This document shows, one piece after another, positions 1 through 64,000 of a stretch of DNA of 64,000 nt. Numbering within the stretch: position 1 is the stretch's first letter; the number at the start of each line of letters is the position of its first letter. The notes beneath the pieces were generated by a model that was given only the letters and a program-made list of their open reading frames with translations, ran no database searches and was not told the origin of the DNA. The stretch comes from a virus (taxonomy: Duplodnaviria > Caudoviricetes). Position numbers and translations under genes: made by a program. The stretch is from positions 1-64,000 of the IMG/VR virus record IMGVR_UViG_3300038428_000825. The stretch is one strand, 5' to 3'.

Positions 1-246
1 CCGGCGTACACGAGTGATGATCTCTACGTCAGTTGCGTCATAGAGAATGTGGAAAGCCATTCGGCTGTCGTGGTTCCACAAGGGAACTTCGACCTCAGTC
101 GCTTCGCCGTCAGAGTAGATGAACTCCTCTGCCGTTTGCTCATCTTCGAGACGCAATGCCTTCACGTCTTCCTCCTTGAGATGATTGTGAATTGGGCTGT
201 GGCTTAGAGCGATCAGTTCGCTCAACAGATTCTTGTCGTTAGACAT
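1..246 (-). CDS. Hypothetical phage protein, runs off the left window edge
   Basis: ATG at 246 (- strand) preceded by GAAGGAG RBS; frame open to position 1 (MSNDKNLLSELIALSH...). Confidence 0.7.
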   Translation of the reverse strand, partial: MSNDKNLLSELIALSHSPIHNHLKEEDVKALRLEDEQTAEEFIYSDGEATEVEVPLWNHDSRMAFHILYDATDVEIITRVRR

Positions 247-380
247 GGTGATTCTCCTTCCCCCTCCACGGGGTCGGTTGAGTACGAATGAGTTGTGCTG
301 GGTCTTGTGCGCAGAAGCCGCGGGCATGGGCTTCCTGTTGCCAGTCAGTTCCCATGCCCTGTTTGCGTCGTTGAGTAGTC

Positions 381-653
381 TTAGAGGGAGGCAGGCGTTG
401 CGGCCGTCTTCTTGGCGAAGAGGCCAGTGAACCCAGTCCATGCCTGCTTGGCTGCTGGGATCGCACAGACCTGAGCGGTGCCAGCCGCACGGGCTGTCAC
501 ATCGGTGGTGCGCTGCGTGGCATCGGCTGCATAGTGAATGCCTTTGGCAAGGTTGTCGCCGATGAAGTGAATGGCGATGGAGCTGAATGCTCCGTTGACG
601 ATTTCGTTCAACATGGCACGCTGTTCTGGTGTGAGCTGTTTCTTCGTGGTCAT
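381..653 (-). CDS. Hypothetical phage protein
   Basis: ORF 381..677; AAGGAG RBS precedes the ATG at 653 (MTTKKQLTPEQR...). Confidence 0.7.
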   Translation of the reverse strand: MTTKKQLTPEQRAMLNEIVNGAFSSIAIHFIGDNLAKGIHYAADATQRTTDVTARAAGTAQVCAIPAAKQAWTGFTGLFAKKTAATPASL

Positions 654-679
654 TTCATTCTCCTTGAATGGCAGCAAGC

Positions 680-849
680 GAATTAGGACCGGGTGGGCTA
701 AAACCCAAATAGGCCAGCCTCCCTGTACTACTTGTTACCTGGTGTCTTCATCCCCATCACTTGCGGCACCTCGCACGAAGCCTCATGAACGAGTCACATG
801 ACCAGTTGCTGCCCTGTTTATGAGTCGCTGAATTAGATCCGGGTGGGCT
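680..849. repeat. Two 20-bp direct repeats 150 bp apart in the divergent intergenic region
   Basis: GAATTAGGACCGGGTGGGCT (680-699) and GAATTAGATCCGGGTGGGCT (830-849), 18/20 identical. Confidence 0.8.
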
Positions 850-929
850 GTCAGATAAATGTGGCAATCTTCTTACACGAATCCTGAAACCTGTTCAGAA
901 CACAAACAAAAAGGCCTCACGTGTGGGGC

Positions 930-938
930 CTTTGGTAC
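930..938 (+). promoter_or_regulatory. CTTTGGTA[C/G] intergenic motif (putative phage promoter element); other copies at 2242, 3949, 11051, 36692, 39572, 53760
   Basis: Same 8-9-mer recurs upstream of + strand gene starts, often just after a hairpin. Confidence 0.55.
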
Positions 939-965
939 ATCAAGGGCTGGGACCATGCTGGGGAC

Positions 966-1382
966 ATGGTCAAACCTAGTCCGAACTCGCACATCTTCTT
1001 CAAGGTCACGGCCGTGAACCCCAATCACTACGGGATTCCTCCCACGACATTCATAATTGAGGCCCTCAATGAGGAGACGGCCGTTGAGTGCGTGAAGCGC
1101 GCGATCTTGGCTGGCATCCTCTTGCCACACAGCTACGATGGCGCTCTCAATCCCTGGCCCGCATATTTCCAGAGCAATGCCCTGCGGTATCTGCTCGAGG
1201 GAATGTTCGTTGCCGAGGAACTGGAAACGCTGCCGACACTGCGGTTCTTTCCTGATCTGTGCAATGAGAAGGAGTGGGTTCGCTACCAGCTCTCCTGGAT
1301 GGCTCGTCTTGTCGAGGACATCCAGAAGTGGTGGGATGCAATGCTGGCACGGCCCTTCTTCACTTCCTGGTTTGGAAGATGA
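966..1382 (+). CDS. Hypothetical phage protein
   Basis: ORF 921..1382; likely ATG at 966 (MVKPSPNSH...). Confidence 0.65.
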   Translation: MVKPSPNSHIFFKVTAVNPNHYGIPPTTFIIEALNEETAVECVKRAILAGILLPHSYDGALNPWPAYFQSNALRYLLEGMFVAEELETLPTLRFFPDLCNEKEWVRYQLSWMARLVEDIQKWWDAMLARPFFTSWFGR

Positions 1383-1513
1383 AGTTCCTCGTCGTCATCC
1401 TTGTCGTTGCGGCAGTAGTTCTGCTCTGCACTGGCCATGTCATTTTGGCCTGCGGGGCAATCATGCTTGCTGGCACCATGTCCCGGTTCATCATCCGAAC
1501 CCCAACCCTCTGA
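1379..1513 (+). CDS. Small hydrophobic/membrane protein
   Basis: ATGA overlap with the upstream stop; MKFLVVILVVAAVVLLCTGHVILACGAIMLAG is strongly hydrophobic. Confidence 0.55.
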   Translation: MKFLVVILVVAAVVLLCTGHVILACGAIMLAGTMSRFIIRTPTL

Positions 1514-1523
1514 AGGAGTTTCA

Positions 1524-2186
1524 ATGAGTTCCAGCCTCAATCACTACACAGCAAACGTCCAGGTAACGGATGCCGTGATGCACAACAAGACCCCTCTCGC
1601 CACCTCGACCTTCGTCATTGCTGTCCTGGCTGCCAATGCGACCGATGCCCAGGCCCTGATCCAGGAGTTCTATGGCCGCTCCGGGATGTCCTCCAAGATG
1701 ATCAACGGAGTGCATACCCTGTTTCGTTCTGCCGCTCCGAATGTCCCAGGGGCGATCCGGACTGTTTCTGTCACCAACATCACCTTGGTCCCAGATACTG
1801 TTGCCGCTTCTACTTCGGCGCCGGCTGTTGTTGCTGCTGCTCCTGTGGACACTGCGGCTCCAGTTGTTGCCGCTACGGTTCCCGCTCCGGTGGTTGCTGC
1901 CACGCCAGTTTCTGCTACCAGCACTGCAACTGAGACCACGACAGCCGTTCCGTCCGTCATCAATGCGACCGCCTCACCTGCTGCCACCACGGCCGTCACT
2001 GACACGACGACCACGACTCAGCAGGCAGTTTCCGCTTCGACACTGAAGCCCGGTGGACGTGGACGGAAGACCCTCACGGTAGATCCTTCCGCATCGACCC
2101 AGACCGCTGCTCCTGTTGTCGCCGAGACGACCTCTTCCACGACTAGCGATCCGACTTCCTCAGCGACCGCTCCCGCAGCCAGCTAG
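1524..2186 (+). CDS. Hypothetical protein with a long Ala/Thr/Pro/Ser-rich low-complexity C-terminus
   Basis: AAGGAG RBS before ATG 1524; repeated APVVAA-type segments. Confidence 0.75.
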   Translation: MSSSLNHYTANVQVTDAVMHNKTPLATSTFVIAVLAANATDAQALIQEFYGRSGMSSKMINGVHTLFRSAAPNVPGAIRTVSVTNITLVPDTVAASTSAPAVVAAAPVDTAAPVVAATVPAPVVAATPVSATSTATETTTAVPSVINATASPAATTAVTDTTTTTQQAVSASTLKPGGRGRKTLTVDPSASTQTAAPVVAETTSSTTSDPTSSATAPAAS

Positions 2187-2213
2187 AACAGCACATTTTT
2201 GTGAAAGCCTTAC

Positions 2214-2236
2214 AAGCCCGCCGCCCTGGCGGGCTT
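2214..2236 (+). terminator. GC-rich hairpin, probable terminator
   Basis: AAGCCCGCC-gccct-GGCGGGCTT just after a stop codon; weak U tract. Confidence 0.55.
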
Positions 2237-2310
2237 CGTAGCTTTGGTACATTCCCTAGCCTCCACATACTCGCAATTGACGGCCCAGCCAGGGCTGTAA
2301 GGAATGAAGC

Positions 2311-2517
2311 ATGTCGAAGGAAGCAATTCTGTTTGCCGTCACCGAGACCAAGGTTCGTGACAGGGCAGCCGGCCGAGTAGGCACGGTCACGTTTGAGAGC
2401 GCGAACGCCAAGGGCACCAGCAAGGTTGTCCTGGTGAGTCAGGAAGAGATCGTCGACGACTACCGGGTGGGCGAGTTCTATGAACTGACCCTCAACCAGG
2501 TTCAGGCGCCGAAGTAG
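2311..2517 (+). CDS. Hypothetical phage protein
   Basis: 68-aa ORF, AAGGA RBS, phage-like codon usage. Confidence 0.7.
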   Translation: MSKEAILFAVTETKVRDRAAGRVGTVTFESANAKGTSKVVLVSQEEIVDDYRVGEFYELTLNQVQAPK

Positions 2518-2573
2518 TCAGCTGTCTGCTGACATTGTCCCAATCATCAACCCGTTTTGAGAGGAATTCCGCA

Positions 2574-2825
2574 ATGGCATTTTGGGAAGTAACTGGCACC
2601 GTCGTGACCGAGGACAACAACGCAGTCACGTTTCGCACCTTTGTCCCCGCCGAGGAGCTGGTGGATACCGTCAACGAAGGTCTCGATGCGATCTTTGAGA
2701 TCGAGAACCCCGAGGTCTACGACGAACCCGAGACCACGACAAACGGTTGCTTCGCCATGGCTCAGGGCCTTGCGGCGATTGAACCGCCTCCGGCCGTGAA
2801 TGTCCACGTCGAGGTGCATGTCTAG
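2574..2825 (+). CDS. Hypothetical acidic protein
   Basis: GAGGA RBS before ATG 2574 (MAFWEVTG...). Confidence 0.65.
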   Translation: MAFWEVTGTVVTEDNNAVTFRTFVPAEELVDTVNEGLDAIFEIENPEVYDEPETTTNGCFAMAQGLAAIEPPPAVNVHVEVHV

Positions 2826-2827
2826 TC

Positions 2828-3049
2828 ATGCAGGCTCGAGTCAAACTCACACCGCGCATCATTGCCAGGTTGATTGTCGGCAAGCCCGTGACAGTCAACC
2901 TGCCGGCAGGCACAACATCACTTTCCCTCGTAACGGAAGGCAAGTTCCACGAATTCCTCCGTGCGTTTCATGCACCGGAAGAGTTTGATCCGGAGACCTC
3001 GCATACGGAAGTGATCAGCCTGTTCGACCTTATTTTTGGAAAGCACTAA
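2828..3049 (+). CDS. Hypothetical protein
   Basis: 73-aa ORF starting 2 nt after the upstream stop, GAGG RBS. Confidence 0.65.
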   Translation: MQARVKLTPRIIARLIVGKPVTVNLPAGTTSLSLVTEGKFHEFLRAFHAPEEFDPETSHTEVISLFDLIFGKH

Positions 3050-3093
3050 ACCACAACCGAGTCCCAGCAGTTGATCAGGAAAGGCATTCTGGA

Positions 3094-3432
3094 ATGAAGA
3101 TCCAACCCATCAGCAACTACCTCATCATCAAGCTCGATCCGGCCGATGAGAACATCGGCAACAGCAAGTTGATTGCACCGGGCCAGCTCAATGAGGCCTA
3201 CAACGTCCCCAAGCGGATGGGCACCGTCCGTGCAGTTGGCCGTGGTCTCGTCACTGCCGGCGGCGAGATCATCCCTCCGCAGTTGACGTCCGGCGATCGC
3301 GTCTACGTCCTGCAGACCAAGGTCGAGATCACCGTCGAGTACGATGGCGAAGACTGCCTCGTCCTGTCTGACGAGTCGCACGTCATCGGCATCATCACCG
3401 AGGAGTCTTCACTGATTCTGGGGGGCAAGTAA
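3094..3432 (+). CDS. groES: Co-chaperonin GroES (Cpn10) family protein
   Basis: MKIQPISNYLIIK...GTVRAVGRG...GDRV...VEYDGEDCLVLSDESHVIGII follows the Cpn10 pattern. Confidence 0.85.
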   Translation: MKIQPISNYLIIKLDPADENIGNSKLIAPGQLNEAYNVPKRMGTVRAVGRGLVTAGGEIIPPQLTSGDRVYVLQTKVEITVEYDGEDCLVLSDESHVIGIITEESSLILGGK

Positions 3433-3442
3433 TGCCTCCCTT

Positions 3443-3967
3443 ATGACCATGTCTGCCGCTCAGCAAGAAGCGATCAATGAACTCTCCGCGATGTGTGAAG
3501 CGCGCGGCTGGCTCACCCCTCGTGATCAGATGCTTCACCTGTTCTCCCACCACCAATGCGACATGATCTGTGAAGAGAATGGACTGCTGTGGAATAAGGC
3601 GTGTTCCTGTGGCGTCACTATCGATGTACGCCGTGGTGGCTACATCCAGCATCTGATTGCAGTCCTCAAAAAGGAGTCCGGACATGAAGCTGTTTCTTTT
3701 GACGTTCGAGGTCAAGTTCAAGCAGGGAACAGACGTCCTGACTATCAAGGATCAGATGATTGTCCCCGAAAAGACCGAAGCCTCTGCCAAGAAGCGTTTT
3801 CTCGCAACGATCGAGAAGGTGGGGACGATACTTTTGCGCTTCAACGACTCGACCAGGATTCTTGCCCCCATCCGCGATTTCGGCGGAGAGGTCTCTATTA
3901 CAAGTTGCGTAAAGCAGTAACGGACTTCCTCTGCGGAGTCCTCTGTACCTTTGGTACTTCCTACTAG
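3443..3967 (+). CDS. Hypothetical Cys/His-containing protein; 3' half overlaps the next gene
   Basis: 174-aa ORF; N-terminal half (HHQC...CSCG...H) looks genuine, C-terminal half doubtful. Confidence 0.45.
   Translation: MTMSAAQQEAINELSAMCEARGWLTPRDQMLHLFSHHQCDMICEENGLLWNKACSCGVTIDVRRGGYIQHLIAVLKKESGHEAVSFDVRGQVQAGNRRPDYQGSDDCPRKDRSLCQEAFSRNDREGGDDTFALQRLDQDSCPHPRFRRRGLYYKLRKAVTDFLCGVLCTFGTSY
3684..3920 (+). CDS. Hypothetical protein
   Basis: AAGGAG RBS before ATG 3684 (MKLFLLTFEVKFK...). Confidence 0.7.
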   Translation: MKLFLLTFEVKFKQGTDVLTIKDQMIVPEKTEASAKKRFLATIEKVGTILLRFNDSTRILAPIRDFGGEVSITSCVKQ

Positions 3968-3984
3968 CCGTTCATTCTGGGCAC

Positions 3985-4269
3985 ATGGATGCCCAGAAAG
4001 AAGCCTATAAGCTCCTCAAGGAACATGGCGAGCAGATCAGGCACAACAAGCATGAGGCCTGGCGTGTCAACGGCCACCTCATCACCATCACCAAAACCAA
4101 AACCGATGACCGCGGCTGGCTGAACAAGCTCTGCGAGATCCGCCGTTGTCTAAAGATGCCGGCGGAAGAATCCTTCCGCCAGGCTCGGTGCAACGGAAAG
4201 GGCCGGTTCAGCGATGCTCCGGTGTCACAGCACTCTGTCAGTTGTGCTGGTCCGGCCGCGACGAGGTAA
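3985..4269 (+). CDS. HicA-like (dsRBD-fold) protein
   Basis: LLKEHGEQIRHNKHEAWRVNGHLITITKTKTDDRGWLN resembles the HicA-like pattern (conserved His, T-x-[ST]-D-x-R-x-x-x-N). Confidence 0.5.
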   Translation: MDAQKEAYKLLKEHGEQIRHNKHEAWRVNGHLITITKTKTDDRGWLNKLCEIRRCLKMPAEESFRQARCNGKGRFSDAPVSQHSVSCAGPAATR

Positions 4270-4374
4270 GCCAAATGCTGACTGACATCTCTCTCAACAA
4301 GATCGATCTCTTCGATACCACCGAACTCGACGCCGAGTTCAATGCCCACAGAGCCAAGAAGGAGCAACAACCCA

Positions 4375-4797
4375 ATGCCACTTCGCAAGAACCAACCCAA
4401 GAAAGCCACGGCGAAGGCCAAGCCGGCGCCGGTGAAACCGACGGCGAAAACTGAGCCCGCGGCGGCACCCGCAGTCGTAGCACCGCAGGCACCCAAGTTT
4501 ACTGCCGGCGATCTCGTACGGAAGGCCCTCCAGCTGCGCCAGCAGCATACCCTGAACGCTGCTGCAGCCACAGGCGAAGCCCTTGGAGCGCCGAAGGGTC
4601 CCAAGCCGACGATCGTCGAGTTCAAGGTGACCCTCAGCGATGGCACTGTGCTCCACGCCACAGGCAAGCACGCCGACGTCATGGTGCGCTTCAGCAACGA
4701 GTGCCAGGAGATCTGCCAGACCCAAGGCTTGGCTGCCTACAATGGGCCGCCCCTGACTCACTACACCGCCGAGGAGTGGGCGGCGAGGAACGCATAA
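4375..4797 (+). CDS. Hypothetical protein with a Lys/Ala/Pro-rich N-terminus
   Basis: AAGGAG upstream; MPLRKNQPKKATAKAKPAP... Confidence 0.65.
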   Translation: MPLRKNQPKKATAKAKPAPVKPTAKTEPAAAPAVVAPQAPKFTAGDLVRKALQLRQQHTLNAAAATGEALGAPKGPKPTIVEFKVTLSDGTVLHATGKHADVMVRFSNECQEICQTQGLAAYNGPPLTHYTAEEWAARNA

Positions 4798-4843
4798 ACC
4801 CTCATGTCAAACTCCGTTAGCAAGGCAGTTTAGGGATTGTCCG

Positions 4844-5677
4844 TCACTCGATAGTGATGTCAAAGAGTTCCCGCACAGGCACATAGGCGCGTCCAGTCTC
4901 ACCAGCGCGTCTGGTCTTTCGATCGAAAACTTCCACGAGACTGAGATTATGAGTAAATGTATCGCGAAGATCCGTGCCTGAAAGGCAGATTATTCGAGTT
5001 TTTTCACCGAGCCTGAAAGCCGTCAGGCCATCCTCACTAAAGCCAGAGTTGCTTACAAACAAACCCCGCGTCCAATCCGCTTTAGTTCGTACTGTTCCGG
5101 CGAAAGATTGAAGTTCACGATTACCGATCGGCGGTTCCTGCCACTTGGCTTCCACCAGGTAAGTGTTGGCATTAAGCTCGAAACTGCCGTCTATCTGTTC
5201 GCCAACCAACCGAAAAGACTTTCGCGGTGACAGTCCGAAAACTGCAAACAACGCGTCGAGAAAGCCTTCAAATGCAAATCCACGCGCTTGTGGTGGAAGT
5301 TTCTCAAGTTCGGTAAGGCGCGTGGCAAGTCGCTCGTAAAGTGTAGGCATGACTGCCATATTGAGACCATTTTCAGTGAGCCACCACAGCATGTTCGGGT
5401 AGCTCCGCGCAATGGTGTCAAAATAGTCTCCGGGGCAACCGAAAACATAGTTTCCTCGTGCAAGTACAGTCTCGGCAAGGACGTCCGACAAAGATTCGAC
5501 CGGAATAGGCACGTTGGAGACTTCGGCAATCCGTTCGACTAGCTCATGGTTCGTACTCTCGCCTTTCATTGAAAGAGATGCAAAGTTGTCTTCAATCAAC
5601 TTGGCGAATGTAGATTCATCAATCGAGTTGTCGTAGTTACTGAAGCGTTCCCAGAGGTGAATTCTCATCATATCCAT
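4844..5677 (-). CDS. Mrr-like (type IV) PD-(D/E)xK restriction endonuclease domain protein
   Basis: C-terminal RGFAFE...GEQIDGSF...YLVEAKW...GLFVSNSGFS pattern of the Mrr catalytic domain; strand and codon usage differ from the backbone. Confidence 0.8.
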   Translation of the reverse strand: MDMMRIHLWERFSNYDNSIDESTFAKLIEDNFASLSMKGESTNHELVERIAEVSNVPIPVESLSDVLAETVLARGNYVFGCPGDYFDTIARSYPNMLWWLTENGLNMAVMPTLYERLATRLTELEKLPPQARGFAFEGFLDALFAVFGLSPRKSFRLVGEQIDGSFELNANTYLVEAKWQEPPIGNRELQSFAGTVRTKADWTRGLFVSNSGFSEDGLTAFRLGEKTRIICLSGTDLRDTFTHNLSLVEVFDRKTRRAGETGRAYVPVRELFDITIE

Positions 5678-5802
5678 TCGGTTTTGTCAGTTGTCATTCG
5701 CTCAAAAATGATAGCCGCTCGCTTAAATCCACAGCAATAGTATGAGGCATCGCTAGCGACAAACGCCGATTGCGCCAGAATGGATTCTGGAATATCGCCA
5801 TA

Positions 5803-5984
5803 TCGCCAAAGCTCCGCCGATCAGCTTCCGCGGAATTCTGGGTTTACGCCAACAGCCCTGTTGACTCTTCCAGATGTTTAGATGGAGCTTAAAGGTGATC
5901 TGCATCACTCCGTGGGCTTGCCAAACTGGATCATCTGGAGACTAACCGACCGGCTACGTTCATGGGAAGGCGATTTGTTGTAAA
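5803..5984. repeat. ~185-bp inter-cargo repeat, copy A
   Basis: Highly similar to 17890-18079, which carries an extra 8 bp. Confidence 0.9.
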
Positions 5985-6013
5985 CGCAACATACCGACTG
6001 CTTCACCCCGATG

Positions 6014-9000
6014 TCAGATACGATCAAGCCAAGCCATGACTTCATCAGGAAGCGGCGTGCCGAGACAGAAGCGCATCTCTTTGAGCAGGCGGCGCAAACC
6101 GGGAAAGGACCTCTCGGTTGACTCAACCTGCTGTCTCGCGTACGACGGTCGTACGCTGAACTGGAATCCAGAACGATCACAGGCCCGTTCCCAGTACCGA
6201 ATGAAGAACGGAGCCGCTACTTCACGAATGATGGCTTGGTATGAACGGAAGCCCTTCTCCATTTCGCGGACGAGCCAGATTTGTGCATACAGCGACTCGC
6301 GAAGCGGGGCGCGAAGGATTGTCCCAATCATGTAGACAAAAGTGCACAGGTACTCCGCTCTCGCTGCCGAATCGACGCTCCACCGATGCAACTCCTCCCA
6401 ATTCGCATCACCCTGGAGAGAGACTAGGAGCGTCGGAATGTACGGTTCCGCTGAAGGGTATGCAGCAGGTATGGTTTCGAGCTGTTGGATGGCATCCTCG
6501 ATCACCGTTTCATTGATGGGTGAGACCGCGCTATCAAGTTTGAGGAGCGCGAGTTTCAACGTTGAAGAGATCACGGGAAGCAGCAGAACCGATAATCTTG
6601 CCTGAGGAGTTAGGTTCGCCTCCAGCATGCTCCGGACGGTTGAGAGAGCTTCACCGGCCTGACCAAGAGAATCGACATGAGCCTGCGTCGGCAGTTCGAT
6701 GGTCGCCATTGCAATTGCGATTTCGGCGACGCGCCGAAAATCGTTCCGCATAAGACTGTCCGCGAGACCCATCCATTGAGAGGCGCGGACCGCAGGCAGG
6801 GCATCCCGATGAATCTCGGCATATTCCATTCCTTTGAGAGCCCACCTCGCCGCCGATGCCGAATCTCCAATGCCCTCGGCATACATCGCCAGCCGGAGGC
6901 AGACATATGGCAGTTGAGTGGAGCGAAAGGCACCCGGGGCCTCGCTGCTGCTGCCGAGGAACAGTCCCTGCGTCGGCTCGACATGTCCAGCTTGAGGTCG
7001 TCCGTTCAGAGCGACGCCACTGTAATAGGCGGCTACGCCGAAAACCCGGGCAAACATCCCTTTCCATGTATCCGCAGGGGATTCGGTCTCGAGGCTCTTT
7101 GAAACCGCTTCCTCCAACGCCCGAAAGGCCTCGGCCCGTTGGTTGTTGTTCCACAGCGCCATCGAGTGCTCCGCCAAAGCTTCAATCAAGGAGGTGTCTA
7201 TCAACCCGGTGTTCCGGCAAAGCTCGACCGCCGCGCCGGTGAGGTCCGCTGCCCGGGTGCGGTCTGTCGGACCGCAGATTTCGGCAAGCGTGATTAGAAC
7301 ATTTCTGCGCCACAGGCTCTGCCGGTAGGAGTTGCAGGCGAGGGCTTGCTCAAGCCAGCGCGCCCCCTCGGCCGATCTGCCGGCGTAATGCAATTGCCTA
7401 CCGGTGACCTCAGCGATCAGGAAGGCGCAGTCCTCGTCAGGCAGCCTGCTTACCGTTGCCTGAGCCAAGTCCAGTGCCGCGGCGACCTGATGTTCCCACT
7501 CTGCCAGGATGATAATTCGATTGCGGATCGCTGCAGCTTCGAGAAGCGGGTACGGAATCGCTTGCGCAACCTCTTCGATCTTTGCAAGCACTGCCTTCGC
7601 GTGATCCCAATCGCGTTCTGCCTCCGGCTTGTCGTATTCGCGTCGCCAGACCCCATCGCAGAGAACCGTAATGTTGTCCTCGGCAAGATCGGACGAGTTG
7701 AGCGTTTCAAGCTGCGCCGGCGTGTATTGGGACACTGTCTCGATCCAGGAGTAGACATCCTCGTCGGACCGGCTGCTCACCGCCGTTATCCACAACACTC
7801 CTTCTAGGGGATACTCCCGACGCGGCAGCGGAGCGCCGCCGGTCGGAAACTCGGAGATGTTGAACTGGTTGATAGCGGGTACAAGAAATCTATTTGCGAG
7901 CGCAGCATTCTTGCGAGCCATGTGAATGGCGACGTGTCCCGCAGCCATCGCTACGCCCCATCCCGTCGAACCGGACTCTTCGATAAGCGCATCGAGCTGA
8001 CCAACCAGCCTATCGATTTGGGCACCCTGGCGATCGGTAACGACCAACTGCAAGGCTTTCAAGTAGAGCTGGAGGTTCAAATCCCCGCCTGGAGGCAATG
8101 GATAGGTGGTCCAGAACTGGATGAATCCGAACCCCTCGTCTAGAGGCTCGTCCTGGATGCTGATCTCGGCGAGTGCCTGAATCAGGACAATATAGGCGTG
8201 GTTAACCGAGCCGGAAAGAGTGAAGTGATTCACGCAGATGAGAACATCCGCGGGCTCCAGGACTTTTTTGTCCAGCAAATTCCGTCCCAGTACGAAGTGG
8301 ACACCTCGAAACGTCTTCGGATCCAGCGAAGAGCCTAGCTTCGCGCTAATAAGTGGTGAACGAAGGTATCTATCCGAACCCAGGGGCTGCAGCCAAATTC
8401 CGGAAGCGCGCTGCACTTTCTCGCCAGGAAGCGATATCGGGCGCGGAACGCGAGCAACCCGTGCGACTTCTTCGAGTGAGAAAGCGCCGACGGCTTGACT
8501 GAGACGAATCAGGAGTTCTCGTTCCGCATCATCGGGAACCATCGTCTGGAGAAGCTGGCCGACATCCGCACGAACTCCCTCGGCAAACTCACCCTTCAGA
8601 AGGGACTCCAAATGCTCTGATGTGAAGCCCCACGATTGGTCTGCCAAGTAGCGAACCGCGGCGGCCACCAGAATGGGAAGACCTTCGGAGATCGCCACAA
8701 TCAGGTCCAGAATTGCATCGGTCGTCAGCCGCTGCGGCGCGCCCAATAGGCCGAACAGTTCGCTGACGTCACTTCTGGTGAATCGAGGAGCCTCTACATG
8801 CACGAAACCAAGTCTCTGCTCGAAGGCTGATGGGAGCGTGTGATAGGTCGAGAAGAGAAGTTTTGCACCCGCGTGGCGGAAGGCCTCTGCCAGTGCTTCA
8901 AGCCGCGCCGCCAGCTCCCCGCCAGGTGGAACAACAGGCAGATCGTCAATGACCAGCAGTGAACCTCGAAAAGCTTCCGCTACAGCCGCAGCCCATACAT

Positions 9001-10393
9001 TCGAAGGGGTACCTCTTCGCAAGCCCGTTTGAGAAGCGAGTAGGAGGTCGAGCGACGCCCTGGCCTGAACTTCGCCGGCCGAGCGTGGGATATTGAGCCA
9101 ATGGGATTTGCCCGTGTGCCGCTGGACGATCAACTTCAATAACTGGGTTTTTCCGGAGCCCAGTTCTCCGCGTAGAACCACGATCCCGCCCGCTTGTAGC
9201 TGCTCGCTAATCGAATCAACCAAAGCCTTTCGCGAGAGGCAGGGATTGACCAACTCCGGCGCATCGGTTGAGATCGACATCAATCCGATGGCGAAGCCGG
9301 CGTCCTGGCCAAGGCTTTGACTCAGGACAGCCAGATTCTGTCGGATCACCTGAGCCTCGCTCGCCTGTTGGTTGATGGTCCTAAGGTTCTGGATCAGCTG
9401 ATTTAAGATTCCCTTCGGCTCGGAGCTACGCCTCGCCAAATCGAAGACCGCATTTATGGCGGCAACGTCGTCCTCGAGTCCTTCAACTCGCACACCGTGA
9501 TCTTCCAGCTCGCGCTCAACAGTGGTGAGACGCCGCTCGATCTCTTGGAGCTGAGCTTCGAAGCTTCGGACCGCGATGATCGCCTGTTGAGAAACCGACG
9601 GCGTACTCAACTCAGCAGTCAGATCTTCAGCCGCGAGCGTCTTCCTTCCAGCCCGGCACAGGAGGAGGAAAACATAGGCAAAGAGGTGCTCATAAAGCCG
9701 GTCGATTTCCTCAGCGGATGGCGAGTCGTCTCGCCCGGCAAGCGCTTCCTTGATATCGGCCATTACGTTCAGGTAGTCGCCGTGCCCAGAGCTCCACTCC
9801 AATCGCCGGATGAGATTCAGCAATGGACAGGTGTCTTCGGCGTCCACCATACCGCGCATGCAATCCCACGATGACTTCGATACTTTGCCCGGTTGGGAGC
9901 AGGACCGCAGAAATGTGGCGATCAAGCTGACGGCTGCGGCCTCTTCTGCCTCTCCATATTTGTGGAGACGGATCGCCTCCCAGGTTCCGATTGCGGAGCC
10001 GGAACCGATCCAGTCCCGCTCAACTCCCAGTTCAGCGGTAGTCACATAACGGAATGACAGGCTCCACTGGGGATTCAGCTTCTGATGTTCGCAAAAGCGG
10101 GCAATCGCCTGGAGAGCCTCTCCGCTCTTCAGGGTTAAATTGGCAGATCGTACTTTGAGCTGACCAAGACGCCGAACCTCCACCAACTCAACCGGAGGGT
10201 CGCCGGACGCTACGGCCTGCCCGATCACATCACCGACCGCCTTCCCGACGACGTCAATATCCTCCCCACATTCGAGCTCAAGATGTTCATTTTCAGAAAG
10301 ATTCAGCCACTGCAACACCGTCAGGTTCGCCTGAAAGACGAATCCTCGGATAGTCGCAAAAGCGTCGTTTCCCGGATTGGCTCGGAAATGCAT
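6014..10393 (-). CDS. Nuclease-NTPase-helical repeat protein (Avs/STAND-like anti-phage protein)
   Basis: N-terminal Cap4/DUF4297-type motif (A..RGFVFQ...ECGEDID...QLK), coiled coil, Walker A GELGSGKT, Walker B LLVIDD, long TPR-like helical C-terminus; start may be 10393 or 10405. Confidence 0.7.
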   Translation of the reverse strand: MHFRANPGNDAFATIRGFVFQANLTVLQWLNLSENEHLELECGEDIDVVGKAVGDVIGQAVASGDPPVELVEVRRLGQLKVRSANLTLKSGEALQAIARFCEHQKLNPQWSLSFRYVTTAELGVERDWIGSGSAIGTWEAIRLHKYGEAEEAAAVSLIATFLRSCSQPGKVSKSSWDCMRGMVDAEDTCPLLNLIRRLEWSSGHGDYLNVMADIKEALAGRDDSPSAEEIDRLYEHLFAYVFLLLCRAGRKTLAAEDLTAELSTPSVSQQAIIAVRSFEAQLQEIERRLTTVERELEDHGVRVEGLEDDVAAINAVFDLARRSSEPKGILNQLIQNLRTINQQASEAQVIRQNLAVLSQSLGQDAGFAIGLMSISTDAPELVNPCLSRKALVDSISEQLQAGGIVVLRGELGSGKTQLLKLIVQRHTGKSHWLNIPRSAGEVQARASLDLLLASQTGLRRGTPSNVWAAAVAEAFRGSLLVIDDLPVVPPGGELAARLEALAEAFRHAGAKLLFSTYHTLPSAFEQRLGFVHVEAPRFTRSDVSELFGLLGAPQRLTTDAILDLIVAISEGLPILVAAAVRYLADQSWGFTSEHLESLLKGEFAEGVRADVGQLLQTMVPDDAERELLIRLSQAVGAFSLEEVARVARVPRPISLPGEKVQRASGIWLQPLGSDRYLRSPLISAKLGSSLDPKTFRGVHFVLGRNLLDKKVLEPADVLICVNHFTLSGSVNHAYIVLIQALAEISIQDEPLDEGFGFIQFWTTYPLPPGGDLNLQLYLKALQLVVTDRQGAQIDRLVGQLDALIEESGSTGWGVAMAAGHVAIHMARKNAALANRFLVPAINQFNISEFPTGGAPLPRREYPLEGVLWITAVSSRSDEDVYSWIETVSQYTPAQLETLNSSDLAEDNITVLCDGVWRREYDKPEAERDWDHAKAVLAKIEEVAQAIPYPLLEAAAIRNRIIILAEWEHQVAAALDLAQATVSRLPDEDCAFLIAEVTGRQLHYAGRSAEGARWLEQALACNSYRQSLWRRNVLITLAEICGPTDRTRAADLTGAAVELCRNTGLIDTSLIEALAEHSMALWNNNQRAEAFRALEEAVSKSLETESPADTWKGMFARVFGVAAYYSGVALNGRPQAGHVEPTQGLFLGSSSEAPGAFRSTQLPYVCLRLAMYAEGIGDSASAARWALKGMEYAEIHRDALPAVRASQWMGLADSLMRNDFRRVAEIAIAMATIELPTQAHVDSLGQAGEALSTVRSMLEANLTPQARLSVLLLPVISSTLKLALLKLDSAVSPINETVIEDAIQQLETIPAAYPSAEPYIPTLLVSLQGDANWEELHRWSVDSAARAEYLCTFVYMIGTILRAPLRESLYAQIWLVREMEKGFRSYQAIIREVAAPFFIRYWERACDRSGFQFSVRPSYARQQVESTERSFPGLRRLLKEMRFCLGTPLPDEVMAWLDRI

Positions 10394-10652
10394 TTTGGAA
10401 ACCATCCTAAAAAGGATAACCGTTCGAAGAACGACTAAGCTCCTCCTGCAATACATTCCTCATAAAGGTCAGGATCCAGTGTCAGCGCAACAGCCCCGAG
10501 CAGGTCTCCAGCACTTCATGAATACGACCAGATCAAGTCCGTCATCCCCTGGCCGGTGACTCTCGGCTTCTGTTTGGAAATCGGGAGCACTGTAATTCTC
10601 AACTGACGCGAACCGTAGCGCTCACTGAAAGATCTATCGACCTCCCGTTACA

Positions 10653-10737
10653 GGTTCCGGGCGTCTTGTCTGCACCTCGGAAGCAGACCCACTATCCAAA
10701 TCCCTGGAACCCCGCCTTCGGACGGGGTTCTTTTTTT
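10653..10737 (+). terminator. Intrinsic terminator preceded by a competing upstream helix (structured RNA / attenuator-like)
   Basis: GAACCCCG-ccttcgga-CGGGGTTC plus T7 (10707-10737); GGTTCCGGG (10653-10661) can pair with CCTGGAACC (10703-10711); internal GTCTGC/GCAGAC hairpin. Confidence 0.7.
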
Positions 10738-10911
10738 GCCGGGGAGGGAAGGGGCCGGCGGAACTGGGGATGGGTGGGCGGATGCTCAATGCTTGAGGTC
10801 TACTCACAGATCTGTCCAGTAGGGTGAACACCTTAGATTGACCTCTATTTTGACCCGAAAACCCTTTGAACCTTTGACACCTGCCGGTCGAGGTGCGATG
10901 CTTCTTAATAG

Positions 10912-11014
10912 TGAGTTTCACTCAATTGTTAATTGTAAGTAATACTTACTATTGAGTTTACACTTAAAAGAGAGTAGCTCTTATAGAGCTACTCTTATAT
11001 TGAGTATTACTCAA
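10912..11014. repeat. AT-rich array of five adjacent related palindromes (candidate replication origin or operator array)
   Basis: TGAGT-ttc-ACTCA; GTAAGTA-a-TACTTAC; TTGAGT-ttac-ACTTAA; AGAGTAGCTCT-tat-AGAGCTACTCT; TTGAGTA-t-TACTCAA. Confidence 0.8.
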
Positions 11015-11117
11015 AGCAGCAGGGTTGAACCGAGAATCGCCACGCCCTCCCTTTGGTAGATCGCTCTCGAATCGCATTCTCAACATGAGGCCGGAAACCG
11101 GCCACAGGAGAATTCAT

Positions 11118-11465
11118 TTGAGCGCCCACCACACCACAGCCATTGACGTCGCCAAGCTGCTTGCAGCTGACAACGTGTCCACAGCGGACCGCATCTGGGC
11201 AGTTGACTTTGAAGTCAAGATGCCGGCTGAGCTGATCACCGAAGAAGATTTGAAGTGCCCCGATTGTGGCGAGGTCCATGACCCCAGCCTGGAAAACGCC
11301 CGGGTGGTTGCCGACACGATCATCGTTCTCGGCGGTCCTGATGCCCAGGTGTCACTGGATCGGGTTCGTGAGTACGTCCTCAACCGGGAACTTGAAGCTG
11401 GCCTGCATATGACCGACTTCGTTCTCACTGGCGTCAAGCTGCTCGCTGCTGCGGAGGTGGTGTAG
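11118..11465 (+). CDS. Hypothetical protein with a CPDC...H motif
   Basis: AGGAG RBS before TTG 11118 (alternative ATG 11085). Confidence 0.65.
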   Translation: MSAHHTTAIDVAKLLAADNVSTADRIWAVDFEVKMPAELITEEDLKCPDCGEVHDPSLENARVVADTIIVLGGPDAQVSLDRVREYVLNRELEAGLHMTDFVLTGVKLLAAAEVV

Positions 11466-11926
11466 TGCTCGATAACTGGGATAATCCCGCCATCACCCAG
11501 CAGGGTGTTCATGCTGTGGAGACGCCGGCAGACCTGTTCAGCGATCCGCCGTTCGGTCATCTTTTTGCAGAGCTGACCGATCTCGCTGCGGCAACGGCCG
11601 CCGGCTTCCGAACCGTCCTGGTGCCACCGGACACGCCGCTGTTCTGCTTCTACTGCCACGATACCGAGGCGCCGGAGTACCGCCTGCGTCGCAAGGCCGG
11701 CAAGTACGTCGCACTCTGCCACCGGCCTGGAACCATCGAAGGCTGCTGGGATCGTGATGTGGCTCCCATGTGCGAGTACAAGAACCAAGAAGCTATCCAG
11801 TGCGACCAGGTTGCCGAGTGGGTGGTTGCCTTCGGAAAGGACATGCTGATGCGAACCCACCGCTGTCTGATCCACGTTCCGCCGGCGCTTTCCGATGTTT
11901 CCGAGCACCGGGTCTTTCCTATCTAG
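11465..11926 (+). CDS. Cys-rich putative zinc-binding protein
   Basis: CFYC, CH..C, C..C, C..H clusters; start overlaps the upstream stop. Confidence 0.65.
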   Translation: MLDNWDNPAITQQGVHAVETPADLFSDPPFGHLFAELTDLAAATAAGFRTVLVPPDTPLFCFYCHDTEAPEYRLRRKAGKYVALCHRPGTIEGCWDRDVAPMCEYKNQEAIQCDQVAEWVVAFGKDMLMRTHRCLIHVPPALSDVSEHRVFPI

Positions 11927-12064
11927 GGTTGCTCTCTGTACGCCAGAGGCCCTTTCTCAGTTGTATCTCTCCCGTCTTTGTTCCCCATTCCAAGCCTCAG
12001 TACAAGACGGAAGGAATGGCGCGCAAGCGCAGACCTCCCGTTCCACAACCCTTAGGAAGAATCC

Positions 12065-12547
12065 GTGCCCCTCGATCAAACCGGCTATCGCAACACCTTC
12101 CCGCTCACCAAAGTCCTTGACCGCCTCTTTCTGGGCGGCTTCAAAGACGCTGAGGATCTCAGGTCCGGCAACCCACACAACATCACCCACATCTGCAACT
12201 GCACCACTGAACCGCTCACGATTCCGTCCAGACTCGTCACCAGCATCATCCAGATGGACCAGCTCGACGGCCACGACTGGGATGTTCAGAAGCTCTACTC
12301 GGCTGTCGATTGGATTCGCCGCGCGCTGCTCGGCGGAGGCACCGTTCTGGCCCACTGCCACGCCGGCATCAGCCGGTCTCCGGTGCTGGTTGCGACCTAT
12401 CTCTACACCTGCGGCTTCGACTTCGACCGCGCGCTCGACCGCATCAAGGCCCAGCGCCCGATCGTGCAGCCGGCACCTGTCGTCCTGGTCAGTGCCAAGC
12501 GGGCCTTTGGTATCTCCCCGCTTGCCATCCACACTACAGGCAGATGA
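12065..12547 (+). CDS. Dual-specificity protein phosphatase (CX5R family)
   Basis: LFLGG at the N-terminus; VLAHCHAGISRSPVLVATYL active-site loop. Confidence 0.9.
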   Translation: MPLDQTGYRNTFPLTKVLDRLFLGGFKDAEDLRSGNPHNITHICNCTTEPLTIPSRLVTSIIQMDQLDGHDWDVQKLYSAVDWIRRALLGGGTVLAHCHAGISRSPVLVATYLYTCGFDFDRALDRIKAQRPIVQPAPVVLVSAKRAFGISPLAIHTTGR

Positions 12548-12570
12548 ACCCGTCTCGAAGAAAGGCACCA

Positions 12571-12921
12571 ATGCGTAAAACACTGCTTTCAATTCTGTTC
12601 CTTCTGCTGCTGGCTGTTCCGGCGATCGCGCAGAAACCTGCACCCGCGGCCTCCGCGCCGGCTCAACCTTCGATGGCGCCAGTCAAGCCCAGCGAGATCG
12701 AGGATCTCAAGATCGAGAACCTCAAGCTCAAGCTGAGCCTTTACACCCAGCACAAGGTGGACCTGCAGCGCGAGGAAGACTCGGTCAATCAGGATGGCGA
12801 GAAGCTGGCTAAGCAGATCATCGCTGATCATCCAGGCCACCACCTGGATTTCAAGACTCTGACGATCGTTTCCGATGCCCCGGCCGAAGCTGCCAAGCCC
12901 GCTGAGACGCCAAAGAAGTAA
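12571..12921 (+). CDS. Exported coiled-coil protein with a signal peptide
   Basis: MRKTLLSILFLLLLAVPAIA-Q signal peptide followed by a heptad region. Confidence 0.7.
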   Translation: MRKTLLSILFLLLLAVPAIAQKPAPAASAPAQPSMAPVKPSEIEDLKIENLKLKLSLYTQHKVDLQREEDSVNQDGEKLAKQIIADHPGHHLDFKTLTIVSDAPAEAAKPAETPKK

Positions 12922-13008
12922 TCTGCACTGCCCGACTCGCCGGTTTCCGCCGGCGAGTTCCTCTCTGTAACAGCCTTCCCGTCAATGAACTAACTGCCCG
13001 CAATAATC

Positions 13009-13018
13009 CCTATACTAG
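13009..13018 (+). promoter_or_regulatory. CCTATACTAG putative phage late promoter; other copies at 21368, 29959, 41118, 43168
   Basis: Identical 10-mer containing TATACT upstream of five transcription units; four copies extend as ...TAGACA. Confidence 0.75.
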
Positions 13019-13028
13019 GGAGGTATGT

Positions 13029-13748
13029 ATGGCAACTCCTGGTCTTATTCCGATTCCGGAAGACCTGGCCCTTTTCCCCGTCCCAACCGAGAATGTGAAT
13101 GGCCTGCTCGCCACCAGCGAGGATCTCGGCCTCACTGTTGAGGAAAAGCAGGAACTCGACAACTACCAGTCTGCGCTACGGATTCTCGGCCCGGCAGCCG
13201 GAGCTGTGCTCATGTGTCCCGGCAACCAGGAGAATGTAGCGGACGAGGACAAGTGTCCGTACTCGTCGAAGTGTCCCTTGCTCCGGATGCACAAGGCCCT
13301 CGCGGACAAGATGTGTCCCGTTGAACGCCTGATTGTCGAAGAGCGTTTCAACGCCTGGTGCAGAGAGCTTTCTACCGACCCGGTCCTGGCGAAGGAATCT
13401 GACCGGGTCGCTATTTCCGACCTCTGTTGGATCGACCTGCAGATGCAGCGTTCGTTGCACATCCTGAGCAAAGGAGATGAAGCTCGCCTGACGGTGACCA
13501 ATCCCAAGGATGTTCACCCGGAGACATTCCTTCCTATCTCCTGGGAGAAAGTCATCCATCCGAACGTCGAGCTTTTGGTAACACTGCAGACCCAGCGCAG
13601 AATGATCTTGAAAGATTGGATGCTGACTCCTGAGCAGAAGTGGAAGAGGGAGAAGGCGGAAGGCAAGGGGTCTGGCAAGGACATAGCCAGCAAGCAATCA
13701 GCGCGGGCCGACAAGCTCAGAGCGATCAAGTCAAGCAACGAGGATTAG
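13029..13748 (+). CDS. Hypothetical protein, possibly terminase small subunit
   Basis: GGAGG RBS, CCTATACTAG motif upstream, Cys cluster, C-terminal WMLTPEQK helix reminiscent of small terminases; function is inference only. Confidence 0.4.
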   Translation: MATPGLIPIPEDLALFPVPTENVNGLLATSEDLGLTVEEKQELDNYQSALRILGPAAGAVLMCPGNQENVADEDKCPYSSKCPLLRMHKALADKMCPVERLIVEERFNAWCRELSTDPVLAKESDRVAISDLCWIDLQMQRSLHILSKGDEARLTVTNPKDVHPETFLPISWEKVIHPNVELLVTLQTQRRMILKDWMLTPEQKWKREKAEGKGSGKDIASKQSARADKLRAIKSSNED

Positions 13749-13839
13749 ACGGATCCCCACACGGAGATGGACCCAAATCCACCCGTACTCGCCGGGCCAA
13801 CTGAAAGGTTGGCCTGGTGAATCCCCCCAAGAGGTAAGA

Positions 13840-15456
13840 ATGTCAGGACGCGGCAGGCCGAGGGCAAGCATTACCAGCGAGCAGGTTGCAGCCGAACTCA
13901 AGGCTGGGTTGAAAGTCAAACAGATCGCCAAGAAGTACAACTGTTCTCCTGACACAGTCGAGCGCAGGGCGAACCCTACAGGCAGGACAGACAAGCGTGT
14001 AGGGCATCATGGCGCTTCCGCCGCAAAGCCTTCCCCTTCTCCTGTCGACATTGGAACCTTCAAGACCACCGCCGAGGCAGAAGCTGAGTATCTGCCGAAA
14101 TCGGATGCGCAGCCCACCACTTCCGTCAATGGACGGCAGTGGCTGCTCTCCAAGGTGGTGGGCAACGACATCCGCCAACGGTACTGGTACAACAAGGACC
14201 AGGATCGCTACATCACGGTGATCCGCGGTGTGGGCGAGCCGATCGTGACCTCCGGCGCCGAGCACCGCGCCATCTGTGAAGCCTATTCCAACATGGTTGG
14301 GAAGAGCTCCACCCTGAATGAGATTGCGCGCGACTTCGGCATGCCCAGAGCCTGGCTGATCCAGTATCTGCACATCCACGGCATCACCCACGACAAGGAA
14401 CCCTTCTCAGCCGAAGAGCTGATTGAGCGGACCACCGACGACTTGGTCGAAGATCTCTACAACATGAAGCGCCGTGCTGTCTTCACTGCCATGAACGAGA
14501 AGTCCTGGAAGGAGATCAAGAAACGGGCTGCCTTGTGGGATAACTTTGAGCATTCGGTGTCACGGGTTGTCGACGACTGGGCCAACCGCTTCGTTCCAGA
14601 CTACCGTCCGCAGTTGGTGAACATCATACGTGCGTCGAGGCCGTTCTCGGCCGTGTTCCTGCCGATGGACTTCCATTATGGAAAGGGATCCTGGTTCGAC
14701 GAAGCCGGCCACAGCTACACACGGCAGAGTTGTAAGGAGCTTCTGAGGTTCCACACCGAGAACATCCTGAACAGTCTGGTGGCGCGTGGCCGCCCCACTC
14801 GCATCGTCGTTCCCTTCGGTTCCGACTGGTTCCATGTGGACAATCAGTTCGGCAGCACCACGCTCGGCACGCCTCAGGATCTGGATGGCACACCCGAGAT
14901 GATCCTGAGCGAGGGCCTCGAATTCAAGGTCGAGTTCTGCGACTGGCTTCGTCAGGTAGCACCGATCGTGCTTCTTCCTTGTCCTGGCAACCACGATCAC
15001 CACTCCGACATTGCCTTGATGAAGTACCTGCAAGCCTGGTACCGCAATGACGATGATGTGGAGATCATCGACAGCCTGATGAGTCGCAACTACTACGTCT
15101 GCGACAACACGCTGATCGGCGCCACCCACGGCAACGACGTCAACTTGGCCGACCTGCCCACCTTGATGGCCAATGAGCGCCGCCAGGAATGGGCCCAGAC
15201 CGCTCACCAGATCTTCGTCACCGGCCACACTCACGGTGAGGTGCTTGAGGACGACGGCGGCATCATGCACTACACCTGCCCGTCGCTGTCGGCGGCAGAT
15301 CGATGGCATGAAGGCCGCGGCTACAACCTCAACCGCCAGGCGATGGCTGCGATCGTTCTCGATGAAGAGGAAGGTCCCACCAACTTCGTCGTCTCAGCGC
15401 GCCAGAACCGGACCACCGTCGGCTTCAACATCAAGAACCGGTCGAGGGCGGCCTAA
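13840..15456 (+). CDS. HTH-containing calcineurin-like metallophosphoesterase/nuclease
   Basis: N-terminal HTH (VKQIAKKYNCSPDTVERR); motifs DFHYG, GSDWFH, GNHD, THG, GHTH. Confidence 0.85.
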   Translation: MSGRGRPRASITSEQVAAELKAGLKVKQIAKKYNCSPDTVERRANPTGRTDKRVGHHGASAAKPSPSPVDIGTFKTTAEAEAEYLPKSDAQPTTSVNGRQWLLSKVVGNDIRQRYWYNKDQDRYITVIRGVGEPIVTSGAEHRAICEAYSNMVGKSSTLNEIARDFGMPRAWLIQYLHIHGITHDKEPFSAEELIERTTDDLVEDLYNMKRRAVFTAMNEKSWKEIKKRAALWDNFEHSVSRVVDDWANRFVPDYRPQLVNIIRASRPFSAVFLPMDFHYGKGSWFDEAGHSYTRQSCKELLRFHTENILNSLVARGRPTRIVVPFGSDWFHVDNQFGSTTLGTPQDLDGTPEMILSEGLEFKVEFCDWLRQVAPIVLLPCPGNHDHHSDIALMKYLQAWYRNDDDVEIIDSLMSRNYYVCDNTLIGATHGNDVNLADLPTLMANERRQEWAQTAHQIFVTGHTHGEVLEDDGGIMHYTCPSLSAADRWHEGRGYNLNRQAMAAIVLDEEEGPTNFVVSARQNRTTVGFNIKNRSRAA

Positions 15457-15816
15457 CCCACAACAGTTAGGAACACCAACCGACAGCGCGCCTACCACCG
15501 GCGCGCTGTTGTCGCATTAGAGGTAGGACAGGACCATGAAACCCTTCTCCGCACAGATCAAGAAGCCCACACAAAAGGCCGGACTGGCCGCGATGCCCAC
15601 CCGTGTCATCAAGACAGGCGCAAGCCGGTCCGTGGTCAGCGGAGTCGCGCGTTCAGCCAGGACCGCCGGCGCCCGCAGGCTCCGCGGGGTTTGATTCCTA
15701 TACTGATGCTGTTGGCGAATTCCGGCTGTCTCACTGAAGTCGCCTGAAACGGGATTTTGCAGGGGCTTCAGGAGAGCATCCAGGGTCAAGGCTCGATGAG
15801 GGCTTCAGCGGTTTAC

Positions 15817-15853
15817 CGTAAACCCAGAATCCATTCTGGCGCAATGGGCGTTT
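15817..15853 (-). repeat. Inverted partial copy of the island-1 repeat region
   Basis: 15824-15853 is 29/30 identical to the reverse complement of 5761-5790; contains palindrome CCAGAAT-nn-ATTCTGG. Confidence 0.8.
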
Positions 15854-15987
15854 GCCGTTCCTGATCGTCGCCGTCAACGCTTGCTACGTCTCGGATTGTA
15901 TGAAGCTAGGAGTTCGTCGATCATCTTAGCTAAATGATAGGCGAGCGGATCAGCGATCAGCTAGCAGAACAGGAAATACGAACAACT

Positions 15988-17787
15988 TCAGGATGACTGA
16001 CGCCGATGGATAGCTATTGGAGTGAGAACAAACAGGCTATGTAGCACACGATTCGAAGTATATTCATTGAAGCCTTGGGGTGGGATGAGCCCATGCGCAA
16101 GGTTATTGCGCAAGTTTGCTCCTCTCCGATCAATATAAAGCAATGTGAGATACCGCCAGACGTCCTCGAGTAATACTTCTCGTATTCTAGGCTCATCGAG
16201 AATATTGTTCATGCTTTTCACGTCAATGATACCGGGGGATCTAGGTACGCTCTTCACTGGCGGAACACCGATCAGCGGAAGAAGATTTCGAAGCACCCCC
16301 TCTATTTGCGGCACCAGTAGATGAATTGCCTTCATATGGTCTCGTCCCAAATAAGCCGTGAGTCCTTCATGCACAATCTGCCTGCGAGTCGTGTCAAACA
16401 CTGGGCATTCGAACAGGAACGACGTGAGTTCTTCTGCGCTCGGTACAAACTGTTCTCTAATCCTCTCCATAGCCAAGTAGAGTAAGGGATCTGAAAAACT
16501 CATCAGCTGATTCAATTGATAGTAGAGGTGCCCTTCGAGGTCATCTTCAACGCTCCCCAAATGTGCCTGAGGGCGTCCATCTGCGCTTACGATCTCGATG
16601 GGCAGCATGCTTGCCAATGGCGCGATGCCCTTCTTTTTCTCAATCAGACTCTGTGCCTCACTCACCTTGGGAGTGAAATATGCAGCAACCTTTCGAAGGG
16701 TCACCGCGAGGCTGTCATCCGCCACTAAAGATGCGAGCAGAGCATCGATATCGTCCTTCTTAAATTCAACTGGGAAGGAATAGGTCTTCATCTCACCAGG
16801 AATCTTGGCATAGAGATCTTCCAGCTTATTCCTGATTATCTCCGCGTCTGCCTTCATTCCTTCTTGTTCATATCGCTGTGCGACAGGTTCAAGCCAAGCA
16901 GTTGCGAGCGTCGCCCCAGCGCCTTCCGCTATCATTTGGAACGCAGCTCCGATCGATTTAAGCACCCGCTCGGCCTGTCCCGCATCGCCCGACTTCTTGT
17001 AGTGTCGAACTAGCCTTTCCCCAACGGCCTGAGCATTGAATGGGTCGAATTCACCACCCTCATCTCTAGTTAATAGCCTCATTAACATATCTTCGAGGCC
17101 AGAGACCAGAGAACCCAGCTGTTTCTCAGTTACGAGGTCTGGGTGTTCATACAGCAAGTCAAACAGTGTGATCCAGACTCCAACGAACTTTGGAGACAGA
17201 TTTGCATCGTAGAACCTGAGAATCGAGTCAACCGCCGACCTTGTCCGGTTCTCATCACGAACGCTCATGGCTAGATCGAGCGCCCTGACAAGCCAATGCG
17301 TTGCAAAGATTGGAATAGTGAATAATCTGTGATCCACTGCCGAGAGGTATGCGTCAGAAGCCACCCTCGCCATTTGGTGATTTGGCTTCGCACCACAGAT
17401 CATTTTCGCTAGGTCCCATGCAGTATCCGCGTAGCGTGCTTTCATTAAAGGATTACTAGCTTCTTCCGCCCGCCGCTCCCAGTGGGCTATGGTCTCCGCG
17501 TCAAGCGCTGAGATGTCCGGGGTTACGACGGTAGGTTTTCCTTCTCCGCCGGGAAAGATTGCCATCGGACCAAAGTGAGTTCCCCAAAAGCTTTCTCTCG
17601 GTTTCTGATATCCGATCAAAAAGAAGACCGAGTGCTCCGCTAGGTAGGCTTTCCACTCCTCTTCTTCGAGATCGCCTCGCTTTGATCGTTCTTTTTGAAG
17701 GCATTCCGCGATCTCGGTCTCGCTATGAGGGTCTATCTTCATGTCAAACGCTGCAAGAACGGCGCTAATCCATTCTGGAATCGTCAT
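15988..17787 (-). CDS. DUF4209-like protein with a C-terminal HEPN (RxxxxH) domain, putative defence RNase
   Basis: AIHLLVPQIEGVLR...NLRNNLAHG; large helical N-terminus; AAGAG RBS. Confidence 0.75.
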   Translation of the reverse strand: MTIPEWISAVLAAFDMKIDPHSETEIAECLQKERSKRGDLEEEEWKAYLAEHSVFFLIGYQKPRESFWGTHFGPMAIFPGGEGKPTVVTPDISALDAETIAHWERRAEEASNPLMKARYADTAWDLAKMICGAKPNHQMARVASDAYLSAVDHRLFTIPIFATHWLVRALDLAMSVRDENRTRSAVDSILRFYDANLSPKFVGVWITLFDLLYEHPDLVTEKQLGSLVSGLEDMLMRLLTRDEGGEFDPFNAQAVGERLVRHYKKSGDAGQAERVLKSIGAAFQMIAEGAGATLATAWLEPVAQRYEQEGMKADAEIIRNKLEDLYAKIPGEMKTYSFPVEFKKDDIDALLASLVADDSLAVTLRKVAAYFTPKVSEAQSLIEKKKGIAPLASMLPIEIVSADGRPQAHLGSVEDDLEGHLYYQLNQLMSFSDPLLYLAMERIREQFVPSAEELTSFLFECPVFDTTRRQIVHEGLTAYLGRDHMKAIHLLVPQIEGVLRNLLPLIGVPPVKSVPRSPGIIDVKSMNNILDEPRIREVLLEDVWRYLTLLYIDRRGANLRNNLAHGLIPPQGFNEYTSNRVLHSLFVLTPIAIHRRQSS

Positions 17788-17889
17788 CTCTTAAGGACCT
17801 GCCTTTCTGGAGCGGAATTACGCTCAGAATTCTATTCGACCTCGGTGATTTCTGACGTGCTTAATCACGGCGGATACATCCTCACCAAG

Positions 17890-18079
17890 TCGCCAAGGCT
17901 CCGCCGATCAGCTTCCGCGGAATCCTGGGTTTACGCAAACAGCCCTGAGTCCCTGTTGACTCTTCCAGATGTTTAGATGGAGATTAAAGGTGATCTGCAT
18001 CATATTGTGGGCGTGCCAAGCTGGATCATCTGGAGACTAACCGGCCGGCTCCGTTCATGGGAAGGCGATTTGGCGTAAA
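17890..18079. repeat. ~185-bp inter-cargo repeat, copy B
   Basis: Aligns with 5803-5984. Confidence 0.9.
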
Positions 18080-18171
18080 GCGAGAGACACTCCAGGCGAC
18101 ATTGGTTTTACCGGTAGTAATCTTGAGCCGAAACACCACAATTAGCTGGTTCAAACAGACCCTCCGCCTCG

Positions 18172-21147
18172 CTATCGCTCAAGCCGCACACGAAGACGCC
18201 GCGCTCGTTCGCGAAATGCTTCCTCGCCGCCCTCAAGGATGTCGCAAACGGCTTTGCGAATATTGACGTCTTCCAGGCCACCGGCGACGTAAGTAATTGG
18301 AGGCAGACCTGCCGCAGGGTGCGGGCCTGCGTCGGCGATGATGATCTGGTCTGCGTCCGTGTTGATCACCAGATTAGCGTTGTGAGTGACCATAATCACT
18401 TGGCGCTTGGTCTTGGCCGTGATAAACAACGAAACCAGTTCATCGAACACCGACTTCGGGTCCAAGTTTTCCTCAGGCTGATCGATTATCAACGGACGGT
18501 CGTCGGCATCGTCGAGTGCAAGGTATAGCAGCAGCAACACGATCCCACGCGTACCAGGCGAAAGCTTACGAATGTCGACGCCGTCGTAGGCGATCTCATA
18601 TCGAACGGAGATATGATCTGTGCTGAACAACCACTGTGCAAACTGTTTTAACCAGGCTCGGAATTCCAGCTTCTGTGTGGGAACATACGGCGCGTGTGAG
18701 AGTAGGTTCTTCCAATATTCAGCGATGAAACGGGCCATCGCCGCCTGAATGTCAGCCGCGCTCCCGGTCTCCCAAGCCGGTTTTAGTTTAGAGTTCGCGA
18801 GCTTAATCAGCGAGCCGCGGCCGTAGAATGGTCCACTCTTGCGACAATCTATGAGTTTGTCTTCAGCGAGGCCACCCCAAGTGTCTGCATCGATAACACG
18901 CGACACTGAAAAGCTAAGTTTGCTTAACGTCCCCGATGAATTCGCAAGCCTAGCCATAAGTGGCGCATAGAGGGCTTTGAGCTCGTTCTGTTCGCTAAGA
19001 ATCGCATCAAACACTCGGCCGTAAGACGCTTCGCGCTCAGTTTGGAGAGCCTTCCGGCGTGCCGCGGCACCTTGCGCATCAGTCAGACGCGCCTCAAACG
19101 CCTTGAGCGCACTGTTCTCCTGAGCGATCCGCGTGGAGAGTGCCGTATATTGATTGCGAACGACCGTATCGGCGCTGATGAACTGTTCTAGCCGCGTCAT
19201 CTCAGCCTTGATCGTTGCTAGGTTGACCGTTGTCAGGTCTTTCCCAAGGGGAATTAGCGCCACATTTGGATCGCCCGGCGGCGGAGGCACACCATTGATG
19301 TTTGCAATCTCTTTGTCGGCCCAGACGATGTAATCTGAGAGGGCCTTGTCAACGTCGCCCTTATAGATAAGCAGGAAATCATCCCACTGCGATGTGGCAA
19401 GTCCACTCTCGGAGTGTCGCGCCTGTAGCTCCCGCAGCATTTCTGGCGCCTTCGTTGCGCGCATGTTCTTCACTTCGTCCTGCATGGTGAGGTATGTGCG
19501 ACGTTGGTTGCTGAAGCTCTGTATCTTCCCGTTGAGAACTTGTGCAGCACGGCTCAACTCTGCATGACGCTTCGCTTGTACCTCTGTACCTTTGACGACG
19601 AGCTTGCCAAGGTCCACGTTATATCCTACGATCAAGCTCCGCTTCTGTGCGGCTTGCTGGTCGTAGGAAGCTACGAGACCCTCCTTCTCCAGTTCTTCGG
19701 AGATCCGGTCGGAAATCGCGGCGATCGCCTCATCCTCACGCACACGCGACTGCTGAAAGCGCACGACCCTGGACTCAAGAAGCTCAGCGAAGTCCATCGC
19801 ACCCTCGCGTTCATCTTCTGCGTGCGCCTCGAAAATGACGCGCTCGACCTCGCGGATCAATCCTTCGGAAGCCCCCTTTGAAGAACACAAATCCTCGACG
19901 AACTGTTGCGAAAGATACCGGGCGCGGGGATAGGCTAGAGGATCATTTGCGTCAGTTCCGTCCAGCGCGCGCGCGAATGTATTGCCGCCACCCCATGTGA
20001 GGGTCACCTTGGCGTTGCCGATTAGCGTTCGTGCCCGCACCAAGAACGAGGGGCTGATAGTCTCGTCGGTATTCCAGGCCGTCCTGGTAATCGCGTCGCA
20101 GCCCGCCGCAATTACATCGACCAAAGCGGTCTTTCCGGACCCACGCGCTCCGACAATTGCGACAAGGCCGGGGTTGAGAGGAATGGTCGGCGTGACCGCC
20201 CAGGGCGCATGAGTGATCTCGACCTGCGATATGACCTGCGACGGCATGGCGTGGCGCGGCGGCTCAGCTCCGACATAAACGCGGCCGCCCGGATCGATGC
20301 AAGCTTGACGCAGTGCGTCGAAGGTGAGCGCGCCCTTGACCCACGAGAAACTGTCGTTAACGGTCTGGCCGACTGACGTTTGGTCGTGCGCGTCGCTGCC
20401 ATGGAGGCACGGCTTGCAACCGTTGTAGCGTGTCCGCAACTCGTCAACGCTGGCAGCGCGTTGGCCGAGCCAGAACTCGCGTTGTGCCTGACTGCTCGCG
20501 AAGATGATGTGCGAGAACTTCTCGATCTCCTGTCGCACTGTCGCGTCGGCGGCCTGGCTCACCCCCGAAGTTCCGTCGCCGGCACCGCCGGCAACCGCGA
20601 TCAAGATGTTCTTCTTCGCCCAATCGCTTTCGCCGAAAACTTCGCGTAGTTGTGTAAAGCTGACCTTGAACTGGGTGGCCCCGTGTGCGAGCGCGGCTCG
20701 TTCATCCTGTATTTTCGGATCGGCACATTTGCCAAGGCGGATCAGATCCTCGCGAGTACAGTCAAAGCGGTCGCCATGCGCAATGAATTGGAGGCGTGTG
20801 AGGATACGCCGGACCTGGGCAAGATGATCCGGGTCTTCGGGGCTAACCAGAAGATGAATGTTAACGAAGCCGGATTTCGCCGCCGCATCAAGCCTTACCT
20901 CGATGTTAGGGAAGATGAGCTCAACGTCCGGGAGCCGTCCTGCACTTTTCTGCCGAAGAACCTCTTCGTACGTCTCGGTGACGTAATAGTCGGTAACAGC
21001 GATGGCTTCGATTCTGGGCGTGAGTCCTTCAAGCTTGGTGAGGTAGCTCCCCCAAGGATCTCTGGCACCGAATTGGTTGTTCAGAACGGTTCCGGGCGCG
21101 TGAATGTGAGGCTCCCAGCGCCGCCATTCTGATCCTCGATTGACCAT
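18172..21147 (-). CDS. PHP-phosphoesterase plus SMC/ABC-type ATPase (TrlF family / Ppl-like anti-phage protein)
   Basis: GSEWRRWEPHIHAPGT, AVTDY, HGSDAH (PHP); GARGSGKT; coiled coil; LSPGTRG signature; LIIDQPEENLD; VTHNANL; AAGGAG RBS. Confidence 0.85.
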   Translation of the reverse strand: MVNRGSEWRRWEPHIHAPGTVLNNQFGARDPWGSYLTKLEGLTPRIEAIAVTDYYVTETYEEVLRQKSAGRLPDVELIFPNIEVRLDAAAKSGFVNIHLLVSPEDPDHLAQVRRILTRLQFIAHGDRFDCTREDLIRLGKCADPKIQDERAALAHGATQFKVSFTQLREVFGESDWAKKNILIAVAGGAGDGTSGVSQAADATVRQEIEKFSHIIFASSQAQREFWLGQRAASVDELRTRYNGCKPCLHGSDAHDQTSVGQTVNDSFSWVKGALTFDALRQACIDPGGRVYVGAEPPRHAMPSQVISQVEITHAPWAVTPTIPLNPGLVAIVGARGSGKTALVDVIAAGCDAITRTAWNTDETISPSFLVRARTLIGNAKVTLTWGGGNTFARALDGTDANDPLAYPRARYLSQQFVEDLCSSKGASEGLIREVERVIFEAHAEDEREGAMDFAELLESRVVRFQQSRVREDEAIAAISDRISEELEKEGLVASYDQQAAQKRSLIVGYNVDLGKLVVKGTEVQAKRHAELSRAAQVLNGKIQSFSNQRRTYLTMQDEVKNMRATKAPEMLRELQARHSESGLATSQWDDFLLIYKGDVDKALSDYIVWADKEIANINGVPPPPGDPNVALIPLGKDLTTVNLATIKAEMTRLEQFISADTVVRNQYTALSTRIAQENSALKAFEARLTDAQGAAARRKALQTEREASYGRVFDAILSEQNELKALYAPLMARLANSSGTLSKLSFSVSRVIDADTWGGLAEDKLIDCRKSGPFYGRGSLIKLANSKLKPAWETGSAADIQAAMARFIAEYWKNLLSHAPYVPTQKLEFRAWLKQFAQWLFSTDHISVRYEIAYDGVDIRKLSPGTRGIVLLLLYLALDDADDRPLIIDQPEENLDPKSVFDELVSLFITAKTKRQVIMVTHNANLVINTDADQIIIADAGPHPAAGLPPITYVAGGLEDVNIRKAVCDILEGGEEAFRERARRLRVRLER

Positions 21148-21397
21148 TGGCTCTCCTTATTACCGCCAATAATATGCCGCGTGGCGACATCACTCCCCGT
21201 CTGTCGCCACGTGTTCGCTGATCTGCCAACACACGCTCCTTGGTTGATGTTAACAGCCCAAGTCACTCATTCACGGACGTTTTGATCACGGTCACTGCTT
21301 TGCAACGCTGGTAAAACGGCGTTTGCAGTAATTTGCAGAAGCCGGTTCGGGGATTCGCCAACAGAACCCTATACTAGACAGCTTCCAGGAGTCCGAA

Positions 21398-21646
21398 GTG
21401 AACAATCCCTTCAATCCGATCATGAGCACACTGAGGGCAACGAACTGGCGAGCTGTCGGGTTTGCCGCAGCCTCTGGAGGTGCTCAGTTTGCTGCCGGCT
21501 CCGCAGCGGTAGGTGCCATCGTCGGACGGAAGAACCACAAAGTCAGCGCCATGGGAAGAGGGGCACTGTATGGAGGTGCAGCCGGCGCTGTGGGTGCAGC
21601 GGGCTTCTCCGTATGGGCCCAACGCGCTCTCCGGGCTGCAGCGTAA
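21398..21646 (+). CDS. Small Gly/Ala-rich hydrophobic (glycine-zipper) protein
   Basis: AGGAG RBS, directly after the CCTATACTAG motif; GxxxG-rich helices. Confidence 0.7.
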   Translation: MNNPFNPIMSTLRATNWRAVGFAAASGGAQFAAGSAAVGAIVGRKNHKVSAMGRGALYGGAAGAVGAAGFSVWAQRALRAAA

Positions 21647-21667
21647 CCAAGAGATTCGGAAGGCCAT

Positions 21668-22342
21668 TTGCCCAGATTTGCTCCAGCAACACTCGCCGTC
21701 ATGTCCGGCTCCGCAGTTCTTGGCGGGGCATTCGGCTTTTCGCGCGCCAGTGCCGCTGCTCAGGATGATCCTGCTCCTGAACGGCTTGGATTCTCGATTG
21801 TTCAAGGCGGGGCCACGGCCGCCGTGGCCGCCGGCGTCGGAGCGTTCGCGTGGAAGAGCCGTGACATTCTGGCTCCCGCAGCCTGGGGAACTGCCAGGGG
21901 CATCGGCGAGAGTGCCACCCGGTCCATGAGCCGTGCCTTTCAGACCAAGGGACTTACCGGGATGCTGAGTCACCCTCTCACCATGGCCGGCTTCGGCGCG
22001 GTTGCTGGGGGCCTGATCGGTTCCAAGTTGAGTGACGACCCCGTCAGAGGAGCTGCCGCCGGCGCGGCCATCGGAGGCGTAACGACTCTGGCTGCCCGCG
22101 GAGCAACGAAACTCTGGGGCGGATCTCCCTGGTATGCGAAGGCTGCCCTAGTGGCGGCCGCTGCCATTGGGGCCGGCACTGCGACGCGCGCCTTTACGCA
22201 CGAAGATTCCTATGCCGCCGAGGATCACGCTGTCAGTGACGGTTCCGGAGGCTACGAGACAGAGCCCGGTGTTCGCCGGCGCATGGCTTCGATGAATGCC
22301 ACAGGAGACGTGGTCTTTGGTCTCCATTCAAGGCGCCACTAA
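21668..22342 (+). CDS. Glycine-zipper membrane-like protein (putative internal virion/ejection protein)
   Basis: Several GxxxGxxxG/AAAG hydrophobic stretches; GGAAGG RBS, TTG start. Confidence 0.7.
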   Translation: MPRFAPATLAVMSGSAVLGGAFGFSRASAAAQDDPAPERLGFSIVQGGATAAVAAGVGAFAWKSRDILAPAAWGTARGIGESATRSMSRAFQTKGLTGMLSHPLTMAGFGAVAGGLIGSKLSDDPVRGAAAGAAIGGVTTLAARGATKLWGGSPWYAKAALVAAAAIGAGTATRAFTHEDSYAAEDHAVSDGSGGYETEPGVRRRMASMNATGDVVFGLHSRRH

Positions 22343-22872
22343 TGCCCGTCGATCTCAATCAGGCAGCCCGCACGAACTTCGGCAATGCCGCCCAAAGTGT
22401 ACGGATGGCGCCATCGAACGCCTTCTGGCGCGGGGCGAGCGCCGGTACGTTTGGCGCTGCCTCTGGCGTCCTGATGGTGGCGCATGAAGCGGCGACCGCC
22501 CAGCGCGGCGAAGTTGTCCCCACCACTTTGGGGCGTAGCGCGAGTCTGGTGACCTATCCAGCTTTGGCCGGGACGATTGCGGCCGGAACTTCAACTCTTG
22601 CAGCCGTCATGGGCCTCTCGATTCCTCTTGTGGGCCCCCTCGCTTGCATCGCAGCTCTCTATCCAGATGTGGTGCTTGGCAATTCAGTCAGTCGCGCAGT
22701 ACGCGGAGTGACCGACCTCGGCCGGCAGATCCGCCATCTGGAGTTTGGTGGGCACTACACCGACACGGAGACTGCCCAGCGCCTGCGTATGCAGGCTTTC
22801 TATGAGATGAGCGGCGCCACTTCGGCGGCCCGCCGTTACTTGGGCCAAGAGGCATACTTTCTTCACCGGTAA
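22342..22872 (+). CDS. Hydrophobic Ala/Gly-rich protein
   Basis: TAATG coupling with the upstream gene; long hydrophobic central segment. Confidence 0.7.
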   Translation: MPVDLNQAARTNFGNAAQSVRMAPSNAFWRGASAGTFGAASGVLMVAHEAATAQRGEVVPTTLGRSASLVTYPALAGTIAAGTSTLAAVMGLSIPLVGPLACIAALYPDVVLGNSVSRAVRGVTDLGRQIRHLEFGGHYTDTETAQRLRMQAFYEMSGATSAARRYLGQEAYFLHR

Positions 22873-22882
22873 TGGAGACAAA

Positions 22883-23158
22883 GTGAACAACCCACTCAAT
22901 GCTATTTGGAGTTCTCTCAGCTCGGCAGCCAAATGGACGGCTGGCCGGGTGTCGCAACCTGGAATTGCAAGGAACGCTGCGATTGGCACAGGCATCGTCG
23001 CTGGTGCCGGCATTGCCGGCGGAGTCGGCGGCGCCTACAAGAACTGGTCCATCGGCGGGAATCAGGACAAGGCCCGGTCCGCCCGGATCGGTGCAACTCT
23101 CGGCGTTCTCGGAGCAGGCTCTGTCCTCGGAGCCCGTGCCCTCGCAAAGCGTGTCTAA
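22883..23158 (+). CDS. Small glycine-zipper protein, similar to 21398..21646
   Basis: GGAG RBS; MNNPLNAIWSSL versus MNNPFNPIMSTL N-terminus; two Gly-rich hydrophobic helices. Confidence 0.7.
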   Translation: MNNPLNAIWSSLSSAAKWTAGRVSQPGIARNAAIGTGIVAGAGIAGGVGGAYKNWSIGGNQDKARSARIGATLGVLGAGSVLGARALAKRV

Positions 23159-23191
23159 CATAACCTTCAACCTTCGGAAAGTGAGTGCCTC

Positions 23192-23644
23192 ATGGGATCT
23201 CCCGTCACCATTCCCAACCCGGCTCCCGGCTGTTCGTACCTGAACTACCCGCGTGCAGTGTTGAATACACCCCATCCTGTCTACGGCGGGAACCTTGCCG
23301 GCTTCGGTGTGGGTGATCTGCCGACTCAGTTCGAGTCAGGCATTCCTGTGTTCAATGCCATTACGGCGAACGCGACATCTGGGCTGATCGATGTCGCTGC
23401 CAACGCAATCGAACTGACCGCAACTTTCAGCGACCTTCACACCAGCTGCACGATCACGGTCTTCCTCGCGGACGGCGAAACGGTCGTTGCCACCTGGAAC
23501 AACGTGTCGACTCTCAACAGCGGCAACTTGTATGCCGGCTTCGCTGAACAACGCAAGCTGATCGGCGGCGGCTCCCTCCTCTTCCAGGTCTCGAACTACG
23601 ACGGCTCCGGATCCATCACCCTGTTGGTCAAGCGTACCGGCTAA
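23192..23644 (+). CDS. Hypothetical beta-rich (probably structural) protein
   Basis: 150-aa ORF, Thr/Gly/Asn-rich, phage-like codon usage. Confidence 0.65.
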   Translation: MGSPVTIPNPAPGCSYLNYPRAVLNTPHPVYGGNLAGFGVGDLPTQFESGIPVFNAITANATSGLIDVAANAIELTATFSDLHTSCTITVFLADGETVVATWNNVSTLNSGNLYAGFAEQRKLIGGGSLLFQVSNYDGSGSITLLVKRTG

Positions 23645-23729
23645 TCGCAGTTCTCCATACCTCATGGTGTGGACGTGGCTTCTGGTCCCGTGAGCCAGCC
23701 AATCACGGGGCGCTCCTTTAAGGACACAA

Positions 23730-25844
23730 GTGAGCAGCGGATTCGTTCCGTTGGCAGACCTGGTTGCCGGCCTCACGCCGGACGATCAAGAGTTCTTTGC
23801 CAACACCATCAAACGAGATCACGAAGCAGCAGGGACCGACCAGGAGGGAATCCTGCGCCGGATCTTGGGCTGTAAGCAATGCCAGGACTGCGTCGCTGCC
23901 TACAAGCAGAAGCATCCAGGCAAGGCGTTCGGGATCAAGTGCGTCGGTGTCTATGACATGGCTGATTACGAGGCCATGCAGGCTGACCAGAAGGCGATCG
24001 ACGAGAACGACTTCGACAGCATCGACGAGATCCGCGAGATATACGACCCGGCATTCTGGGCCACCAGGTACATGGTTCTGAGGGACGACCAGGGCAACAT
24101 CGAGCCCTGCGCGCCGCGCGCGTACCAGGAAGAGGCCCTCCGCTGCACTTCCCCTCGCAAAGTAGATCGGTGGGGCCGCGGTCTGGGCAAGACGCTCTGC
24201 GGCGTCATCGAAGAGCTCCACTTCATCAGCATCAACAAGAACACCGAAGTCATGGTGGTGGCGCCTTCCCAGGCGCAGGCCCAACTGTGGTGGGACGAGA
24301 TTGTCTTCCAGATCGAGAACTCGCCGGCTCTCGGCGGGAACGACTTCCTGATCTCGAAGAAGCAGCAACCTTATTACTACATGCGGTTCGGCAACGGCTC
24401 GGTCATCAAGATCTTCACGGCCGGTTCGAAGTCCGGCAAGGGTGCTGATTCCGTCCGTAGCCAATCTCCTCGCCGCATCCGGCTTGAGGAGCAGGATTAC
24501 CTGGCGGACAAGGACTACCAGGCCATCATGCCGCTGATGCGCCGGTTCAAGAACATCACCTTCCATGGTTCCTCGACACCGACCGGCCTGCGCGGAATGT
24601 TCTGGCAGATGTGCAACAAGTTGCCGGACTATAAGGAATTCTTCCACCCGATCATGGACCACCCGAACTGGGGGACTGATCAGCTGAATGAGGAAGTCTG
24701 CCTGGCCGAGGCTCAGACCCTGGAGAAGTACCGGCATGAATGGCTGGCCGAGTTTGGTGATCCGACTGCCGGCGTCTTCAAGTCCGCGTTTGTCGACTGG
24801 GCCATGAAGCCCTACAGCCTCAAGACTCTGATCCACGATCCGTCCAAACGCCATGTCATGGGCATCGACTGGAATGGCAAGGGCACTGGCACCAGGATTG
24901 TGGTAACCCAATACGATCCCGCCACGCGCAAACGGCGCGTGGTTCATCACGAGGCGATCGACGACGACAAGGCAACGACCAAGAAGTCCTTCAACAGGAT
25001 CGTCGAGCTGAACAAGCTCTGGCACTGCGACTATGTGTACGTCGATGCCGGCTTCGGCTTTGTTCAAGACGAACTCATCAAGGACATCGGTGTTCAGGCC
25101 GGCACCTTCGATTCCGATACCGCGAAGCTGAAGTACATCAATGTCATTGACTTCGGCGCCAAGCTTGAGACCAACGCAATTGTTCCCAACCGGAATCCAG
25201 ATTCGAAGTATCTGGCCGATCCCAAGGACGACATCCTTAAACGGCGCACCAAGCCGTTCATGGTCGAGGGCACGGTCATGGCCTTCGAGATGGAGCTGGT
25301 CGAGGTTTCGCGCGAGTACGCTCTGCTCGAGGAACAGCTTCGCGGTTTCAGGGTCAAGACCTGGACCAAGGGCGGCGCGGCCGACACCTATTCCACTGAT
25401 GCCGACTCCGGCGATCACGATCTCGATGCTTTCATGTTGTCGATGCTGGGAATCGAGCTGAACTACGGTCTCTGGCACACCAAGGAAACCGTCAGGCGTT
25501 TGGTACAAATCGCCCATGTGTCAGGCTGGGGATTGCCGTCCACTGTAATTAGCCAGCAGGCGGCGTCACCCGTCCAGACGCCAGGGCCGCCGGCCCCGGC
25601 TGCCATCGAGAGGATGCGTGAACTCAAACGCGAGACCTCCGGTGTTCCTGCGCGAACCAAGCCAGAAAGCAACCTGCAGGAGCAGTACCGTTTGCTTCAC
25701 ATGGCGAGGCAGAGCTACACCGTGGCGCCTGTCAACTCACCTGGGTCCGCCGGCAATGGTCGCGTTCCTTCCCGCACCAGCTTCTTTCAGAATTCAACCC
25801 GGCCCGGATTTGGCAGTGCCGGTCGTCGTTTTGGTGGTGGTTAA
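23730..25844 (+). CDS. terL: Terminase large subunit
   Basis: YQ Q-motif, Walker A-like WGRGLGKT, VVAPSQAQA, IRLEEQ (Walker B position), SSTP motif III, RNase H-like MGIDWN...DAG...DHDLDA. Confidence 0.9.
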   Translation: MSSGFVPLADLVAGLTPDDQEFFANTIKRDHEAAGTDQEGILRRILGCKQCQDCVAAYKQKHPGKAFGIKCVGVYDMADYEAMQADQKAIDENDFDSIDEIREIYDPAFWATRYMVLRDDQGNIEPCAPRAYQEEALRCTSPRKVDRWGRGLGKTLCGVIEELHFISINKNTEVMVVAPSQAQAQLWWDEIVFQIENSPALGGNDFLISKKQQPYYYMRFGNGSVIKIFTAGSKSGKGADSVRSQSPRRIRLEEQDYLADKDYQAIMPLMRRFKNITFHGSSTPTGLRGMFWQMCNKLPDYKEFFHPIMDHPNWGTDQLNEEVCLAEAQTLEKYRHEWLAEFGDPTAGVFKSAFVDWAMKPYSLKTLIHDPSKRHVMGIDWNGKGTGTRIVVTQYDPATRKRRVVHHEAIDDDKATTKKSFNRIVELNKLWHCDYVYVDAGFGFVQDELIKDIGVQAGTFDSDTAKLKYINVIDFGAKLETNAIVPNRNPDSKYLADPKDDILKRRTKPFMVEGTVMAFEMELVEVSREYALLEEQLRGFRVKTWTKGGAADTYSTDADSGDHDLDAFMLSMLGIELNYGLWHTKETVRRLVQIAHVSGWGLPSTVISQQAASPVQTPGPPAPAAIERMRELKRETSGVPARTKPESNLQEQYRLLHMARQSYTVAPVNSPGSAGNGRVPSRTSFFQNSTRPGFGSAGRRFGGG

Positions 25845-26263
25845 TGGCCAACGGAGATCCCCAGGACAACATCGCGGCGAGTGTGGCAGCCAGTTACGAC
25901 ATGCCGATCGCGGTCTCGGTCATTGAGAAGTTGTCCAAGTTCCCGTTCCTCCAGCAGTTGGGCTATAACGGCCAACTGAACTGGTTGAAGGGAGGATTCC
26001 TCGGGTTGCAGGACTTCTTCGACGAGATGACGACCTATTCGAGCGCCGCCGACATCCTGCAGATTGCCTGGCAGCTCATCCAGCCCAGAGTGCCCCTCAA
26101 CCTGGATGTGCAGAAGAACCTCTATACGACGGATTCGATGGGAACGGTCGGCAATGCCTTCCAGCAACTGGTCGGTTTCCAGCAGACCTTCGCCGTCAAT
26201 CCCGACGACCTTTCCAATTCAACAGGCAGCGCAGTCGTTGCCAACAATCTTCCGAGTTCTTGA
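25844..26263 (+). CDS. Hypothetical protein
   Basis: Translationally coupled to terL. Confidence 0.7.
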   Translation: MANGDPQDNIAASVAASYDMPIAVSVIEKLSKFPFLQQLGYNGQLNWLKGGFLGLQDFFDEMTTYSSAADILQIAWQLIQPRVPLNLDVQKNLYTTDSMGTVGNAFQQLVGFQQTFAVNPDDLSNSTGSAVVANNLPSS

Positions 26264-27903
26264 TGGCCTTCGAGTCGATCCAGTTCAAGTACACCCCTCC
26301 GCCCACCGTCTCTGCGGCGATTCCCGCTGCACAGGCTGCTGTGCCTGTGAGCCTGGCCACGGGTGGCAGCCTGGCGAATTCCGGGAATGCCACGGCGAGC
26401 GCATCGGCCGCCGGAAAACTGATCGCCAGACTGGCAGACCTGCTGGACACCAATCAGTATCTGCAGCATGTGATCCTTGCAATGAGTACGGGGCTGGGCA
26501 TCGAGTTCGATCCTTCCGTGGATCCGGAGACATCACGGGCGCTGCAAACGATCTATTCAAACCTGCCGGTGCCGACCTCGCTTACCGTCAGTATGTACAA
26601 CCGGATGCTCGATGCCAAGATGACGGCCTTGCAGATCGAATCGGGTCTGGGAACCGGCACTGCCTACGAGACGAATCCGTTTCAGGCGTCAGCCGTCACT
26701 CAGATCAACCAGACTATCGAAAGCGGCCTGGTCAACAGCGGACAATCCCAGTACCAGACTGCTCTGCTTCTGGGCCCATTGAAAGGGGACGCGGTCCTCT
26801 TCAACAACATGACAGCCCAGCTGTCACAGTATCCGGTCATTGCATCGCCGGGAACCCCTTCGATCGCCACCAACAATCCAAACCAGATCTCGATTCTGGG
26901 ACAAGACGTTTCGCCGGCACTGGCGAGCACCATGAACAGCTCGCTCGATTCCTTCCAAAGCTCCTATGCGTCGGTCTACCAACTGACTGTGGGGGTAGGA
27001 GTCGTCGCTCAGGACGTCAATAACGTCCTGAACCAGTTCTTCCTGGAACCTCCCACCAATCTGGTGAGGATGATCCCGATGTTGCAGGCACTTCAAGGCT
27101 TCTCACAAGGGCCTCGTCTGGACTCGATCGTCAACGGGATGACTGGCACGGTGTTCGTTCAACTCATTGCTGAAGCGGCCGGGATGGTCATCATGGCCGA
27201 CCGTTTCATGCAGACCGCGGTGCAGCCCCTCAAAGGCAGCACATCCAATATCGGCCAGATGGTCTCGCAGATCCAGGCAGCCGCGGCCATGGCCAACGTG
27301 GTGGTCAACGGCGCAAGACAGAGCTTCGTGAACACCACCGGCGGGCTCAGGGGTTGTTCGCTGGCCTACAACAGCGGCCTGCCGACAGCGCCGGTCAGTT
27401 CGTCTGCGCTGGTGCCGGCGAGCACCTTCCAGGTTCCCGGGGCGGGGCCAATGACTCCCGGCCTGATGACGTTGGCTACCCACCTCGATTGGGCAAACAC
27501 GACAGTCAGCAACCGGGTCATGGTGCTTCAGGAATCGTTCCAGAAGCTGTTGAATCGCCGGACCGGCGACATGAACACCCAGATGGACATCATCGCCAGC
27601 ACTCAAGCCCTGAACACACTGACCCAACTGGCCAAGGCCGTGATGACTTACAACAGCAGCCAGCCTGCGGTAGGCGCCACGAACTCAGTCACTCAGACCG
27701 CGGCTGTGAGCCAGATCCTCAGCGGCATGAGTTCGACGACAGGCACTTCCTTCGTTGTCACCAACGGACAGATGCAGGCAGTTTCTCCCACAGTCCCCGC
27801 ACCGCCCAGCAACGTGCAAACAGTTCTGACCAAGGGCGGCGTGAACCTGATCGTTGCATCCTCGTCGACTGTAAAAGCACCCACCATCGGAGCAGTGAGC
27901 TAA
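26260..27903 (+). CDS. Hypothetical virion-associated protein (Gln/Ser/Thr/Ala-rich)
   Basis: 547-aa ORF between terminase and portal, coupled at both ends. Confidence 0.7.
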   Translation: MMAFESIQFKYTPPPTVSAAIPAAQAAVPVSLATGGSLANSGNATASASAAGKLIARLADLLDTNQYLQHVILAMSTGLGIEFDPSVDPETSRALQTIYSNLPVPTSLTVSMYNRMLDAKMTALQIESGLGTGTAYETNPFQASAVTQINQTIESGLVNSGQSQYQTALLLGPLKGDAVLFNNMTAQLSQYPVIASPGTPSIATNNPNQISILGQDVSPALASTMNSSLDSFQSSYASVYQLTVGVGVVAQDVNNVLNQFFLEPPTNLVRMIPMLQALQGFSQGPRLDSIVNGMTGTVFVQLIAEAAGMVIMADRFMQTAVQPLKGSTSNIGQMVSQIQAAAAMANVVVNGARQSFVNTTGGLRGCSLAYNSGLPTAPVSSSALVPASTFQVPGAGPMTPGLMTLATHLDWANTTVSNRVMVLQESFQKLLNRRTGDMNTQMDIIASTQALNTLTQLAKAVMTYNSSQPAVGATNSVTQTAAVSQILSGMSSTTGTSFVVTNGQMQAVSPTVPAPPSNVQTVLTKGGVNLIVASSSTVKAPTIGAVS

Positions 27904-30119
27904 TGCCACGCACACCAGACACCACTCTGCAGGACAATGCAGCGGCCCGGCAGGAACGGCTTATGGCCTTTGTTGACGGCACGTCCACCAAGGCCAAGCC
28001 CGGCAAAGCCGCGGTGATCCGCCGAACGATCGCCGGCCAGGTCATCGAGCCCAACATCAAAGGGCTGGGGCGCAGGACTGCCTCGTATACCGATAAGGGC
28101 TTTCAGCCTGTTGAACGGTCGACTGGAGAACGCAGCATCAGCGACAAGCTGATGGAAGGCATGAAGGTTGAGGACGCCGGCAAGATGCTGAACGGCGACC
28201 TGAACAAGATCAAGCTCGACAAGGCAGCCGATTACATCGGCACCTACTATATGTGGAACGGCATCCTGATGCCGGAGTATGACATGCGCGAACCGCACGC
28301 CATCTCTGACACCGAGGTCTACGTCAAGCAGGCCGTGGCCCGCAAGCTGGCGCTCGCCGCGCGCGCCGGCTACGAGATCATGAGCGATCGGCAGGAAGAT
28401 GCTGAATATGTCCAGACCCGAATCGATGCCTTTGAGTTCGTGACAGAGCGCAGCTTCGAGAGCTTCCTCAAGGGCGTCCTGCGCAACCTGTTCCTGTGTT
28501 CCAACTGCTTCCTCCTCAAGATCCGCAAGGAAGACGCTTCCCCGGTGAGCAAGAAGAAGGGCGGCAGGGTTCCAGTCGCAGCTTATGTGATCATCCCCGC
28601 CCACACGATGCACCCTTATCTGGAGAAGGGGAAGATCAGCAAGTGGCGCCGCATCTTCGATCACGGCATTCCCTGGATCGATTATCCGGTTGAGGACATT
28701 GTTCACCTCAAGTGGGATGTGAAGCCCGGGCATATCTTCGGAACCCCGCGCACCATCGCCGTTCGTGACGACATCTTTGCCCTGCGCCGGCTGGAAGAGA
28801 ACATCGAGCTTCTGTTCATCAACCACCTGTTCCCTCTGTTCCATGTCCAGGTTGGCAACGAGAAGGCGCCCTGCACTTACGGCCCGGGCGGTGAGTCCGA
28901 GATCGACATGGTGCGCTATCAGATTGAGAACATGCCCAAGGAGGGTGTGTTCGTCACCGATGAGCGCGTAACGGTCACCGCTGTTGGCGCCGAGGGCAAG
29001 TCACTCGACTTCAAGGCCCTGGTGGAGCACTTCAAGTCCCGGGTCTACATCGGCCTGGGCATGAGCGCCATCGACATGGGCGAAGGCGCCGACGCCACCC
29101 GTGCCACCGCCGACAACATCTCGCAGAACCTGAAGGATTCGATCAAGGCCGACCTCGACGAGCTCGCCGATCAGATCCGGATGCTCATCTTCAAGGAATG
29201 GTTCCAGGAGGCCAATTACTCCACATCCGTTCAGAAGGGTGTGGCCCGGACCAAGCTGTCATTCCACGAACTCGACCTCGACAATCGGATCAAGGAAGAG
29301 ACGCATGTGATGGCCCTCTTCAACTCCCATCTGATCACGGAGACGGAAGCCCGCAAGCGGATGAAGTACAAGCCGATGTCCAAGGCGGAGCAGAACGACA
29401 CCCACTTCGCACTTCATGTGCTGCGTCTGGAACGGGAGATCATCAAGTACAAGACAGCTTCGGCCATCGAGATCGCTGTACAGGATGTCACGAACCAGAA
29501 GGCATTGGCTGGAACCCAGATGAAGTTGATGGAAGCCCAGGCCAAGCTGTCCGAGGCCAAGGCTGGCCACGAGCAGCAGAGCCTCGAGGCGCAGGCAAAG
29601 CACCTGCCCGTTATCGCCAAGGCCAAGGTGGCCGTGGCCAATGCCAGCGCGCGCCGCGCCAGCAAGGGCACCGGCGCCGGTCGCCCGCGTGGAGGCACTG
29701 CCAAGAAGACCACACAAACCGCCGCGGCAACCGCCAATAAGATGCGGCCGGCCAACCAGCATGGATCCAAACTCGGTCCAGGCAAGAACAGCGACAGCCT
29801 CATCGGCGAGATCTATGAAGGCTTGGTGCAGGGTCGGGAGCGATTGATTGCTGATGGTCTGAATGTGGATAAGAACTGGCGTGAAGCAAGCGGTCAGATC
29901 ATCGATGAGATCGTTGCGCGACTCAACCAGCGCGAAATCACCGATTCAGTTGGTGATTCCTATACTAGACAGGAACGAGCCGCCGGATTGAATTCATTGA
30001 AGTCCGTGATTGCTGAAACTTCTGATCCTGAGCTTCTTTCCGTGATTCTTCGAGCGGAGTTGGAAGACGAGGTAGATAATGCCGAGCTTGAATATGCCGT
30101 TGCCGATCGCGCAGCTTAA
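27903..30119 (+). CDS. Portal protein
   Basis: ATG 27903 with GGAG RBS; DIVHLK...IFGTP...DDIFALRRLEE...; position between terminase and protease. Confidence 0.8.
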   Translation: MPRTPDTTLQDNAAARQERLMAFVDGTSTKAKPGKAAVIRRTIAGQVIEPNIKGLGRRTASYTDKGFQPVERSTGERSISDKLMEGMKVEDAGKMLNGDLNKIKLDKAADYIGTYYMWNGILMPEYDMREPHAISDTEVYVKQAVARKLALAARAGYEIMSDRQEDAEYVQTRIDAFEFVTERSFESFLKGVLRNLFLCSNCFLLKIRKEDASPVSKKKGGRVPVAAYVIIPAHTMHPYLEKGKISKWRRIFDHGIPWIDYPVEDIVHLKWDVKPGHIFGTPRTIAVRDDIFALRRLEENIELLFINHLFPLFHVQVGNEKAPCTYGPGGESEIDMVRYQIENMPKEGVFVTDERVTVTAVGAEGKSLDFKALVEHFKSRVYIGLGMSAIDMGEGADATRATADNISQNLKDSIKADLDELADQIRMLIFKEWFQEANYSTSVQKGVARTKLSFHELDLDNRIKEETHVMALFNSHLITETEARKRMKYKPMSKAEQNDTHFALHVLRLEREIIKYKTASAIEIAVQDVTNQKALAGTQMKLMEAQAKLSEAKAGHEQQSLEAQAKHLPVIAKAKVAVANASARRASKGTGAGRPRGGTAKKTTQTAAATANKMRPANQHGSKLGPGKNSDSLIGEIYEGLVQGRERLIADGLNVDKNWREASGQIIDEIVARLNQREITDSVGDSYTRQERAAGLNSLKSVIAETSDPELLSVILRAELEDEVDNAELEYAVADRAA

Positions 30120-30306
30120 CGGCCCTGGGATGCAAAACTCCAGAGTGACTCCGCTGCAACAGGCACTTGCGCAGGATGCGTCCGCTCTGTTCCAGAGCAA
30201 CGCATCGATTCAGCCCATCCCGCAGGGAGGTCCCTTCCTGCTTGAGATTCCTCTCAACCGTTAAGTAGTGGGGCGCCGGACTGAACTTCGTTACCCGGAC
30301 TACTAA

Positions 30307-30317
30307 CTAACGGTTGG
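30307..30317. promoter_or_regulatory. Palindromic CYAACNGTTRG motif (putative operator); other copies at 34638, 36265, 39977, 43945, weaker at 15461 and 30255
   Basis: CTAACGGTTGG, CTAACAGTTGG, CCAACAGTCGG, CCTAACAGTTAGG, ACTAACCGTTAGT, all at gene boundaries. Confidence 0.6.
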
Positions 30318-30335
30318 TTTTATACAAGGTAGGAC

Positions 30336-32789
30336 ATGCTGAGCGAGCGCCGTTGGCTCAAGATCCACGACTTCTTGACGTTTCGTCCGAGCGCGGTTCT
30401 TGAGAACAAGAGATTCCTGTTCGAGTGCAAAGACTCGAAGTCCGAGACAGGCCACAGCCTGCTCGTTCGCGTGGACGCGACTCACGCCGGGATCGTTACG
30501 GGCAATCGCAAGTTCTACCGTCCCGATTGCATGCAGGACGCGGTTCAGACCTGGGTTCCTAAAGGGGTCGCCGCACTTCCCGTCCTTCGGGGGCATGACA
30601 AAGAAGGCGATGTTCTGGGCCGGATTCGTGAGGCCAAGTATATCGACGACTCCTGGAAATACGCCAGGGACTTTCCGGTTCTGAAGGAATCAGTCTTCTA
30701 CAACCGCGATTCGAAGTCCGGCAACAAGTTCAACCTGTTCAAGACGGTGGACTGGATCCAGGACAACCTGGCCCGAGTGAAGGGCTACCAGGGCGTTGGT
30801 CATATCGAACTGGGTCTGAACCTGACCAACCCTGATGCGATTCAAAAGATACTCCGCGACGAGTATCTGTGCGTTTCGGCCGGCGCGATTACCGACTCGG
30901 CCACTTGTTCCATCTGCCACACCGACTGGGCGTCTGAAGACAAGTGCGAACACCGCCCCGGTGAGATTGTCGATGGACGCATGGCCTTCCTGATCTCGGG
31001 AAGGTTCAAGTACAAGGAGCTCAGCTTCGTCAACTTCGGAGCCGATCCGTTTGCTCAGGTGAAGTCCTATGAGTTGAAGGATTCCCTCGAGAAGATGTTC
31101 TTCCTTGGTCTGCCTCTCGATGACCAGCAATTTGCTATCGACAGGGGCCTCAAACTGACCGACAGCCTGTACGAGTCGGACATCGTGATTGAATACGAGG
31201 AACCAAAGATGACGATTGACGTGGCCGCCGTTGGGAAGACTCTCAAGAGCCCTGATCTGACGGCAGAAACAGCATTCGATCTTCAGGATCAGCTCACGGC
31301 CTGGACACCGGAAACGGACGACGACAAGACCTCCCGGCGCAGCCTGCAGTCGACTCTCACAGCCAAGATCCGCAAGAACGGTTGGAAGCGGAAAGAAACT
31401 GCCGATCCGGCCGCGATCGAAGATGCCGGCATGAGCGCCGATCTTGCAGCGGTTCCCGCAGTGGCCGAAGATGCCAACGCCGCGGCTGCCATTACGACAG
31501 CGGTTGCTGAGGCAACCGAGTGCGTGGACGGGGTCTGCGATTGGACAGAGTTCACCCTGACCGATGAGGACCAGGCGTTCTTCGCCGACGAACAGAAGGT
31601 TTACGACGAGCTTTGCGTCGAGCTGGATGCCGCCGGCACCAGCGGCGAGTTGAAGGACGAACAGATCAAGGACGCCAAGCTGGATGCGGAAGCCCGCAAG
31701 AAGCTGAGTGGCAAGTCCTTCTGTGGTCCGAATCGCACCTTCCCCGTGGAAGACTGCGCGCATCACACCGCAGCCCTTCGGCTGCTCGGCCGGGCCAAGA
31801 TCAGCGACGGCGCCAAGGAGAAGATACGGGCCTGCGTGGAGAGAAAGGGCAAGACCTTGAAGTGCGGGATTACGAAGACCGAGGACGCACAGAACAAGTG
31901 CTTCAATTGCGGTTCTAAAAAGAACCTCGGCTTTACTTCCGATGGCGAGTACGTCTGCGAAGAATGCTCCGACAACCTCAGGGATAAGCTTCGGGGACCG
32001 ATCAGTGATGAGCTGAAGACTCTGGCTGCCGACCTGAAGCTGTTCGATGCCGAGGAGGCCGACAAGGACACCCGGGCCGCAGAGGTCAAGGAGATTCTTG
32101 GCCACTACGAGTGTCTGGACAAGCATCACAAGTCAGCGGCTTCCGACAAGCACGGACTGCAGTACAAGATGGAGGATCTTCACAGCGCCCTGGGCGAGCG
32201 GTGGAATAAAGACCGTTATGTCGAGTGGGCCAAGAAGTACCTCACTGAGAACATCAAGGATTCGTTGCTCATCACCAAGGACGAGCTGGCCGAGAAGGAC
32301 GACGCCGTTCTGGGCCTGACCGATGAGCTGGCGACGATCAGAACCAGTGTCGCCACCAAGGACCGCCTGCTCGCCGCCGTCCTCCTGGATTCGAAGACGA
32401 GCCTGGCAACGACGCTGGTCATGCACAACTGCCTGCGGAAGAAGGACGGCTATGTCGGCCTCGATCCGAAGCAGATTCAGGACAAGATCGCCGAGTTTGC
32501 CAGGCGCCATATCCAGAGTCTGAAAGACGCTGTGACCGATCTTTTCACCGAGCTGCAGTGGAACACCGCGGCCGAACCGGGGAAAGCTGGCACCGACCAG
32601 GGAACCACGGTAAACGACAACGCTCACGTAGATGAGGCTGATGGAACGGACCCCAGTCCGGCTCTGATCCCTGCGCTCACGGTGCAAGACGCCCAGAAGC
32701 TCGATCGCATGCTCACCTACATTCATGACGAAACGGACCGCCAGCGGTACATCGCCGACGTTCGTTACGGACGTGTGAAGCTCAGCTAA
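30336..32789 (+). CDS. Prohead protease fused to scaffolding region
   Basis: ATHAG...NRKFY, VLRGHD...LGRI, CVSAG, CSICH...CEH zinc ribbon, ELSFVN.GAD; acidic coiled-coil C-terminal half. Confidence 0.8.
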   Translation: MLSERRWLKIHDFLTFRPSAVLENKRFLFECKDSKSETGHSLLVRVDATHAGIVTGNRKFYRPDCMQDAVQTWVPKGVAALPVLRGHDKEGDVLGRIREAKYIDDSWKYARDFPVLKESVFYNRDSKSGNKFNLFKTVDWIQDNLARVKGYQGVGHIELGLNLTNPDAIQKILRDEYLCVSAGAITDSATCSICHTDWASEDKCEHRPGEIVDGRMAFLISGRFKYKELSFVNFGADPFAQVKSYELKDSLEKMFFLGLPLDDQQFAIDRGLKLTDSLYESDIVIEYEEPKMTIDVAAVGKTLKSPDLTAETAFDLQDQLTAWTPETDDDKTSRRSLQSTLTAKIRKNGWKRKETADPAAIEDAGMSADLAAVPAVAEDANAAAAITTAVAEATECVDGVCDWTEFTLTDEDQAFFADEQKVYDELCVELDAAGTSGELKDEQIKDAKLDAEARKKLSGKSFCGPNRTFPVEDCAHHTAALRLLGRAKISDGAKEKIRACVERKGKTLKCGITKTEDAQNKCFNCGSKKNLGFTSDGEYVCEECSDNLRDKLRGPISDELKTLAADLKLFDAEEADKDTRAAEVKEILGHYECLDKHHKSAASDKHGLQYKMEDLHSALGERWNKDRYVEWAKKYLTENIKDSLLITKDELAEKDDAVLGLTDELATIRTSVATKDRLLAAVLLDSKTSLATTLVMHNCLRKKDGYVGLDPKQIQDKIAEFARRHIQSLKDAVTDLFTELQWNTAAEPGKAGTDQGTTVNDNAHVDEADGTDPSPALIPALTVQDAQKLDRMLTYIHDETDRQRYIADVRYGRVKLS

Positions 32790-32821
32790 GCAACCAGTAA
32801 GTAGGTTGCAGGAGAAATCTC

Positions 32822-34618
32822 ATGCCAGTTGATCTCAACAACCAGTACACCGGCAAACTGTTCGGGCAAGACCGTATCGGCCAGACGACCCCGGATCTGG
32901 AGCTCTCTGAGCCCCTGAAGCCCTGGCTGCCTGTTCCGTACCCGGCACCCTACCTGCCCGGTCTGCGTCAGGACCAAGGCCATCCGAAGTTGGCTTCTGT
33001 CGTGCTCAGCTCGCAGCATCTGATTGGGCAGGACAAGAGCGGTGCGCTCGTTCCGTCCGGCCTGCAGTGCGGCAAGACGCCTGCCGGCTCGAACGTGTGG
33101 TGCATCATCCAGTACGGCGCGGGCTCGATCGATCAGTTCACCGTCGATCCTCGCACCGGCAATGCCGTCACTCCTGGCGATCATGTGGTTTTGGCGGCTC
33201 CCGCCGATGCCGCGCCAGGCAACGTGACCCTGACCAACGGCACCGTGGTTGCGGTGAGCTGGACCGACATCAACTGGGCCTGGAACTGCACTCTGTTCCC
33301 GAGCGTGACGACCGGCACGACAGTGTCCGGCTCGGCCACCAATGTCCCCCTGGTTCCGGCGCTCACTCACTCCGCTGCTGCGACCGCGTCGACCCTGGTT
33401 TACACGATCGCTGCGGCCGGTGACACCTTTGCAGGTCAGCTGGCATTCCAAGTAGGCGCGGCCGGCCAACAGGTGACGGTTGAGTTCAACGGAACGCTGG
33501 CAGCGGCTGCAACAGCTGTCGCGGCCGCGGTTACCGCTCAGGCACCTGCTGCTGCTGTGACTGCTGCGAATGCGGCCCTCACCGCGGCGAACACCGCCCT
33601 GGCCACGGCCAACACCGCCGTGACGACTGCCAACACCGCCCTCACCGCCGCGAATGTGGTTGTGACCACGGCCGGCATCAACGTGACACCCACGGATCTC
33701 GCCAACCAGTCGGCGGCCCTGGCGGCCTACAACACTGCTCTGGCCAACCTGGCGACTGCCCAGACGACTCAAGTCGCGGCACAGGCTGCTTACACCGCAA
33801 CATTCAACCTGAACGCCGTGACAGCCGTGGCTACCACAACCACCCTGACCATTACGGGTGTGGTTGATGGGGCACTCGCAGCCGGCACCAACAGCCTCGT
33901 CTTCACCAGCGACATCGACGACGTGGGCCATGTGGGCACAGCAGTTCCGTACTCGTACGGCACGGCTCGCCCGATCGGCGTCTGCACCCGGAACGTCTTC
34001 CAGTACATCGGCGGCGTGAGCATCATCGACAAGTCGCTCGCCGGCGGCGTCCTGTACCGTCTCGAAGGCCTGAATCCCATCGGCTTCCAGGTCATGAACT
34101 ACATGCACGAGATGGGCACGGCCATCCAGACTCAGTACGTTCTGAAGGTGCCGTGGATTGGCGCCACACCGAACACACTGCAGCAGGATGCAACGGCCGA
34201 CGGCATTCAGGGCTACGTGCAGGGTTACGGCCGCACCTTCGCTCACTTCACGGGCCTTCCCACCACCGGTGCCGGCGTGACCTTCTCGCCCTTCCAAGGT
34301 GACCAAGGCAACTACACGGTGTTCAACCCGGCGGTCAACTCTCCTGTGGATCTGGTCGGGCGCGTCATCGGCGTCGTGAACATGATCAACAAGATCGGGT
34401 TCTCGAACCGCATCAAGACCCTGTGGGATCCGTCTCGCATGGTTGGTCCGATGACCGATCCGAACCCGGCGGCCATCATGATGGGTGGTTCGGCCACCGC
34501 GGGCCTGCCTTACGACCTGAACCTGACGACCGACGGCATCTACAAGGCTTCGCAGATGCAGAAGACTCAGGCCCGGGCAGAGTACGGCACCTACGTCCTG
34601 GTTCGCGTGCTCCTGTAA
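32822..34618 (+). CDS. Head decoration/minor capsid protein with an Ala/Thr-rich coiled-coil insertion
   Basis: AGGAG RBS; lies between protease and capsid genes; TAANTAL-like heptads. Confidence 0.6.
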   Translation: MPVDLNNQYTGKLFGQDRIGQTTPDLELSEPLKPWLPVPYPAPYLPGLRQDQGHPKLASVVLSSQHLIGQDKSGALVPSGLQCGKTPAGSNVWCIIQYGAGSIDQFTVDPRTGNAVTPGDHVVLAAPADAAPGNVTLTNGTVVAVSWTDINWAWNCTLFPSVTTGTTVSGSATNVPLVPALTHSAAATASTLVYTIAAAGDTFAGQLAFQVGAAGQQVTVEFNGTLAAAATAVAAAVTAQAPAAAVTAANAALTAANTALATANTAVTTANTALTAANVVVTTAGINVTPTDLANQSAALAAYNTALANLATAQTTQVAAQAAYTATFNLNAVTAVATTTTLTITGVVDGALAAGTNSLVFTSDIDDVGHVGTAVPYSYGTARPIGVCTRNVFQYIGGVSIIDKSLAGGVLYRLEGLNPIGFQVMNYMHEMGTAIQTQYVLKVPWIGATPNTLQQDATADGIQGYVQGYGRTFAHFTGLPTTGAGVTFSPFQGDQGNYTVFNPAVNSPVDLVGRVIGVVNMINKIGFSNRIKTLWDPSRMVGPMTDPNPAAIMMGGSATAGLPYDLNLTTDGIYKASQMQKTQARAEYGTYVLVRVLL

Positions 34619-34659
34619 TCCAGACGCATATACCTAACTAACAGTTGGTTTAGGACTCC

Positions 34660-34860
34660 ATGCCGCAGATCGTGATTACCCAGGGTCAAGCGTATGTCAA
34701 GGGTGACGGTCTGCGGTGCATGGCCAAACGCTCCGATGGCACAGGCCGAGTCTGCGACAAGCTTGTGGTCAAGAAGAACCCCGCGGGTGAGATCGCCGGG
34801 GCATTCCAATGCCCCGATCGCCGGTGTCGCCAGCTTATCCAAGTCGAGACCAGACGCTAA
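34660..34860 (+). CDS. Small Com-like zinc-finger protein
   Basis: LRC...VCDKL...FQCPDRRCRQ four-Cys pattern resembling Mu Com-type fingers; AGGA RBS. Confidence 0.55.
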   Translation: MPQIVITQGQAYVKGDGLRCMAKRSDGTGRVCDKLVVKKNPAGEIAGAFQCPDRRCRQLIQVETRR

Positions 34861-34938
34861 CTGCGGTCTCTGACTCACCACCTTTACAATCCGCCGGCCC
34901 ACGTTGGACCAAACCGCCCTGAGGAGGGTATTTTCCAA

Positions 34939-36264
34939 ATGTCAAAGACCAAGGTCACTCCCGAACAATTCAAGGCAGAACTTGAACTGCAGGATCGGTT
35001 TGCGACAATCTTCCGCACGAACGGGTGGGACCCGGTCGCCGATAAGAATGTCGACATCAACGATGCCCTGGACATCCAGAACGCTGCCTTCATGATTCCG
35101 AAGGCGATGACGACCATCGTGCAGGAAGGGATCGAGCCGATGTTGATCGGCACCCACCTGCTTCAGAAGATCCAATACAAGCCCGGCATGATGACCGTAT
35201 TCCCGGCCGTCGAGCCTCTGCGTGCAGAGGAAACCGGTGACGGCATGGATCTGCCGATCTACAACATCAACATTGGTGGTGCGCAGTCCTTCGGCGTGAC
35301 CGTCAAGCGTCACGGCCTTCGCCTGAAGATCGCCAAGCGGTTCGTCGAGGAATCGGCCTATCCCTGGATCAACTTCTGGCTGCGTCTGGCCGGCAATGCT
35401 CTCGCGCGTCACAAGGAAGAGTACATCTTCGACTTCATCACGAAGCTCGGCACGCTGGTCTTCGACAACGACCCGAACTCCCGTCTGTCCAGTTCCACCT
35501 TGCAGCCGATCAAGGGCGTCACGACCGGCCGTAACTACAAGGGCGTGCTGAACGGCTCCATGACAGTGGACGACGTGTTCGATATGTACGCGGCTGTGCT
35601 GCTCAACGGCTTCGTGCCCGACACGCTCCTGGTCCACCCGATGGCGTGGCTGATGTGGGTCAAGGATCCTGTCCTCCGTGAGTTTGCCATCCAGGCAGGC
35701 GGCGGCAGCTTCTTCGCCAACTTCACCGGCAACCCTGCGGTGCTTGGCAACAAGTTCTACAACAACGGCGGACTCGGCATCGGCCAAGGTCAGACCGGGC
35801 AGTACACCAACGGTCAGCTCACCGGCGGCGAAGTGTCGAAGGCGACTTCTGGCAACTATCAGAACATGACGTCGGCCCCGATCCTGCCGAACTACCTCGG
35901 CATTCCATTCCGTATCCTGGTCAGCCCGTTCGTGAACTTCGATCCCGAGCAGCGCACGACCGACATCATGATGTTCAACAGCCGCAACCTCGGCGCCCTG
36001 ATCGTGGCTGAAGAGCCTCATGTCAAGAGCTGGGAAGACGGCCAGTACAACATCCAGAACATGTCGATCGAAGAGACCTACGGCTTCGGCATCCTCAACG
36101 AGGGTCAGGCCATCGCGGTCGCCCGCAACGTGAAGATCCGCCCGAACGAGTTCGTGATGCCCGCCCGCACCGTGTACAACCTGTCGGATTCGGACAGCAC
36201 CTACACCGATCTGGGCACGGCGCCGATCTTCGATCCGGCCAACCCGCTCAACGTCAACGCCTAA
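34939..36264 (+). CDS. Major capsid protein (HK97-like fold)
   Basis: GAGGAGG RBS, strongly biased codons, 441 aa, E-loop/P-domain-like segments (AGNALARHKEE, PDTLLVHPMAW, ETYGFGILNEG), followed by a strong hairpin. Confidence 0.85.
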   Translation: MSKTKVTPEQFKAELELQDRFATIFRTNGWDPVADKNVDINDALDIQNAAFMIPKAMTTIVQEGIEPMLIGTHLLQKIQYKPGMMTVFPAVEPLRAEETGDGMDLPIYNINIGGAQSFGVTVKRHGLRLKIAKRFVEESAYPWINFWLRLAGNALARHKEEYIFDFITKLGTLVFDNDPNSRLSSSTLQPIKGVTTGRNYKGVLNGSMTVDDVFDMYAAVLLNGFVPDTLLVHPMAWLMWVKDPVLREFAIQAGGGSFFANFTGNPAVLGNKFYNNGGLGIGQGQTGQYTNGQLTGGEVSKATSGNYQNMTSAPILPNYLGIPFRILVSPFVNFDPEQRTTDIMMFNSRNLGALIVAEEPHVKSWEDGQYNIQNMSIEETYGFGILNEGQAIAVARNVKIRPNEFVMPARTVYNLSDSDSTYTDLGTAPIFDPANPLNVNA

Positions 36265-36287
36265 CCAACAGTCGGTTCTGTGCAACC

Positions 36288-36309
36288 GGGCGGCGGGCAA
36301 CCGCCGCCC
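36288..36309 (+). terminator. Hairpin after the capsid gene
   Basis: GGGCGGCGG-gcaa-CCGCCGCCC. Confidence 0.65.
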
Positions 36310-36411
36310 TTCGTGTAGTGACTTGCAACCGTTTCTCAGCGAGGCCCTATGTACACGAAATTCAATCGGCCTAGACACAAACACCCACCCTATGTAACCA
36401 AGGAGGATTTC

Positions 36412-36639
36412 ATGGCAGCAATCGACGATCTTAACACGGCGGTCGCGGCGCTTCAGGCCGAGGATGTGCTGGTGCTGGCCGGACTTGCCAGTCTTCAAGC
36501 ACAGGTCACCACGCTCAACACGACCATTGCCAACTCGCCGAACGTGGACCCCACGATTGAGACCGCCGCGCAGGCGGTGCAGGCCGAGGTGGTCAAGTTC
36601 CAGGCCGCGCTTGCACCCGCCGTTCCCGCGGCCAGCTAA
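36412..36639 (+). CDS. Small coiled-coil protein
   Basis: AAGGAGG RBS before ATG 36412; followed by hairpin 36651-36679. Confidence 0.75.
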   Translation: MAAIDDLNTAVAALQAEDVLVLAGLASLQAQVTTLNTTIANSPNVDPTIETAAQAVQAEVVKFQAALAPAVPAAS

Positions 36640-36737
36640 CCAAATCATGTCCAGGCGGAGGCCTTTAACTTCCGCCTGGCCAACCCTGAGTCTTTGGTAG
36701 ATCTCCGCCTTTACAGACACTCGGAAGTGGAGATCCT

Positions 36738-37358
36738 ATGTCCAGTCTGATCGTGATGCCCGGCAGCGAAGAGTTCAAGAAAACGCTGGCCTCGATAGCA
36801 AAGGCGCCGAGCCGCCAGAAGCTTGTACAACCTGTCGACTTCGTAGGTCACACCTTGATGCTGAACACAGCCCTGGTCAAGACCTTTCAGTGTGGCGGCT
36901 TCGTCCTGGGCCCGAACAGGCCGATCGGTATTGTGGACGAACAGTCTCAGCAGATTCCGATCCGCAAGGCATTGGAAGAGAAGAAGCTGATTGACGTCAC
37001 CGGCAAGGACATGGCCACCAAAGGGTTCAAGGGAACCGGCGGCCAGACCTCGGCAATTACCGAAGAAGACACCGGCAAGAAGGTATTCGTCGGCCGCGAT
37101 CGCCGCGGCAATCTCTACATCGCAACTCCCAGATCCAAGACCGAAGCCAAACGATTCGAGCGCGAGATCCGGACGACTGGCACGCTCAAGAGCGTTGACT
37201 TCGAGACCGAGACCACAGGTCTCTGCGCCATTACCGAAGAGGTAGTGGAATCCAGCGAACAGCCTGTCAAGAAGCCCGCGAAGAAGTCTGCGAAGAAGGC
37301 CAAGAAGAATGTCCGCACCCGTCGTACTTCAGGCAACGCCGTCCGATCAAGAAACTGA
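36738..37358 (+). CDS. Hypothetical protein with a basic C-terminal tail
   Basis: GGAG RBS; CTTTGGTAG motif upstream. Confidence 0.7.
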   Translation: MSSLIVMPGSEEFKKTLASIAKAPSRQKLVQPVDFVGHTLMLNTALVKTFQCGGFVLGPNRPIGIVDEQSQQIPIRKALEEKKLIDVTGKDMATKGFKGTGGQTSAITEEDTGKKVFVGRDRRGNLYIATPRSKTEAKRFEREIRTTGTLKSVDFETETTGLCAITEEVVESSEQPVKKPAKKSAKKAKKNVRTRRTSGNAVRSRN

Positions 37359-38013
37359 TGTGGTTCTTGGCCAGGCGATCATCGTCGCTTTCGACCAGGC
37401 GCTCGACACCTCGACGCTGAACGATAGCACGTTCTCGTTGACGTTCCCCGCTCCAACTCAAGTTCTCACATCGGGCCAGCTCGTTGCTGGCGAGGCCGCT
37501 CCTTCAACATTCAATGTTGAAGGAGCCTGGTCGTTCGCAGATGACTCAACAGGTCGCACGATTGCGACCTTCACACCCACCAGACACTTCCAGGAGAACT
37601 CGCTCTACACGGCGATGCTGCTGGGCGCTGATGCGTCCCTTTCGACCGAAGACGTGATGAACCCCGCCGGCGAATCAATGAATGTCAGCTACCAGTGGAC
37701 ATTCACCACCGGCATTTTGAACCTGCTGACACCTCCACCTGTTTCTCCTCTTCTGGATGCATTTCCAGCCCTTCAGCTCGATCAGATCAAGGTCATTCCA
37801 AGACGGCGGATTGGCCAGGATTTGAGTCAGTCGTTCGACATTCTGTTTCCAGATGACATCGATCCGACCTCATTTTCGGTCGAGGACCTTTACATGAGCA
37901 TCGAGCCTCTCCTCGGGGATCCTACTGTTTCTGTGCCGCAAGCTCTGCAGTATGCAGCCGTCATCACCGGTAACAAAATCCAGATCACGGTCACAGGTTG
38001 GCCGTCAAGTTAG
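37309..38013 (+). CDS. Ig-like (SbsA/Big_5-type) domain virion protein
   Basis: P.D.ETDV....IIVAFDQALD.STL...F...ATFTP...Y...WTFTTG pattern. Confidence 0.75.
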   Translation: MSAPVVLQATPSDQETDVVLGQAIIVAFDQALDTSTLNDSTFSLTFPAPTQVLTSGQLVAGEAAPSTFNVEGAWSFADDSTGRTIATFTPTRHFQENSLYTAMLLGADASLSTEDVMNPAGESMNVSYQWTFTTGILNLLTPPPVSPLLDAFPALQLDQIKVIPRRRIGQDLSQSFDILFPDDIDPTSFSVEDLYMSIEPLLGDPTVSVPQALQYAAVITGNKIQITVTGWPSS

Positions 38014-38021
38014 GAAATGAC

Positions 38022-38474
38022 ATGTCACAACTTACACCGCACTTCGCAGACACTGAACCCGGACTGACTGTCCTGGCAGGCGCTGACTCGCACGTCATCG
38101 AGAACGTCACCTTCCTCTGCGAGAAGGTTCTCGAGCCCATCCACGACAAGTTCGGAGTTGTCCGCGTTCATGACAGCTACCGTGATCCTGGCCACAACGC
38201 CCAGGTCGGTGGCAAGACAGCTTCCTTTCACCTTTGCATCGGCGGGCACGCAGCGGTCGATGTCGATGCGCCCGCAGTCTCCATGCAAGTTCTGTTCGAC
38301 TGGCTGCGTCTCGAAAGCAAGCTTCCCTTCGACAAGGTCATCTTCGAGAAGAACAAGGCTGAAGTTCCAGCCTGCGTTCACATTCAGATCGACCGCCTCA
38401 ATCCACCCAGACGCCAGGCATTCATCGGCCACACCGGCGCCGCAACCGTGTACACCCCAGTGGAAGTCAAGTAG
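38022..38474 (+). CDS. Peptidase M15 family endolysin
   Basis: SYRDPGHNAQVGG...SFH...AVD...VHI zinc D-Ala-D-Ala peptidase motifs. Confidence 0.85.
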   Translation: MSQLTPHFADTEPGLTVLAGADSHVIENVTFLCEKVLEPIHDKFGVVRVHDSYRDPGHNAQVGGKTASFHLCIGGHAAVDVDAPAVSMQVLFDWLRLESKLPFDKVIFEKNKAEVPACVHIQIDRLNPPRRQAFIGHTGAATVYTPVEVK

Positions 38475-38483
38475 GAGACCTTC

Positions 38484-38717
38484 ATGGCATACAGGATCGA
38501 TCTGACAACCCGGAACGCTTCCATTGCGATCGTTCTCGGGTTGGACGTTCTCTTCTTCGCCGCCGCGATCGGGGCTTCCGTTCAGCCTGCATTTGCAGAC
38601 TTGAGCACGAAGCTCTGGGGCCTGTTTGCAGGCACCAATGGCGCGCTGATGCTCGCTCTGAACGCGAGCGGCGGCAACACCCCAACACCCCCAACACCAG
38701 CAGTGGCAGGCGCGTAA
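38484..38717 (+). CDS. Putative holin
   Basis: 77 aa, two hydrophobic helices, directly after the endolysin. Confidence 0.6.
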   Translation: MAYRIDLTTRNASIAIVLGLDVLFFAAAIGASVQPAFADLSTKLWGLFAGTNGALMLALNASGGNTPTPPTPAVAGA

Positions 38718-39571
38718 TGAGACGCTTTCATCCTCGCTTTCAAGAACGAGCACTGAGATCCCGCCGGAAGTTCAAGCTTCCGGCGTGGTTCATGCCTTTT
38801 GTGAAGGTTGCCGTCTTCGCAGTTCCGTTTGCGTTCCTTTGTGTTTGTCTCGGTTTGGCCGGCCTCGAAGCTCGCAAGGCAACCATTGGCCTGGAAGCCA
38901 CTGACGAGGCGGCCAAGAACTTCATCGTTGACACCCAACAGCAGGTACATGTTGTGGGCAACAACACTAACCACCTTATTGTTGAGGCAGGTCTCACCGC
39001 GAAGGAAGCGCGCCTGGCCGCTACTTCCCAACGCCAGTTCTGGGATAACGAAGTTCCTGTCCTGGCTGCCCGCGCGAACGGAACCTTTGACCGCACCGAT
39101 GCGCTGCTTGCCTCCTTCCGCAAGACCTCAGACGGTCTCGACGCCGATCTGACCACCATTACGAACGACATTACTGACACGACAACCACTCTCAAACCAG
39201 CCTTGGTCGCCACCGCCGCCGCCGCCACATCCGCATCGAACATGGCCCAGCAGGCCAGCAAGGATCTTGCCGATCCCAACATTCCTGCAACTCTGAAGAA
39301 CATCAATGACGGTACTCATCAAATTGCTCTCACAGCTGGTTCCGTTGCTCACACTGCTGACAATCTGGATCACAAGGTCGACAAGATGCTTCACCCAGGA
39401 TTCTGGGGAGCCGTCAAGGCCTACACCGTGTTCGGGGCCCAGCTCGCCACCGACGCAATCGAGATGCACTACTACCTGTCCTCAGTCGCCCCAGGTGCAA
39501 CCGTCCAGACCGTCAAAGCAGCTGTCACGCACATCGCCAAACCCCTCACTCACCGGCCAGCAGCCAAGTAG
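38717..39571 (+). CDS. Membrane-anchored coiled-coil protein (spanin-like)
   Basis: N-terminal TM segment, long helical region, lysis-cassette context. Confidence 0.5.
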   Translation: MRRFHPRFQERALRSRRKFKLPAWFMPFVKVAVFAVPFAFLCVCLGLAGLEARKATIGLEATDEAAKNFIVDTQQQVHVVGNNTNHLIVEAGLTAKEARLAATSQRQFWDNEVPVLAARANGTFDRTDALLASFRKTSDGLDADLTTITNDITDTTTTLKPALVATAAAATSASNMAQQASKDLADPNIPATLKNINDGTHQIALTAGSVAHTADNLDHKVDKMLHPGFWGAVKAYTVFGAQLATDAIEMHYYLSSVAPGATVQTVKAAVTHIAKPLTHRPAAK

Positions 39572-39623
39572 CTTTGGTAGTTCGGGCCAACGCGCCACAT
39601 TCACGATAGGAGATACACCCGTT

Positions 39624-39968
39624 ATGAGCATTTCATTCAAGTCCCTCGGACACGCCTTCGCCACCGCATTCAAATGGGTGGCCAACAATGCGCCGGCCGA
39701 CATTGCCAAGATCGAAGCCACCAAGACCGTTGTGGATGAGGTTCTTCCCGAAGTCCCGACATACGGTGGGGTTGCAACCTCTCTGGCCGATCTCGGCTAT
39801 GCCGCGTTGGGCGAGATTGCTTCGGTCATCACCACAGGCACTGCTGCCCAGAAGCAGTCGCTCTCGGACGCAGGTCTGGACAACAGTGTGATCACCGCCA
39901 TTGAAGCCGCCGTGAAGGGCTTCGGATCGATCGGCGGCTTCATCGCATCCCTCGTGTCCAAGAAGTAA
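39624..39968 (+). CDS. Hypothetical protein
   Basis: AGGAG RBS before ATG 39624 (MSISFKSLG...). Confidence 0.7.
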   Translation: MSISFKSLGHAFATAFKWVANNAPADIAKIEATKTVVDEVLPEVPTYGGVATSLADLGYAALGEIASVITTGTAAQKQSLSDAGLDNSVITAIEAAVKGFGSIGGFIASLVSKK

Positions 39969-40019
39969 CGACAGGCCTAACAGTTAGGTGGATCGTGTGT
40001 AGTGATCTTCAACAAGCAG

Positions 40020-40047
40020 GAGGGCGGCTAATCCCGCCCTCTTGTTT
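40020..40047 (+). terminator. Intrinsic terminator
   Basis: GAGGGCGG-ctaatc-CCGCCCTC followed by TTGTTT. Confidence 0.65.
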
Positions 40048-40073
40048 CATGTCCGGCCGGAGCCTTCAGGCAA

Positions 40074-40457
40074 ATGATGCCTGCATCAAATCCCCAAGAA
40101 TCACGCAAGCAAAAGACAGGTCTTAGCCCCGCAGGCAGATACTGGCAATATCTCTATGCTGCGAAAAGGCGCAAGATCGAATGGGATTTGAGCAAAGACC
40201 AGGTCTATCTGTTGTTCGCAGGCACCTGTCACTACTGTGGCATCCAACCTTCTACCGTCTATAGACGCTCCGGTTGTACGCAGACTTTCTTGTACAACGG
40301 GATTGATCGGATCGACAGCTCGAGAGGTTATCTCAGCGACAATGTGGTCTCATGCTGCAAGGCCTGTAACTTTGCCAAGAGCGAGATGACTACAGGCGAG
40401 TTTCGTACTTGGGTAAAACGTGTTGCAGACCACATGGCCTTACTTGGAGATGTGTAA
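40074..40457 (+). CDS. His-Me finger (HNH-like) endonuclease
   Basis: CHYCG...GIDRIDSSRGYLSDNVVSCCKACNFAK. Confidence 0.85.
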   Translation: MMPASNPQESRKQKTGLSPAGRYWQYLYAAKRRKIEWDLSKDQVYLLFAGTCHYCGIQPSTVYRRSGCTQTFLYNGIDRIDSSRGYLSDNVVSCCKACNFAKSEMTTGEFRTWVKRVADHMALLGDV

Positions 40458-41105
40458 ATGATCTACCCCGGAGATACACACCAAATCGTCTTCTCCCTTT
40501 CGCACGCAAATGGCACCACTCCTTCCGTGACCACGGCGCCCCTCGTTACGGTGATCAACCTGACGACAGGTGCGGCTGTTGTGACCGCCGCGGCGATGAC
40601 TCTGGTTGCCGGAACCTGCCTGGTCTACTCCTATGCGTGGAATACGGCCGGCATGCTGAATGGTGACTATCTGGCAGTTGTTTCCTACGCCGCAGACGGC
40701 AACACCGTCAACGGGCAGTACCTCGATCAGATCCGGCTGGGCGACACCAACATTCCCGGGCCGGTAGCCCTCAACGCTACCGTGGCGCTCAATGCCACCG
40801 TGGCCAAGGACGCGACCGTGGCTCATCTCACGGATCTGGCGACGATCAATCCCAATACATCGTCCGTCATCCTGGCCATTCAGGCCAAGACGGCCAACTT
40901 GCCGGCGATCCCCGCCGCCCAGTCCGATGTAACCGCGCTGGTTCAGTTTCTCACCGACATTCACGACACCGTTTTGGGCACCTGGATTGTCGACAAGACC
41001 CAGAATCCGAAAGTCATGTCGTTTCTGCGGCTCGACGGAAGCAATCTCGCCACCTTCACGGTGACCGAGGACGACAACTCCGCGGCGCGCACGGTCAGCG
41101 CATAA
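40458..41105 (+). CDS. Putative structural protein
   Basis: GGAG RBS; Thr/Val/Ala-rich beta domain, short VALNAT repeat. Confidence 0.7.
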   Translation: MIYPGDTHQIVFSLSHANGTTPSVTTAPLVTVINLTTGAAVVTAAAMTLVAGTCLVYSYAWNTAGMLNGDYLAVVSYAADGNTVNGQYLDQIRLGDTNIPGPVALNATVALNATVAKDATVAHLTDLATINPNTSSVILAIQAKTANLPAIPAAQSDVTALVQFLTDIHDTVLGTWIVDKTQNPKVMSFLRLDGSNLATFTVTEDDNSAARTVSA

Positions 41106-41181
41106 AGAAGCCATCTTCCTATACTAGACACGACTGAGGGAGCGGTGTGCTCCCTCCATCCTCCCTCTAGGACGTCCACCC

Positions 41182-41499
41182 ATGGCCCTTTCTCAAGCAG
41201 CTGAAACCGAGCTTTTGACCAAAGTTCGAGAGATTCACGCAGTCTTCATTGGTATCGAAGGCCAGCCCGGCAGGTTTCAGGACCTGACAGCAACAGTACA
41301 TGCACAAGGCAAGCGGCTTCGCGTGACCGAACGGTTTCAGTGGGTCTTGACCGGAGGCGGAATCGTTCTGGGCTTCATCGCCTATCACTTCGAACACCTT
41401 CTGAATGCAGTGCTGGAGATCAAGAAGCTGGTCCCTGCAGTTCCCGCAGGCCAGGTCACGACCGGGTTCCTGCGTATTCCGGAGTTCTGGAGACTGTAA
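41182..41499 (+). CDS. Small single-TM protein
   Basis: Follows the CCTATACTAG motif; hydrophobic WVLTGGGIVLGFIAY. Confidence 0.65.
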   Translation: MALSQAAETELLTKVREIHAVFIGIEGQPGRFQDLTATVHAQGKRLRVTERFQWVLTGGGIVLGFIAYHFEHLLNAVLEIKKLVPAVPAGQVTTGFLRIPEFWRL

Positions 41500-41804
41500 T
41501 GAGCAGTGTTGGTAGCCCGCTTTCCTATACCATTCCTGCCAGCCAGGACTACGGCGCAAGCGGGGCGCTCAGACCCTCCTATCCCAACCTTCCAAGCTTC
41601 GTCCTCTACGCATTCCTCAGCTCAGACTGGTGTGTTGGCAACACCGACCCGGCCTATGCTCGAGGAGCCTACCAGTTGGATTCGACCGGAAACTGGCTTC
41701 TCAACCTGTTGCCGAATACCTACAATCTCGTGCTCATGAACGGGACCGGAACTGTGATTGTCTTCCAGTTCAACCTGGTGATCACGCTGCCTGCGAGTTC
41801 CTAA
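41499..41804 (+). CDS. Hypothetical (structural) protein
   Basis: TAATG coupling, GGAG RBS (MSSVGSPLSY...). Confidence 0.65.
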   Translation: MSSVGSPLSYTIPASQDYGASGALRPSYPNLPSFVLYAFLSSDWCVGNTDPAYARGAYQLDSTGNWLLNLLPNTYNLVLMNGTGTVIVFQFNLVITLPASS

Positions 41805-41806
41805 TC

Positions 41807-42538
41807 ATGCAGAATCTGATCTTCCACATCTCGTTGCCCAAGGGCATCAAACTGATGAATGGCGCGACCTTGATAAAGGACGTGACCTTCGATTTCATCA
41901 GCCAGATCACTCCGTATTACTCGACCATCGATATGGTCCGTCTGGCCGCCGGCCCGACTCTCAAGAAGCTCTCCGACATCACCATCGCCTGCCAGATCTA
42001 CCGGTCCAGCAATGAAGCGGACCTGATCACCGCTGCGCGCGTCCCGCTTTCCGGGCTGCAGCATACCCGCCTGATCGGCAGCCGCTTGCAGTATGTGACG
42101 GCCCTGGCCTCCCGCGATCTGATGTTGAACGTAGTCTCGCTGCTGGGCCCCGGCGCTCATGTGCTGGCAAACTTCTCCGTCGATCGCAAGGCGGACAATA
42201 AGCAGCGTCTGGCGGAGTTTGAGGAGTCTCTCAAACTCTACGAGGTGGTTCTCCGCAGCGGCGGCCGGGTGATGCCCGGCGGCCGCCCAGACTTCCACTT
42301 CGCAGCAAAAGGCGTTCTGGACTGGGCGGAGCGCACACCGGCGCGCACCTGGTTCGCCAACGGCATGGGAGCCAATGCCAGTTCGATGGACCCCGGATCT
42401 CCGACAGGCGGCCGCGGCAAGCCCATCAAGTTCTTTGCATCCCCGACGTGCTCCCCGCCAATGTCCTCCATGCGCATCGGCGTCTACCAGCCGGGCTTCC
42501 CCGTCTCCCAGTTCTATCCGTACGCGATGGGACAGTAA
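41807..42538 (+). CDS. Putative head-tail adaptor/neck protein
   Basis: ATG 41807; position before the head-closure and tail-terminator-like genes. Confidence 0.5.
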   Translation: MQNLIFHISLPKGIKLMNGATLIKDVTFDFISQITPYYSTIDMVRLAAGPTLKKLSDITIACQIYRSSNEADLITAARVPLSGLQHTRLIGSRLQYVTALASRDLMLNVVSLLGPGAHVLANFSVDRKADNKQRLAEFEESLKLYEVVLRSGGRVMPGGRPDFHFAAKGVLDWAERTPARTWFANGMGANASSMDPGSPTGGRGKPIKFFASPTCSPPMSSMRIGVYQPGFPVSQFYPYAMGQ

Positions 42539-42556
42539 GAGGACTGGAGTGGAACT

Positions 42557-43141
42557 GTGGACTTCTACCGAGACATCTCGGCCACCATCGACCTGCGCGA
42601 GGAGCTTCACTCCGTCATTCATGGCAGCGAGGAGATCGTCGGCCAGGGCCGCACTGTAATTCTGCGCCGCATGACCAACACAACCTGCCCCGGCTGCTGG
42701 GATCCAAAGACAGGCGGAAGCGTCCGGCCCAACTGTCGGTATTGCCAAGGCGAAGGCTGGCAGTTCTATGAGACCCAGGAGATCATGGCGCTCTACCGCG
42801 GCGTGGCTCCTGTCTACAAGCCTGGAGTCTTGGCCACTGGTGAGTATCCTCAGAATGCCATGGGCTACACCGATCAGAACCGATGCACCGCCTATGTGGA
42901 AGTCTTTCGGGATGACGGCAGCCAGGTCTATCCCGACTACGAAAGGTACACCCTCCAGACTGCCAAGGCCTACGACAAACTCTACGAAACGAAGGTCGAT
43001 CCGGAAGGCAACTCCATCACCGATTCCAGCGGGCGTTTTACCCGGACGGTCAAATGGAAGGTCCTCTCGGTAGTGCCCACCTTCGGAGATAACGGACGGA
43101 TCGAGTTCTTCGAGCTGGGACTCGAAAAGGAGAACGTGTAA
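42557..43141 (+). CDS. Putative head-closure/neck protein with a zinc finger
   Basis: CPGC...CRYCQGEG; C-terminal DNGRIEFF; gene order. Confidence 0.55.
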   Translation: MDFYRDISATIDLREELHSVIHGSEEIVGQGRTVILRRMTNTTCPGCWDPKTGGSVRPNCRYCQGEGWQFYETQEIMALYRGVAPVYKPGVLATGEYPQNAMGYTDQNRCTAYVEVFRDDGSQVYPDYERYTLQTAKAYDKLYETKVDPEGNSITDSSGRFTRTVKWKVLSVVPTFGDNGRIEFFELGLEKENV

Positions 43142-43213
43142 CCGAATTACCAGTCTGGTCGTGTCTTCCTATACTAGACAGGATTGCCGGGGCTCTCCCC
43201 GCGAGGAGCGTGC

Positions 43214-43936
43214 ATGTCTGCAATCACCAAGCCCTCCTCGATCTTGCCTCCGCTGCGTTCGAGTAAGCCCGCGGCAGACATCAACGGCTTCTTCCAGATT
43301 GTCGGGCAGGCTCTCGTAGAGTTCATCAAGACGGAAGGTGCTCCCGAGGGAACAGTCCCTGTTTACGTGGAGACTTTCCCGAAGGAACGGCTTTCAGAGC
43401 CGGACACAGCGTTCGACGTCATTCTCTTCCATGTAGTCAGCGGTGAGATGGCGCCTACCAGCAATGACGGCGCTACTGTTCCCCGTTCGCCGATGCTTCG
43501 GAACGTCGCAAGAATCCCGAGCCAGGCAGGGTACAACCTGGCGCAGTACGGCTGGTGGGAGAACTACACCGTCGAGTTTGAGGTTTGGTCGAAGAGCAAC
43601 TCTGTGGCCAATTCTCTGGCAGTATGGTTTCATCGCTTTCTGATTCGGTATGCCTATTACTACAAGTTCTTCGAGGCATTCGGAGTCCAGCAATTCAAGT
43701 TCGCAGGGCGCCAGGAAGATAAGTCCGACGAGAAAGAGAATCAAGAGCTCCAAATCCGTCGGCTTCGGTACTCGTTCCGCCTGGAGTTCCTTGACACCTT
43801 CACAGAGCGGCAGCTTACCGACCTGACTCTGAATTTCAAGATCAAGCGGGACGTTCAAACCGTTGAACTTGACACCGCTCAACAACACAACGCGGAACAC
43901 GAACGTTTCCGATTCCCTGTGTCCAACCCTGTGTAG
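43214..43936 (+). CDS. Putative tail terminator/completion protein
   Basis: GAGGAG RBS; directly upstream of the sheath gene. Confidence 0.55.
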   Translation: MSAITKPSSILPPLRSSKPAADINGFFQIVGQALVEFIKTEGAPEGTVPVYVETFPKERLSEPDTAFDVILFHVVSGEMAPTSNDGATVPRSPMLRNVARIPSQAGYNLAQYGWWENYTVEFEVWSKSNSVANSLAVWFHRFLIRYAYYYKFFEAFGVQQFKFAGRQEDKSDEKENQELQIRRLRYSFRLEFLDTFTERQLTDLTLNFKIKRDVQTVELDTAQQHNAEHERFRFPVSNPV

Positions 43937-43988
43937 GTTGCAGACTAACCGTTAGTTTGTTGACCCGAGATCTACGAGGAGAAACAGA

Positions 43989-45920
43989 ATGGCCTTCAAT
44001 AACCTGCCTGGGATTATCGTCAACACGGTTGACGGAGGTCTCGTCTCTGCCGCTCCGCCGCAGGACCACTCTATCCTGATTATCGGCACATGCGACCAGG
44101 GCGTGATCAATCAGCCATACCAGGTCACCAACCGCGCGATGGCGGCTCTCCAATTCGGTCTGAACGGAAACCTGATCCGTTCGATGGAAGAGTGTGCTGC
44201 GAACTCCGACAACGTCATTCTGTTCCGTATGGGCGCTCAGCCTCAAGTCCTGGCGGGCATCGGTGTGGAGACGGGTACCGGTGCGACTGCAGGCTTTTCA
44301 TTGAGCTTCGGGCAGGCCACCGCGACATCTGCCACCGATTACAAGATCTGGTACAAGGCTGGCGTTGTGGCCGTGTACTACCAGGGCGATCTGGAGTATT
44401 CGAACGATCCTCTCCAGACCACGGACAACGGTGACATCTCCATTGCCGGCACCATCTCCGGCAACACCGGCCTTCAACTCGGCACGGGCGCCAGCGCCAC
44501 CTTCGCAAATGCGATCACGGTGCAGGCTGCGGCTGCGTTGGTCGGTGCAACTTCGACTCCTCCTCCGACCCTGACCGCGGCCATCACCGGCATCGGCCTG
44601 ACAGGCCGCCAGACCTACCTCGCCTTTCTGGACGCAATCAACCTTCTGCAAGGGTTCCAGGTTGAGGAAGTTGTGGTTCCTGCCGCGACCTTCGATGCGC
44701 CGAATGTGGCCTTCTACTCGGTCGGCAACACAGCGACAGCCGTCAACAACCCGGCAACCAACCCCAACGCGCTCGATTGGCTCTTGATCGCGCGCGATGC
44801 CTTCGGCGACCAGACCTATCAGTGGGCTTCGGAAGCTAATGCCTGGGCCAATGGTGCCCAAGTTACCACCTTCCCCGCCGGACTTACCGCTCAGACTGTG
44901 GCCGGAACTTCGATTCCGATCACGGCCGGTGCAGTTACGGCGATGCCCGGAACGGTTGCGACCGCTTCCGCGCGCCAGGCGCTCGGCTTTGCCGAAGTCA
45001 ACTGGGGCTATGCAATCGCCAGCTTCTGCGCATCGATCAGTACGCTGGACAAGACCTGCATCGGTTTTATCGGCACGTCCGTCCCCGCTACCTACAAGCT
45101 GGTGGATGTCCGTCGGTGGGTCGGCTTCCTGCCCCATTACAACGCCAATGACGACGTGCAAAATCCAGGCGCCGGCCTGCTCGGTATCCCCTACACCGTC
45201 GGGACCAACGCCAGCGGATTGAACGCCCTTTGCTTTGACTACAGCTCTGGCTATCGCCAACCTGGCTTCTTCCAGACCGAGAACGGACAGTATGACGGCA
45301 CCGTCATGCAGGACATCAACCAGAACAACATCGACATCGGTGCGTACCTGCACGTTGTGGCCGATCAGGCCATCATGTCGAATGGATATGCCACCAACTA
45401 TGTGAGCAATCTGGCCAACTATGTCGCCGGCTTCTGCTCGGCTCTCGATGAGAAGACCGCGCTGACCAACCAGAAGGTGCCGCTCAAGCAACTGCCGGGC
45501 CTGATCTACACACCCGGACAGCTCGACTCCCTGACCCAGGCGAATATCAATGTGCTCCGCACCAAGGGGTCCTACAGCAACCCCGCGCTGCTGCATGACT
45601 TCACCTGCGCCACGGACATCAGCGATTACACCGAATTGCTTCGTGTTCGCATCAAAGGCCTGGTGATTGCGACCATGCTTGCGATCGGCGATCCGTTTGT
45701 CGGAGCCAGCTCGCTCGACGGCCTCCAGCTCGTGTCGCTCAAGACCGCTCTGGACAACGGCTTGGTGGCCCTGCAGCAACGTGGTTACATCTCGAATCCG
45801 CAGGTGACCATCACCACGACCGCTGCCGAATCTCTGATCGGGCATGCCAACCTGTTCCTCACTTTCCATCCGGCTGATGAACTCGTTCAGCTCAGCGCCT
45901 ACGTCGGCCTGAGTTCGTAA
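43989..45920 (+). CDS. Tail sheath protein
   Basis: MAFNNLPGI...LIIGT N-terminus and C-terminal QLDSL...INVLR...YTELLRVRI...P.DEL pattern of contractile sheaths. Confidence 0.85.
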   Translation: MAFNNLPGIIVNTVDGGLVSAAPPQDHSILIIGTCDQGVINQPYQVTNRAMAALQFGLNGNLIRSMEECAANSDNVILFRMGAQPQVLAGIGVETGTGATAGFSLSFGQATATSATDYKIWYKAGVVAVYYQGDLEYSNDPLQTTDNGDISIAGTISGNTGLQLGTGASATFANAITVQAAAALVGATSTPPPTLTAAITGIGLTGRQTYLAFLDAINLLQGFQVEEVVVPAATFDAPNVAFYSVGNTATAVNNPATNPNALDWLLIARDAFGDQTYQWASEANAWANGAQVTTFPAGLTAQTVAGTSIPITAGAVTAMPGTVATASARQALGFAEVNWGYAIASFCASISTLDKTCIGFIGTSVPATYKLVDVRRWVGFLPHYNANDDVQNPGAGLLGIPYTVGTNASGLNALCFDYSSGYRQPGFFQTENGQYDGTVMQDINQNNIDIGAYLHVVADQAIMSNGYATNYVSNLANYVAGFCSALDEKTALTNQKVPLKQLPGLIYTPGQLDSLTQANINVLRTKGSYSNPALLHDFTCATDISDYTELLRVRIKGLVIATMLAIGDPFVGASSLDGLQLVSLKTALDNGLVALQQRGYISNPQVTITTTAAESLIGHANLFLTFHPADELVQLSAYVGLSS

Positions 45921-46038
45921 GCCAACCTCACCTACCGTGGCTAACCTGCCGCGGTCTCGCTCCGCTGGGGATCGCCCTGGTCCCCGCGGAGCTGCAATTC
46001 ACGATCTTACGTGAGCTTCATCCTCCCAAGGAGTAAAC

Positions 46039-46734
46039 ATGTCTTCTCTTCCCGGCGGCGTCCTTGCAAGCGAGATCAGCCGCTCCTACAACTCGTTTGC
46101 TGGTGCTGACATTACTGCTGTGATTGGTCAGTTCCAGTTTGCAGAGCTCCAGGCTATCTCCTACTCCGTGACTCGTGAAAAGGCACCGATCTACACGATG
46201 GGTTCTTGTGATCCTCGTGCATACTCGCGCAACAAGCGCGGCATCGCCGGCTCGCTCGTCTGGATCAACTTCGATCGCCATGCGCTGCTCAACCTCTTCC
46301 AAATGGCTCTCGGCACCTTCGTGGCCGATGCCGATGAGATCCGGCCCCAGTTCTCGAATGTGGCCAACGGGACAGCTGTCTTCCAGTCCTCGGTCGTTCG
46401 GGACACAGGTCCCTCGATCTCTTCGACCATCAGTCAGCTCGATCAGATGACCATGACCAGCAGCGCCTCCAACAGCGAACTGGCGACGCCTTGGTATTCC
46501 GACCAGATCCTGCCCTTCGACGTGACGCTGAGCGGCGCCAATGAGTACGGCGCGATGTGCGCGGCCAAGATCTTCGGCGTTGAGATCCTCAACGAGGGAA
46601 TGGGCATCTCCATCGACGATGCCGTGACCGAGATGCAGGCGACTTTCGTTGCCCGCGTGGTCGAGCCCATGTCGGCCGTTCCGAGTCCGTTCCAGTCTGC
46701 GAGTGGCATCGGCGGCACATCCTTCACACTGTAA
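46039..46734 (+). CDS. Tail tube protein
   Basis: After sheath; SFAGADI, ELQAISYSVTREKAP, KRGIAGSL, DQILPFD, NEYG, GVEILNEG. Confidence 0.75.
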   Translation: MSSLPGGVLASEISRSYNSFAGADITAVIGQFQFAELQAISYSVTREKAPIYTMGSCDPRAYSRNKRGIAGSLVWINFDRHALLNLFQMALGTFVADADEIRPQFSNVANGTAVFQSSVVRDTGPSISSTISQLDQMTMTSSASNSELATPWYSDQILPFDVTLSGANEYGAMCAAKIFGVEILNEGMGISIDDAVTEMQATFVARVVEPMSAVPSPFQSASGIGGTSFTL

Positions 46735-46821
46735 TCGCTTCCCATTTCGCTCTCTGGGCAGCTTCTGGCTTTGGCTCTTTATTCTTCTCCGCCATGCTGG
46801 AAGCTGCCCTTTTGTTCAGAT

Positions 46822-47820
46822 ATGAGCATCCCTCCCATCAGTTACGTCTCCTCCGACCAAAGCATGGTAACCAGCGGTGTCGAGTCCTTCTCGTCACAGG
46901 CCACTCCCATTGTGTCTGGAGGTCTCCAGACCGACGCTAGCCCGGCGCCTGCGCTGCCGAACGCCTCGGAAACATCGACCAGCTATACCGATTCCACCCA
47001 ACCCGGAATGGTCCTGGGCAGCGACGGCAACTATTATCCGGCATCGAGTGTCTCTGCCGGTGGCGGGATCACGGATCCTCCCGTTTCCGCCTTCAACCCG
47101 ATCAGCTCTGCTCTCAAATCCTCGTCAGTGCCAGCGAACAATCCCGCGCAACAGCACAACCTGAATCCAGGCAACGGACTGTATCACGAGGCATCCTACA
47201 CGGGATCGAACCTGAAGGTGATGATCGAGGTGGCCAATGACGGCACCAACACGACCAATCCTACTGGCCTGTCGACAACCACCAACTCCAACAGCGTCTC
47301 CCAGCAGGCGACTTCCAAGCCTGCGCGCCAGGCAAAGCAGCTTGTGGAGCTGACCACCATTACGGTATCCGTCCATCGTGTGAAGTCTCCCGCGGTGGCC
47401 TGTGGATACATCAACCCCAAAGGCTGGGCGCGCGGCCGGCGCACAATCGCCGGCACTTTGGTGATGACCAAGTTCACTACGGACGTCCTTTACGCCTTCC
47501 TCAATTCCGGCGCGTTCACATCCGACCTCTCCAAAGACACAACCTACATGAAGGTGGATCAGCTTCCTCCCTTCAATCTCACTCTTCTGTTCGCCGATGA
47601 GTATGGGAACACCAGCTCTCAGCGGTTGCTGGGTGTCGAGCTTGTGACGTCGGGTGACGTCTACTCCATCCAGGACATGTTGAGCGAACAGACAATCTCC
47701 TACGTTGCCGCGGACTTCACGCCCTTGATGCCTCTCAACAAGAGCAGCCTTTACGGAGCCGCCGCCGGGAGTACCGTGACGGCTCCGCAGAGAACCGTGG
47801 GCACGGTCCTGAACCAATAG
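46822..47820 (+). CDS. Tail tube paralogue (tube initiator-like) with a low-complexity N-terminus
   Basis: ELTTITVSVHRVKSP, RRTIAGTL, DQLPPFN, DEYG, GVELV share the motifs of 46039..46734. Confidence 0.7.
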   Translation: MSIPPISYVSSDQSMVTSGVESFSSQATPIVSGGLQTDASPAPALPNASETSTSYTDSTQPGMVLGSDGNYYPASSVSAGGGITDPPVSAFNPISSALKSSSVPANNPAQQHNLNPGNGLYHEASYTGSNLKVMIEVANDGTNTTNPTGLSTTTNSNSVSQQATSKPARQAKQLVELTTITVSVHRVKSPAVACGYINPKGWARGRRTIAGTLVMTKFTTDVLYAFLNSGAFTSDLSKDTTYMKVDQLPPFNLTLLFADEYGNTSSQRLLGVELVTSGDVYSIQDMLSEQTISYVAADFTPLMPLNKSSLYGAAAGSTVTAPQRTVGTVLNQ

Positions 47821-47841
47821 GCAGCTCAGTAAGGAATCGAC

Positions 47842-48663
47842 GTGACGATAATCGCCGGCAGTCCGATGGCACCAACGGCAAGTTCCAACGCCGTTCAGAA
47901 GCCCCCAGCTCCGGGATCGGCCACTCCGGCTGCGGCGAATACCCAGAACACTCCCGGCGGTATCGTCATCCCCTCGCTTGCCCCCAACTACGAGTGGATC
48001 TATCCCAACTCGACGGATGGCAAGTATTTCACCGCCACACAGGCCCAGATGTACATCGGCAACCTGTTCATCGACGAACTGGTGAACCTGCAGTTTGCCT
48101 ATCAGGGCAACCGAATTCCCATGTTTGGGTATTGTTCACGAAGCGCGGATGCGTTTGGAACCGGCAGGCTTTTGGTACAAGGACAGATTGCGATTAACTT
48201 CGTGACTGAAGGCTACCTGTACACGGTCCTCAAAGAGTTCTCGAAGATATACACCCAGCCGGTTCAGGCATCAGCAACAGGACAGGCGGGCGCGCAGATC
48301 GCTTCTCTGGTGCAGCAGAGTCAGCAGATCACTAACGCCATGCAAGGCGCCTTGTCGCCGTCTGCCACCGCAAGCTACCAGGCGCAGTTGAACATCATCA
48401 GCCAGCAGATCCAGTCTCTGGCCGCCCAGGGCGGCCCGGACGCGATCAACGCCGCCAAGCAATCCGCCACTGTTCAGAGCGACACTCCAAACGCGATTGT
48501 GCTGAACATCCCGTTCGACATTCACTGCGAACTGACAGGCGCGGGCCGCACGGTGGAGAGGATTCTCCGCAACTGCCTGCTGATCTCGAACGAGCAGGTT
48601 TACGACCAATCCGGCCAGACACTGTTGGACTGCTATGGCTTCGTTGCCCGCTCTGCCAACTAA
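47842..48663 (+). CDS. Third tube-fold paralogue (baseplate tube-like)
   Basis: RIPMFGY...GRLLVQGQIAINF...PFDI...FVAR pattern parallels the tube proteins. Confidence 0.6.
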   Translation: MTIIAGSPMAPTASSNAVQKPPAPGSATPAAANTQNTPGGIVIPSLAPNYEWIYPNSTDGKYFTATQAQMYIGNLFIDELVNLQFAYQGNRIPMFGYCSRSADAFGTGRLLVQGQIAINFVTEGYLYTVLKEFSKIYTQPVQASATGQAGAQIASLVQQSQQITNAMQGALSPSATASYQAQLNIISQQIQSLAAQGGPDAINAAKQSATVQSDTPNAIVLNIPFDIHCELTGAGRTVERILRNCLLISNEQVYDQSGQTLLDCYGFVARSAN

Positions 48664-48690
48664 CCGACCAACCTTTAGGAGCATCGACTC

Positions 48691-49119
48691 ATGTCCGATC
48701 AGATCAAAGAACAACCCCAAATCACCCCTTTCGAGTTCCTCCAGACATTCCCGGAGGCTCCGAGCCTGGAGCAGATCGAACAGTGGAAGCAGCAGGCGCC
48801 AGGCGCGCGCCTCCGTATCTGGCACTCGACGGATGGGAAGCGCGTTTATGTGCTGCGGGCCATCGGCGGCCAGGAACTGGGGCAACTGCAGGCGAGCCTG
48901 CCCCCGAACATCCCGCCAGAGAAGGTGCAAGCCGAGGTCCAGATCCTTATGGCAATCCGCTGTTGTGTGTGGACCAGCTCGACCATCGATCACAAGCTGT
49001 CCGACCTCGCACTGAAGGGAGCAGGCGCAGGCCTTCCCCAGACGCTGCAAGAGATCATCTATCAGCTCTCTGACTACATGGACCCGATGGACATCAACCG
49101 CTTCAGCGCCGATCTGTAA
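48691..49119 (+). CDS. Putative tail assembly chaperone
   Basis: AGGAG RBS; IEQWKQ...YVLRAI...AGLP.TL...I...S; gene order. Confidence 0.6.
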   Translation: MSDQIKEQPQITPFEFLQTFPEAPSLEQIEQWKQQAPGARLRIWHSTDGKRVYVLRAIGGQELGQLQASLPPNIPPEKVQAEVQILMAIRCCVWTSSTIDHKLSDLALKGAGAGLPQTLQEIIYQLSDYMDPMDINRFSADL

Positions 49120-49127
49120 GGAGCGCC

Positions 49128-49703
49128 ATGCAGGTATTCTCTGCCCGTTGGCCAAGCGGCCGTAAAGTGAAGTGGCGTTCACTCACCTGGGCAGAGTTCA
49201 AGAAGTTTGATCGACAACTCGATTATGACTGCCCGGCTTCCGTCTACTGCGACGTATACCGGGCAGTTGTGCTTGATGGCCCACCTCTGGATGGCGACCC
49301 TGTTTACCAGGCGCCGGCCGGACTCGTCGAATGGATTGCCCGAGCATTGCTGGACTCGAATCCGTTCAACGGAGAATACAAGGACGTCAAGCGCGCGCTC
49401 GAAATGAAGCGCATCGAACTGAAGTCAAGCTGGTTGAACTCCGCCAAGTCGATCATCGCCGGGATCTTCCGTTACACCTTCGAGGAGATCGAGCAGTGGG
49501 ATGCGGAGATGTTCTTCGAGCGTCTCGCCTACGCCGAGTTCGTCTCTGGGCGCAAGCTCGAGCCGGGAGATCCGGATAAGCTGGATGCCCAGCATTCTGG
49601 GAAGAAGCCTAGTCACCCTGAAGGCCCTCCGAAGCCTGCCAAGCGCGAGCTGAGTCCGGCACAACAGAAGGTTGTCAATCGCGTAGTCAACTCCCGTAAG
49701 TAA
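49128..49703 (+). CDS. Putative second tail assembly chaperone
   Basis: AAGGAG RBS; WRSLTWAEF...AGLV..IA..L parallels the preceding chaperone. Confidence 0.55.
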   Translation: MQVFSARWPSGRKVKWRSLTWAEFKKFDRQLDYDCPASVYCDVYRAVVLDGPPLDGDPVYQAPAGLVEWIARALLDSNPFNGEYKDVKRALEMKRIELKSSWLNSAKSIIAGIFRYTFEEIEQWDAEMFFERLAYAEFVSGRKLEPGDPDKLDAQHSGKKPSHPEGPPKPAKRELSPAQQKVVNRVVNSRK

Positions 49704-49712
49704 GGGGATGCT

Positions 49713-52700
49713 GTGCCCTTGGATTCCTCCCAACCCGTGATCGAAACCACAGCCGGGCGTCCTCGTTTCGCTTCCGACAAATCCTTTCAACTGGAAAGTG
49801 AAGAGGCCTACAATCCCTTGGTCCGAGCGATCGGAGTCGGGGTTGTGGGCACGGCTTTGTATGCCACGCATCGGACGATGCTGGCGACGGTGCCGGAGTA
49901 TGCCCCGACGCTTCAGAACTGGGCGCAGAAGTTCGAGAATCAGACTCCCTTCCACATTGGCCGGACCTTCGCGTTCACCGAACGGCTCTCTTCCTACACA
50001 ACTCCCGAAGAGTTGAAGTTCACACGGTCGATGCTGACCAACCTGGACGGGTCGCTCAACACCGTCGGCGAGACATTCCAACGTCAGTTCAAAGCTGCAG
50101 GCGTAGATTTCGACGTCCTCCAGCAGGTCACCGAAGACAACCCCCTGCTGTTCAAGGGCCGCCGGCGCGCGGGCTCTGCCTACATGAAGCTGGTGGGCCG
50201 CGGCGGGATCGACTTCGAGACCCGGTTCACTCCATCGGAAGGCCGTCTCGCCGGCACTGCTTCCCGTCTTGGCCAGGATCTGCGCCAGACGCCCCTCCAT
50301 TGGTCCACGAATCCCAACTTCCGCGAGCGGATGTGGGAGAACTTCCAAACCTATAGATCTTCGCAGCGCATCACCAACGCGTCTCCCTGGAGAGAGGCCG
50401 CCAAGGATGCTTCTGATCTGAAGTTCCGGCCGTTCCACAGCCGGGCCCATGTCGAAGGCAATCTGGGTGAGGAGGTCGCGCAGACGGCTCGAAACGTCTG
50501 GTCGCGCTTTCAGGTTGAATCTCTCGAAGCAGTAGAGCGTCCTCAGAGACTCTTTGCCGAAGCAGGATTCGGTCTCAAGGCAGGCACCTGGAACAAGACC
50601 TTCCATCTTCCTTTCGCCGGTGAAGGTGGCATCGTCAACCAGATGCTCACCAGGCGCGTGCTGCCGATCGCGCTGGCCGCGACCGCTGCAGGCTGGCTGG
50701 ATTACAAGCTTGGGCATCCCAGCGACAAGGTCATCGATCTCGGCCTCAAGGCCAACGTCCTCCGGGCGGATCTGACAGACATGCTTCCCGGTGGCCGCAA
50801 GGTCACCGAATTCTACGAGAATACTGTCCCCGGGCCACAGTATGGTCCGCTGGCGCTTCCCGCAGCCGGTGCTTTTGCCGGCGGCCTGCTGCACTACTCG
50901 CGCGTCGTGCGCGGCCAGTTCGCCACCGAGGATCTCCGAAAAGCAGGCTCACGTCTTCTGCCGGATGTGAAGGCCCTGCGGACATGGGCCGGCACCAGCG
51001 GTAAGAAGCTGGCATCCATCGAAGGCTTGGCTCAGATCTGGAGAGGTCTGGGCACACCCGGCAGAGGAGCGGCAATCGGTCTGGTGGCAGCGTTGCCCTT
51101 CCTGCCTGGAATGCTTGGTTCTCGCAAGACTGGCAACGAGTTGCGCGATGTCTATTCCGGATTGGACGAGGTTCCAATCCGAAGTGGACGCTGGTGGGAG
51201 CTGGGATCAACCCCCTTTGAAGGCGCGCGCATCAAGGCATGGCGGCCTCACTGGAGCGTCCTGCACAAGAGCCGCGCGGAAGACATCTCGCTGTTCGGAT
51301 CGGAAGAGGAGAAGTGGAAGCACAACCCGATCCTGCATCCCCTCCGCTGGCTGAAGGATCCGTACTACCTCGAAAAACTGCACTACGAGGACCGCCCGTA
51401 CCCAGTGGCGTCGCCGGCATTCACCAACGTGCCACTCATCGGCCCGTTGCTTGGCGCCACGATCGGCAAACTGGTCAAGCCGACGATCAGAATGCACGAA
51501 GAGGATTGGGATGGCAAGGAGTACACCCTCTACTCGACACGCATCGAGCCCAAAGGTCCAGAGGCTCTTCCTCCGCCACTGCCGAAGGACGAATTCTCGA
51601 TCGGCAACGCCCTCAAGAAGGAAGCGACGATCTTTGCCGAGTACACCGGTCTCTACGGCTTCATCGCCAAGAGTGGCTATCAGGGACTGTTTCCCAACTC
51701 CAATAGTCTGGGCAAGGAAGTCGACTATCAAGGATCTCGTCAGATCGACAACTTCTCCCGTCGTTACTACGAGAAGGAGTTGGGCGCCGGCATTGGTCCG
51801 TCCCTCTCAGGCACAGAGCACTTCGGCTATACAGAACCCTTTCGCCGCTTTGTCCAGCGGGAGAGCTTCTCTCCCCAGGCCAACGAGATCCCCAACACGG
51901 CCGCCAGTTGGCTGCCAGGAGATGACTACTACACCAACTTCCATGTCGGCGATCCCTTCATCAAGGTCGACCAGGGATTTGCCCGTCTGCCCGGCGCCGG
52001 CTACGAAGCCATCCATCCCGAGCTGAAGGGAGTCGATCCAGAAGACTATCCCGACATCCACAAGATGGCCATCCTGGCCGACGTGGCCCCATACTCACGG
52101 GAGTACCACAACGTCAGGCAGCGCGTAGCCCAGCAAGCCAAGGGCGATACCGAGCTGGAGATCGAATACGAGAAGATCATGAACCGGGTCAAACAGACCC
52201 GGGAATCGATCATCCGGATGAACGACAGGCACTTCACCGCACCTGTCGATGAGATCTCCGGCACTGTGGATGAGGTTTCTCCCGGCGGAGTCACCCTCAA
52301 GGAGTTTCCCGGCCGGCGCTTCCAGTTCTCTTCCGTGGGTATGAGTGCGGCAGACCTGTCCGCGAAGATCCTCGGCGAGAACAACGACATGACCCGCAGC
52401 GAGGTGGCCCTCGAAGTGGACCGCCGTCGTGATGCCATGCAGCTGTATCTGGCCGATCATTTGGCCGAAGGAACATGGATCCGGGCTGTTGTTCCCAAAG
52501 GAGCTACGGACAGTGCCGAGTCGATTCGGGCTGTCATCCTGGCCAATGGAGAGAACGTCAACCGCGAGCTGATCGACCAAGGGTTTGGGCAGTACCGTGA
52601 AGACCTCGGCGGAGCCGAAGCTCGTTCCATGCATGGGAAGCTGGGACGCGCAGTCGGTAGCATGGCCGAGGGTTTGGCCTTCCAGGGAGATTCCAGTGCA

Positions 52701-53726
52701 TTGAATCCGATGAGGTATGTGCCCTCACCGGCCCACACCAAGTTCTGGCAGGAACGCACCCCGCTGGCCCAGTACATCAACAATGAGGTTGCAGGCACCA
52801 GGATGCGGCGTTGGGAGCGCCCGATCCACGACTTCCTCATGCCCTATGCCCGCGGTCTGGTCGAGCGCGTGACCGGACAAACTGTGCTGCCTGGCGACGT
52901 TCAGAAACGCCGGGACCTCAACACTCTGGCCGACGTCATGACCTACCTGCGCGATCTGGATGGTCGTGCGTCAGGCTCCTATACTAATAAGGGGCAGAGG
53001 ACATCGATCGGCGCCAACCTGTTTGCCGCGCCGACATTCGTTGCTTCCACCCTTCCCGCTCGTGAATCCCACTACTTCCGTGAGTTTCTTGCCGAGACCG
53101 ATCCGAGCAAGAGATCCCAGATTCTGAAGGTTGCATCCCCAGAGATGCAACGCGCTTTGTCCGCCCAATGGGCAGTGCAGAAGTCCCGCATTGCCGAGGC
53201 GGAAGGCAAGGATCACGAGGAGATTGGCGAGGGCGGCCGGCTGTACGACGAAGCCGACGTTGAAGAGTTCGAGAAGGCTGACACCGGCCTCGACTACGGC
53301 AACTGGCTGCGTTCGAAAGAGATTGCGGACTTCTTCTCCCGGACTGGATTCGCTCTCCCCGAGCACAGCTCTGAAGCGTTTGATGAGGCTTTGGATTACC
53401 AGGATGTTGAGCTGAAGATAATTCAGCAGGAGGGGTATGACGCACACGACTTCAACATCTTTGACGACAGGGCTTCCCTCCTGTGGCGGAAGCCGTACAT
53501 CGATGGAGCTGTTCGTGAATTGACCAGCGGCGATGATCGTTCTCCCGACCAGCTTCGGCGTGCGGTGGAACAGATCATGCTGGCAGCCAACGACAAGAAG
53601 GCGGACGTCAGAACCTCCGTTCATGCAGGACATGTGAATCACACGAATGTTCGCGTGCGCGCCGATATAGATCAGACGGAAGACTTGCTGAGAGAGATTC
53701 GCCGGAATCCAGAGGATTACCAGTGA
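49713..53726 (+). CDS. Large tape-measure-like/ejected protein with hydrophobic segments and an SNase(OB)-like domain
   Basis: 1337 aa, several Gly/Ala hydrophobic helices, GENVNRELIDQGFG resembles the SNase C-terminal motif; tape-measure position. Confidence 0.6.
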   Translation: MPLDSSQPVIETTAGRPRFASDKSFQLESEEAYNPLVRAIGVGVVGTALYATHRTMLATVPEYAPTLQNWAQKFENQTPFHIGRTFAFTERLSSYTTPEELKFTRSMLTNLDGSLNTVGETFQRQFKAAGVDFDVLQQVTEDNPLLFKGRRRAGSAYMKLVGRGGIDFETRFTPSEGRLAGTASRLGQDLRQTPLHWSTNPNFRERMWENFQTYRSSQRITNASPWREAAKDASDLKFRPFHSRAHVEGNLGEEVAQTARNVWSRFQVESLEAVERPQRLFAEAGFGLKAGTWNKTFHLPFAGEGGIVNQMLTRRVLPIALAATAAGWLDYKLGHPSDKVIDLGLKANVLRADLTDMLPGGRKVTEFYENTVPGPQYGPLALPAAGAFAGGLLHYSRVVRGQFATEDLRKAGSRLLPDVKALRTWAGTSGKKLASIEGLAQIWRGLGTPGRGAAIGLVAALPFLPGMLGSRKTGNELRDVYSGLDEVPIRSGRWWELGSTPFEGARIKAWRPHWSVLHKSRAEDISLFGSEEEKWKHNPILHPLRWLKDPYYLEKLHYEDRPYPVASPAFTNVPLIGPLLGATIGKLVKPTIRMHEEDWDGKEYTLYSTRIEPKGPEALPPPLPKDEFSIGNALKKEATIFAEYTGLYGFIAKSGYQGLFPNSNSLGKEVDYQGSRQIDNFSRRYYEKELGAGIGPSLSGTEHFGYTEPFRRFVQRESFSPQANEIPNTAASWLPGDDYYTNFHVGDPFIKVDQGFARLPGAGYEAIHPELKGVDPEDYPDIHKMAILADVAPYSREYHNVRQRVAQQAKGDTELEIEYEKIMNRVKQTRESIIRMNDRHFTAPVDEISGTVDEVSPGGVTLKEFPGRRFQFSSVGMSAADLSAKILGENNDMTRSEVALEVDRRRDAMQLYLADHLAEGTWIRAVVPKGATDSAESIRAVILANGENVNRELIDQGFGQYREDLGGAEARSMHGKLGRAVGSMAEGLAFQGDSSALNPMRYVPSPAHTKFWQERTPLAQYINNEVAGTRMRRWERPIHDFLMPYARGLVERVTGQTVLPGDVQKRRDLNTLADVMTYLRDLDGRASGSYTNKGQRTSIGANLFAAPTFVASTLPARESHYFREFLAETDPSKRSQILKVASPEMQRALSAQWAVQKSRIAEAEGKDHEEIGEGGRLYDEADVEEFEKADTGLDYGNWLRSKEIADFFSRTGFALPEHSSEAFDEALDYQDVELKIIQQEGYDAHDFNIFDDRASLLWRKPYIDGAVRELTSGDDRSPDQLRRAVEQIMLAANDKKADVRTSVHAGHVNHTNVRVRADIDQTEDLLREIRRNPEDYQ

Positions 53727-53902
53727 TGCAAGTAACCGTTCCTATGTGGTCGGATGAGGCTTTGGTAGATCCCTGCCAACAGAGAGACTCGTAACAGCCT
53801 CATCGGCCCCTGCCGGGCGGATCAAAACCTGGACTTCCACCCAAGCACACTCGTCCTCGTGCTCCTCGCCTTGATCGGAAGCATCCGCCCAACCCCCTTC
53901 CT

Positions 53903-56900
53903 GTGACCCTTATGGACCCTCGTGACATCTTCAAGAACCTGACCGGGGTTTACGGCTGGGCTGCAGAACGGCCTGGTCTGATGTTCGGCGCCGGCGCGGC
54001 CGCATTGGCTGCGCCCTTGTTCATGAAGAACGACGAACGGGGCTACTTCAAGACATCCGCCATGACGACGCCGGCAATTGTCGCCGCAGCCATGGTGGCG
54101 CCCCGCCTTATCCCTACGGCGATCAGCGAAGGCAAGCGGCTTATCGATGTCGTCAAGCAGGTTCCCACGGACTACGGGTTCCGCGATGGGGTTTACCAGG
54201 CCGCCACCGGAGCAGTGAACATCGCCGAGCTGCGCAGCGCCTATGAAGAAGGCCGCATCTCGATCAACGAATATCTCGCCGGACAGAGCCGCTTCTATGC
54301 CGGCCTGCCTATCGAAGAGATCACAAGCAACCAGATCGAGCGTGAATTCTCCGCCCTGACCTCACATTTCAATCGCCTCTACGAAGACCCGACCAAACAC
54401 CGCCTGCTGGAGAACGCGCTCTTTCACGCCCAACTGAAGCAGTCGGGCGCCGCCGACAAGCTGGGCTGGCAGGGCCTGACGGCCGTGGCGCCGACGATGA
54501 CGGCGAACGAGATGAGCGATGTCATCGACGCCAACTCCAAGGACATCGATTGGATCAGGGAGATGAACTTCCGGCTCCGTGAGGCATCCGAGGCCAAGGT
54601 TGCCGGCGAAGGAGCAGTGGTTCCCCAGCTCAAGGATCTGGCTTCCACGAACGCCGAGTTCATGACATCCGAAAGCTACGCGGGCCGTGGGCGCGCTTTG
54701 CTTGAAGAGCAACATGCTGCCCTGGCTCAAGAGATCGACGACCTGCTGAAGGACTCAGCCGCCGTCAAGCAGTACGGCTATCGCGCAGAAAACATCGAAG
54801 TCATCACTCTGCCTGCCGGCCGGAACCGACCGATCAACGAGATCGTTGGACTGCGTATCGACGGCGACCTGACCATCCCTGTCATCGATGGTAACGGTGG
54901 CATCAGACTGGGAAGCTCCTTCGAGAACTCCGGCGTCTCCCGCTTCTTCATGCAGCACGGCGGAGATGTCAGCGCCGATGTCTACGGCGTGCGCGGCCTC
55001 CGCTATGGGAAAGACTTCGTGCGCGAAGAGTTGAGCCGGGCCCAGTTCGTTGTCGGCCGTGATCCTCTCAACGGCAACCCTTTCCAGGCCGAAGATGCCG
55101 GTGTCGCCCAGGCAACCCGCCGCCAGCAGCAGTTCTACAGCAACCAAGGTGTCTTTGCCGATATGCCCGGGTCTTTCCCCGTTGACGGCGAGGACCGCGG
55201 TGTTTGGAGTCGGATGCGGCCGGAGCGCAAGGTAGCCGAGATCACCCACCAGGTCGATTCCGGCGGCAAGATACGCACCACGGGCGGCACGAAGATCGAC
55301 ACCCTGGAACGGGAGGAAACCCGGCTCATCGAGCCCATGGGTGTTCACAACCGTGAGAAGGAAAGCCTGCGCATCAAGTCGATGAACAAGTCGATTTGGG
55401 CGGAAGTGGCCGAAGGCCATGCGGGTTTCTCCGCGACGGATTACACCGATCTTCCGGAGTTTGGCGTTCACTCCCTCCAGATCACTCCCAGCCAACGCGC
55501 GCTGTTCGGCGACCTGCCGGAATGGAATCAGGTTGCCGAGGCGGGCTTCGATTCCAGGCTGGCACTTGAAGATTCAGCTCGAGCCCTTTCGCTCGATATG
55601 GCCCTCAGCAAGATCGGCGCGAAGCAACGGGCGGTCGGCTATATCGCCAAGGACGCCGGCGTAAACGAGATGATCGCCGCGGACATGTGGGACAGGCTCC
55701 TGCCTTTCCTGTCCAATCGGAAGAACTACGAAGCTATGCGCAACGTCGGCTACATCGGCGAGGGCGCGCGCATCATGAAGAAGAACGTCGGCGCCGAGGC
55801 TGTGCGCCATGTGAACTACCTCGTCCACGAGAACATGTTGTCCGAGGACCTCCTCAAAGGAGGAACATTCGGACGCGACCAAGTCCTCGGGATGAAGTAT
55901 GGCACCTCCATGTTCGCCCAGGGCGACAGCAATCGCATCATCAACCACTCGGTCAATGAGGCAGACGGAACGATCCTTCTCCAGGTTGAAGAGCGCCTGG
56001 GCGTTCAGGGCATGAAGACTCACAACCTGGGCAAGCAGACGGTGAGCCGCGCGCTCGAAGACGTCGAGATGGATCGGGTGATCCGCGGCTTCAACAACTA
56101 CTTCAGGGTCTCTGGCCAGGGCGGCGCCGTGGCCGACGAAGTTGACAGCGTGGTTCTGGAACAGTTCAACAGCGCCAAGGCAAACAATCCCCTGCAGATC
56201 CTCAACGACTCTCTGGGAGATACCTTCCGCCGGCTCGACAGCATTTACGGTGCAGGCAACAAACCGGCCTTCCTCACCGAAGCGAAGTTCTCCGGCCGCA
56301 GTCACCTGGACCGCCTGGCCGAGCTGGGCTACTCCTACGAGAACGGCCGTCTGATCACGCACACCGGCAACCTGCGCGACCTTCAAGGTTCGGCTGCGGA
56401 TTACACCCAGGCCGCCGATTACATCCGCGACCTCATGGATGAAGTCGGGGCGCGCATCAAGAACAAGCAGATCGCTGGCGATCGGTTCATGGAAAGCTAC
56501 ATCGACTGGTCGTTTAAGCATGAGGATGGCACCTACCTCGAATACCTGATGCAGCGGGCGCTGCCTGAGTCCATGAGCGTGTCGGATCACATGGCACTCA
56601 ACCACGCTTCCCGTGTCGGTATCACCCGCGATGCTCTCCAGCAGATGTCCCTGGCCGGCGAGCATGAGACCGCACGCGAGATCCTGAGCCGGCTCGAAAC
56701 GGATGGCTCTACTGGGATGACCTGGGATTTCATGCAGCACACCGATCCCAGCGTGCGCGACTTCTCGAAGCCGTTTGGGGAAGCCAGCATCTCGATCGAT
56801 GAAGCAGTGGGCGACAGCCTGATCGACAGGCTGGGCACTGCAGAAGGCCGCGTCATGAAAGCGACCGGGCCTGACGGCAAGGTTGGAATCAAATCGACGA

Positions 56901-64000: not shown

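Follow-up and report, generated by a model that had tools for sequence, protein, structure and literature searches.

Short non-coding modules border single, often defence-type accessory genes in two hotspots of an Acidobacteriaceae myophage

The two defence-type islands of the window, i.e., the first 64,000 bp of a 98,883-bp record of a temperate myophage whose host is an uncultured member of the Acidobacteriaceae, are accessory-gene hotspots. These pre-existing variable slots are empty in two close relatives (G003 and G004), and in at least eight others they are filled with different cargo that is often defence-like. Three short modules occur at gene borders in the islands, designated RE, LE, and pal, and belong to a low-copy family found in phages, in a conjugative element, and in the chromosomes of a single genus of the Acidobacteriaceae. 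We give about even chances to the reading that they represent portable junctions at which mobile elements exchange and stack defence genes one at a time, for which homologous exchange is more likely than a site-specific mechanism.

Both islands share the layout described in the initial annotation: on the minus strand, a gene for a large NTPase is followed by a non-coding repeat of about 185 bp and a second gene, so that in each island the repeat separates two co-oriented, unrelated genes. The paired proteins are indeed unrelated, with best BLASTP E-values of 0.13 (P-loop only) and 4.2. The repeat occurs at 5795-5984 (copy A) and 17882-18079 (copy B) with approximately 90% identity (89% over 183 columns in blastn) and, as reported before, 8 additional bp in copy B. 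It consists of a 5' block (5795-5860 vs. 17882-17947, 66 nt, 91%) and a 3' block (5856-5984 vs. 17951-18079, 129 nt, 91%). No further match was found in the whole 98,883-bp record, in 17 related viral records, or in phage and plasmid collections.

The repeat is a composite of abutted RE and LE rather than one element, with the third module, pal, beside copy A. On the plus strand, RE copy A (5801-5858, ~58 nt) ends 3' in AACAGCCC, has copies of 80-100% identity in the host genus, and is abutted by LE copy A (5858-5984, ~127 nt), which is situated 3' of the minus-strand NTPase gene and is 91% identical to copy B. In case of copy B, RE (17888-17945, of which 55 nt match copies in G289:C3 and G214:C11 at 100% identity) and LE (17954-18079) are separated by the 8 extra bases at 17946-17953. 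The pal module (5757-5812, plus strand) comprises a perfect 16-nt palindrome at about 5775-5790 and has an inverted copy at 15802-15857. The inverted recurrence of a palindrome-containing segment had been noticed before and holds for 31 nt (5760-5790 and 15824-15854, 97%), within a wider match of 56 nt (79%). At 15780-15857 (plus strand), a degenerate 5' half of RE is fused to the inverted pal, an arrangement in common with the prophage of G580. None of the three modules was found to be coding, to form a structured RNA or an attC-like hairpin, or to be a high-copy repeat.

In a search of 401 host-genus genomes for RE and/or pal (E ≤ 1e-3, two candidates scored per genome), low-copy matches were obtained in 64 genomes, and the five fully scored genomes contain two to seven module matches each. 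RE and pal border variable genes, which are often of the defence type, both in a conjugative element and in chromosomes, and the orientation of the two modules relative to the neighbouring gene varies. In two related conjugative elements homology ends at the last base of pal (8908 of locus L111) and resumes at the first base of RE (10184 of L111); the intervening cargo differs, with a PDC-S11/DUF4268 gene in one element and a gene for an unknown 363-aa protein in the second. Homologues of pal are located upstream of PDC-S11 and PDC-S60-like genes in host genomes. The complete RE-LE joint was found in only two instances, both in this phage; outside of it, LE occurs in G761 (contig C1, 92% over 117 nt), partially in G427, and with its first ~10 nt after RE in two loci. 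In the host loci, 11 of 28 module-adjacent proteins have a PADLOC match (E ≤ 1e-5), as do 7 of the 19 cargo-encoded proteins from the hotspots of relatives, both being counts without background control.

Hotspot 1 (4798-10702) is located between the stop of a phage gene (4342-4797) and a terminator-like site (10706-10731). It is missing in G003 and G004, where a junction of ~15 bp is left, and is replaced by ~1.8 kb of different DNA in G001 and G002. Its minus-strand cargo comprises gene 1b (4844-5677, 277 aa) with an Mrr_cat restriction-endonuclease domain (Pfam PF04471, E 1.6e-7) and no match in PADLOC, and gene 1a (6014-10456, 1480 aa) with a DUF4297/LmuA-like N-terminus (PADLOC LmuA, E 1.8e-8; DUF4297, E 5e-4) and a NACHT-like P-loop NTPase (Pfam NACHT, E 7e-4, under the family cut-off), an architecture that appears Avs-like. 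The right frame of the hotspot (10614-10702, plus strand) is common to relatives with other cargo, and homology to G001 resumes at 10614.

Hotspot 2 (15705-21367) is a transposon-like insertion with two cargo genes. It is missing in G003 and G004, and other cargo occurs in G001, G002, G005, G006, G007, G012, G013, G018 (a host MAG), and G580; two variants (L012 and L097) also contain plus-strand cargo genes. The 8-bp sequence CCTATACT, of which the left copy (15697-15704, plus strand) forms the first half of a phage promoter-like motif, is repeated at 21368-21375 (plus strand) and is present as a single copy at the empty site of G003 and G004. The left end CTGTTGGCGAAT (15709-15720, plus strand) is the perfect reverse complement of 21353-21364, and this 12-mer occurs nowhere else in the record. 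The inverted repeats are offset by 2-4 nt inward from the duplication. The inverted ends suspected in the initial annotation were thus found here, and together with the duplication at the empty site they constitute a transposon-like footprint.

Both cargo genes of hotspot 2 are on the minus strand. Gene 2b (15988-17787, 599 aa), previously regarded as a nuclease, encodes a DUF4209/DUF7380 protein and PADLOC candidate (PDC-S39, E 2.3e-40) for which neither Pfam nor PADLOC revealed a nuclease domain. Gene 2a (18172-21147, 991 aa) encodes a TrlF-family AAA-like (ABC-type) ATPase (NCBIfam NF045780, 695 bits vs. a cut-off of 350) with a Ppl-like C-terminus (PADLOC Ppl, E 1.3e-30). Upstream of this cargo, AACAGCCC at 21252-21259 (plus strand) marks the border to a further module, mini (21257-21364, plus strand), and homology with relatives carrying other cargo resumes at 21252-21257. 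Mini ends in the right inverted end and represents the conserved right frame of the hotspot, with 88-94% identity in all occupied relatives. Beyond the window it was found in 6 of the 401 genomes, i.e., in full length only in the prophages of G018 and G580 and as partial matches of 30-50 nt in four others; in G289:C9 a mini-like stretch follows an RE.

Assembled contigs from peat metagenomes, each joint being contained in one contig, depart from the phage sequence at module edges. At least 8 (run X3) and at least 19 (run X5) contigs leave at 17886-17891, the start of RE copy B, and nine and seven depart at the 3' edges of RE after 5858 and 17945, respectively; bins with RE reach 5-10 times the depth of the adjacent cargo. 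For hotspot 1, one contig joins 4850 to 10613, and one contains 4788-5722, then departs and is joined to 10613. For hotspot 2, the empty form is present in one contig (15628 joined to 21368), and one contig joins 15857 to 17888, so that gene 2b is skipped or replaced in it.

Since the same 50-130 bp are found beside unrelated genes in many mobile elements, recombination there would swap or add one gene per event. The modules border accessory genes individually, many of which are of the defence type. We infer both the causal role of the modules in this exchange and the enzyme responsible: the most likely route would be short-homology recombination via the host RecA or a phage recombinase, with tandem stacks (NTPase-joint-Mrr and TrlF-joint-DUF4209) as the presumed outcome. 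Hotspot 2 itself was founded by a transposon-like insertion, with its inverted ends and 8-bp duplication as the footprint. Homologous recombination on common modules accounts for the observations no less well than a dedicated site. The reading as portable joints is weakened by the restriction of the complete joint to this phage, by the absence of the repeat from the 17 related viral records and the phage and plasmid collections, and by the varying orientation of RE and pal. Two further points argue against homologous exchange, namely that 58 nt at 80-100% identity are short for RecA-type exchange, and that the ends and the duplication of hotspot 2 point to a transposition-type event.

A possible, albeit doubtful, alternative is close to the originally proposed capture and stacking of end-bounded cassettes. 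A trans-acting site-specific recombinase or transposase would recognise ends of the type CTGTTGGCG.../...CGCCAACAG, with the crossover beside AACAG/CCC, and would produce head-to-tail single-gene cassettes, functionally like integron or pdif arrays at a different site. Besides the perfect 12-bp inverted repeat and the 8-bp target duplication that halves the promoter-like motif, this is favoured by the fact that the hotspot-2 end and the RE start have CTGTTGGCG, then AATTCCG, in common. Moreover, 25 of the 26 RE copies from hosts terminate in ACAG, with CCC next in 20 of these 25, and cargo is closed by ..ACAG right before mini in three different hotspot-2 variants and by ..CCAACAG right before the right frame in two other hotspot-1 cargos (G001 and one contig of run X2). 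The junction of copy B contains an 8-bp unit whose end is the second GGG, LE with the junction lies next to, and 130 nt upstream of, a gene for a 326-aa XerC/D-like tyrosine recombinase in G761, and one metagenome contig joins 17938 back to 15817. However, AACAG/CCC is not a clean end, because the sequence after AACAGCCC is semi-conserved in most copies, and ACAG is missing at the mini border in 3 of 6 hotspot-2 variants. The restriction of full-length mini to two prophages argues against such a system as well. No recombinase or transposase gene was found in the islands or next to them; the record has a single one, an integrase gene at its far end, and none of four tyrosine recombinases tested reached the integron-integrase cut-off. 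RNA and ssDNA folds yielded no significant hairpin (z -1.75 to +0.98), and the consensus fold (-1.9 kcal/mol) no attC-like structure. Outside of RE copies the 8-mer GGGCTGTT appears at approximately chance frequency in the host loci fetched, and no second copy of the 15-nt end (one mismatch allowed) flanks an element in five host genomes.

The initial idea is therefore partly supported: both islands are variable slots, hotspot 2 has inverted ends, and RE is a discrete unit beside variable, often defence-type, cargo in the conjugative element, in chromosomes, and in many metagenome contexts, rather than a stray piece of a known IS or gene devoid of such a link, but neither a recombinase or transposase accompanying the modules nor a hairpin was found. 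CAACAG-CC-CTGTTG is present at 5850-5863, but its CTGTTG half is not conserved within the family, coming after AACAGCC in just 2 of the 26 RE copies from hosts. AACAGCCC does occur on the plus strand at 5851, 10489, 17938, and 21252, and additionally at 52483 on the minus strand. These five matches compare with 2.1 expected (at least five were reached by 6 of 100 shuffles), and the four plus-strand sites are not independent because two of them fall within the repeat. The site at 10489-10496, 33 nt upstream of the minus-strand NTPase start codon, has no similarity to RE beyond AACAGCCC.

That the modules are nothing more than regulatory sequences (promoter, operator, or insulator pieces) common to accessory genes of this genus and co-transferred with neighbouring genes, the two phage copies reflecting common descent of the intergenic regions and playing no part in mobility, we consider unlikely. 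In gene-strand orientation, pal with its operator-like perfect palindrome is situated 100-150 nt upstream of the starts of the Mrr gene, the PDC-S11 gene of the conjugative element, and the PDC-S60-like gene, and most occupied hotspot-2 variants examined have mini, as its reverse complement, upstream of a minus-strand cargo operon. Yet 80-100% identity over 58 nt across species, beside unrelated genes and in either orientation, would be unexpected for such DNA, and it is precisely at the module edges that the two conjugative elements lose their backbone homology. In addition, a consensus scan detected neither a sigma-70-like promoter nor an intrinsic terminator in the shared part of the repeat (8 sites in the region vs. 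6.9 expected). It is highly improbable that RE is a functional site of the conjugative element (an origin of transfer or an attachment site by the relaxase gene) of which phage and chromosome copies are fragments or mobilisable mimics. In two host loci (L099/L111 and L138; three with the duplicate L100), RE begins right on the stop codon of a gene for an RlxS-like relaxase and overlaps this codon, and the same element codes for a coupling protein, an SSB, and an integrase, but most RE copies are not beside a relaxase gene, and inverted repeats of the kind usual for such sites were not observed.

Among known systems, integron arrays consist of co-oriented tandem single genes with a non-coding unit after each and a conserved leader upstream of the first. 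The islands resemble them in their co-oriented tandem genes, unrelated cargo, non-coding units, and conserved upstream leader, but lack an integron integrase and an attC-like folded structure, and their core motifs do not fit. Mobile insertion cassettes and MITE-like elements are non-autonomous transposons that carry passenger genes. Taken in its entirety, hotspot 2 is similar to these with respect to inverted ends, a 7-8-bp target duplication, and passenger genes without a transposase. It differs in that no autonomous partner with these ends was found in the five host genomes, the right-end module was found in full length only in two prophages and in part in four other genomes, the inverted repeats lie 2-4 nt inside the duplication, and the inner joints have no paired inverted ends.

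Hotspots of P2-like prophages and P4-like satellites are likewise fixed slots between conserved genes with different anti-phage genes in each relative, for which exchange near the cos site was suggested (bioRxiv 10.1101/2021.01.21.427644). The words "repeat" and "flanked" are absent from the preprint text searched, whereas common internal joints occur here, together with inverted ends and a duplicated target. A precedent for module-mediated shuffling is given by the promoter-early stem-loops (PeSLs) of T4-type myophages, which are mobile regulatory cassettes (PMC2839356, PMC4122927). PeSLs, too, are short and conserved non-coding modules that separate non-essential genes in variable myophage regions; they border insertions, deletions, and replacements between close relatives, and were proposed to mediate modular shuffling by recombination. 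As described there, a PeSL combines a strong promoter with a terminator stem-loop and occurs many times per genome, whereas neither a promoter nor a terminator or stable hairpin was detected here and the phage contains only two copies; the modules described here, in contrast, also extend to a conjugative element and to host chromosomes.

Both accessory islands of the phage, hotspot 1 (4798-10702) and hotspot 2 (15705-21367), are true variable slots, which are empty or differently filled among its relatives. In the relatives G003 and G004, the regions 1-4797 and 10703-15704 are collinear with the window and lie ~15 bp apart, and at hotspot 2 position 15704 joins straight to 21368. G001 and G002 carry other DNA at both places (~1.8 kb and ~3.1 kb), and further cargo states of hotspot 2 were observed in G005, G006, G007, G012, G013, the host MAG G018, and the prophage-bearing genome G580. 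The cargo of the relatives includes Sel1, PEGA, and radical-SAM proteins according to Pfam. Matches to PADLOC defence-system models (E<=1e-5) were obtained for 7 out of 19 proteins, spread across five of seven scanned variant loci, the models being pVip-like, DrmC-like, type IV restriction, PDC-S32, UvrD/NERD, and PDC-M68A/HNH. Varying single genes thus occupy fixed slots between conserved phage genes, and with this often defence-type content both islands correspond to prophage-encoded defence hotspots. Hotspot 1 is situated between a stop codon on one side and the terminator of that gene on the other, without inverted ends or duplication. The protein of the conserved phage gene that separates both hotspots (13840-15456) is 538 aa long, carries an N-terminal helix-turn-helix, and also matches a calcineurin-like phosphoesterase/DNA repair exonuclease (phrog_704, E 4e-51).

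The IMG/VR record, of which the window is the first 64 kb, is classed as a provirus of 98,883 bp with a CheckV completeness of 46%. Terminase (23730-25844), portal (27354-30119), major head protein, tail sheath, and a large lytic tail protein are encoded in the window, followed downstream in the record by baseplate genes and, at its end, a tyrosine integrase. The terminase is 96% identical to one on a 3.26-Mb contig of an uncultured Acidobacteriaceae MAG. Due to these virion genes, the integrase, and the terminase match, the record is a temperate myophage of this family. A search with the portal protein yielded 41 related viral loci, many of them 91-96% identical. Two neighbouring genes (46039-46734 and 46771-47820) share the same PHROG match (phrog_9206, major head protein), and a further, separate head-protein match is located at 34939-36264. 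Past the window, a putative third accessory island (record 64644-69383; L050:1644-6383) separates the gene of the lytic tail protein from those of the baseplate and encodes an ADP-ribosylglycohydrolase (- strand) as well as McrC together with an EVE-domain McrB-like AAA_5 ATPase; no copies of the modules RE, LE, and pal described below were found in it by blastn.

The repeat of ~185 bp reported for both islands in the initial annotation is real. Positions 5795-5860 align with 17882-17947 and 5856-5984 with 17951-18079, at 91% identity in each block; copy B contains 8 additional bases between the blocks, and blastn across the repeat gives 89% over 183 columns. The whole record holds the repeat at two places only. 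Likewise, the palindrome-bearing 31-nt segment 5760-5790 has an inverted copy at 15824-15854 (97%, blastn). In the - strand order of hotspot 1, a gene for a 1480-aa DUF4297/LmuA-like and NACHT-like NTPase protein is followed by the repeat and the gene of a 277-aa Mrr_cat protein; in hotspot 2, a 991-aa TrlF-family ATPase (NCBIfam 695 bits, C-terminus Ppl-like), the repeat, and a 599-aa DUF4209 protein follow each other. Protein comparison showed the paired cargo proteins to be unrelated, as had been claimed, but the presumed second nuclease is actually the DUF4209 protein, PADLOC candidate PDC-S39, in which Pfam and PADLOC showed no nuclease domain. Three of the four cargo genes have PADLOC matches. 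Viral contigs yielded no close relative of either the DUF4209 or the Mrr protein, and no recombinase was found inside or adjoining the islands. The motif AACAGCCC, described as standing upstream of all four cargo genes, does occur on the + strand at 5851, 10489, 17938, and 21252, but a fifth site is located elsewhere, and five sites compare to 2.1 expected, with at least 5 in 6 out of 100 shuffles.

Hotspot 2 as a whole, in agreement with the inverted ends originally proposed, carries the transposon-like footprint of an insertion. The empty site reads ..GATTCCTATACT|AGACAGC.., and the left and right edges of the occupied site are ..CCTATACT-GATG-CTGTTGGCGAAT.. and ..ATTCGCCAACAG-AA-CCTATACT-AGACAGC.., respectively. 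Accordingly, an 8-bp direct duplication, CCTATACT, surrounds the hotspot and is present as one copy in G003 and G004. The ends form a perfect 12-bp inverted repeat (15709-15720 and 21353-21364), with no further copy of the 12-mer in the record; terminal inverted repeats and a target duplication were not seen at hotspot 1 or at the inner joints. Together with the duplication, these ends may be similar to those of the IS6 family, of which no transposase was seen. CCTATACT is the first half of a ~16-nt motif (..TTCCTATACTAGACAG..) with nine sites in the record, all on the + strand (window 13009, 15697, 21368, 29959, 41118, 43168, and 52978; record 69684 and 93383) and mostly 10-25 nt before + strand start codons. 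TATACT is rare apart from this motif (~48 expected vs 13 found). Judged by sequence, the motif is probably a phage-specific promoter-type signal. Since it is duplicated by half only, a target-site duplication fits better than recombination between motif copies.

The right end of hotspot 2, a 110-bp module termed mini (21257-21364), and at least the leftmost 8 nt are common to all occupied relatives, and thus one founding insertion with inverted ends and duplication, followed by cargo turnover, is the simplest history. Among the occupied variants examined, most have mini as reverse complement upstream of the hotspot-2 cargo, and in each island of the window the cargo is co-oriented. A search of 5 host genomes for a second element with the 15-nt end (at most one mismatch) returned the prophage's own site and scattered single matches. 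Among 401 genomes mini was found in 6, in full length in the prophages of G018 and G580 only and partially in 4 others.

Assembled contigs from four metagenomes, which demonstrate presence and not frequency and of which parts without cover were left out of the evidence, contain further arrangements. The joints 15628 to 21368 (empty), 4850 to 10613, and 15857 to 17888, with the DUF4209 segment skipped or replaced, are represented by one contig each, and in another contig 4788-5722 with the Mrr gene is present before it departs and joins 10613. In peat metagenomes, bins of the repeat's RE module reach 5-10x the depth of adjoining cargo; at least 8 contigs of run X3 and at least 19 of run X5 depart from the reference at 17886-17891, and 9 and 7 contigs depart after 5858 and 17945. 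Due to this excess in depth and the many departures, RE occurs in many differing contexts. In the same two peat runs, the phage backbone has a depth of ~60-160 and the window's island cargo of ~0-20; thus most such phages in these samples either have different cargo or lack it.

The repeat is a composite, and its modules recur elsewhere. These are RE (~58 nt; 5801-5858 and 17888-17945) and LE (~127 nt; 5858-5984 and 17954-18079); pal (5757-5812) adjoins RE of copy A. Searches of 401 genomes gave matches in 6 at the level of the host family and in 64 at that of the host genus (E<=1e-3), with two candidates scored per genome and most host genomes being MAGs with short contigs. The five genomes with every candidate scored contain 2-7 matches each, and therefore the modules are a low-copy family. 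REP, BIME, or RIME repeats, with tens to hundreds of copies per genome, were rejected on account of these numbers. Most matches concern pal (query 5-51) or RE (query 47-102/103); RE of copy B is 100% identical across 55 nt to copies in G289 and G214, and LE was found in G761 (92% over 117 nt) and partially in G427.

Of 26 host copies of RE, 25 end in ..ACAG, 20 of these with CCC next, and most then run into ~11 semi-conserved nt. A continuation like that of the phage, CTGTTGAC, is present in 2 only, so the palindrome at the repeat's junction is not a feature of the family. By reading, the starts of LE and mini resemble the ~11-nt stretch, and the RE end (CTGTTGGCG, then AATTCCG) is similar to that of mini and to the left end of hotspot 2. 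LE, mini, and RE hence look like diverged relatives in differing orders, as far as such resemblance goes. With RE copies discounted, the frequency of GGGCTGTT, considered as a general cassette mark in host loci, is close to that expected by chance.

Non-coding modules with exact borders are located at the edges of varying DNA in the phage, in a conjugative element, and in chromosomes. The clearest case outside the phage is the conjugative element, which encodes an integrase, a coupling protein, SSB, and an RlxS-like relaxase. Its two versions in G289 and G469 are ~83% identical, and their collinearity ends at the last base of pal and resumes at the first base of RE; in between, one version has a PDC-S11/DUF4268 gene and the other a 363-aa gene of no assigned family plus a second pal. 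A stretch of this element (PDC-S11 gene, RE, end of the relaxase gene) is identical in L099 (G289:C3) and L100 (G214:C11). As these are different species-representative genomes, the identity implies a recent transfer. In case of a chromosomal RE (L143), an empty-site comparison gave no readable borders: the neighbouring gene alone is kept in 142 of 151 genomes, and the flank is non-syntenic even in the closest relative.

Module copies adjoin genes for a Pycsar-type cyclase and a PDC-S01 ATPase, a PDC-M05A protein and a PifA-like KAP NTPase, a HipA kinase and a DUF4062 NTPase, a Fic protein and a mad3-like ATPase, a GajB-like helicase and a pPIWI-associated nuclease, and two tyrosine recombinases; some adjoin ordinary metabolic genes. 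With 11 out of 28 scanned neighbours matching PADLOC models (E<=1e-5), the association with defence is no more than suggestive. In L151 (10283-11520; G761:C1), LE and the junction motif are situated downstream of two small genes of no assigned function. The LE copy of G761 precedes by 130 nt the gene of a 326-aa XerC/D-like tyrosine recombinase, which is followed by a gene encoding a 2537-aa surface-repeat protein.

Several known identities were rejected. There were no Rfam matches in the window at the gathering score, and one weak, unrelated match in 10 host loci (E<=0.1). RNA folds were no better than shuffles (z -0.9 and -1.3), and the consensus fold of 26 copies reached -1.9 kcal/mol with one compensated pair. 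Single-stranded DNA folds of both strands of RE, pal plus RE, and mini (z -1.75 to +0.98) spoke against a hairpin site. A seemingly conserved 23-residue frame is interrupted by stops in 9 of 26 copies, and all six frames have stops in 6-24 of them and lack 3-base periodicity. No tRNA or tmRNA-derived attachment site is indicated, with zero tRNAs in the window and 31 loci. A lone Y1 transposase gene near RE in L122 (120 nt) belongs to a separate IS, and RE lacks the hairpins of an IS200-type end; this IS200-like element (L122:800-1455, G451:C202; ~650 bp) has the same GC-rich hairpin near each end, lies ~40 nt from the RE copy, and adjoins the pPIWI-associated nuclease gene. Neither the viral nor the genome collections contain exact 19-21-mers of LE, 16-18-mers of the junction hit 43 loci without extending, as chance matches of that pattern length do, and blastn of the repeat gave no match in the plasmid and phage collections.

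We infer that exchange takes place at the modules. In line with the proposal for the PeSLs of T4-type phages (PMC2839356, PMC4122927), the most likely route would be homologous exchange on the 58-127-nt modules. It is preferred because no recombinase travels with the modules, a hairpin or paired-arm site is absent, and module orders and orientations are mosaic. Possibly, a dedicated site-specific or transposition system moves the cassettes, to which the footprint of hotspot 2, the recurring ..ACAG|CCC border, the 8-bp unit of copy B, and the recombinase gene near LE in G761 point. It is tempting to think further of a new kind of gene-cassette system of the Acidobacteriaceae, in which a recombinase acting in trans would link defence genes one by one, head to tail, with a core beside GGG|CTGTT (AACAG|CCC); stacks would be built and reshuffled in phages, conjugative elements, and chromosomes, RE, LE, and mini would serve as recombination sites, and the enzyme would be a small XerC/D-like tyrosine recombinase as in G761 or an unrecognised transposase. 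We consider this unlikely. Pal in one orientation repeatedly precedes a cargo start codon by 100-150 nt, RE and pal are variably oriented to the adjoining gene, and a consensus scan for sigma-70-like promoters, as distinct from Acidobacterial or unusual types, and for intrinsic terminators detected none in the shared part; a purely regulatory role of the modules is unlikely. Still far less probable is a function as transfer origin, despite the copy beside the relaxase gene.

The free movement of single defence genes across phages, conjugative elements, and chromosomes is hardly explained past the term hotspots. Here, a single small group of non-coding modules, whose borders are exact to the base, flanks varying defence-type genes in three kinds of replicon, within one genus abundant in peat and soil. 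If the modules drive exchange, they offer a handle for new defence genes, i.e., whatever adjoins them, and a tractable model of how immune islands evolve cassette by cassette outside integrons. If they are mere passengers, they still mark a gene pool common to a temperate phage and host conjugative elements.

In the comparison with known systems, mobile insertion cassettes and integron arrays were taken as generally defined. The integron- or pdif-like array envisaged initially failed the defining tests of both. The integron integrase model has a cut-off of 265 bits, whereas four tyrosine recombinases (phage, conjugative element, G761, and L144) score 29-59 bits, and the single-strand hairpin that attC forms from an imperfect inverted repeat is lacking in RE, pal, and mini. 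Pdif modules have paired ~28-bp dif-like sites with two arms and a 6-bp spacer; by inspection copy A has the arrangement 6-2-6 and copy B 6-10-6, and the junction palindrome is missing from most family members. The subterminal hairpins of IS200/IS605 are likewise absent from RE, and the only Y1 transposase nearby is that of the separate IS in L122. Regarding non-autonomous transposons of the MIC/MITE type, hotspot 2 as a whole has the inverted repeat and target duplication, but neither a cognate autonomous element nor multiple copies with the same ends were found (5 host genomes; mini in 401). PeSLs are defined by a strong promoter and a terminator stem-loop, neither of which was detected in the shared part, but the modules resemble them in bordering indels and replacements among close phage relatives. 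Searches of an open-access library yielded no paper on such modules in Acidobacteria or on joints common to defence genes in phage hotspots. The closest known systems are PeSLs, the P2/P4 defence hotspots (10.1101/2021.01.21.427644), mobile insertion cassettes, and integron arrays, and we take the present case as a variant of the known, module-bounded shuffling of genes at hotspots of mobile elements.

Follow-up and report, generated by a model that had tools for sequence, protein, structure and literature searches.

To our knowledge, anti-phage hotspots of temperate phages are known mainly from the P2-like and P4-like elements of enterobacteria, and the origin of such hotspots is rarely visible. 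An example of a mobile insertion cassette (MIC) is MIC231 of Bacillus cereus. MICs have inverted repeats like those of autonomous insertion sequences (ISs), a short target duplication, passenger genes rather than a transposase gene, and presumed mobilization in trans. They are listed among the transposase-dependent elements in PMC6542083. The IS1182 family is heterogeneous, and some of its members target palindromes, according to PMC5678879. For P2-like and P4-like hotspots, two reports describe near-identical core genes with wholly different, often anti-phage cargo at a fixed locus, swapped fast and without pseudogenes (10.64898/2026.02.27.708500; PMC9122126). The defence protein Ppl is described as a PHP domain plus an ATPase in a further report (10.1101/2024.10.26.620412).

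The window, by which we mean the whole 64,000-nucleotide stretch of DNA analysed here, belongs to a 98.9-kb IMG/VR phage record and contains a locus that resembles several of these systems. The element at this locus shares the features of MICs given above, but it lies in a phage, occupies a single site in all copies found, has no sister copies elsewhere and has had its interior exchanged many times. By comparison with the P2-like and P4-like hotspots, this one sits in an Acidobacteriaceae peat prophage of ~200 kb (a size extrapolated from CheckV values of 46% for 98.9 kb and 83% for 178 kb), is bounded by transposon ends and a duplication within a promoter-like motif, and has an extant empty state. 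A tyrosine integrase at the record end, together with the presence of the same phage locus inside a 3.26-Mb Acidobacteriaceae contig, points to a temperate lifestyle and to this host. The features of the locus are as follows, in window coordinates.

13840-15456: upstream gene, HTH and metallophosphoesterase 'DNA repair exonuclease' (gene-family searches)
15672..15688, plus strand: terminator-like hairpin that closes the upstream gene; the insertion point is 16 bp further on (terminator scan)
15692..15704, plus strand: left half of the split promoter-like motif, TGATTCCTATACT, containing the left CTATACT (15698-15704)
15705..15722, plus strand: left terminal inverted repeat, GATGCTGTTGGCGAATTC, the first 16 bp of which (15705-15720) are GATGCTGTTGGCGAAT
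15705..15814, plus strand: left end module, 'class A', ~100-110 bp, common to relatives with other cargo
15809..15859, plus strand: 'T-box' short repeat 3' of the HEPN gene, core CGTAAACCCAGAAT, inverted at 17922-17935
15988..17787, minus strand: cargo gene 1, 599-aa DUF7380 and DUF4209 (HEPN) protein, PADLOC candidate PDC-S39
17882..18079, plus strand: intergenic repeat of 198 bp with 87% identity to part of a different variable island (window 5795-5984)
18172..21147, minus strand: cargo gene 2, predicted TrlF-family ATPase of 991 aa, in which a Rad50/SMC/ABC-type head is accompanied by a long middle region
21252..21368, minus strand: right end module, ~111-117 bp, in every occupied relative
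21351..21368, minus strand: right terminal inverted repeat, outside-in GGTTCTGTTGGCGAATCC
21368..21381, plus strand: intact promoter-like motif, CCTATACTAGACAG, containing the right CTATACT (21369-21375)
21398..21646, plus strand: gene for an 82-aa protein of no family, the first in the rightward block downstream
23730-25844: terminase-like gene, further downstream

Reading of the sequence placed the insertion at 15705-21368 (5,664 bp). The right end (21353-21368) is ATTCGCCAACAGAACC, or GGTTCTGTTGGCGAAT when read outside-in, and the terminal inverted repeats agree at 14 of 16 positions, including a perfect 12-mer that occurs in just these two places in the 98.9-kb record. The 7-bp direct repeat CTATACT occupies 15698-15704 and 21369-21375; alternatively, an 8-bp reading of the repeat, CCTATACT, spans 15697-15704 and 21368-21375. 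The earlier note had described an insertion with these inverted repeats and this direct repeat, as borne out here. Deletion of the element in silico yields TGATTCCTATACTAGACAG, the same sequence as that at 29954-29972. The junction thus predicted for related phages is present in two of nine close IMG/VR relatives (L007 and L008), in which a natural empty site reads ...TCTGATTCCTATACTAGACAGCTTCC... without a footprint. Scanning of the two large cargo ORFs with Pfam, PADLOC, PHROGs and NCBIfam returned no transposase or recombinase families. The element is a true insertion, with inverted repeats, a target duplication and an exact empty site, and it has no transposase.

The target is one copy of a recurrent motif. 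Across the whole record, CCTATACTAGAC (with up to one mismatch) has seven copies, mostly intergenic and all on the plus strand, and CCTATACT has seven copies in the window versus 0.17 expected, again all on the plus strand. The motif is therefore real, being over-represented and strand-biased; it may act as a promoter. We detected no sigma-70 region 2 in phage records G000 or G001, and a search for T7-type RNA polymerase also gave no match, but it gave none in the control genomes either and so carries no information. The sequence CCTATACTAGACAG was unchanged in all 29 loci with the junction on the contig. The proposed regeneration of the motif is mostly the ordinary outcome of target duplication: the element contributes only one terminal C, and the upstream TGATT is not restored.

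The element has conserved end modules, which are 87-97% identical among relatives, similar to the flanks (85-97%). The class-A left module contains an imperfect hairpin (~15740-15778). At its inner edge, the right module has an ATG (21268-21270, minus strand) and ~5 codons (MSDLGC), followed in the window by an immediate stop; this module is presumably the start region for leftward cargo transcription. The left heptamer was mutated in 3 of the 22 loci with the left junction seen (L115, L123 and L132), the left repeat being mutated in L115 and L132 and down to three bases in L123, and all 29 right junctions seen read ...GAACC joined to CTATACTAGAC, before the same phage gene; many of the metagenome loci duplicate IMG/VR contigs or one another, and these counts are not of independent events. 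In class-B relatives, the left repeat is down to eight shared bases.

At least 16 unrelated cargo sets occur in relatives, always at this site and enclosed by these ends. The right-proximal cargo sequence falls into 13 clusters, one of which splits into at least four cargo sets, and close relatives have unrelated cargo between flanks that are 85-97% identical. Defence-like cargo at the locus comprises PDC-S39, TrlF/Ppl-like proteins, an HNH protein (PDC-M68A), a TIR-domain protein with DUF3800, a PLD nuclease, a UvrD-like helicase, FRG and radical SAM proteins; Sel1, PEGA and ABC-transporter proteins are not defence-like. The cargo ORFs scanned in the relatives included no transposase or integrase. 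By sequence comparison, the locus now behaves as a phage accessory and defence hotspot. Because the same ends and site hold at least 16 cargo sets, and because class B has different cargo yet keeps only eight bases of the left repeat, the present cargo probably arrived by later recombination, which argues against the claim that a transposon delivered these particular immunity genes.

The cargo in the window is a pair of separate candidates of one gene each, presumably transcribed leftward and pointing away from the phage genes, and both may have anti-phage functions. DUF4209 has been placed in HEPN (PMC3710099), and cargo gene 1 scored 47.4 bits against the DUF4209 cut-off of 22.3 and matched the PDC-S39 model in PADLOC with an E value of 2.3e-40. 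Its product has RNNLAH near the C-terminus, in agreement with the Rx4-6H motif, and is a putative RNase. Like Ppl (Gao_Ppl), the 991-aa product of cargo gene 2 is large, stands alone and has an ABC/SMC-type ATPase at its C-terminus, and the PADLOC Ppl model matched it with an E value of 1.3e-30. However, it fell below the cut-off of the NCBIfam Ppl model NF042955 (122.6 versus 1000 bits) and passed that of the TrlF-family model NF045780 (695.5 versus 350 bits). Pfam gave only PHP_C at an E value of 0.18, which is below detection, and a profile search of the PDB retrieved no PHP chain. Several motifs, including HxH (H14-x-H16) and GSDAH (G250-S-D-A-H254) at the N-terminus, do not vary across 24 homologues, and these residues may be PHP metal ligands. 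The protein is best classified as a predicted TrlF-family ATPase, a relative of Ppl rather than Ppl proper. Thus, of the description of the cargo as a HEPN protein and a Ppl-like PHP-ATPase with no transposase, the HEPN protein and the absence of a transposase family held, but the second protein passed the TrlF rather than the Ppl model and had no PHP domain by Pfam.

A search with the terminal repeats for an autonomous partner, as the earlier note had proposed, recovered plausible relatives of IS1182 type. One Terriglobales genome contains a 1,782-bp unit (G433:C366) with perfect 18-bp ends, GATACTGTTGGCGAATTC, and a single 558-aa ORF with DUF772 and DDE_Tnp_1_6 domains. In an IMG/VR provirus (L033), a unit of 1,749 bp shares these ends, is flanked by a 6-bp repeat (CGGTCG) and encodes a 553-aa transposase that is 46% identical to the Terriglobales ORF (E 1e-157). 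The transposases of both units are of the DUF772/DDE_Tnp_1_6 type. The 18-bp ends of these two units match the window element at 17 of 18 positions on the left and 15 of 18 on the right, and further relatives in G032, G392 and G197 have GAnnCTGyTGGCGAAwT at or near their ends. The IS1182 label rests on the Pfam domains and on the NCBI name, 'IS1182 family transposase', of a 54%-identical homologue. The window element therefore shares with the IS1182 family the 18-bp ends GAyrCTGTTGGCGAAwTC and a short duplication at its flanks (L033 has 6 bp, the window element 7 bp), but it has no transposase and showed no similarity to these autonomous ISs beyond the 18-21-bp ends, so they cannot be named as its parent. 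A target preference for TATACT found no support in this family, since L033 duplicated CGGTCG; four different flanks were observed for the G433-type end.

Searches of IMG/VR, the JGI metagenomes, the GTDB species genomes and two host MAGs placed the ends of the element nowhere but at this site. A 15-mer search of IMG/VR matched 96 loci, of which only relatives of this locus extended, and a 21-mer from the module matched seven IMG/VR contigs. The end sequences matched 21 loci in JGI metagenomes and gave two real matches in GTDB genomes, all at this phage site, and in the two host MAGs they were found only as the prophage pair. Phage records G000 and G001 lacked a close transposase homologue, as did the two MAGs (G004 and G005), which are incomplete, making this a weak negative; the DUF772 matches in G004 were just 27-29% identical. 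The idea of a non-autonomous element mobilized in trans thus survives in part, through the true insertion and the autonomous relatives with near-identical ends, but ongoing mobility is not supported: the ends bound nothing elsewhere in the collections searched, the very outcome that the earlier note had set against its own reading.

We consider it probable that one old, trans-mobilized insertion of MIC type founded a variable accessory and defence hotspot, whose cargo was later swapped by recombination. The element would descend from a transposase-less element with IS1182-type inverted repeats, which a DDE transposase supplied in trans may have inserted into the heptamer CTATACT of the phage promoter-like motif, duplicating the heptamer, most likely while the phage was a prophage in an Acidobacteriaceae chromosome. 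This would have been a single event early in the phage lineage, with the element fixed at that site ever since. The downstream motif copy would have stayed intact before the rightward gene block and the upstream half-copy would have been free to decay; the end modules would be inherited with the phage backbone, and the DNA between them would turn over, presumably by recombination. Occupation of one site only, divergence of the ends at about the backbone rate, and decay of the left half-site and repeat all favour a single old gain. It is less easily squared with the lack of similarity to autonomous ISs beyond the ends, the lack of a close transposase homologue in the phage records and the two incomplete MAGs, or the grouping of the empty-site phage inside occupied ones on both flanks under midpoint rooting. 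This grouping fits later loss, repeated gain or recombination better than a simple single old gain, but a tree with one empty lineage does not decide between them. That same nesting would suit an active, site-specific family of non-autonomous cargo transposons, repeatedly mobilized in trans into the motif and also precisely excised, as would the inverted repeats, duplication and exact empty site, the match of the ends to live-looking IS1182-type elements and the many cargos within the same ends. We regard such a family as unlikely: no copy turned up elsewhere in the collections searched and other near-identical motif copies in the genome are unused, the related ISs show no such site specificity, class-B relatives differ in cargo even though they keep only eight bases of the left repeat, the left half-site and repeats carry mutations, and no matching transposase was found in the two host MAGs. 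Least credible of all is that a tyrosine recombinase integrated the element and that CTATACT is a crossover core shared by element and phage site rather than a transposase-made duplication. The joined ends do form inverted arms around a 7-bp spacer and the phage encodes tyrosine integrases, but the phage target has no arms resembling those of the element, the arms match the ends of DDE-transposase ISs that have a short duplication of unrelated sequence, and the integrases sit at the prophage ends, away from the element.

The tight clustering of the right-hand limits of the cargo, which a random recombination process does not obviously predict, may mean a dedicated exchange mechanism: in most cargo types, the inner limits of the right module fall within ~20 bp of one ATG, at ...AACAGCCC followed by AAGTCRCTCAT, and several class-A left limits fall at 15806-15814. 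In such a case, the end modules would be a fixed landing pad for site-specific cargo exchange, integron-like but with no linked integrase. Further hints come from short repeats. Copies of AACAGCCC at 17938-17945 and 21252-21259 enclose the TrlF unit, and the HEPN gene is bracketed by inverted cores of the T-box and of the 'L-box', the first part of the 198-bp repeat (17888-17945), which recurs in many contexts. A peat DNA contig joins 15857 to 17888, exactly omitting the HEPN unit. In MAG G005, copies of the L-box and T-box lie on either side of unrelated genes, and in metagenome contigs their neighbours are many and varied. On the other side, octamers like AACAGCCC are not clearly enriched inside the elements (seven forward and five reverse internal copies in 16 elements, versus a rough expectation of ~4 per strand), the 198-bp repeat folds no better than shuffled sequence (z -0.1), and both boxes are missing from most cargo types. 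We did not find the L-box 18-mer elsewhere in IMG/VR or in 150 other host-family genomes, nor any serine recombinase or resolvase, and tyrosine recombinase (Phage_integrase) occurred only at the record ends. A landing pad is improbable, and we would give just as little weight to its fuller form, an integron-like cassette system in which a fossil transposon on a phage promoter has end modules that serve as a purpose-built docking platform, and a dedicated mechanism acting in trans exchanges cargo, bounded by short inverted repeats of the L-box and T-box type and joined at a fixed leader (ATG...AACAGCCC), between host chromosome and phages. Under the favoured reading of a single old insertion, the element would be better called a fossil MIC turned hotspot.

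The Acidobacteriaceae are a dominant, poorly studied group of soil and peat, and this locus in one of their phages keeps its birth marks: the transposon ends, the target duplication and a surviving empty site. It brings together in nature at least 16 cargos that are candidates for accessory or defence roles, and it ties the evolution of phage genomes to a defined clade of IS1182-type elements. It also suggests that a transposase-less IS derivative can found a long-lived phage cargo locus without disabling the neighbouring phage genes.

The segment at 15705-21368 (5,664 bp) is bounded by the following ends, as read from the sequence:

15705-15720: left terminal inverted repeat, GATGCTGTTGGCGAAT
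21353-21368: right terminal inverted repeat, from the outside in GGTTCTGTTGGCGAAT

The two repeats are identical at 14 of 16 bases, and a 12-mer common to both is absent elsewhere in the 98.9-kb source record (G000). The direct repeat CTATACT lies beside each end (an 8-bp reading is also possible), and removal of the element in silico yields a 19-mer identical to positions 29954-29972. Inverted repeats, CTATACT duplication and reconstructed 19-mer are all as claimed in the earlier note. We found no inverted repeats or duplications at the other large differences (4803-10703 and 64496-69607) between G000 and the empty-site phage G001, and no further half-motif junctions in either genome. A megablast of 13000-24000 against the phage GenBank collection returned no match, and an Rfam scan of 15400-21600 returned a single match at chance level. 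The gene directly upstream of the insertion site (13840-15456) encodes an N-terminal helix-turn-helix of the resolvase/transposase type fused to a metallophosphoesterase; it belongs to PHROG 'DNA repair exonuclease' and is found in occupied and empty relatives alike.

The source record, whose first 64 kb are the window, is classed in IMG/VR as a provirus (CheckV completeness 46%) and carries a tyrosine integrase at its far end. The locus is also present in two Acidobacteriaceae MAGs, in one of them within a contig of 3.26 Mb, and the DNA runs containing window sequence are labelled mostly as peat and wetland metagenomes. Taken together, these features show that the phage is large and temperate, with peat Acidobacteriaceae as hosts. 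Searching IMG/VR with the upstream gene product identified nine close relatives (95-98% amino-acid identity). The predicted empty site was looked for among these phages and is present in two of them (contigs L007 and L008), where the left flank is joined directly to the right flank with the overlap CCTATACT. Their junction reads ...TGATTCCTATACTAGACAGCTTCC..., and an exact search for it matched these two contigs only; the remaining seven relatives are occupied at the same point. L007 and L008 show the unoccupied site to be still extant, and relative to it the segment is a true insertion. One DNA contig of run X3, which joins 15628 to 21368 and could represent an empty site or a different cargo, was left out of the empty-site count.

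To find an autonomous partner of the terminal inverted repeat, as the earlier note had proposed, we searched for its ends, and candidate relatives were found. A 15-mer of the repeat matched 96 IMG/VR loci, of which only relatives of this locus extend further, and the two host MAGs hold no further zero-mismatch end pair. Among 401 Terriglobales genomes, an 18-mer end pattern, one mismatch being allowed, had 88 matches, versus 3 for the reversed control; genome G175, flagged there as unpublished, underlies none of the claims made here. One end pair from this search, on contig G433:C366, bounds a 1,782-bp unit with perfect 18-bp inverted ends GATACTGTTGGCGAATTC and a single 558-aa open reading frame (ORF) matching DUF772 (E 2.8e-16) and DDE_Tnp_1_6 (E 1.5e-29). 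A homologue 54% identical to this transposase is named IS1182 family transposase by NCBI, and contigs of about 1.8-2 kb carry many homologues, as is the case for repeated insertion sequences. An IMG/VR provirus (L033) carries a 1,749-bp unit with ends GATACTGTTGGCGAATTC and GACACTGTTGGCGAATTC, a 6-bp direct repeat CGGTCG at each side and a 553-aa transposase 46% identical to that of G433:C366 (E 1e-157). More distant relatives in G032, G392 and G197 (47-54% identity) have the same core at their ends or inside longer repeats of 33-37 bp, of which it forms the inner part; the flanks of the G392 and G197 insertion sequences have no common repeat at the inferred ends, leaving their target duplications unreadable.

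In an alignment with the ends of G433 and L033, 17 of 18 positions agree for the left end of the window and 15 of 18 for the right end; beyond the ends we found no similarity to these insertion sequences. No close homologue of the G433-type transposase occurs in the phage records or the two incomplete host MAGs, and a single-protein search of IMG/VR for the transposase gave no match. Up to four phage records were searched for DDE_Tnp_1, rve, Resolvase and Phage_integrase; the first three gave no match, and Phage_integrase was found at record ends only. Since its ends match this insertion-sequence clade, the element is a transposase-less derivative carrying that clade's ends. Such derivatives are a known type, described in PMC6542083 as mobile insertion cassettes, to which the window's element belongs. 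The element is transposase-less and was probably mobilised in trans, and on origin the earlier note's reading is right.

Solo 18-bp ends GATACTGTTGGCGAATTC without a transposase were seen at three Terriglobales loci, L173, L174 and L175 (in G257, G032 and G077, respectively), possibly as remnants or as further non-autonomous derivatives. At L174 and L175 the solo end lies within the loop of a short hairpin, and at L173 two solo ends, in tandem and 2.1 kb from each other, lie upstream of small paralogous genes. The IS1182-type element at L181 (G392:C159, locus coordinates 1398-3201) has 37-bp inverted repeats with the shared core as their inner part.

None of the seven occupied IMG/VR relatives carries the window's cargo genes. 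They have in common a right module of about 111-117 bp (21252-21368 in the window), together with one of two left modules: class A, the window's own type (about 100-110 bp; 15705-15814), or class B (about 82 bp), which has only GATGCTGT in common with the window. The DNA between the modules is unrelated, measuring 2.9-6.3 kb in the IMG/VR relatives and 2.0-6.6 kb across all complete loci. We surveyed IMG/VR, JGI metagenomes and GTDB species genomes with a conserved 21-mer of the right module, which recovered the same seven contigs in IMG/VR, 21 loci in JGI metagenomes, and two real matches plus one by chance in GTDB. Of 31 loci (window included), 29 have the right junction on the contig, and in all of these it reads ...GAACC|CTATACTAGAC ahead of one and the same phage gene; several metagenome loci are IMG/VR contigs or near-duplicates, so that the 29 do not count as separate events. 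The 400 bp directly inside the right module fall into 13 sequence clusters, and the class-B cluster splits into at least four cargo sets, giving at least 16 cargo sets overall.

Among the larger cargo ORFs, those resembling defence genes encode the window's two proteins, an HNH protein (PDC-M68A), a TIR-domain protein with DUF3800, a PLD-type nuclease, a UvrD-like helicase, an FRG protein and two radical-SAM proteins. Others encode Sel1, PEGA and pentapeptide-repeat proteins, ABC-transporter parts and a TPR regulator. No transposase or integrase families were found among the cargo ORFs scanned. The right-hand cargo limits are tightly clustered beside one ATG (minus strand, 21268-21270), after which a short frame runs for 5 to 107 codons with no conserved protein. 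The sequence AACAGCCC was considered as a cassette junction and rejected, its enrichment not being clear.

The window's own cargo consists of two genes:

15988-17787, minus strand: DUF4209 HEPN protein, 599 aa, with DUF7380 and DUF4209 domains and an RNNLAH motif
18172-21147, minus strand: TrlF-family ATPase, 991 aa, matching the NCBIfam TrlF-family AAA-like ATPase over its full length

The 599-aa protein matches PADLOC candidate PDC-S39 (E 2e-40) and is assigned to the HEPN family because DUF4209 was placed there by Anantharaman et al. (PMC3710099). The earlier note had named the cargo as a HEPN protein and a Ppl-like PHP-ATPase; the former holds, but the latter is instead of the TrlF family. 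It scored 695.5 bits against the TrlF-family model (cut-off 350) and fell below the Ppl model (122.6 bits, cut-off 1000), the PADLOC Ppl match lying mainly over the C-terminal ATPase. Profile matches in the PDB were to Rad50, AriA and SMC heads. HxH and GSDAH motifs are invariant in the N-terminal 320 residues, and Pfam called no PHP domain in the protein. TrlF-family homologues 77-97% identical to it are widespread, Proteobacteria included. Proteins of this family are unusually conserved, the phage copy having at least 77% identity to copies labelled Rhodocyclaceae, Mesorhizobium, Sphingomonadales and Sedimenticola, which suggests that they have spread widely and recently by horizontal transfer. 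On four other viral contigs with TrlF homologues we found no HEPN neighbour and no repeats in common, so the two cargo genes appear not to form one system; they are most likely independent units.

The insertion site lies in a promoter-like motif that is over-represented, strand-specific and mostly intergenic. CCTATACT occurs seven times in the window versus 0.17 expected, and CCTATACTAGAC, with at most one mismatch, seven times in the whole record, in both cases always on the plus strand. Motifs of the CCTATACTAG type are as follows:

Window 13009, 21368, 29959, 41118, 43168 and 52978, plus strand: mostly directly upstream of genes
Record 69684, 83433 and 93382, plus strand: mostly directly upstream of genes

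This family has no conserved -35-like part. The copy before gene 21398 is invariant among the loci compared, which fits a putative regulatory signal under selection. Regeneration of the motif by the element, as claimed earlier, is essentially target duplication: one terminal C of the element gives the eighth base, with AGAAC in place of the upstream TGATT. Two records of this lineage were without a match to sigma-70 region 2. A T7-type RNA polymerase was also looked for and gave no match, but neither did the controls, which leaves this search uninformative. Scans of the element for sigma-70-type promoters and terminators gave sites no more frequent than in shuffled sequence, and the sigma-70-type scan located no promoter in the right module.

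The window also contains repeats within and beyond the element, and a second variable island:

17882-18079: 198-bp intergenic repeat between the two cargo genes, with a second copy at 5795-5984 (87% identical)
4844-5677, minus strand: Mrr-type restriction endonuclease-like gene, 277 aa, in island 4803-10703
6014-10456, minus strand: P-loop/NACHT-like protein, 1480 aa, with a weak DUF4297 anti-phage N-terminus, in island 4803-10703

Island 4803-10703 is missing from G001, which has 9 bp in its place, and lies between the stop codon of a gene and that gene's terminator. At G000 64496-69607 (partly outside the window), a segment of 5.1 kb versus 1.26 kb in G001 has been replaced, its end lying 77 bp upstream of the motif copy at 69684. 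Both copies of the 198-bp repeat lie directly 3' of a large ATPase gene in their respective variable islands. The repeat has a possible 33-codon frame and a long imperfect hairpin; its folding was no better than that of shuffled sequence (z -0.1). Its first part, the L-box (17888-17945), and the T-box (15809-15859), 3' of the HEPN gene, have a common inverted core CGTAAACCCAGRAT and together flank that gene. Copies in host MAG G005 (L161-L164) flank unrelated genes (a guanylate-cyclase domain, an aspartyl protease-PDZ and unknowns), and in contigs of peat DNA and of RNA libraries they adjoin a wide variety of sequences to either side; one peat contig skips precisely the HEPN unit. Among 151 genomes of the host family, the L-box occurs in G005 only, and an exact search with an L-box 18-mer found no match elsewhere in IMG/VR. 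The outer part of the L181 repeat, GGGGTAAACCCAACAAT, holds the 9-mer GTAAACCCA; T-box and L-box have this 9-mer as their core too, perhaps by coincidence.

The earlier note took the element to be mobile at present, which sequence comparison indicates is probably wrong. Every copy lies at one site, though each genome has further, nearly identical copies of the motif, and related insertion sequences show no comparable site specificity. Divergence between relatives is similar for the end modules (87-97% identity) and the phage flanks (85-97%). Of the 22 loci at which the left heptamer could be read, three have it altered (L115, CTGTACT; L132, CCATACT; L123, TTATCCT), and the right copy is never altered. 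The left repeat has likewise decayed, being mutated in L115 and L132 and down to eight shared bases in class B and three in L123; cargo still varies among class-B loci despite their eight-base left repeat. On the simplest account, the element inserted once, long ago, and its cargo has since been turned over by recombination within the locus, a process described for the P2 and P4 hotspots (10.64898/2026.02.27.708500).

Two observations fit a single old insertion less well, namely the midpoint-rooted tree and the clustered cargo limits. With midpoint rooting, the empty-site phage is nested within occupied ones for both flanks; loss, regain and recombination are indistinguishable here because there is one empty lineage, and rooting on its branch makes it the outgroup. 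That the cargo limits cluster at the ATG could be due to selection for retaining the start region, or to a dedicated mechanism of exchange. The latter belongs to a rival reading, in which the end modules would serve as a fixed landing pad for exchanged cargo; for that reading, the T-box/L-box pair and the 198-bp repeat are an unexplained lead, not a finding. That the element itself delivered the present immunity genes, as the earlier note held, is probably wrong, given the same ends around so many cargo sets. The locus is best described as a mobile insertion cassette, now a fossil, that became a defence hotspot of this phage lineage.
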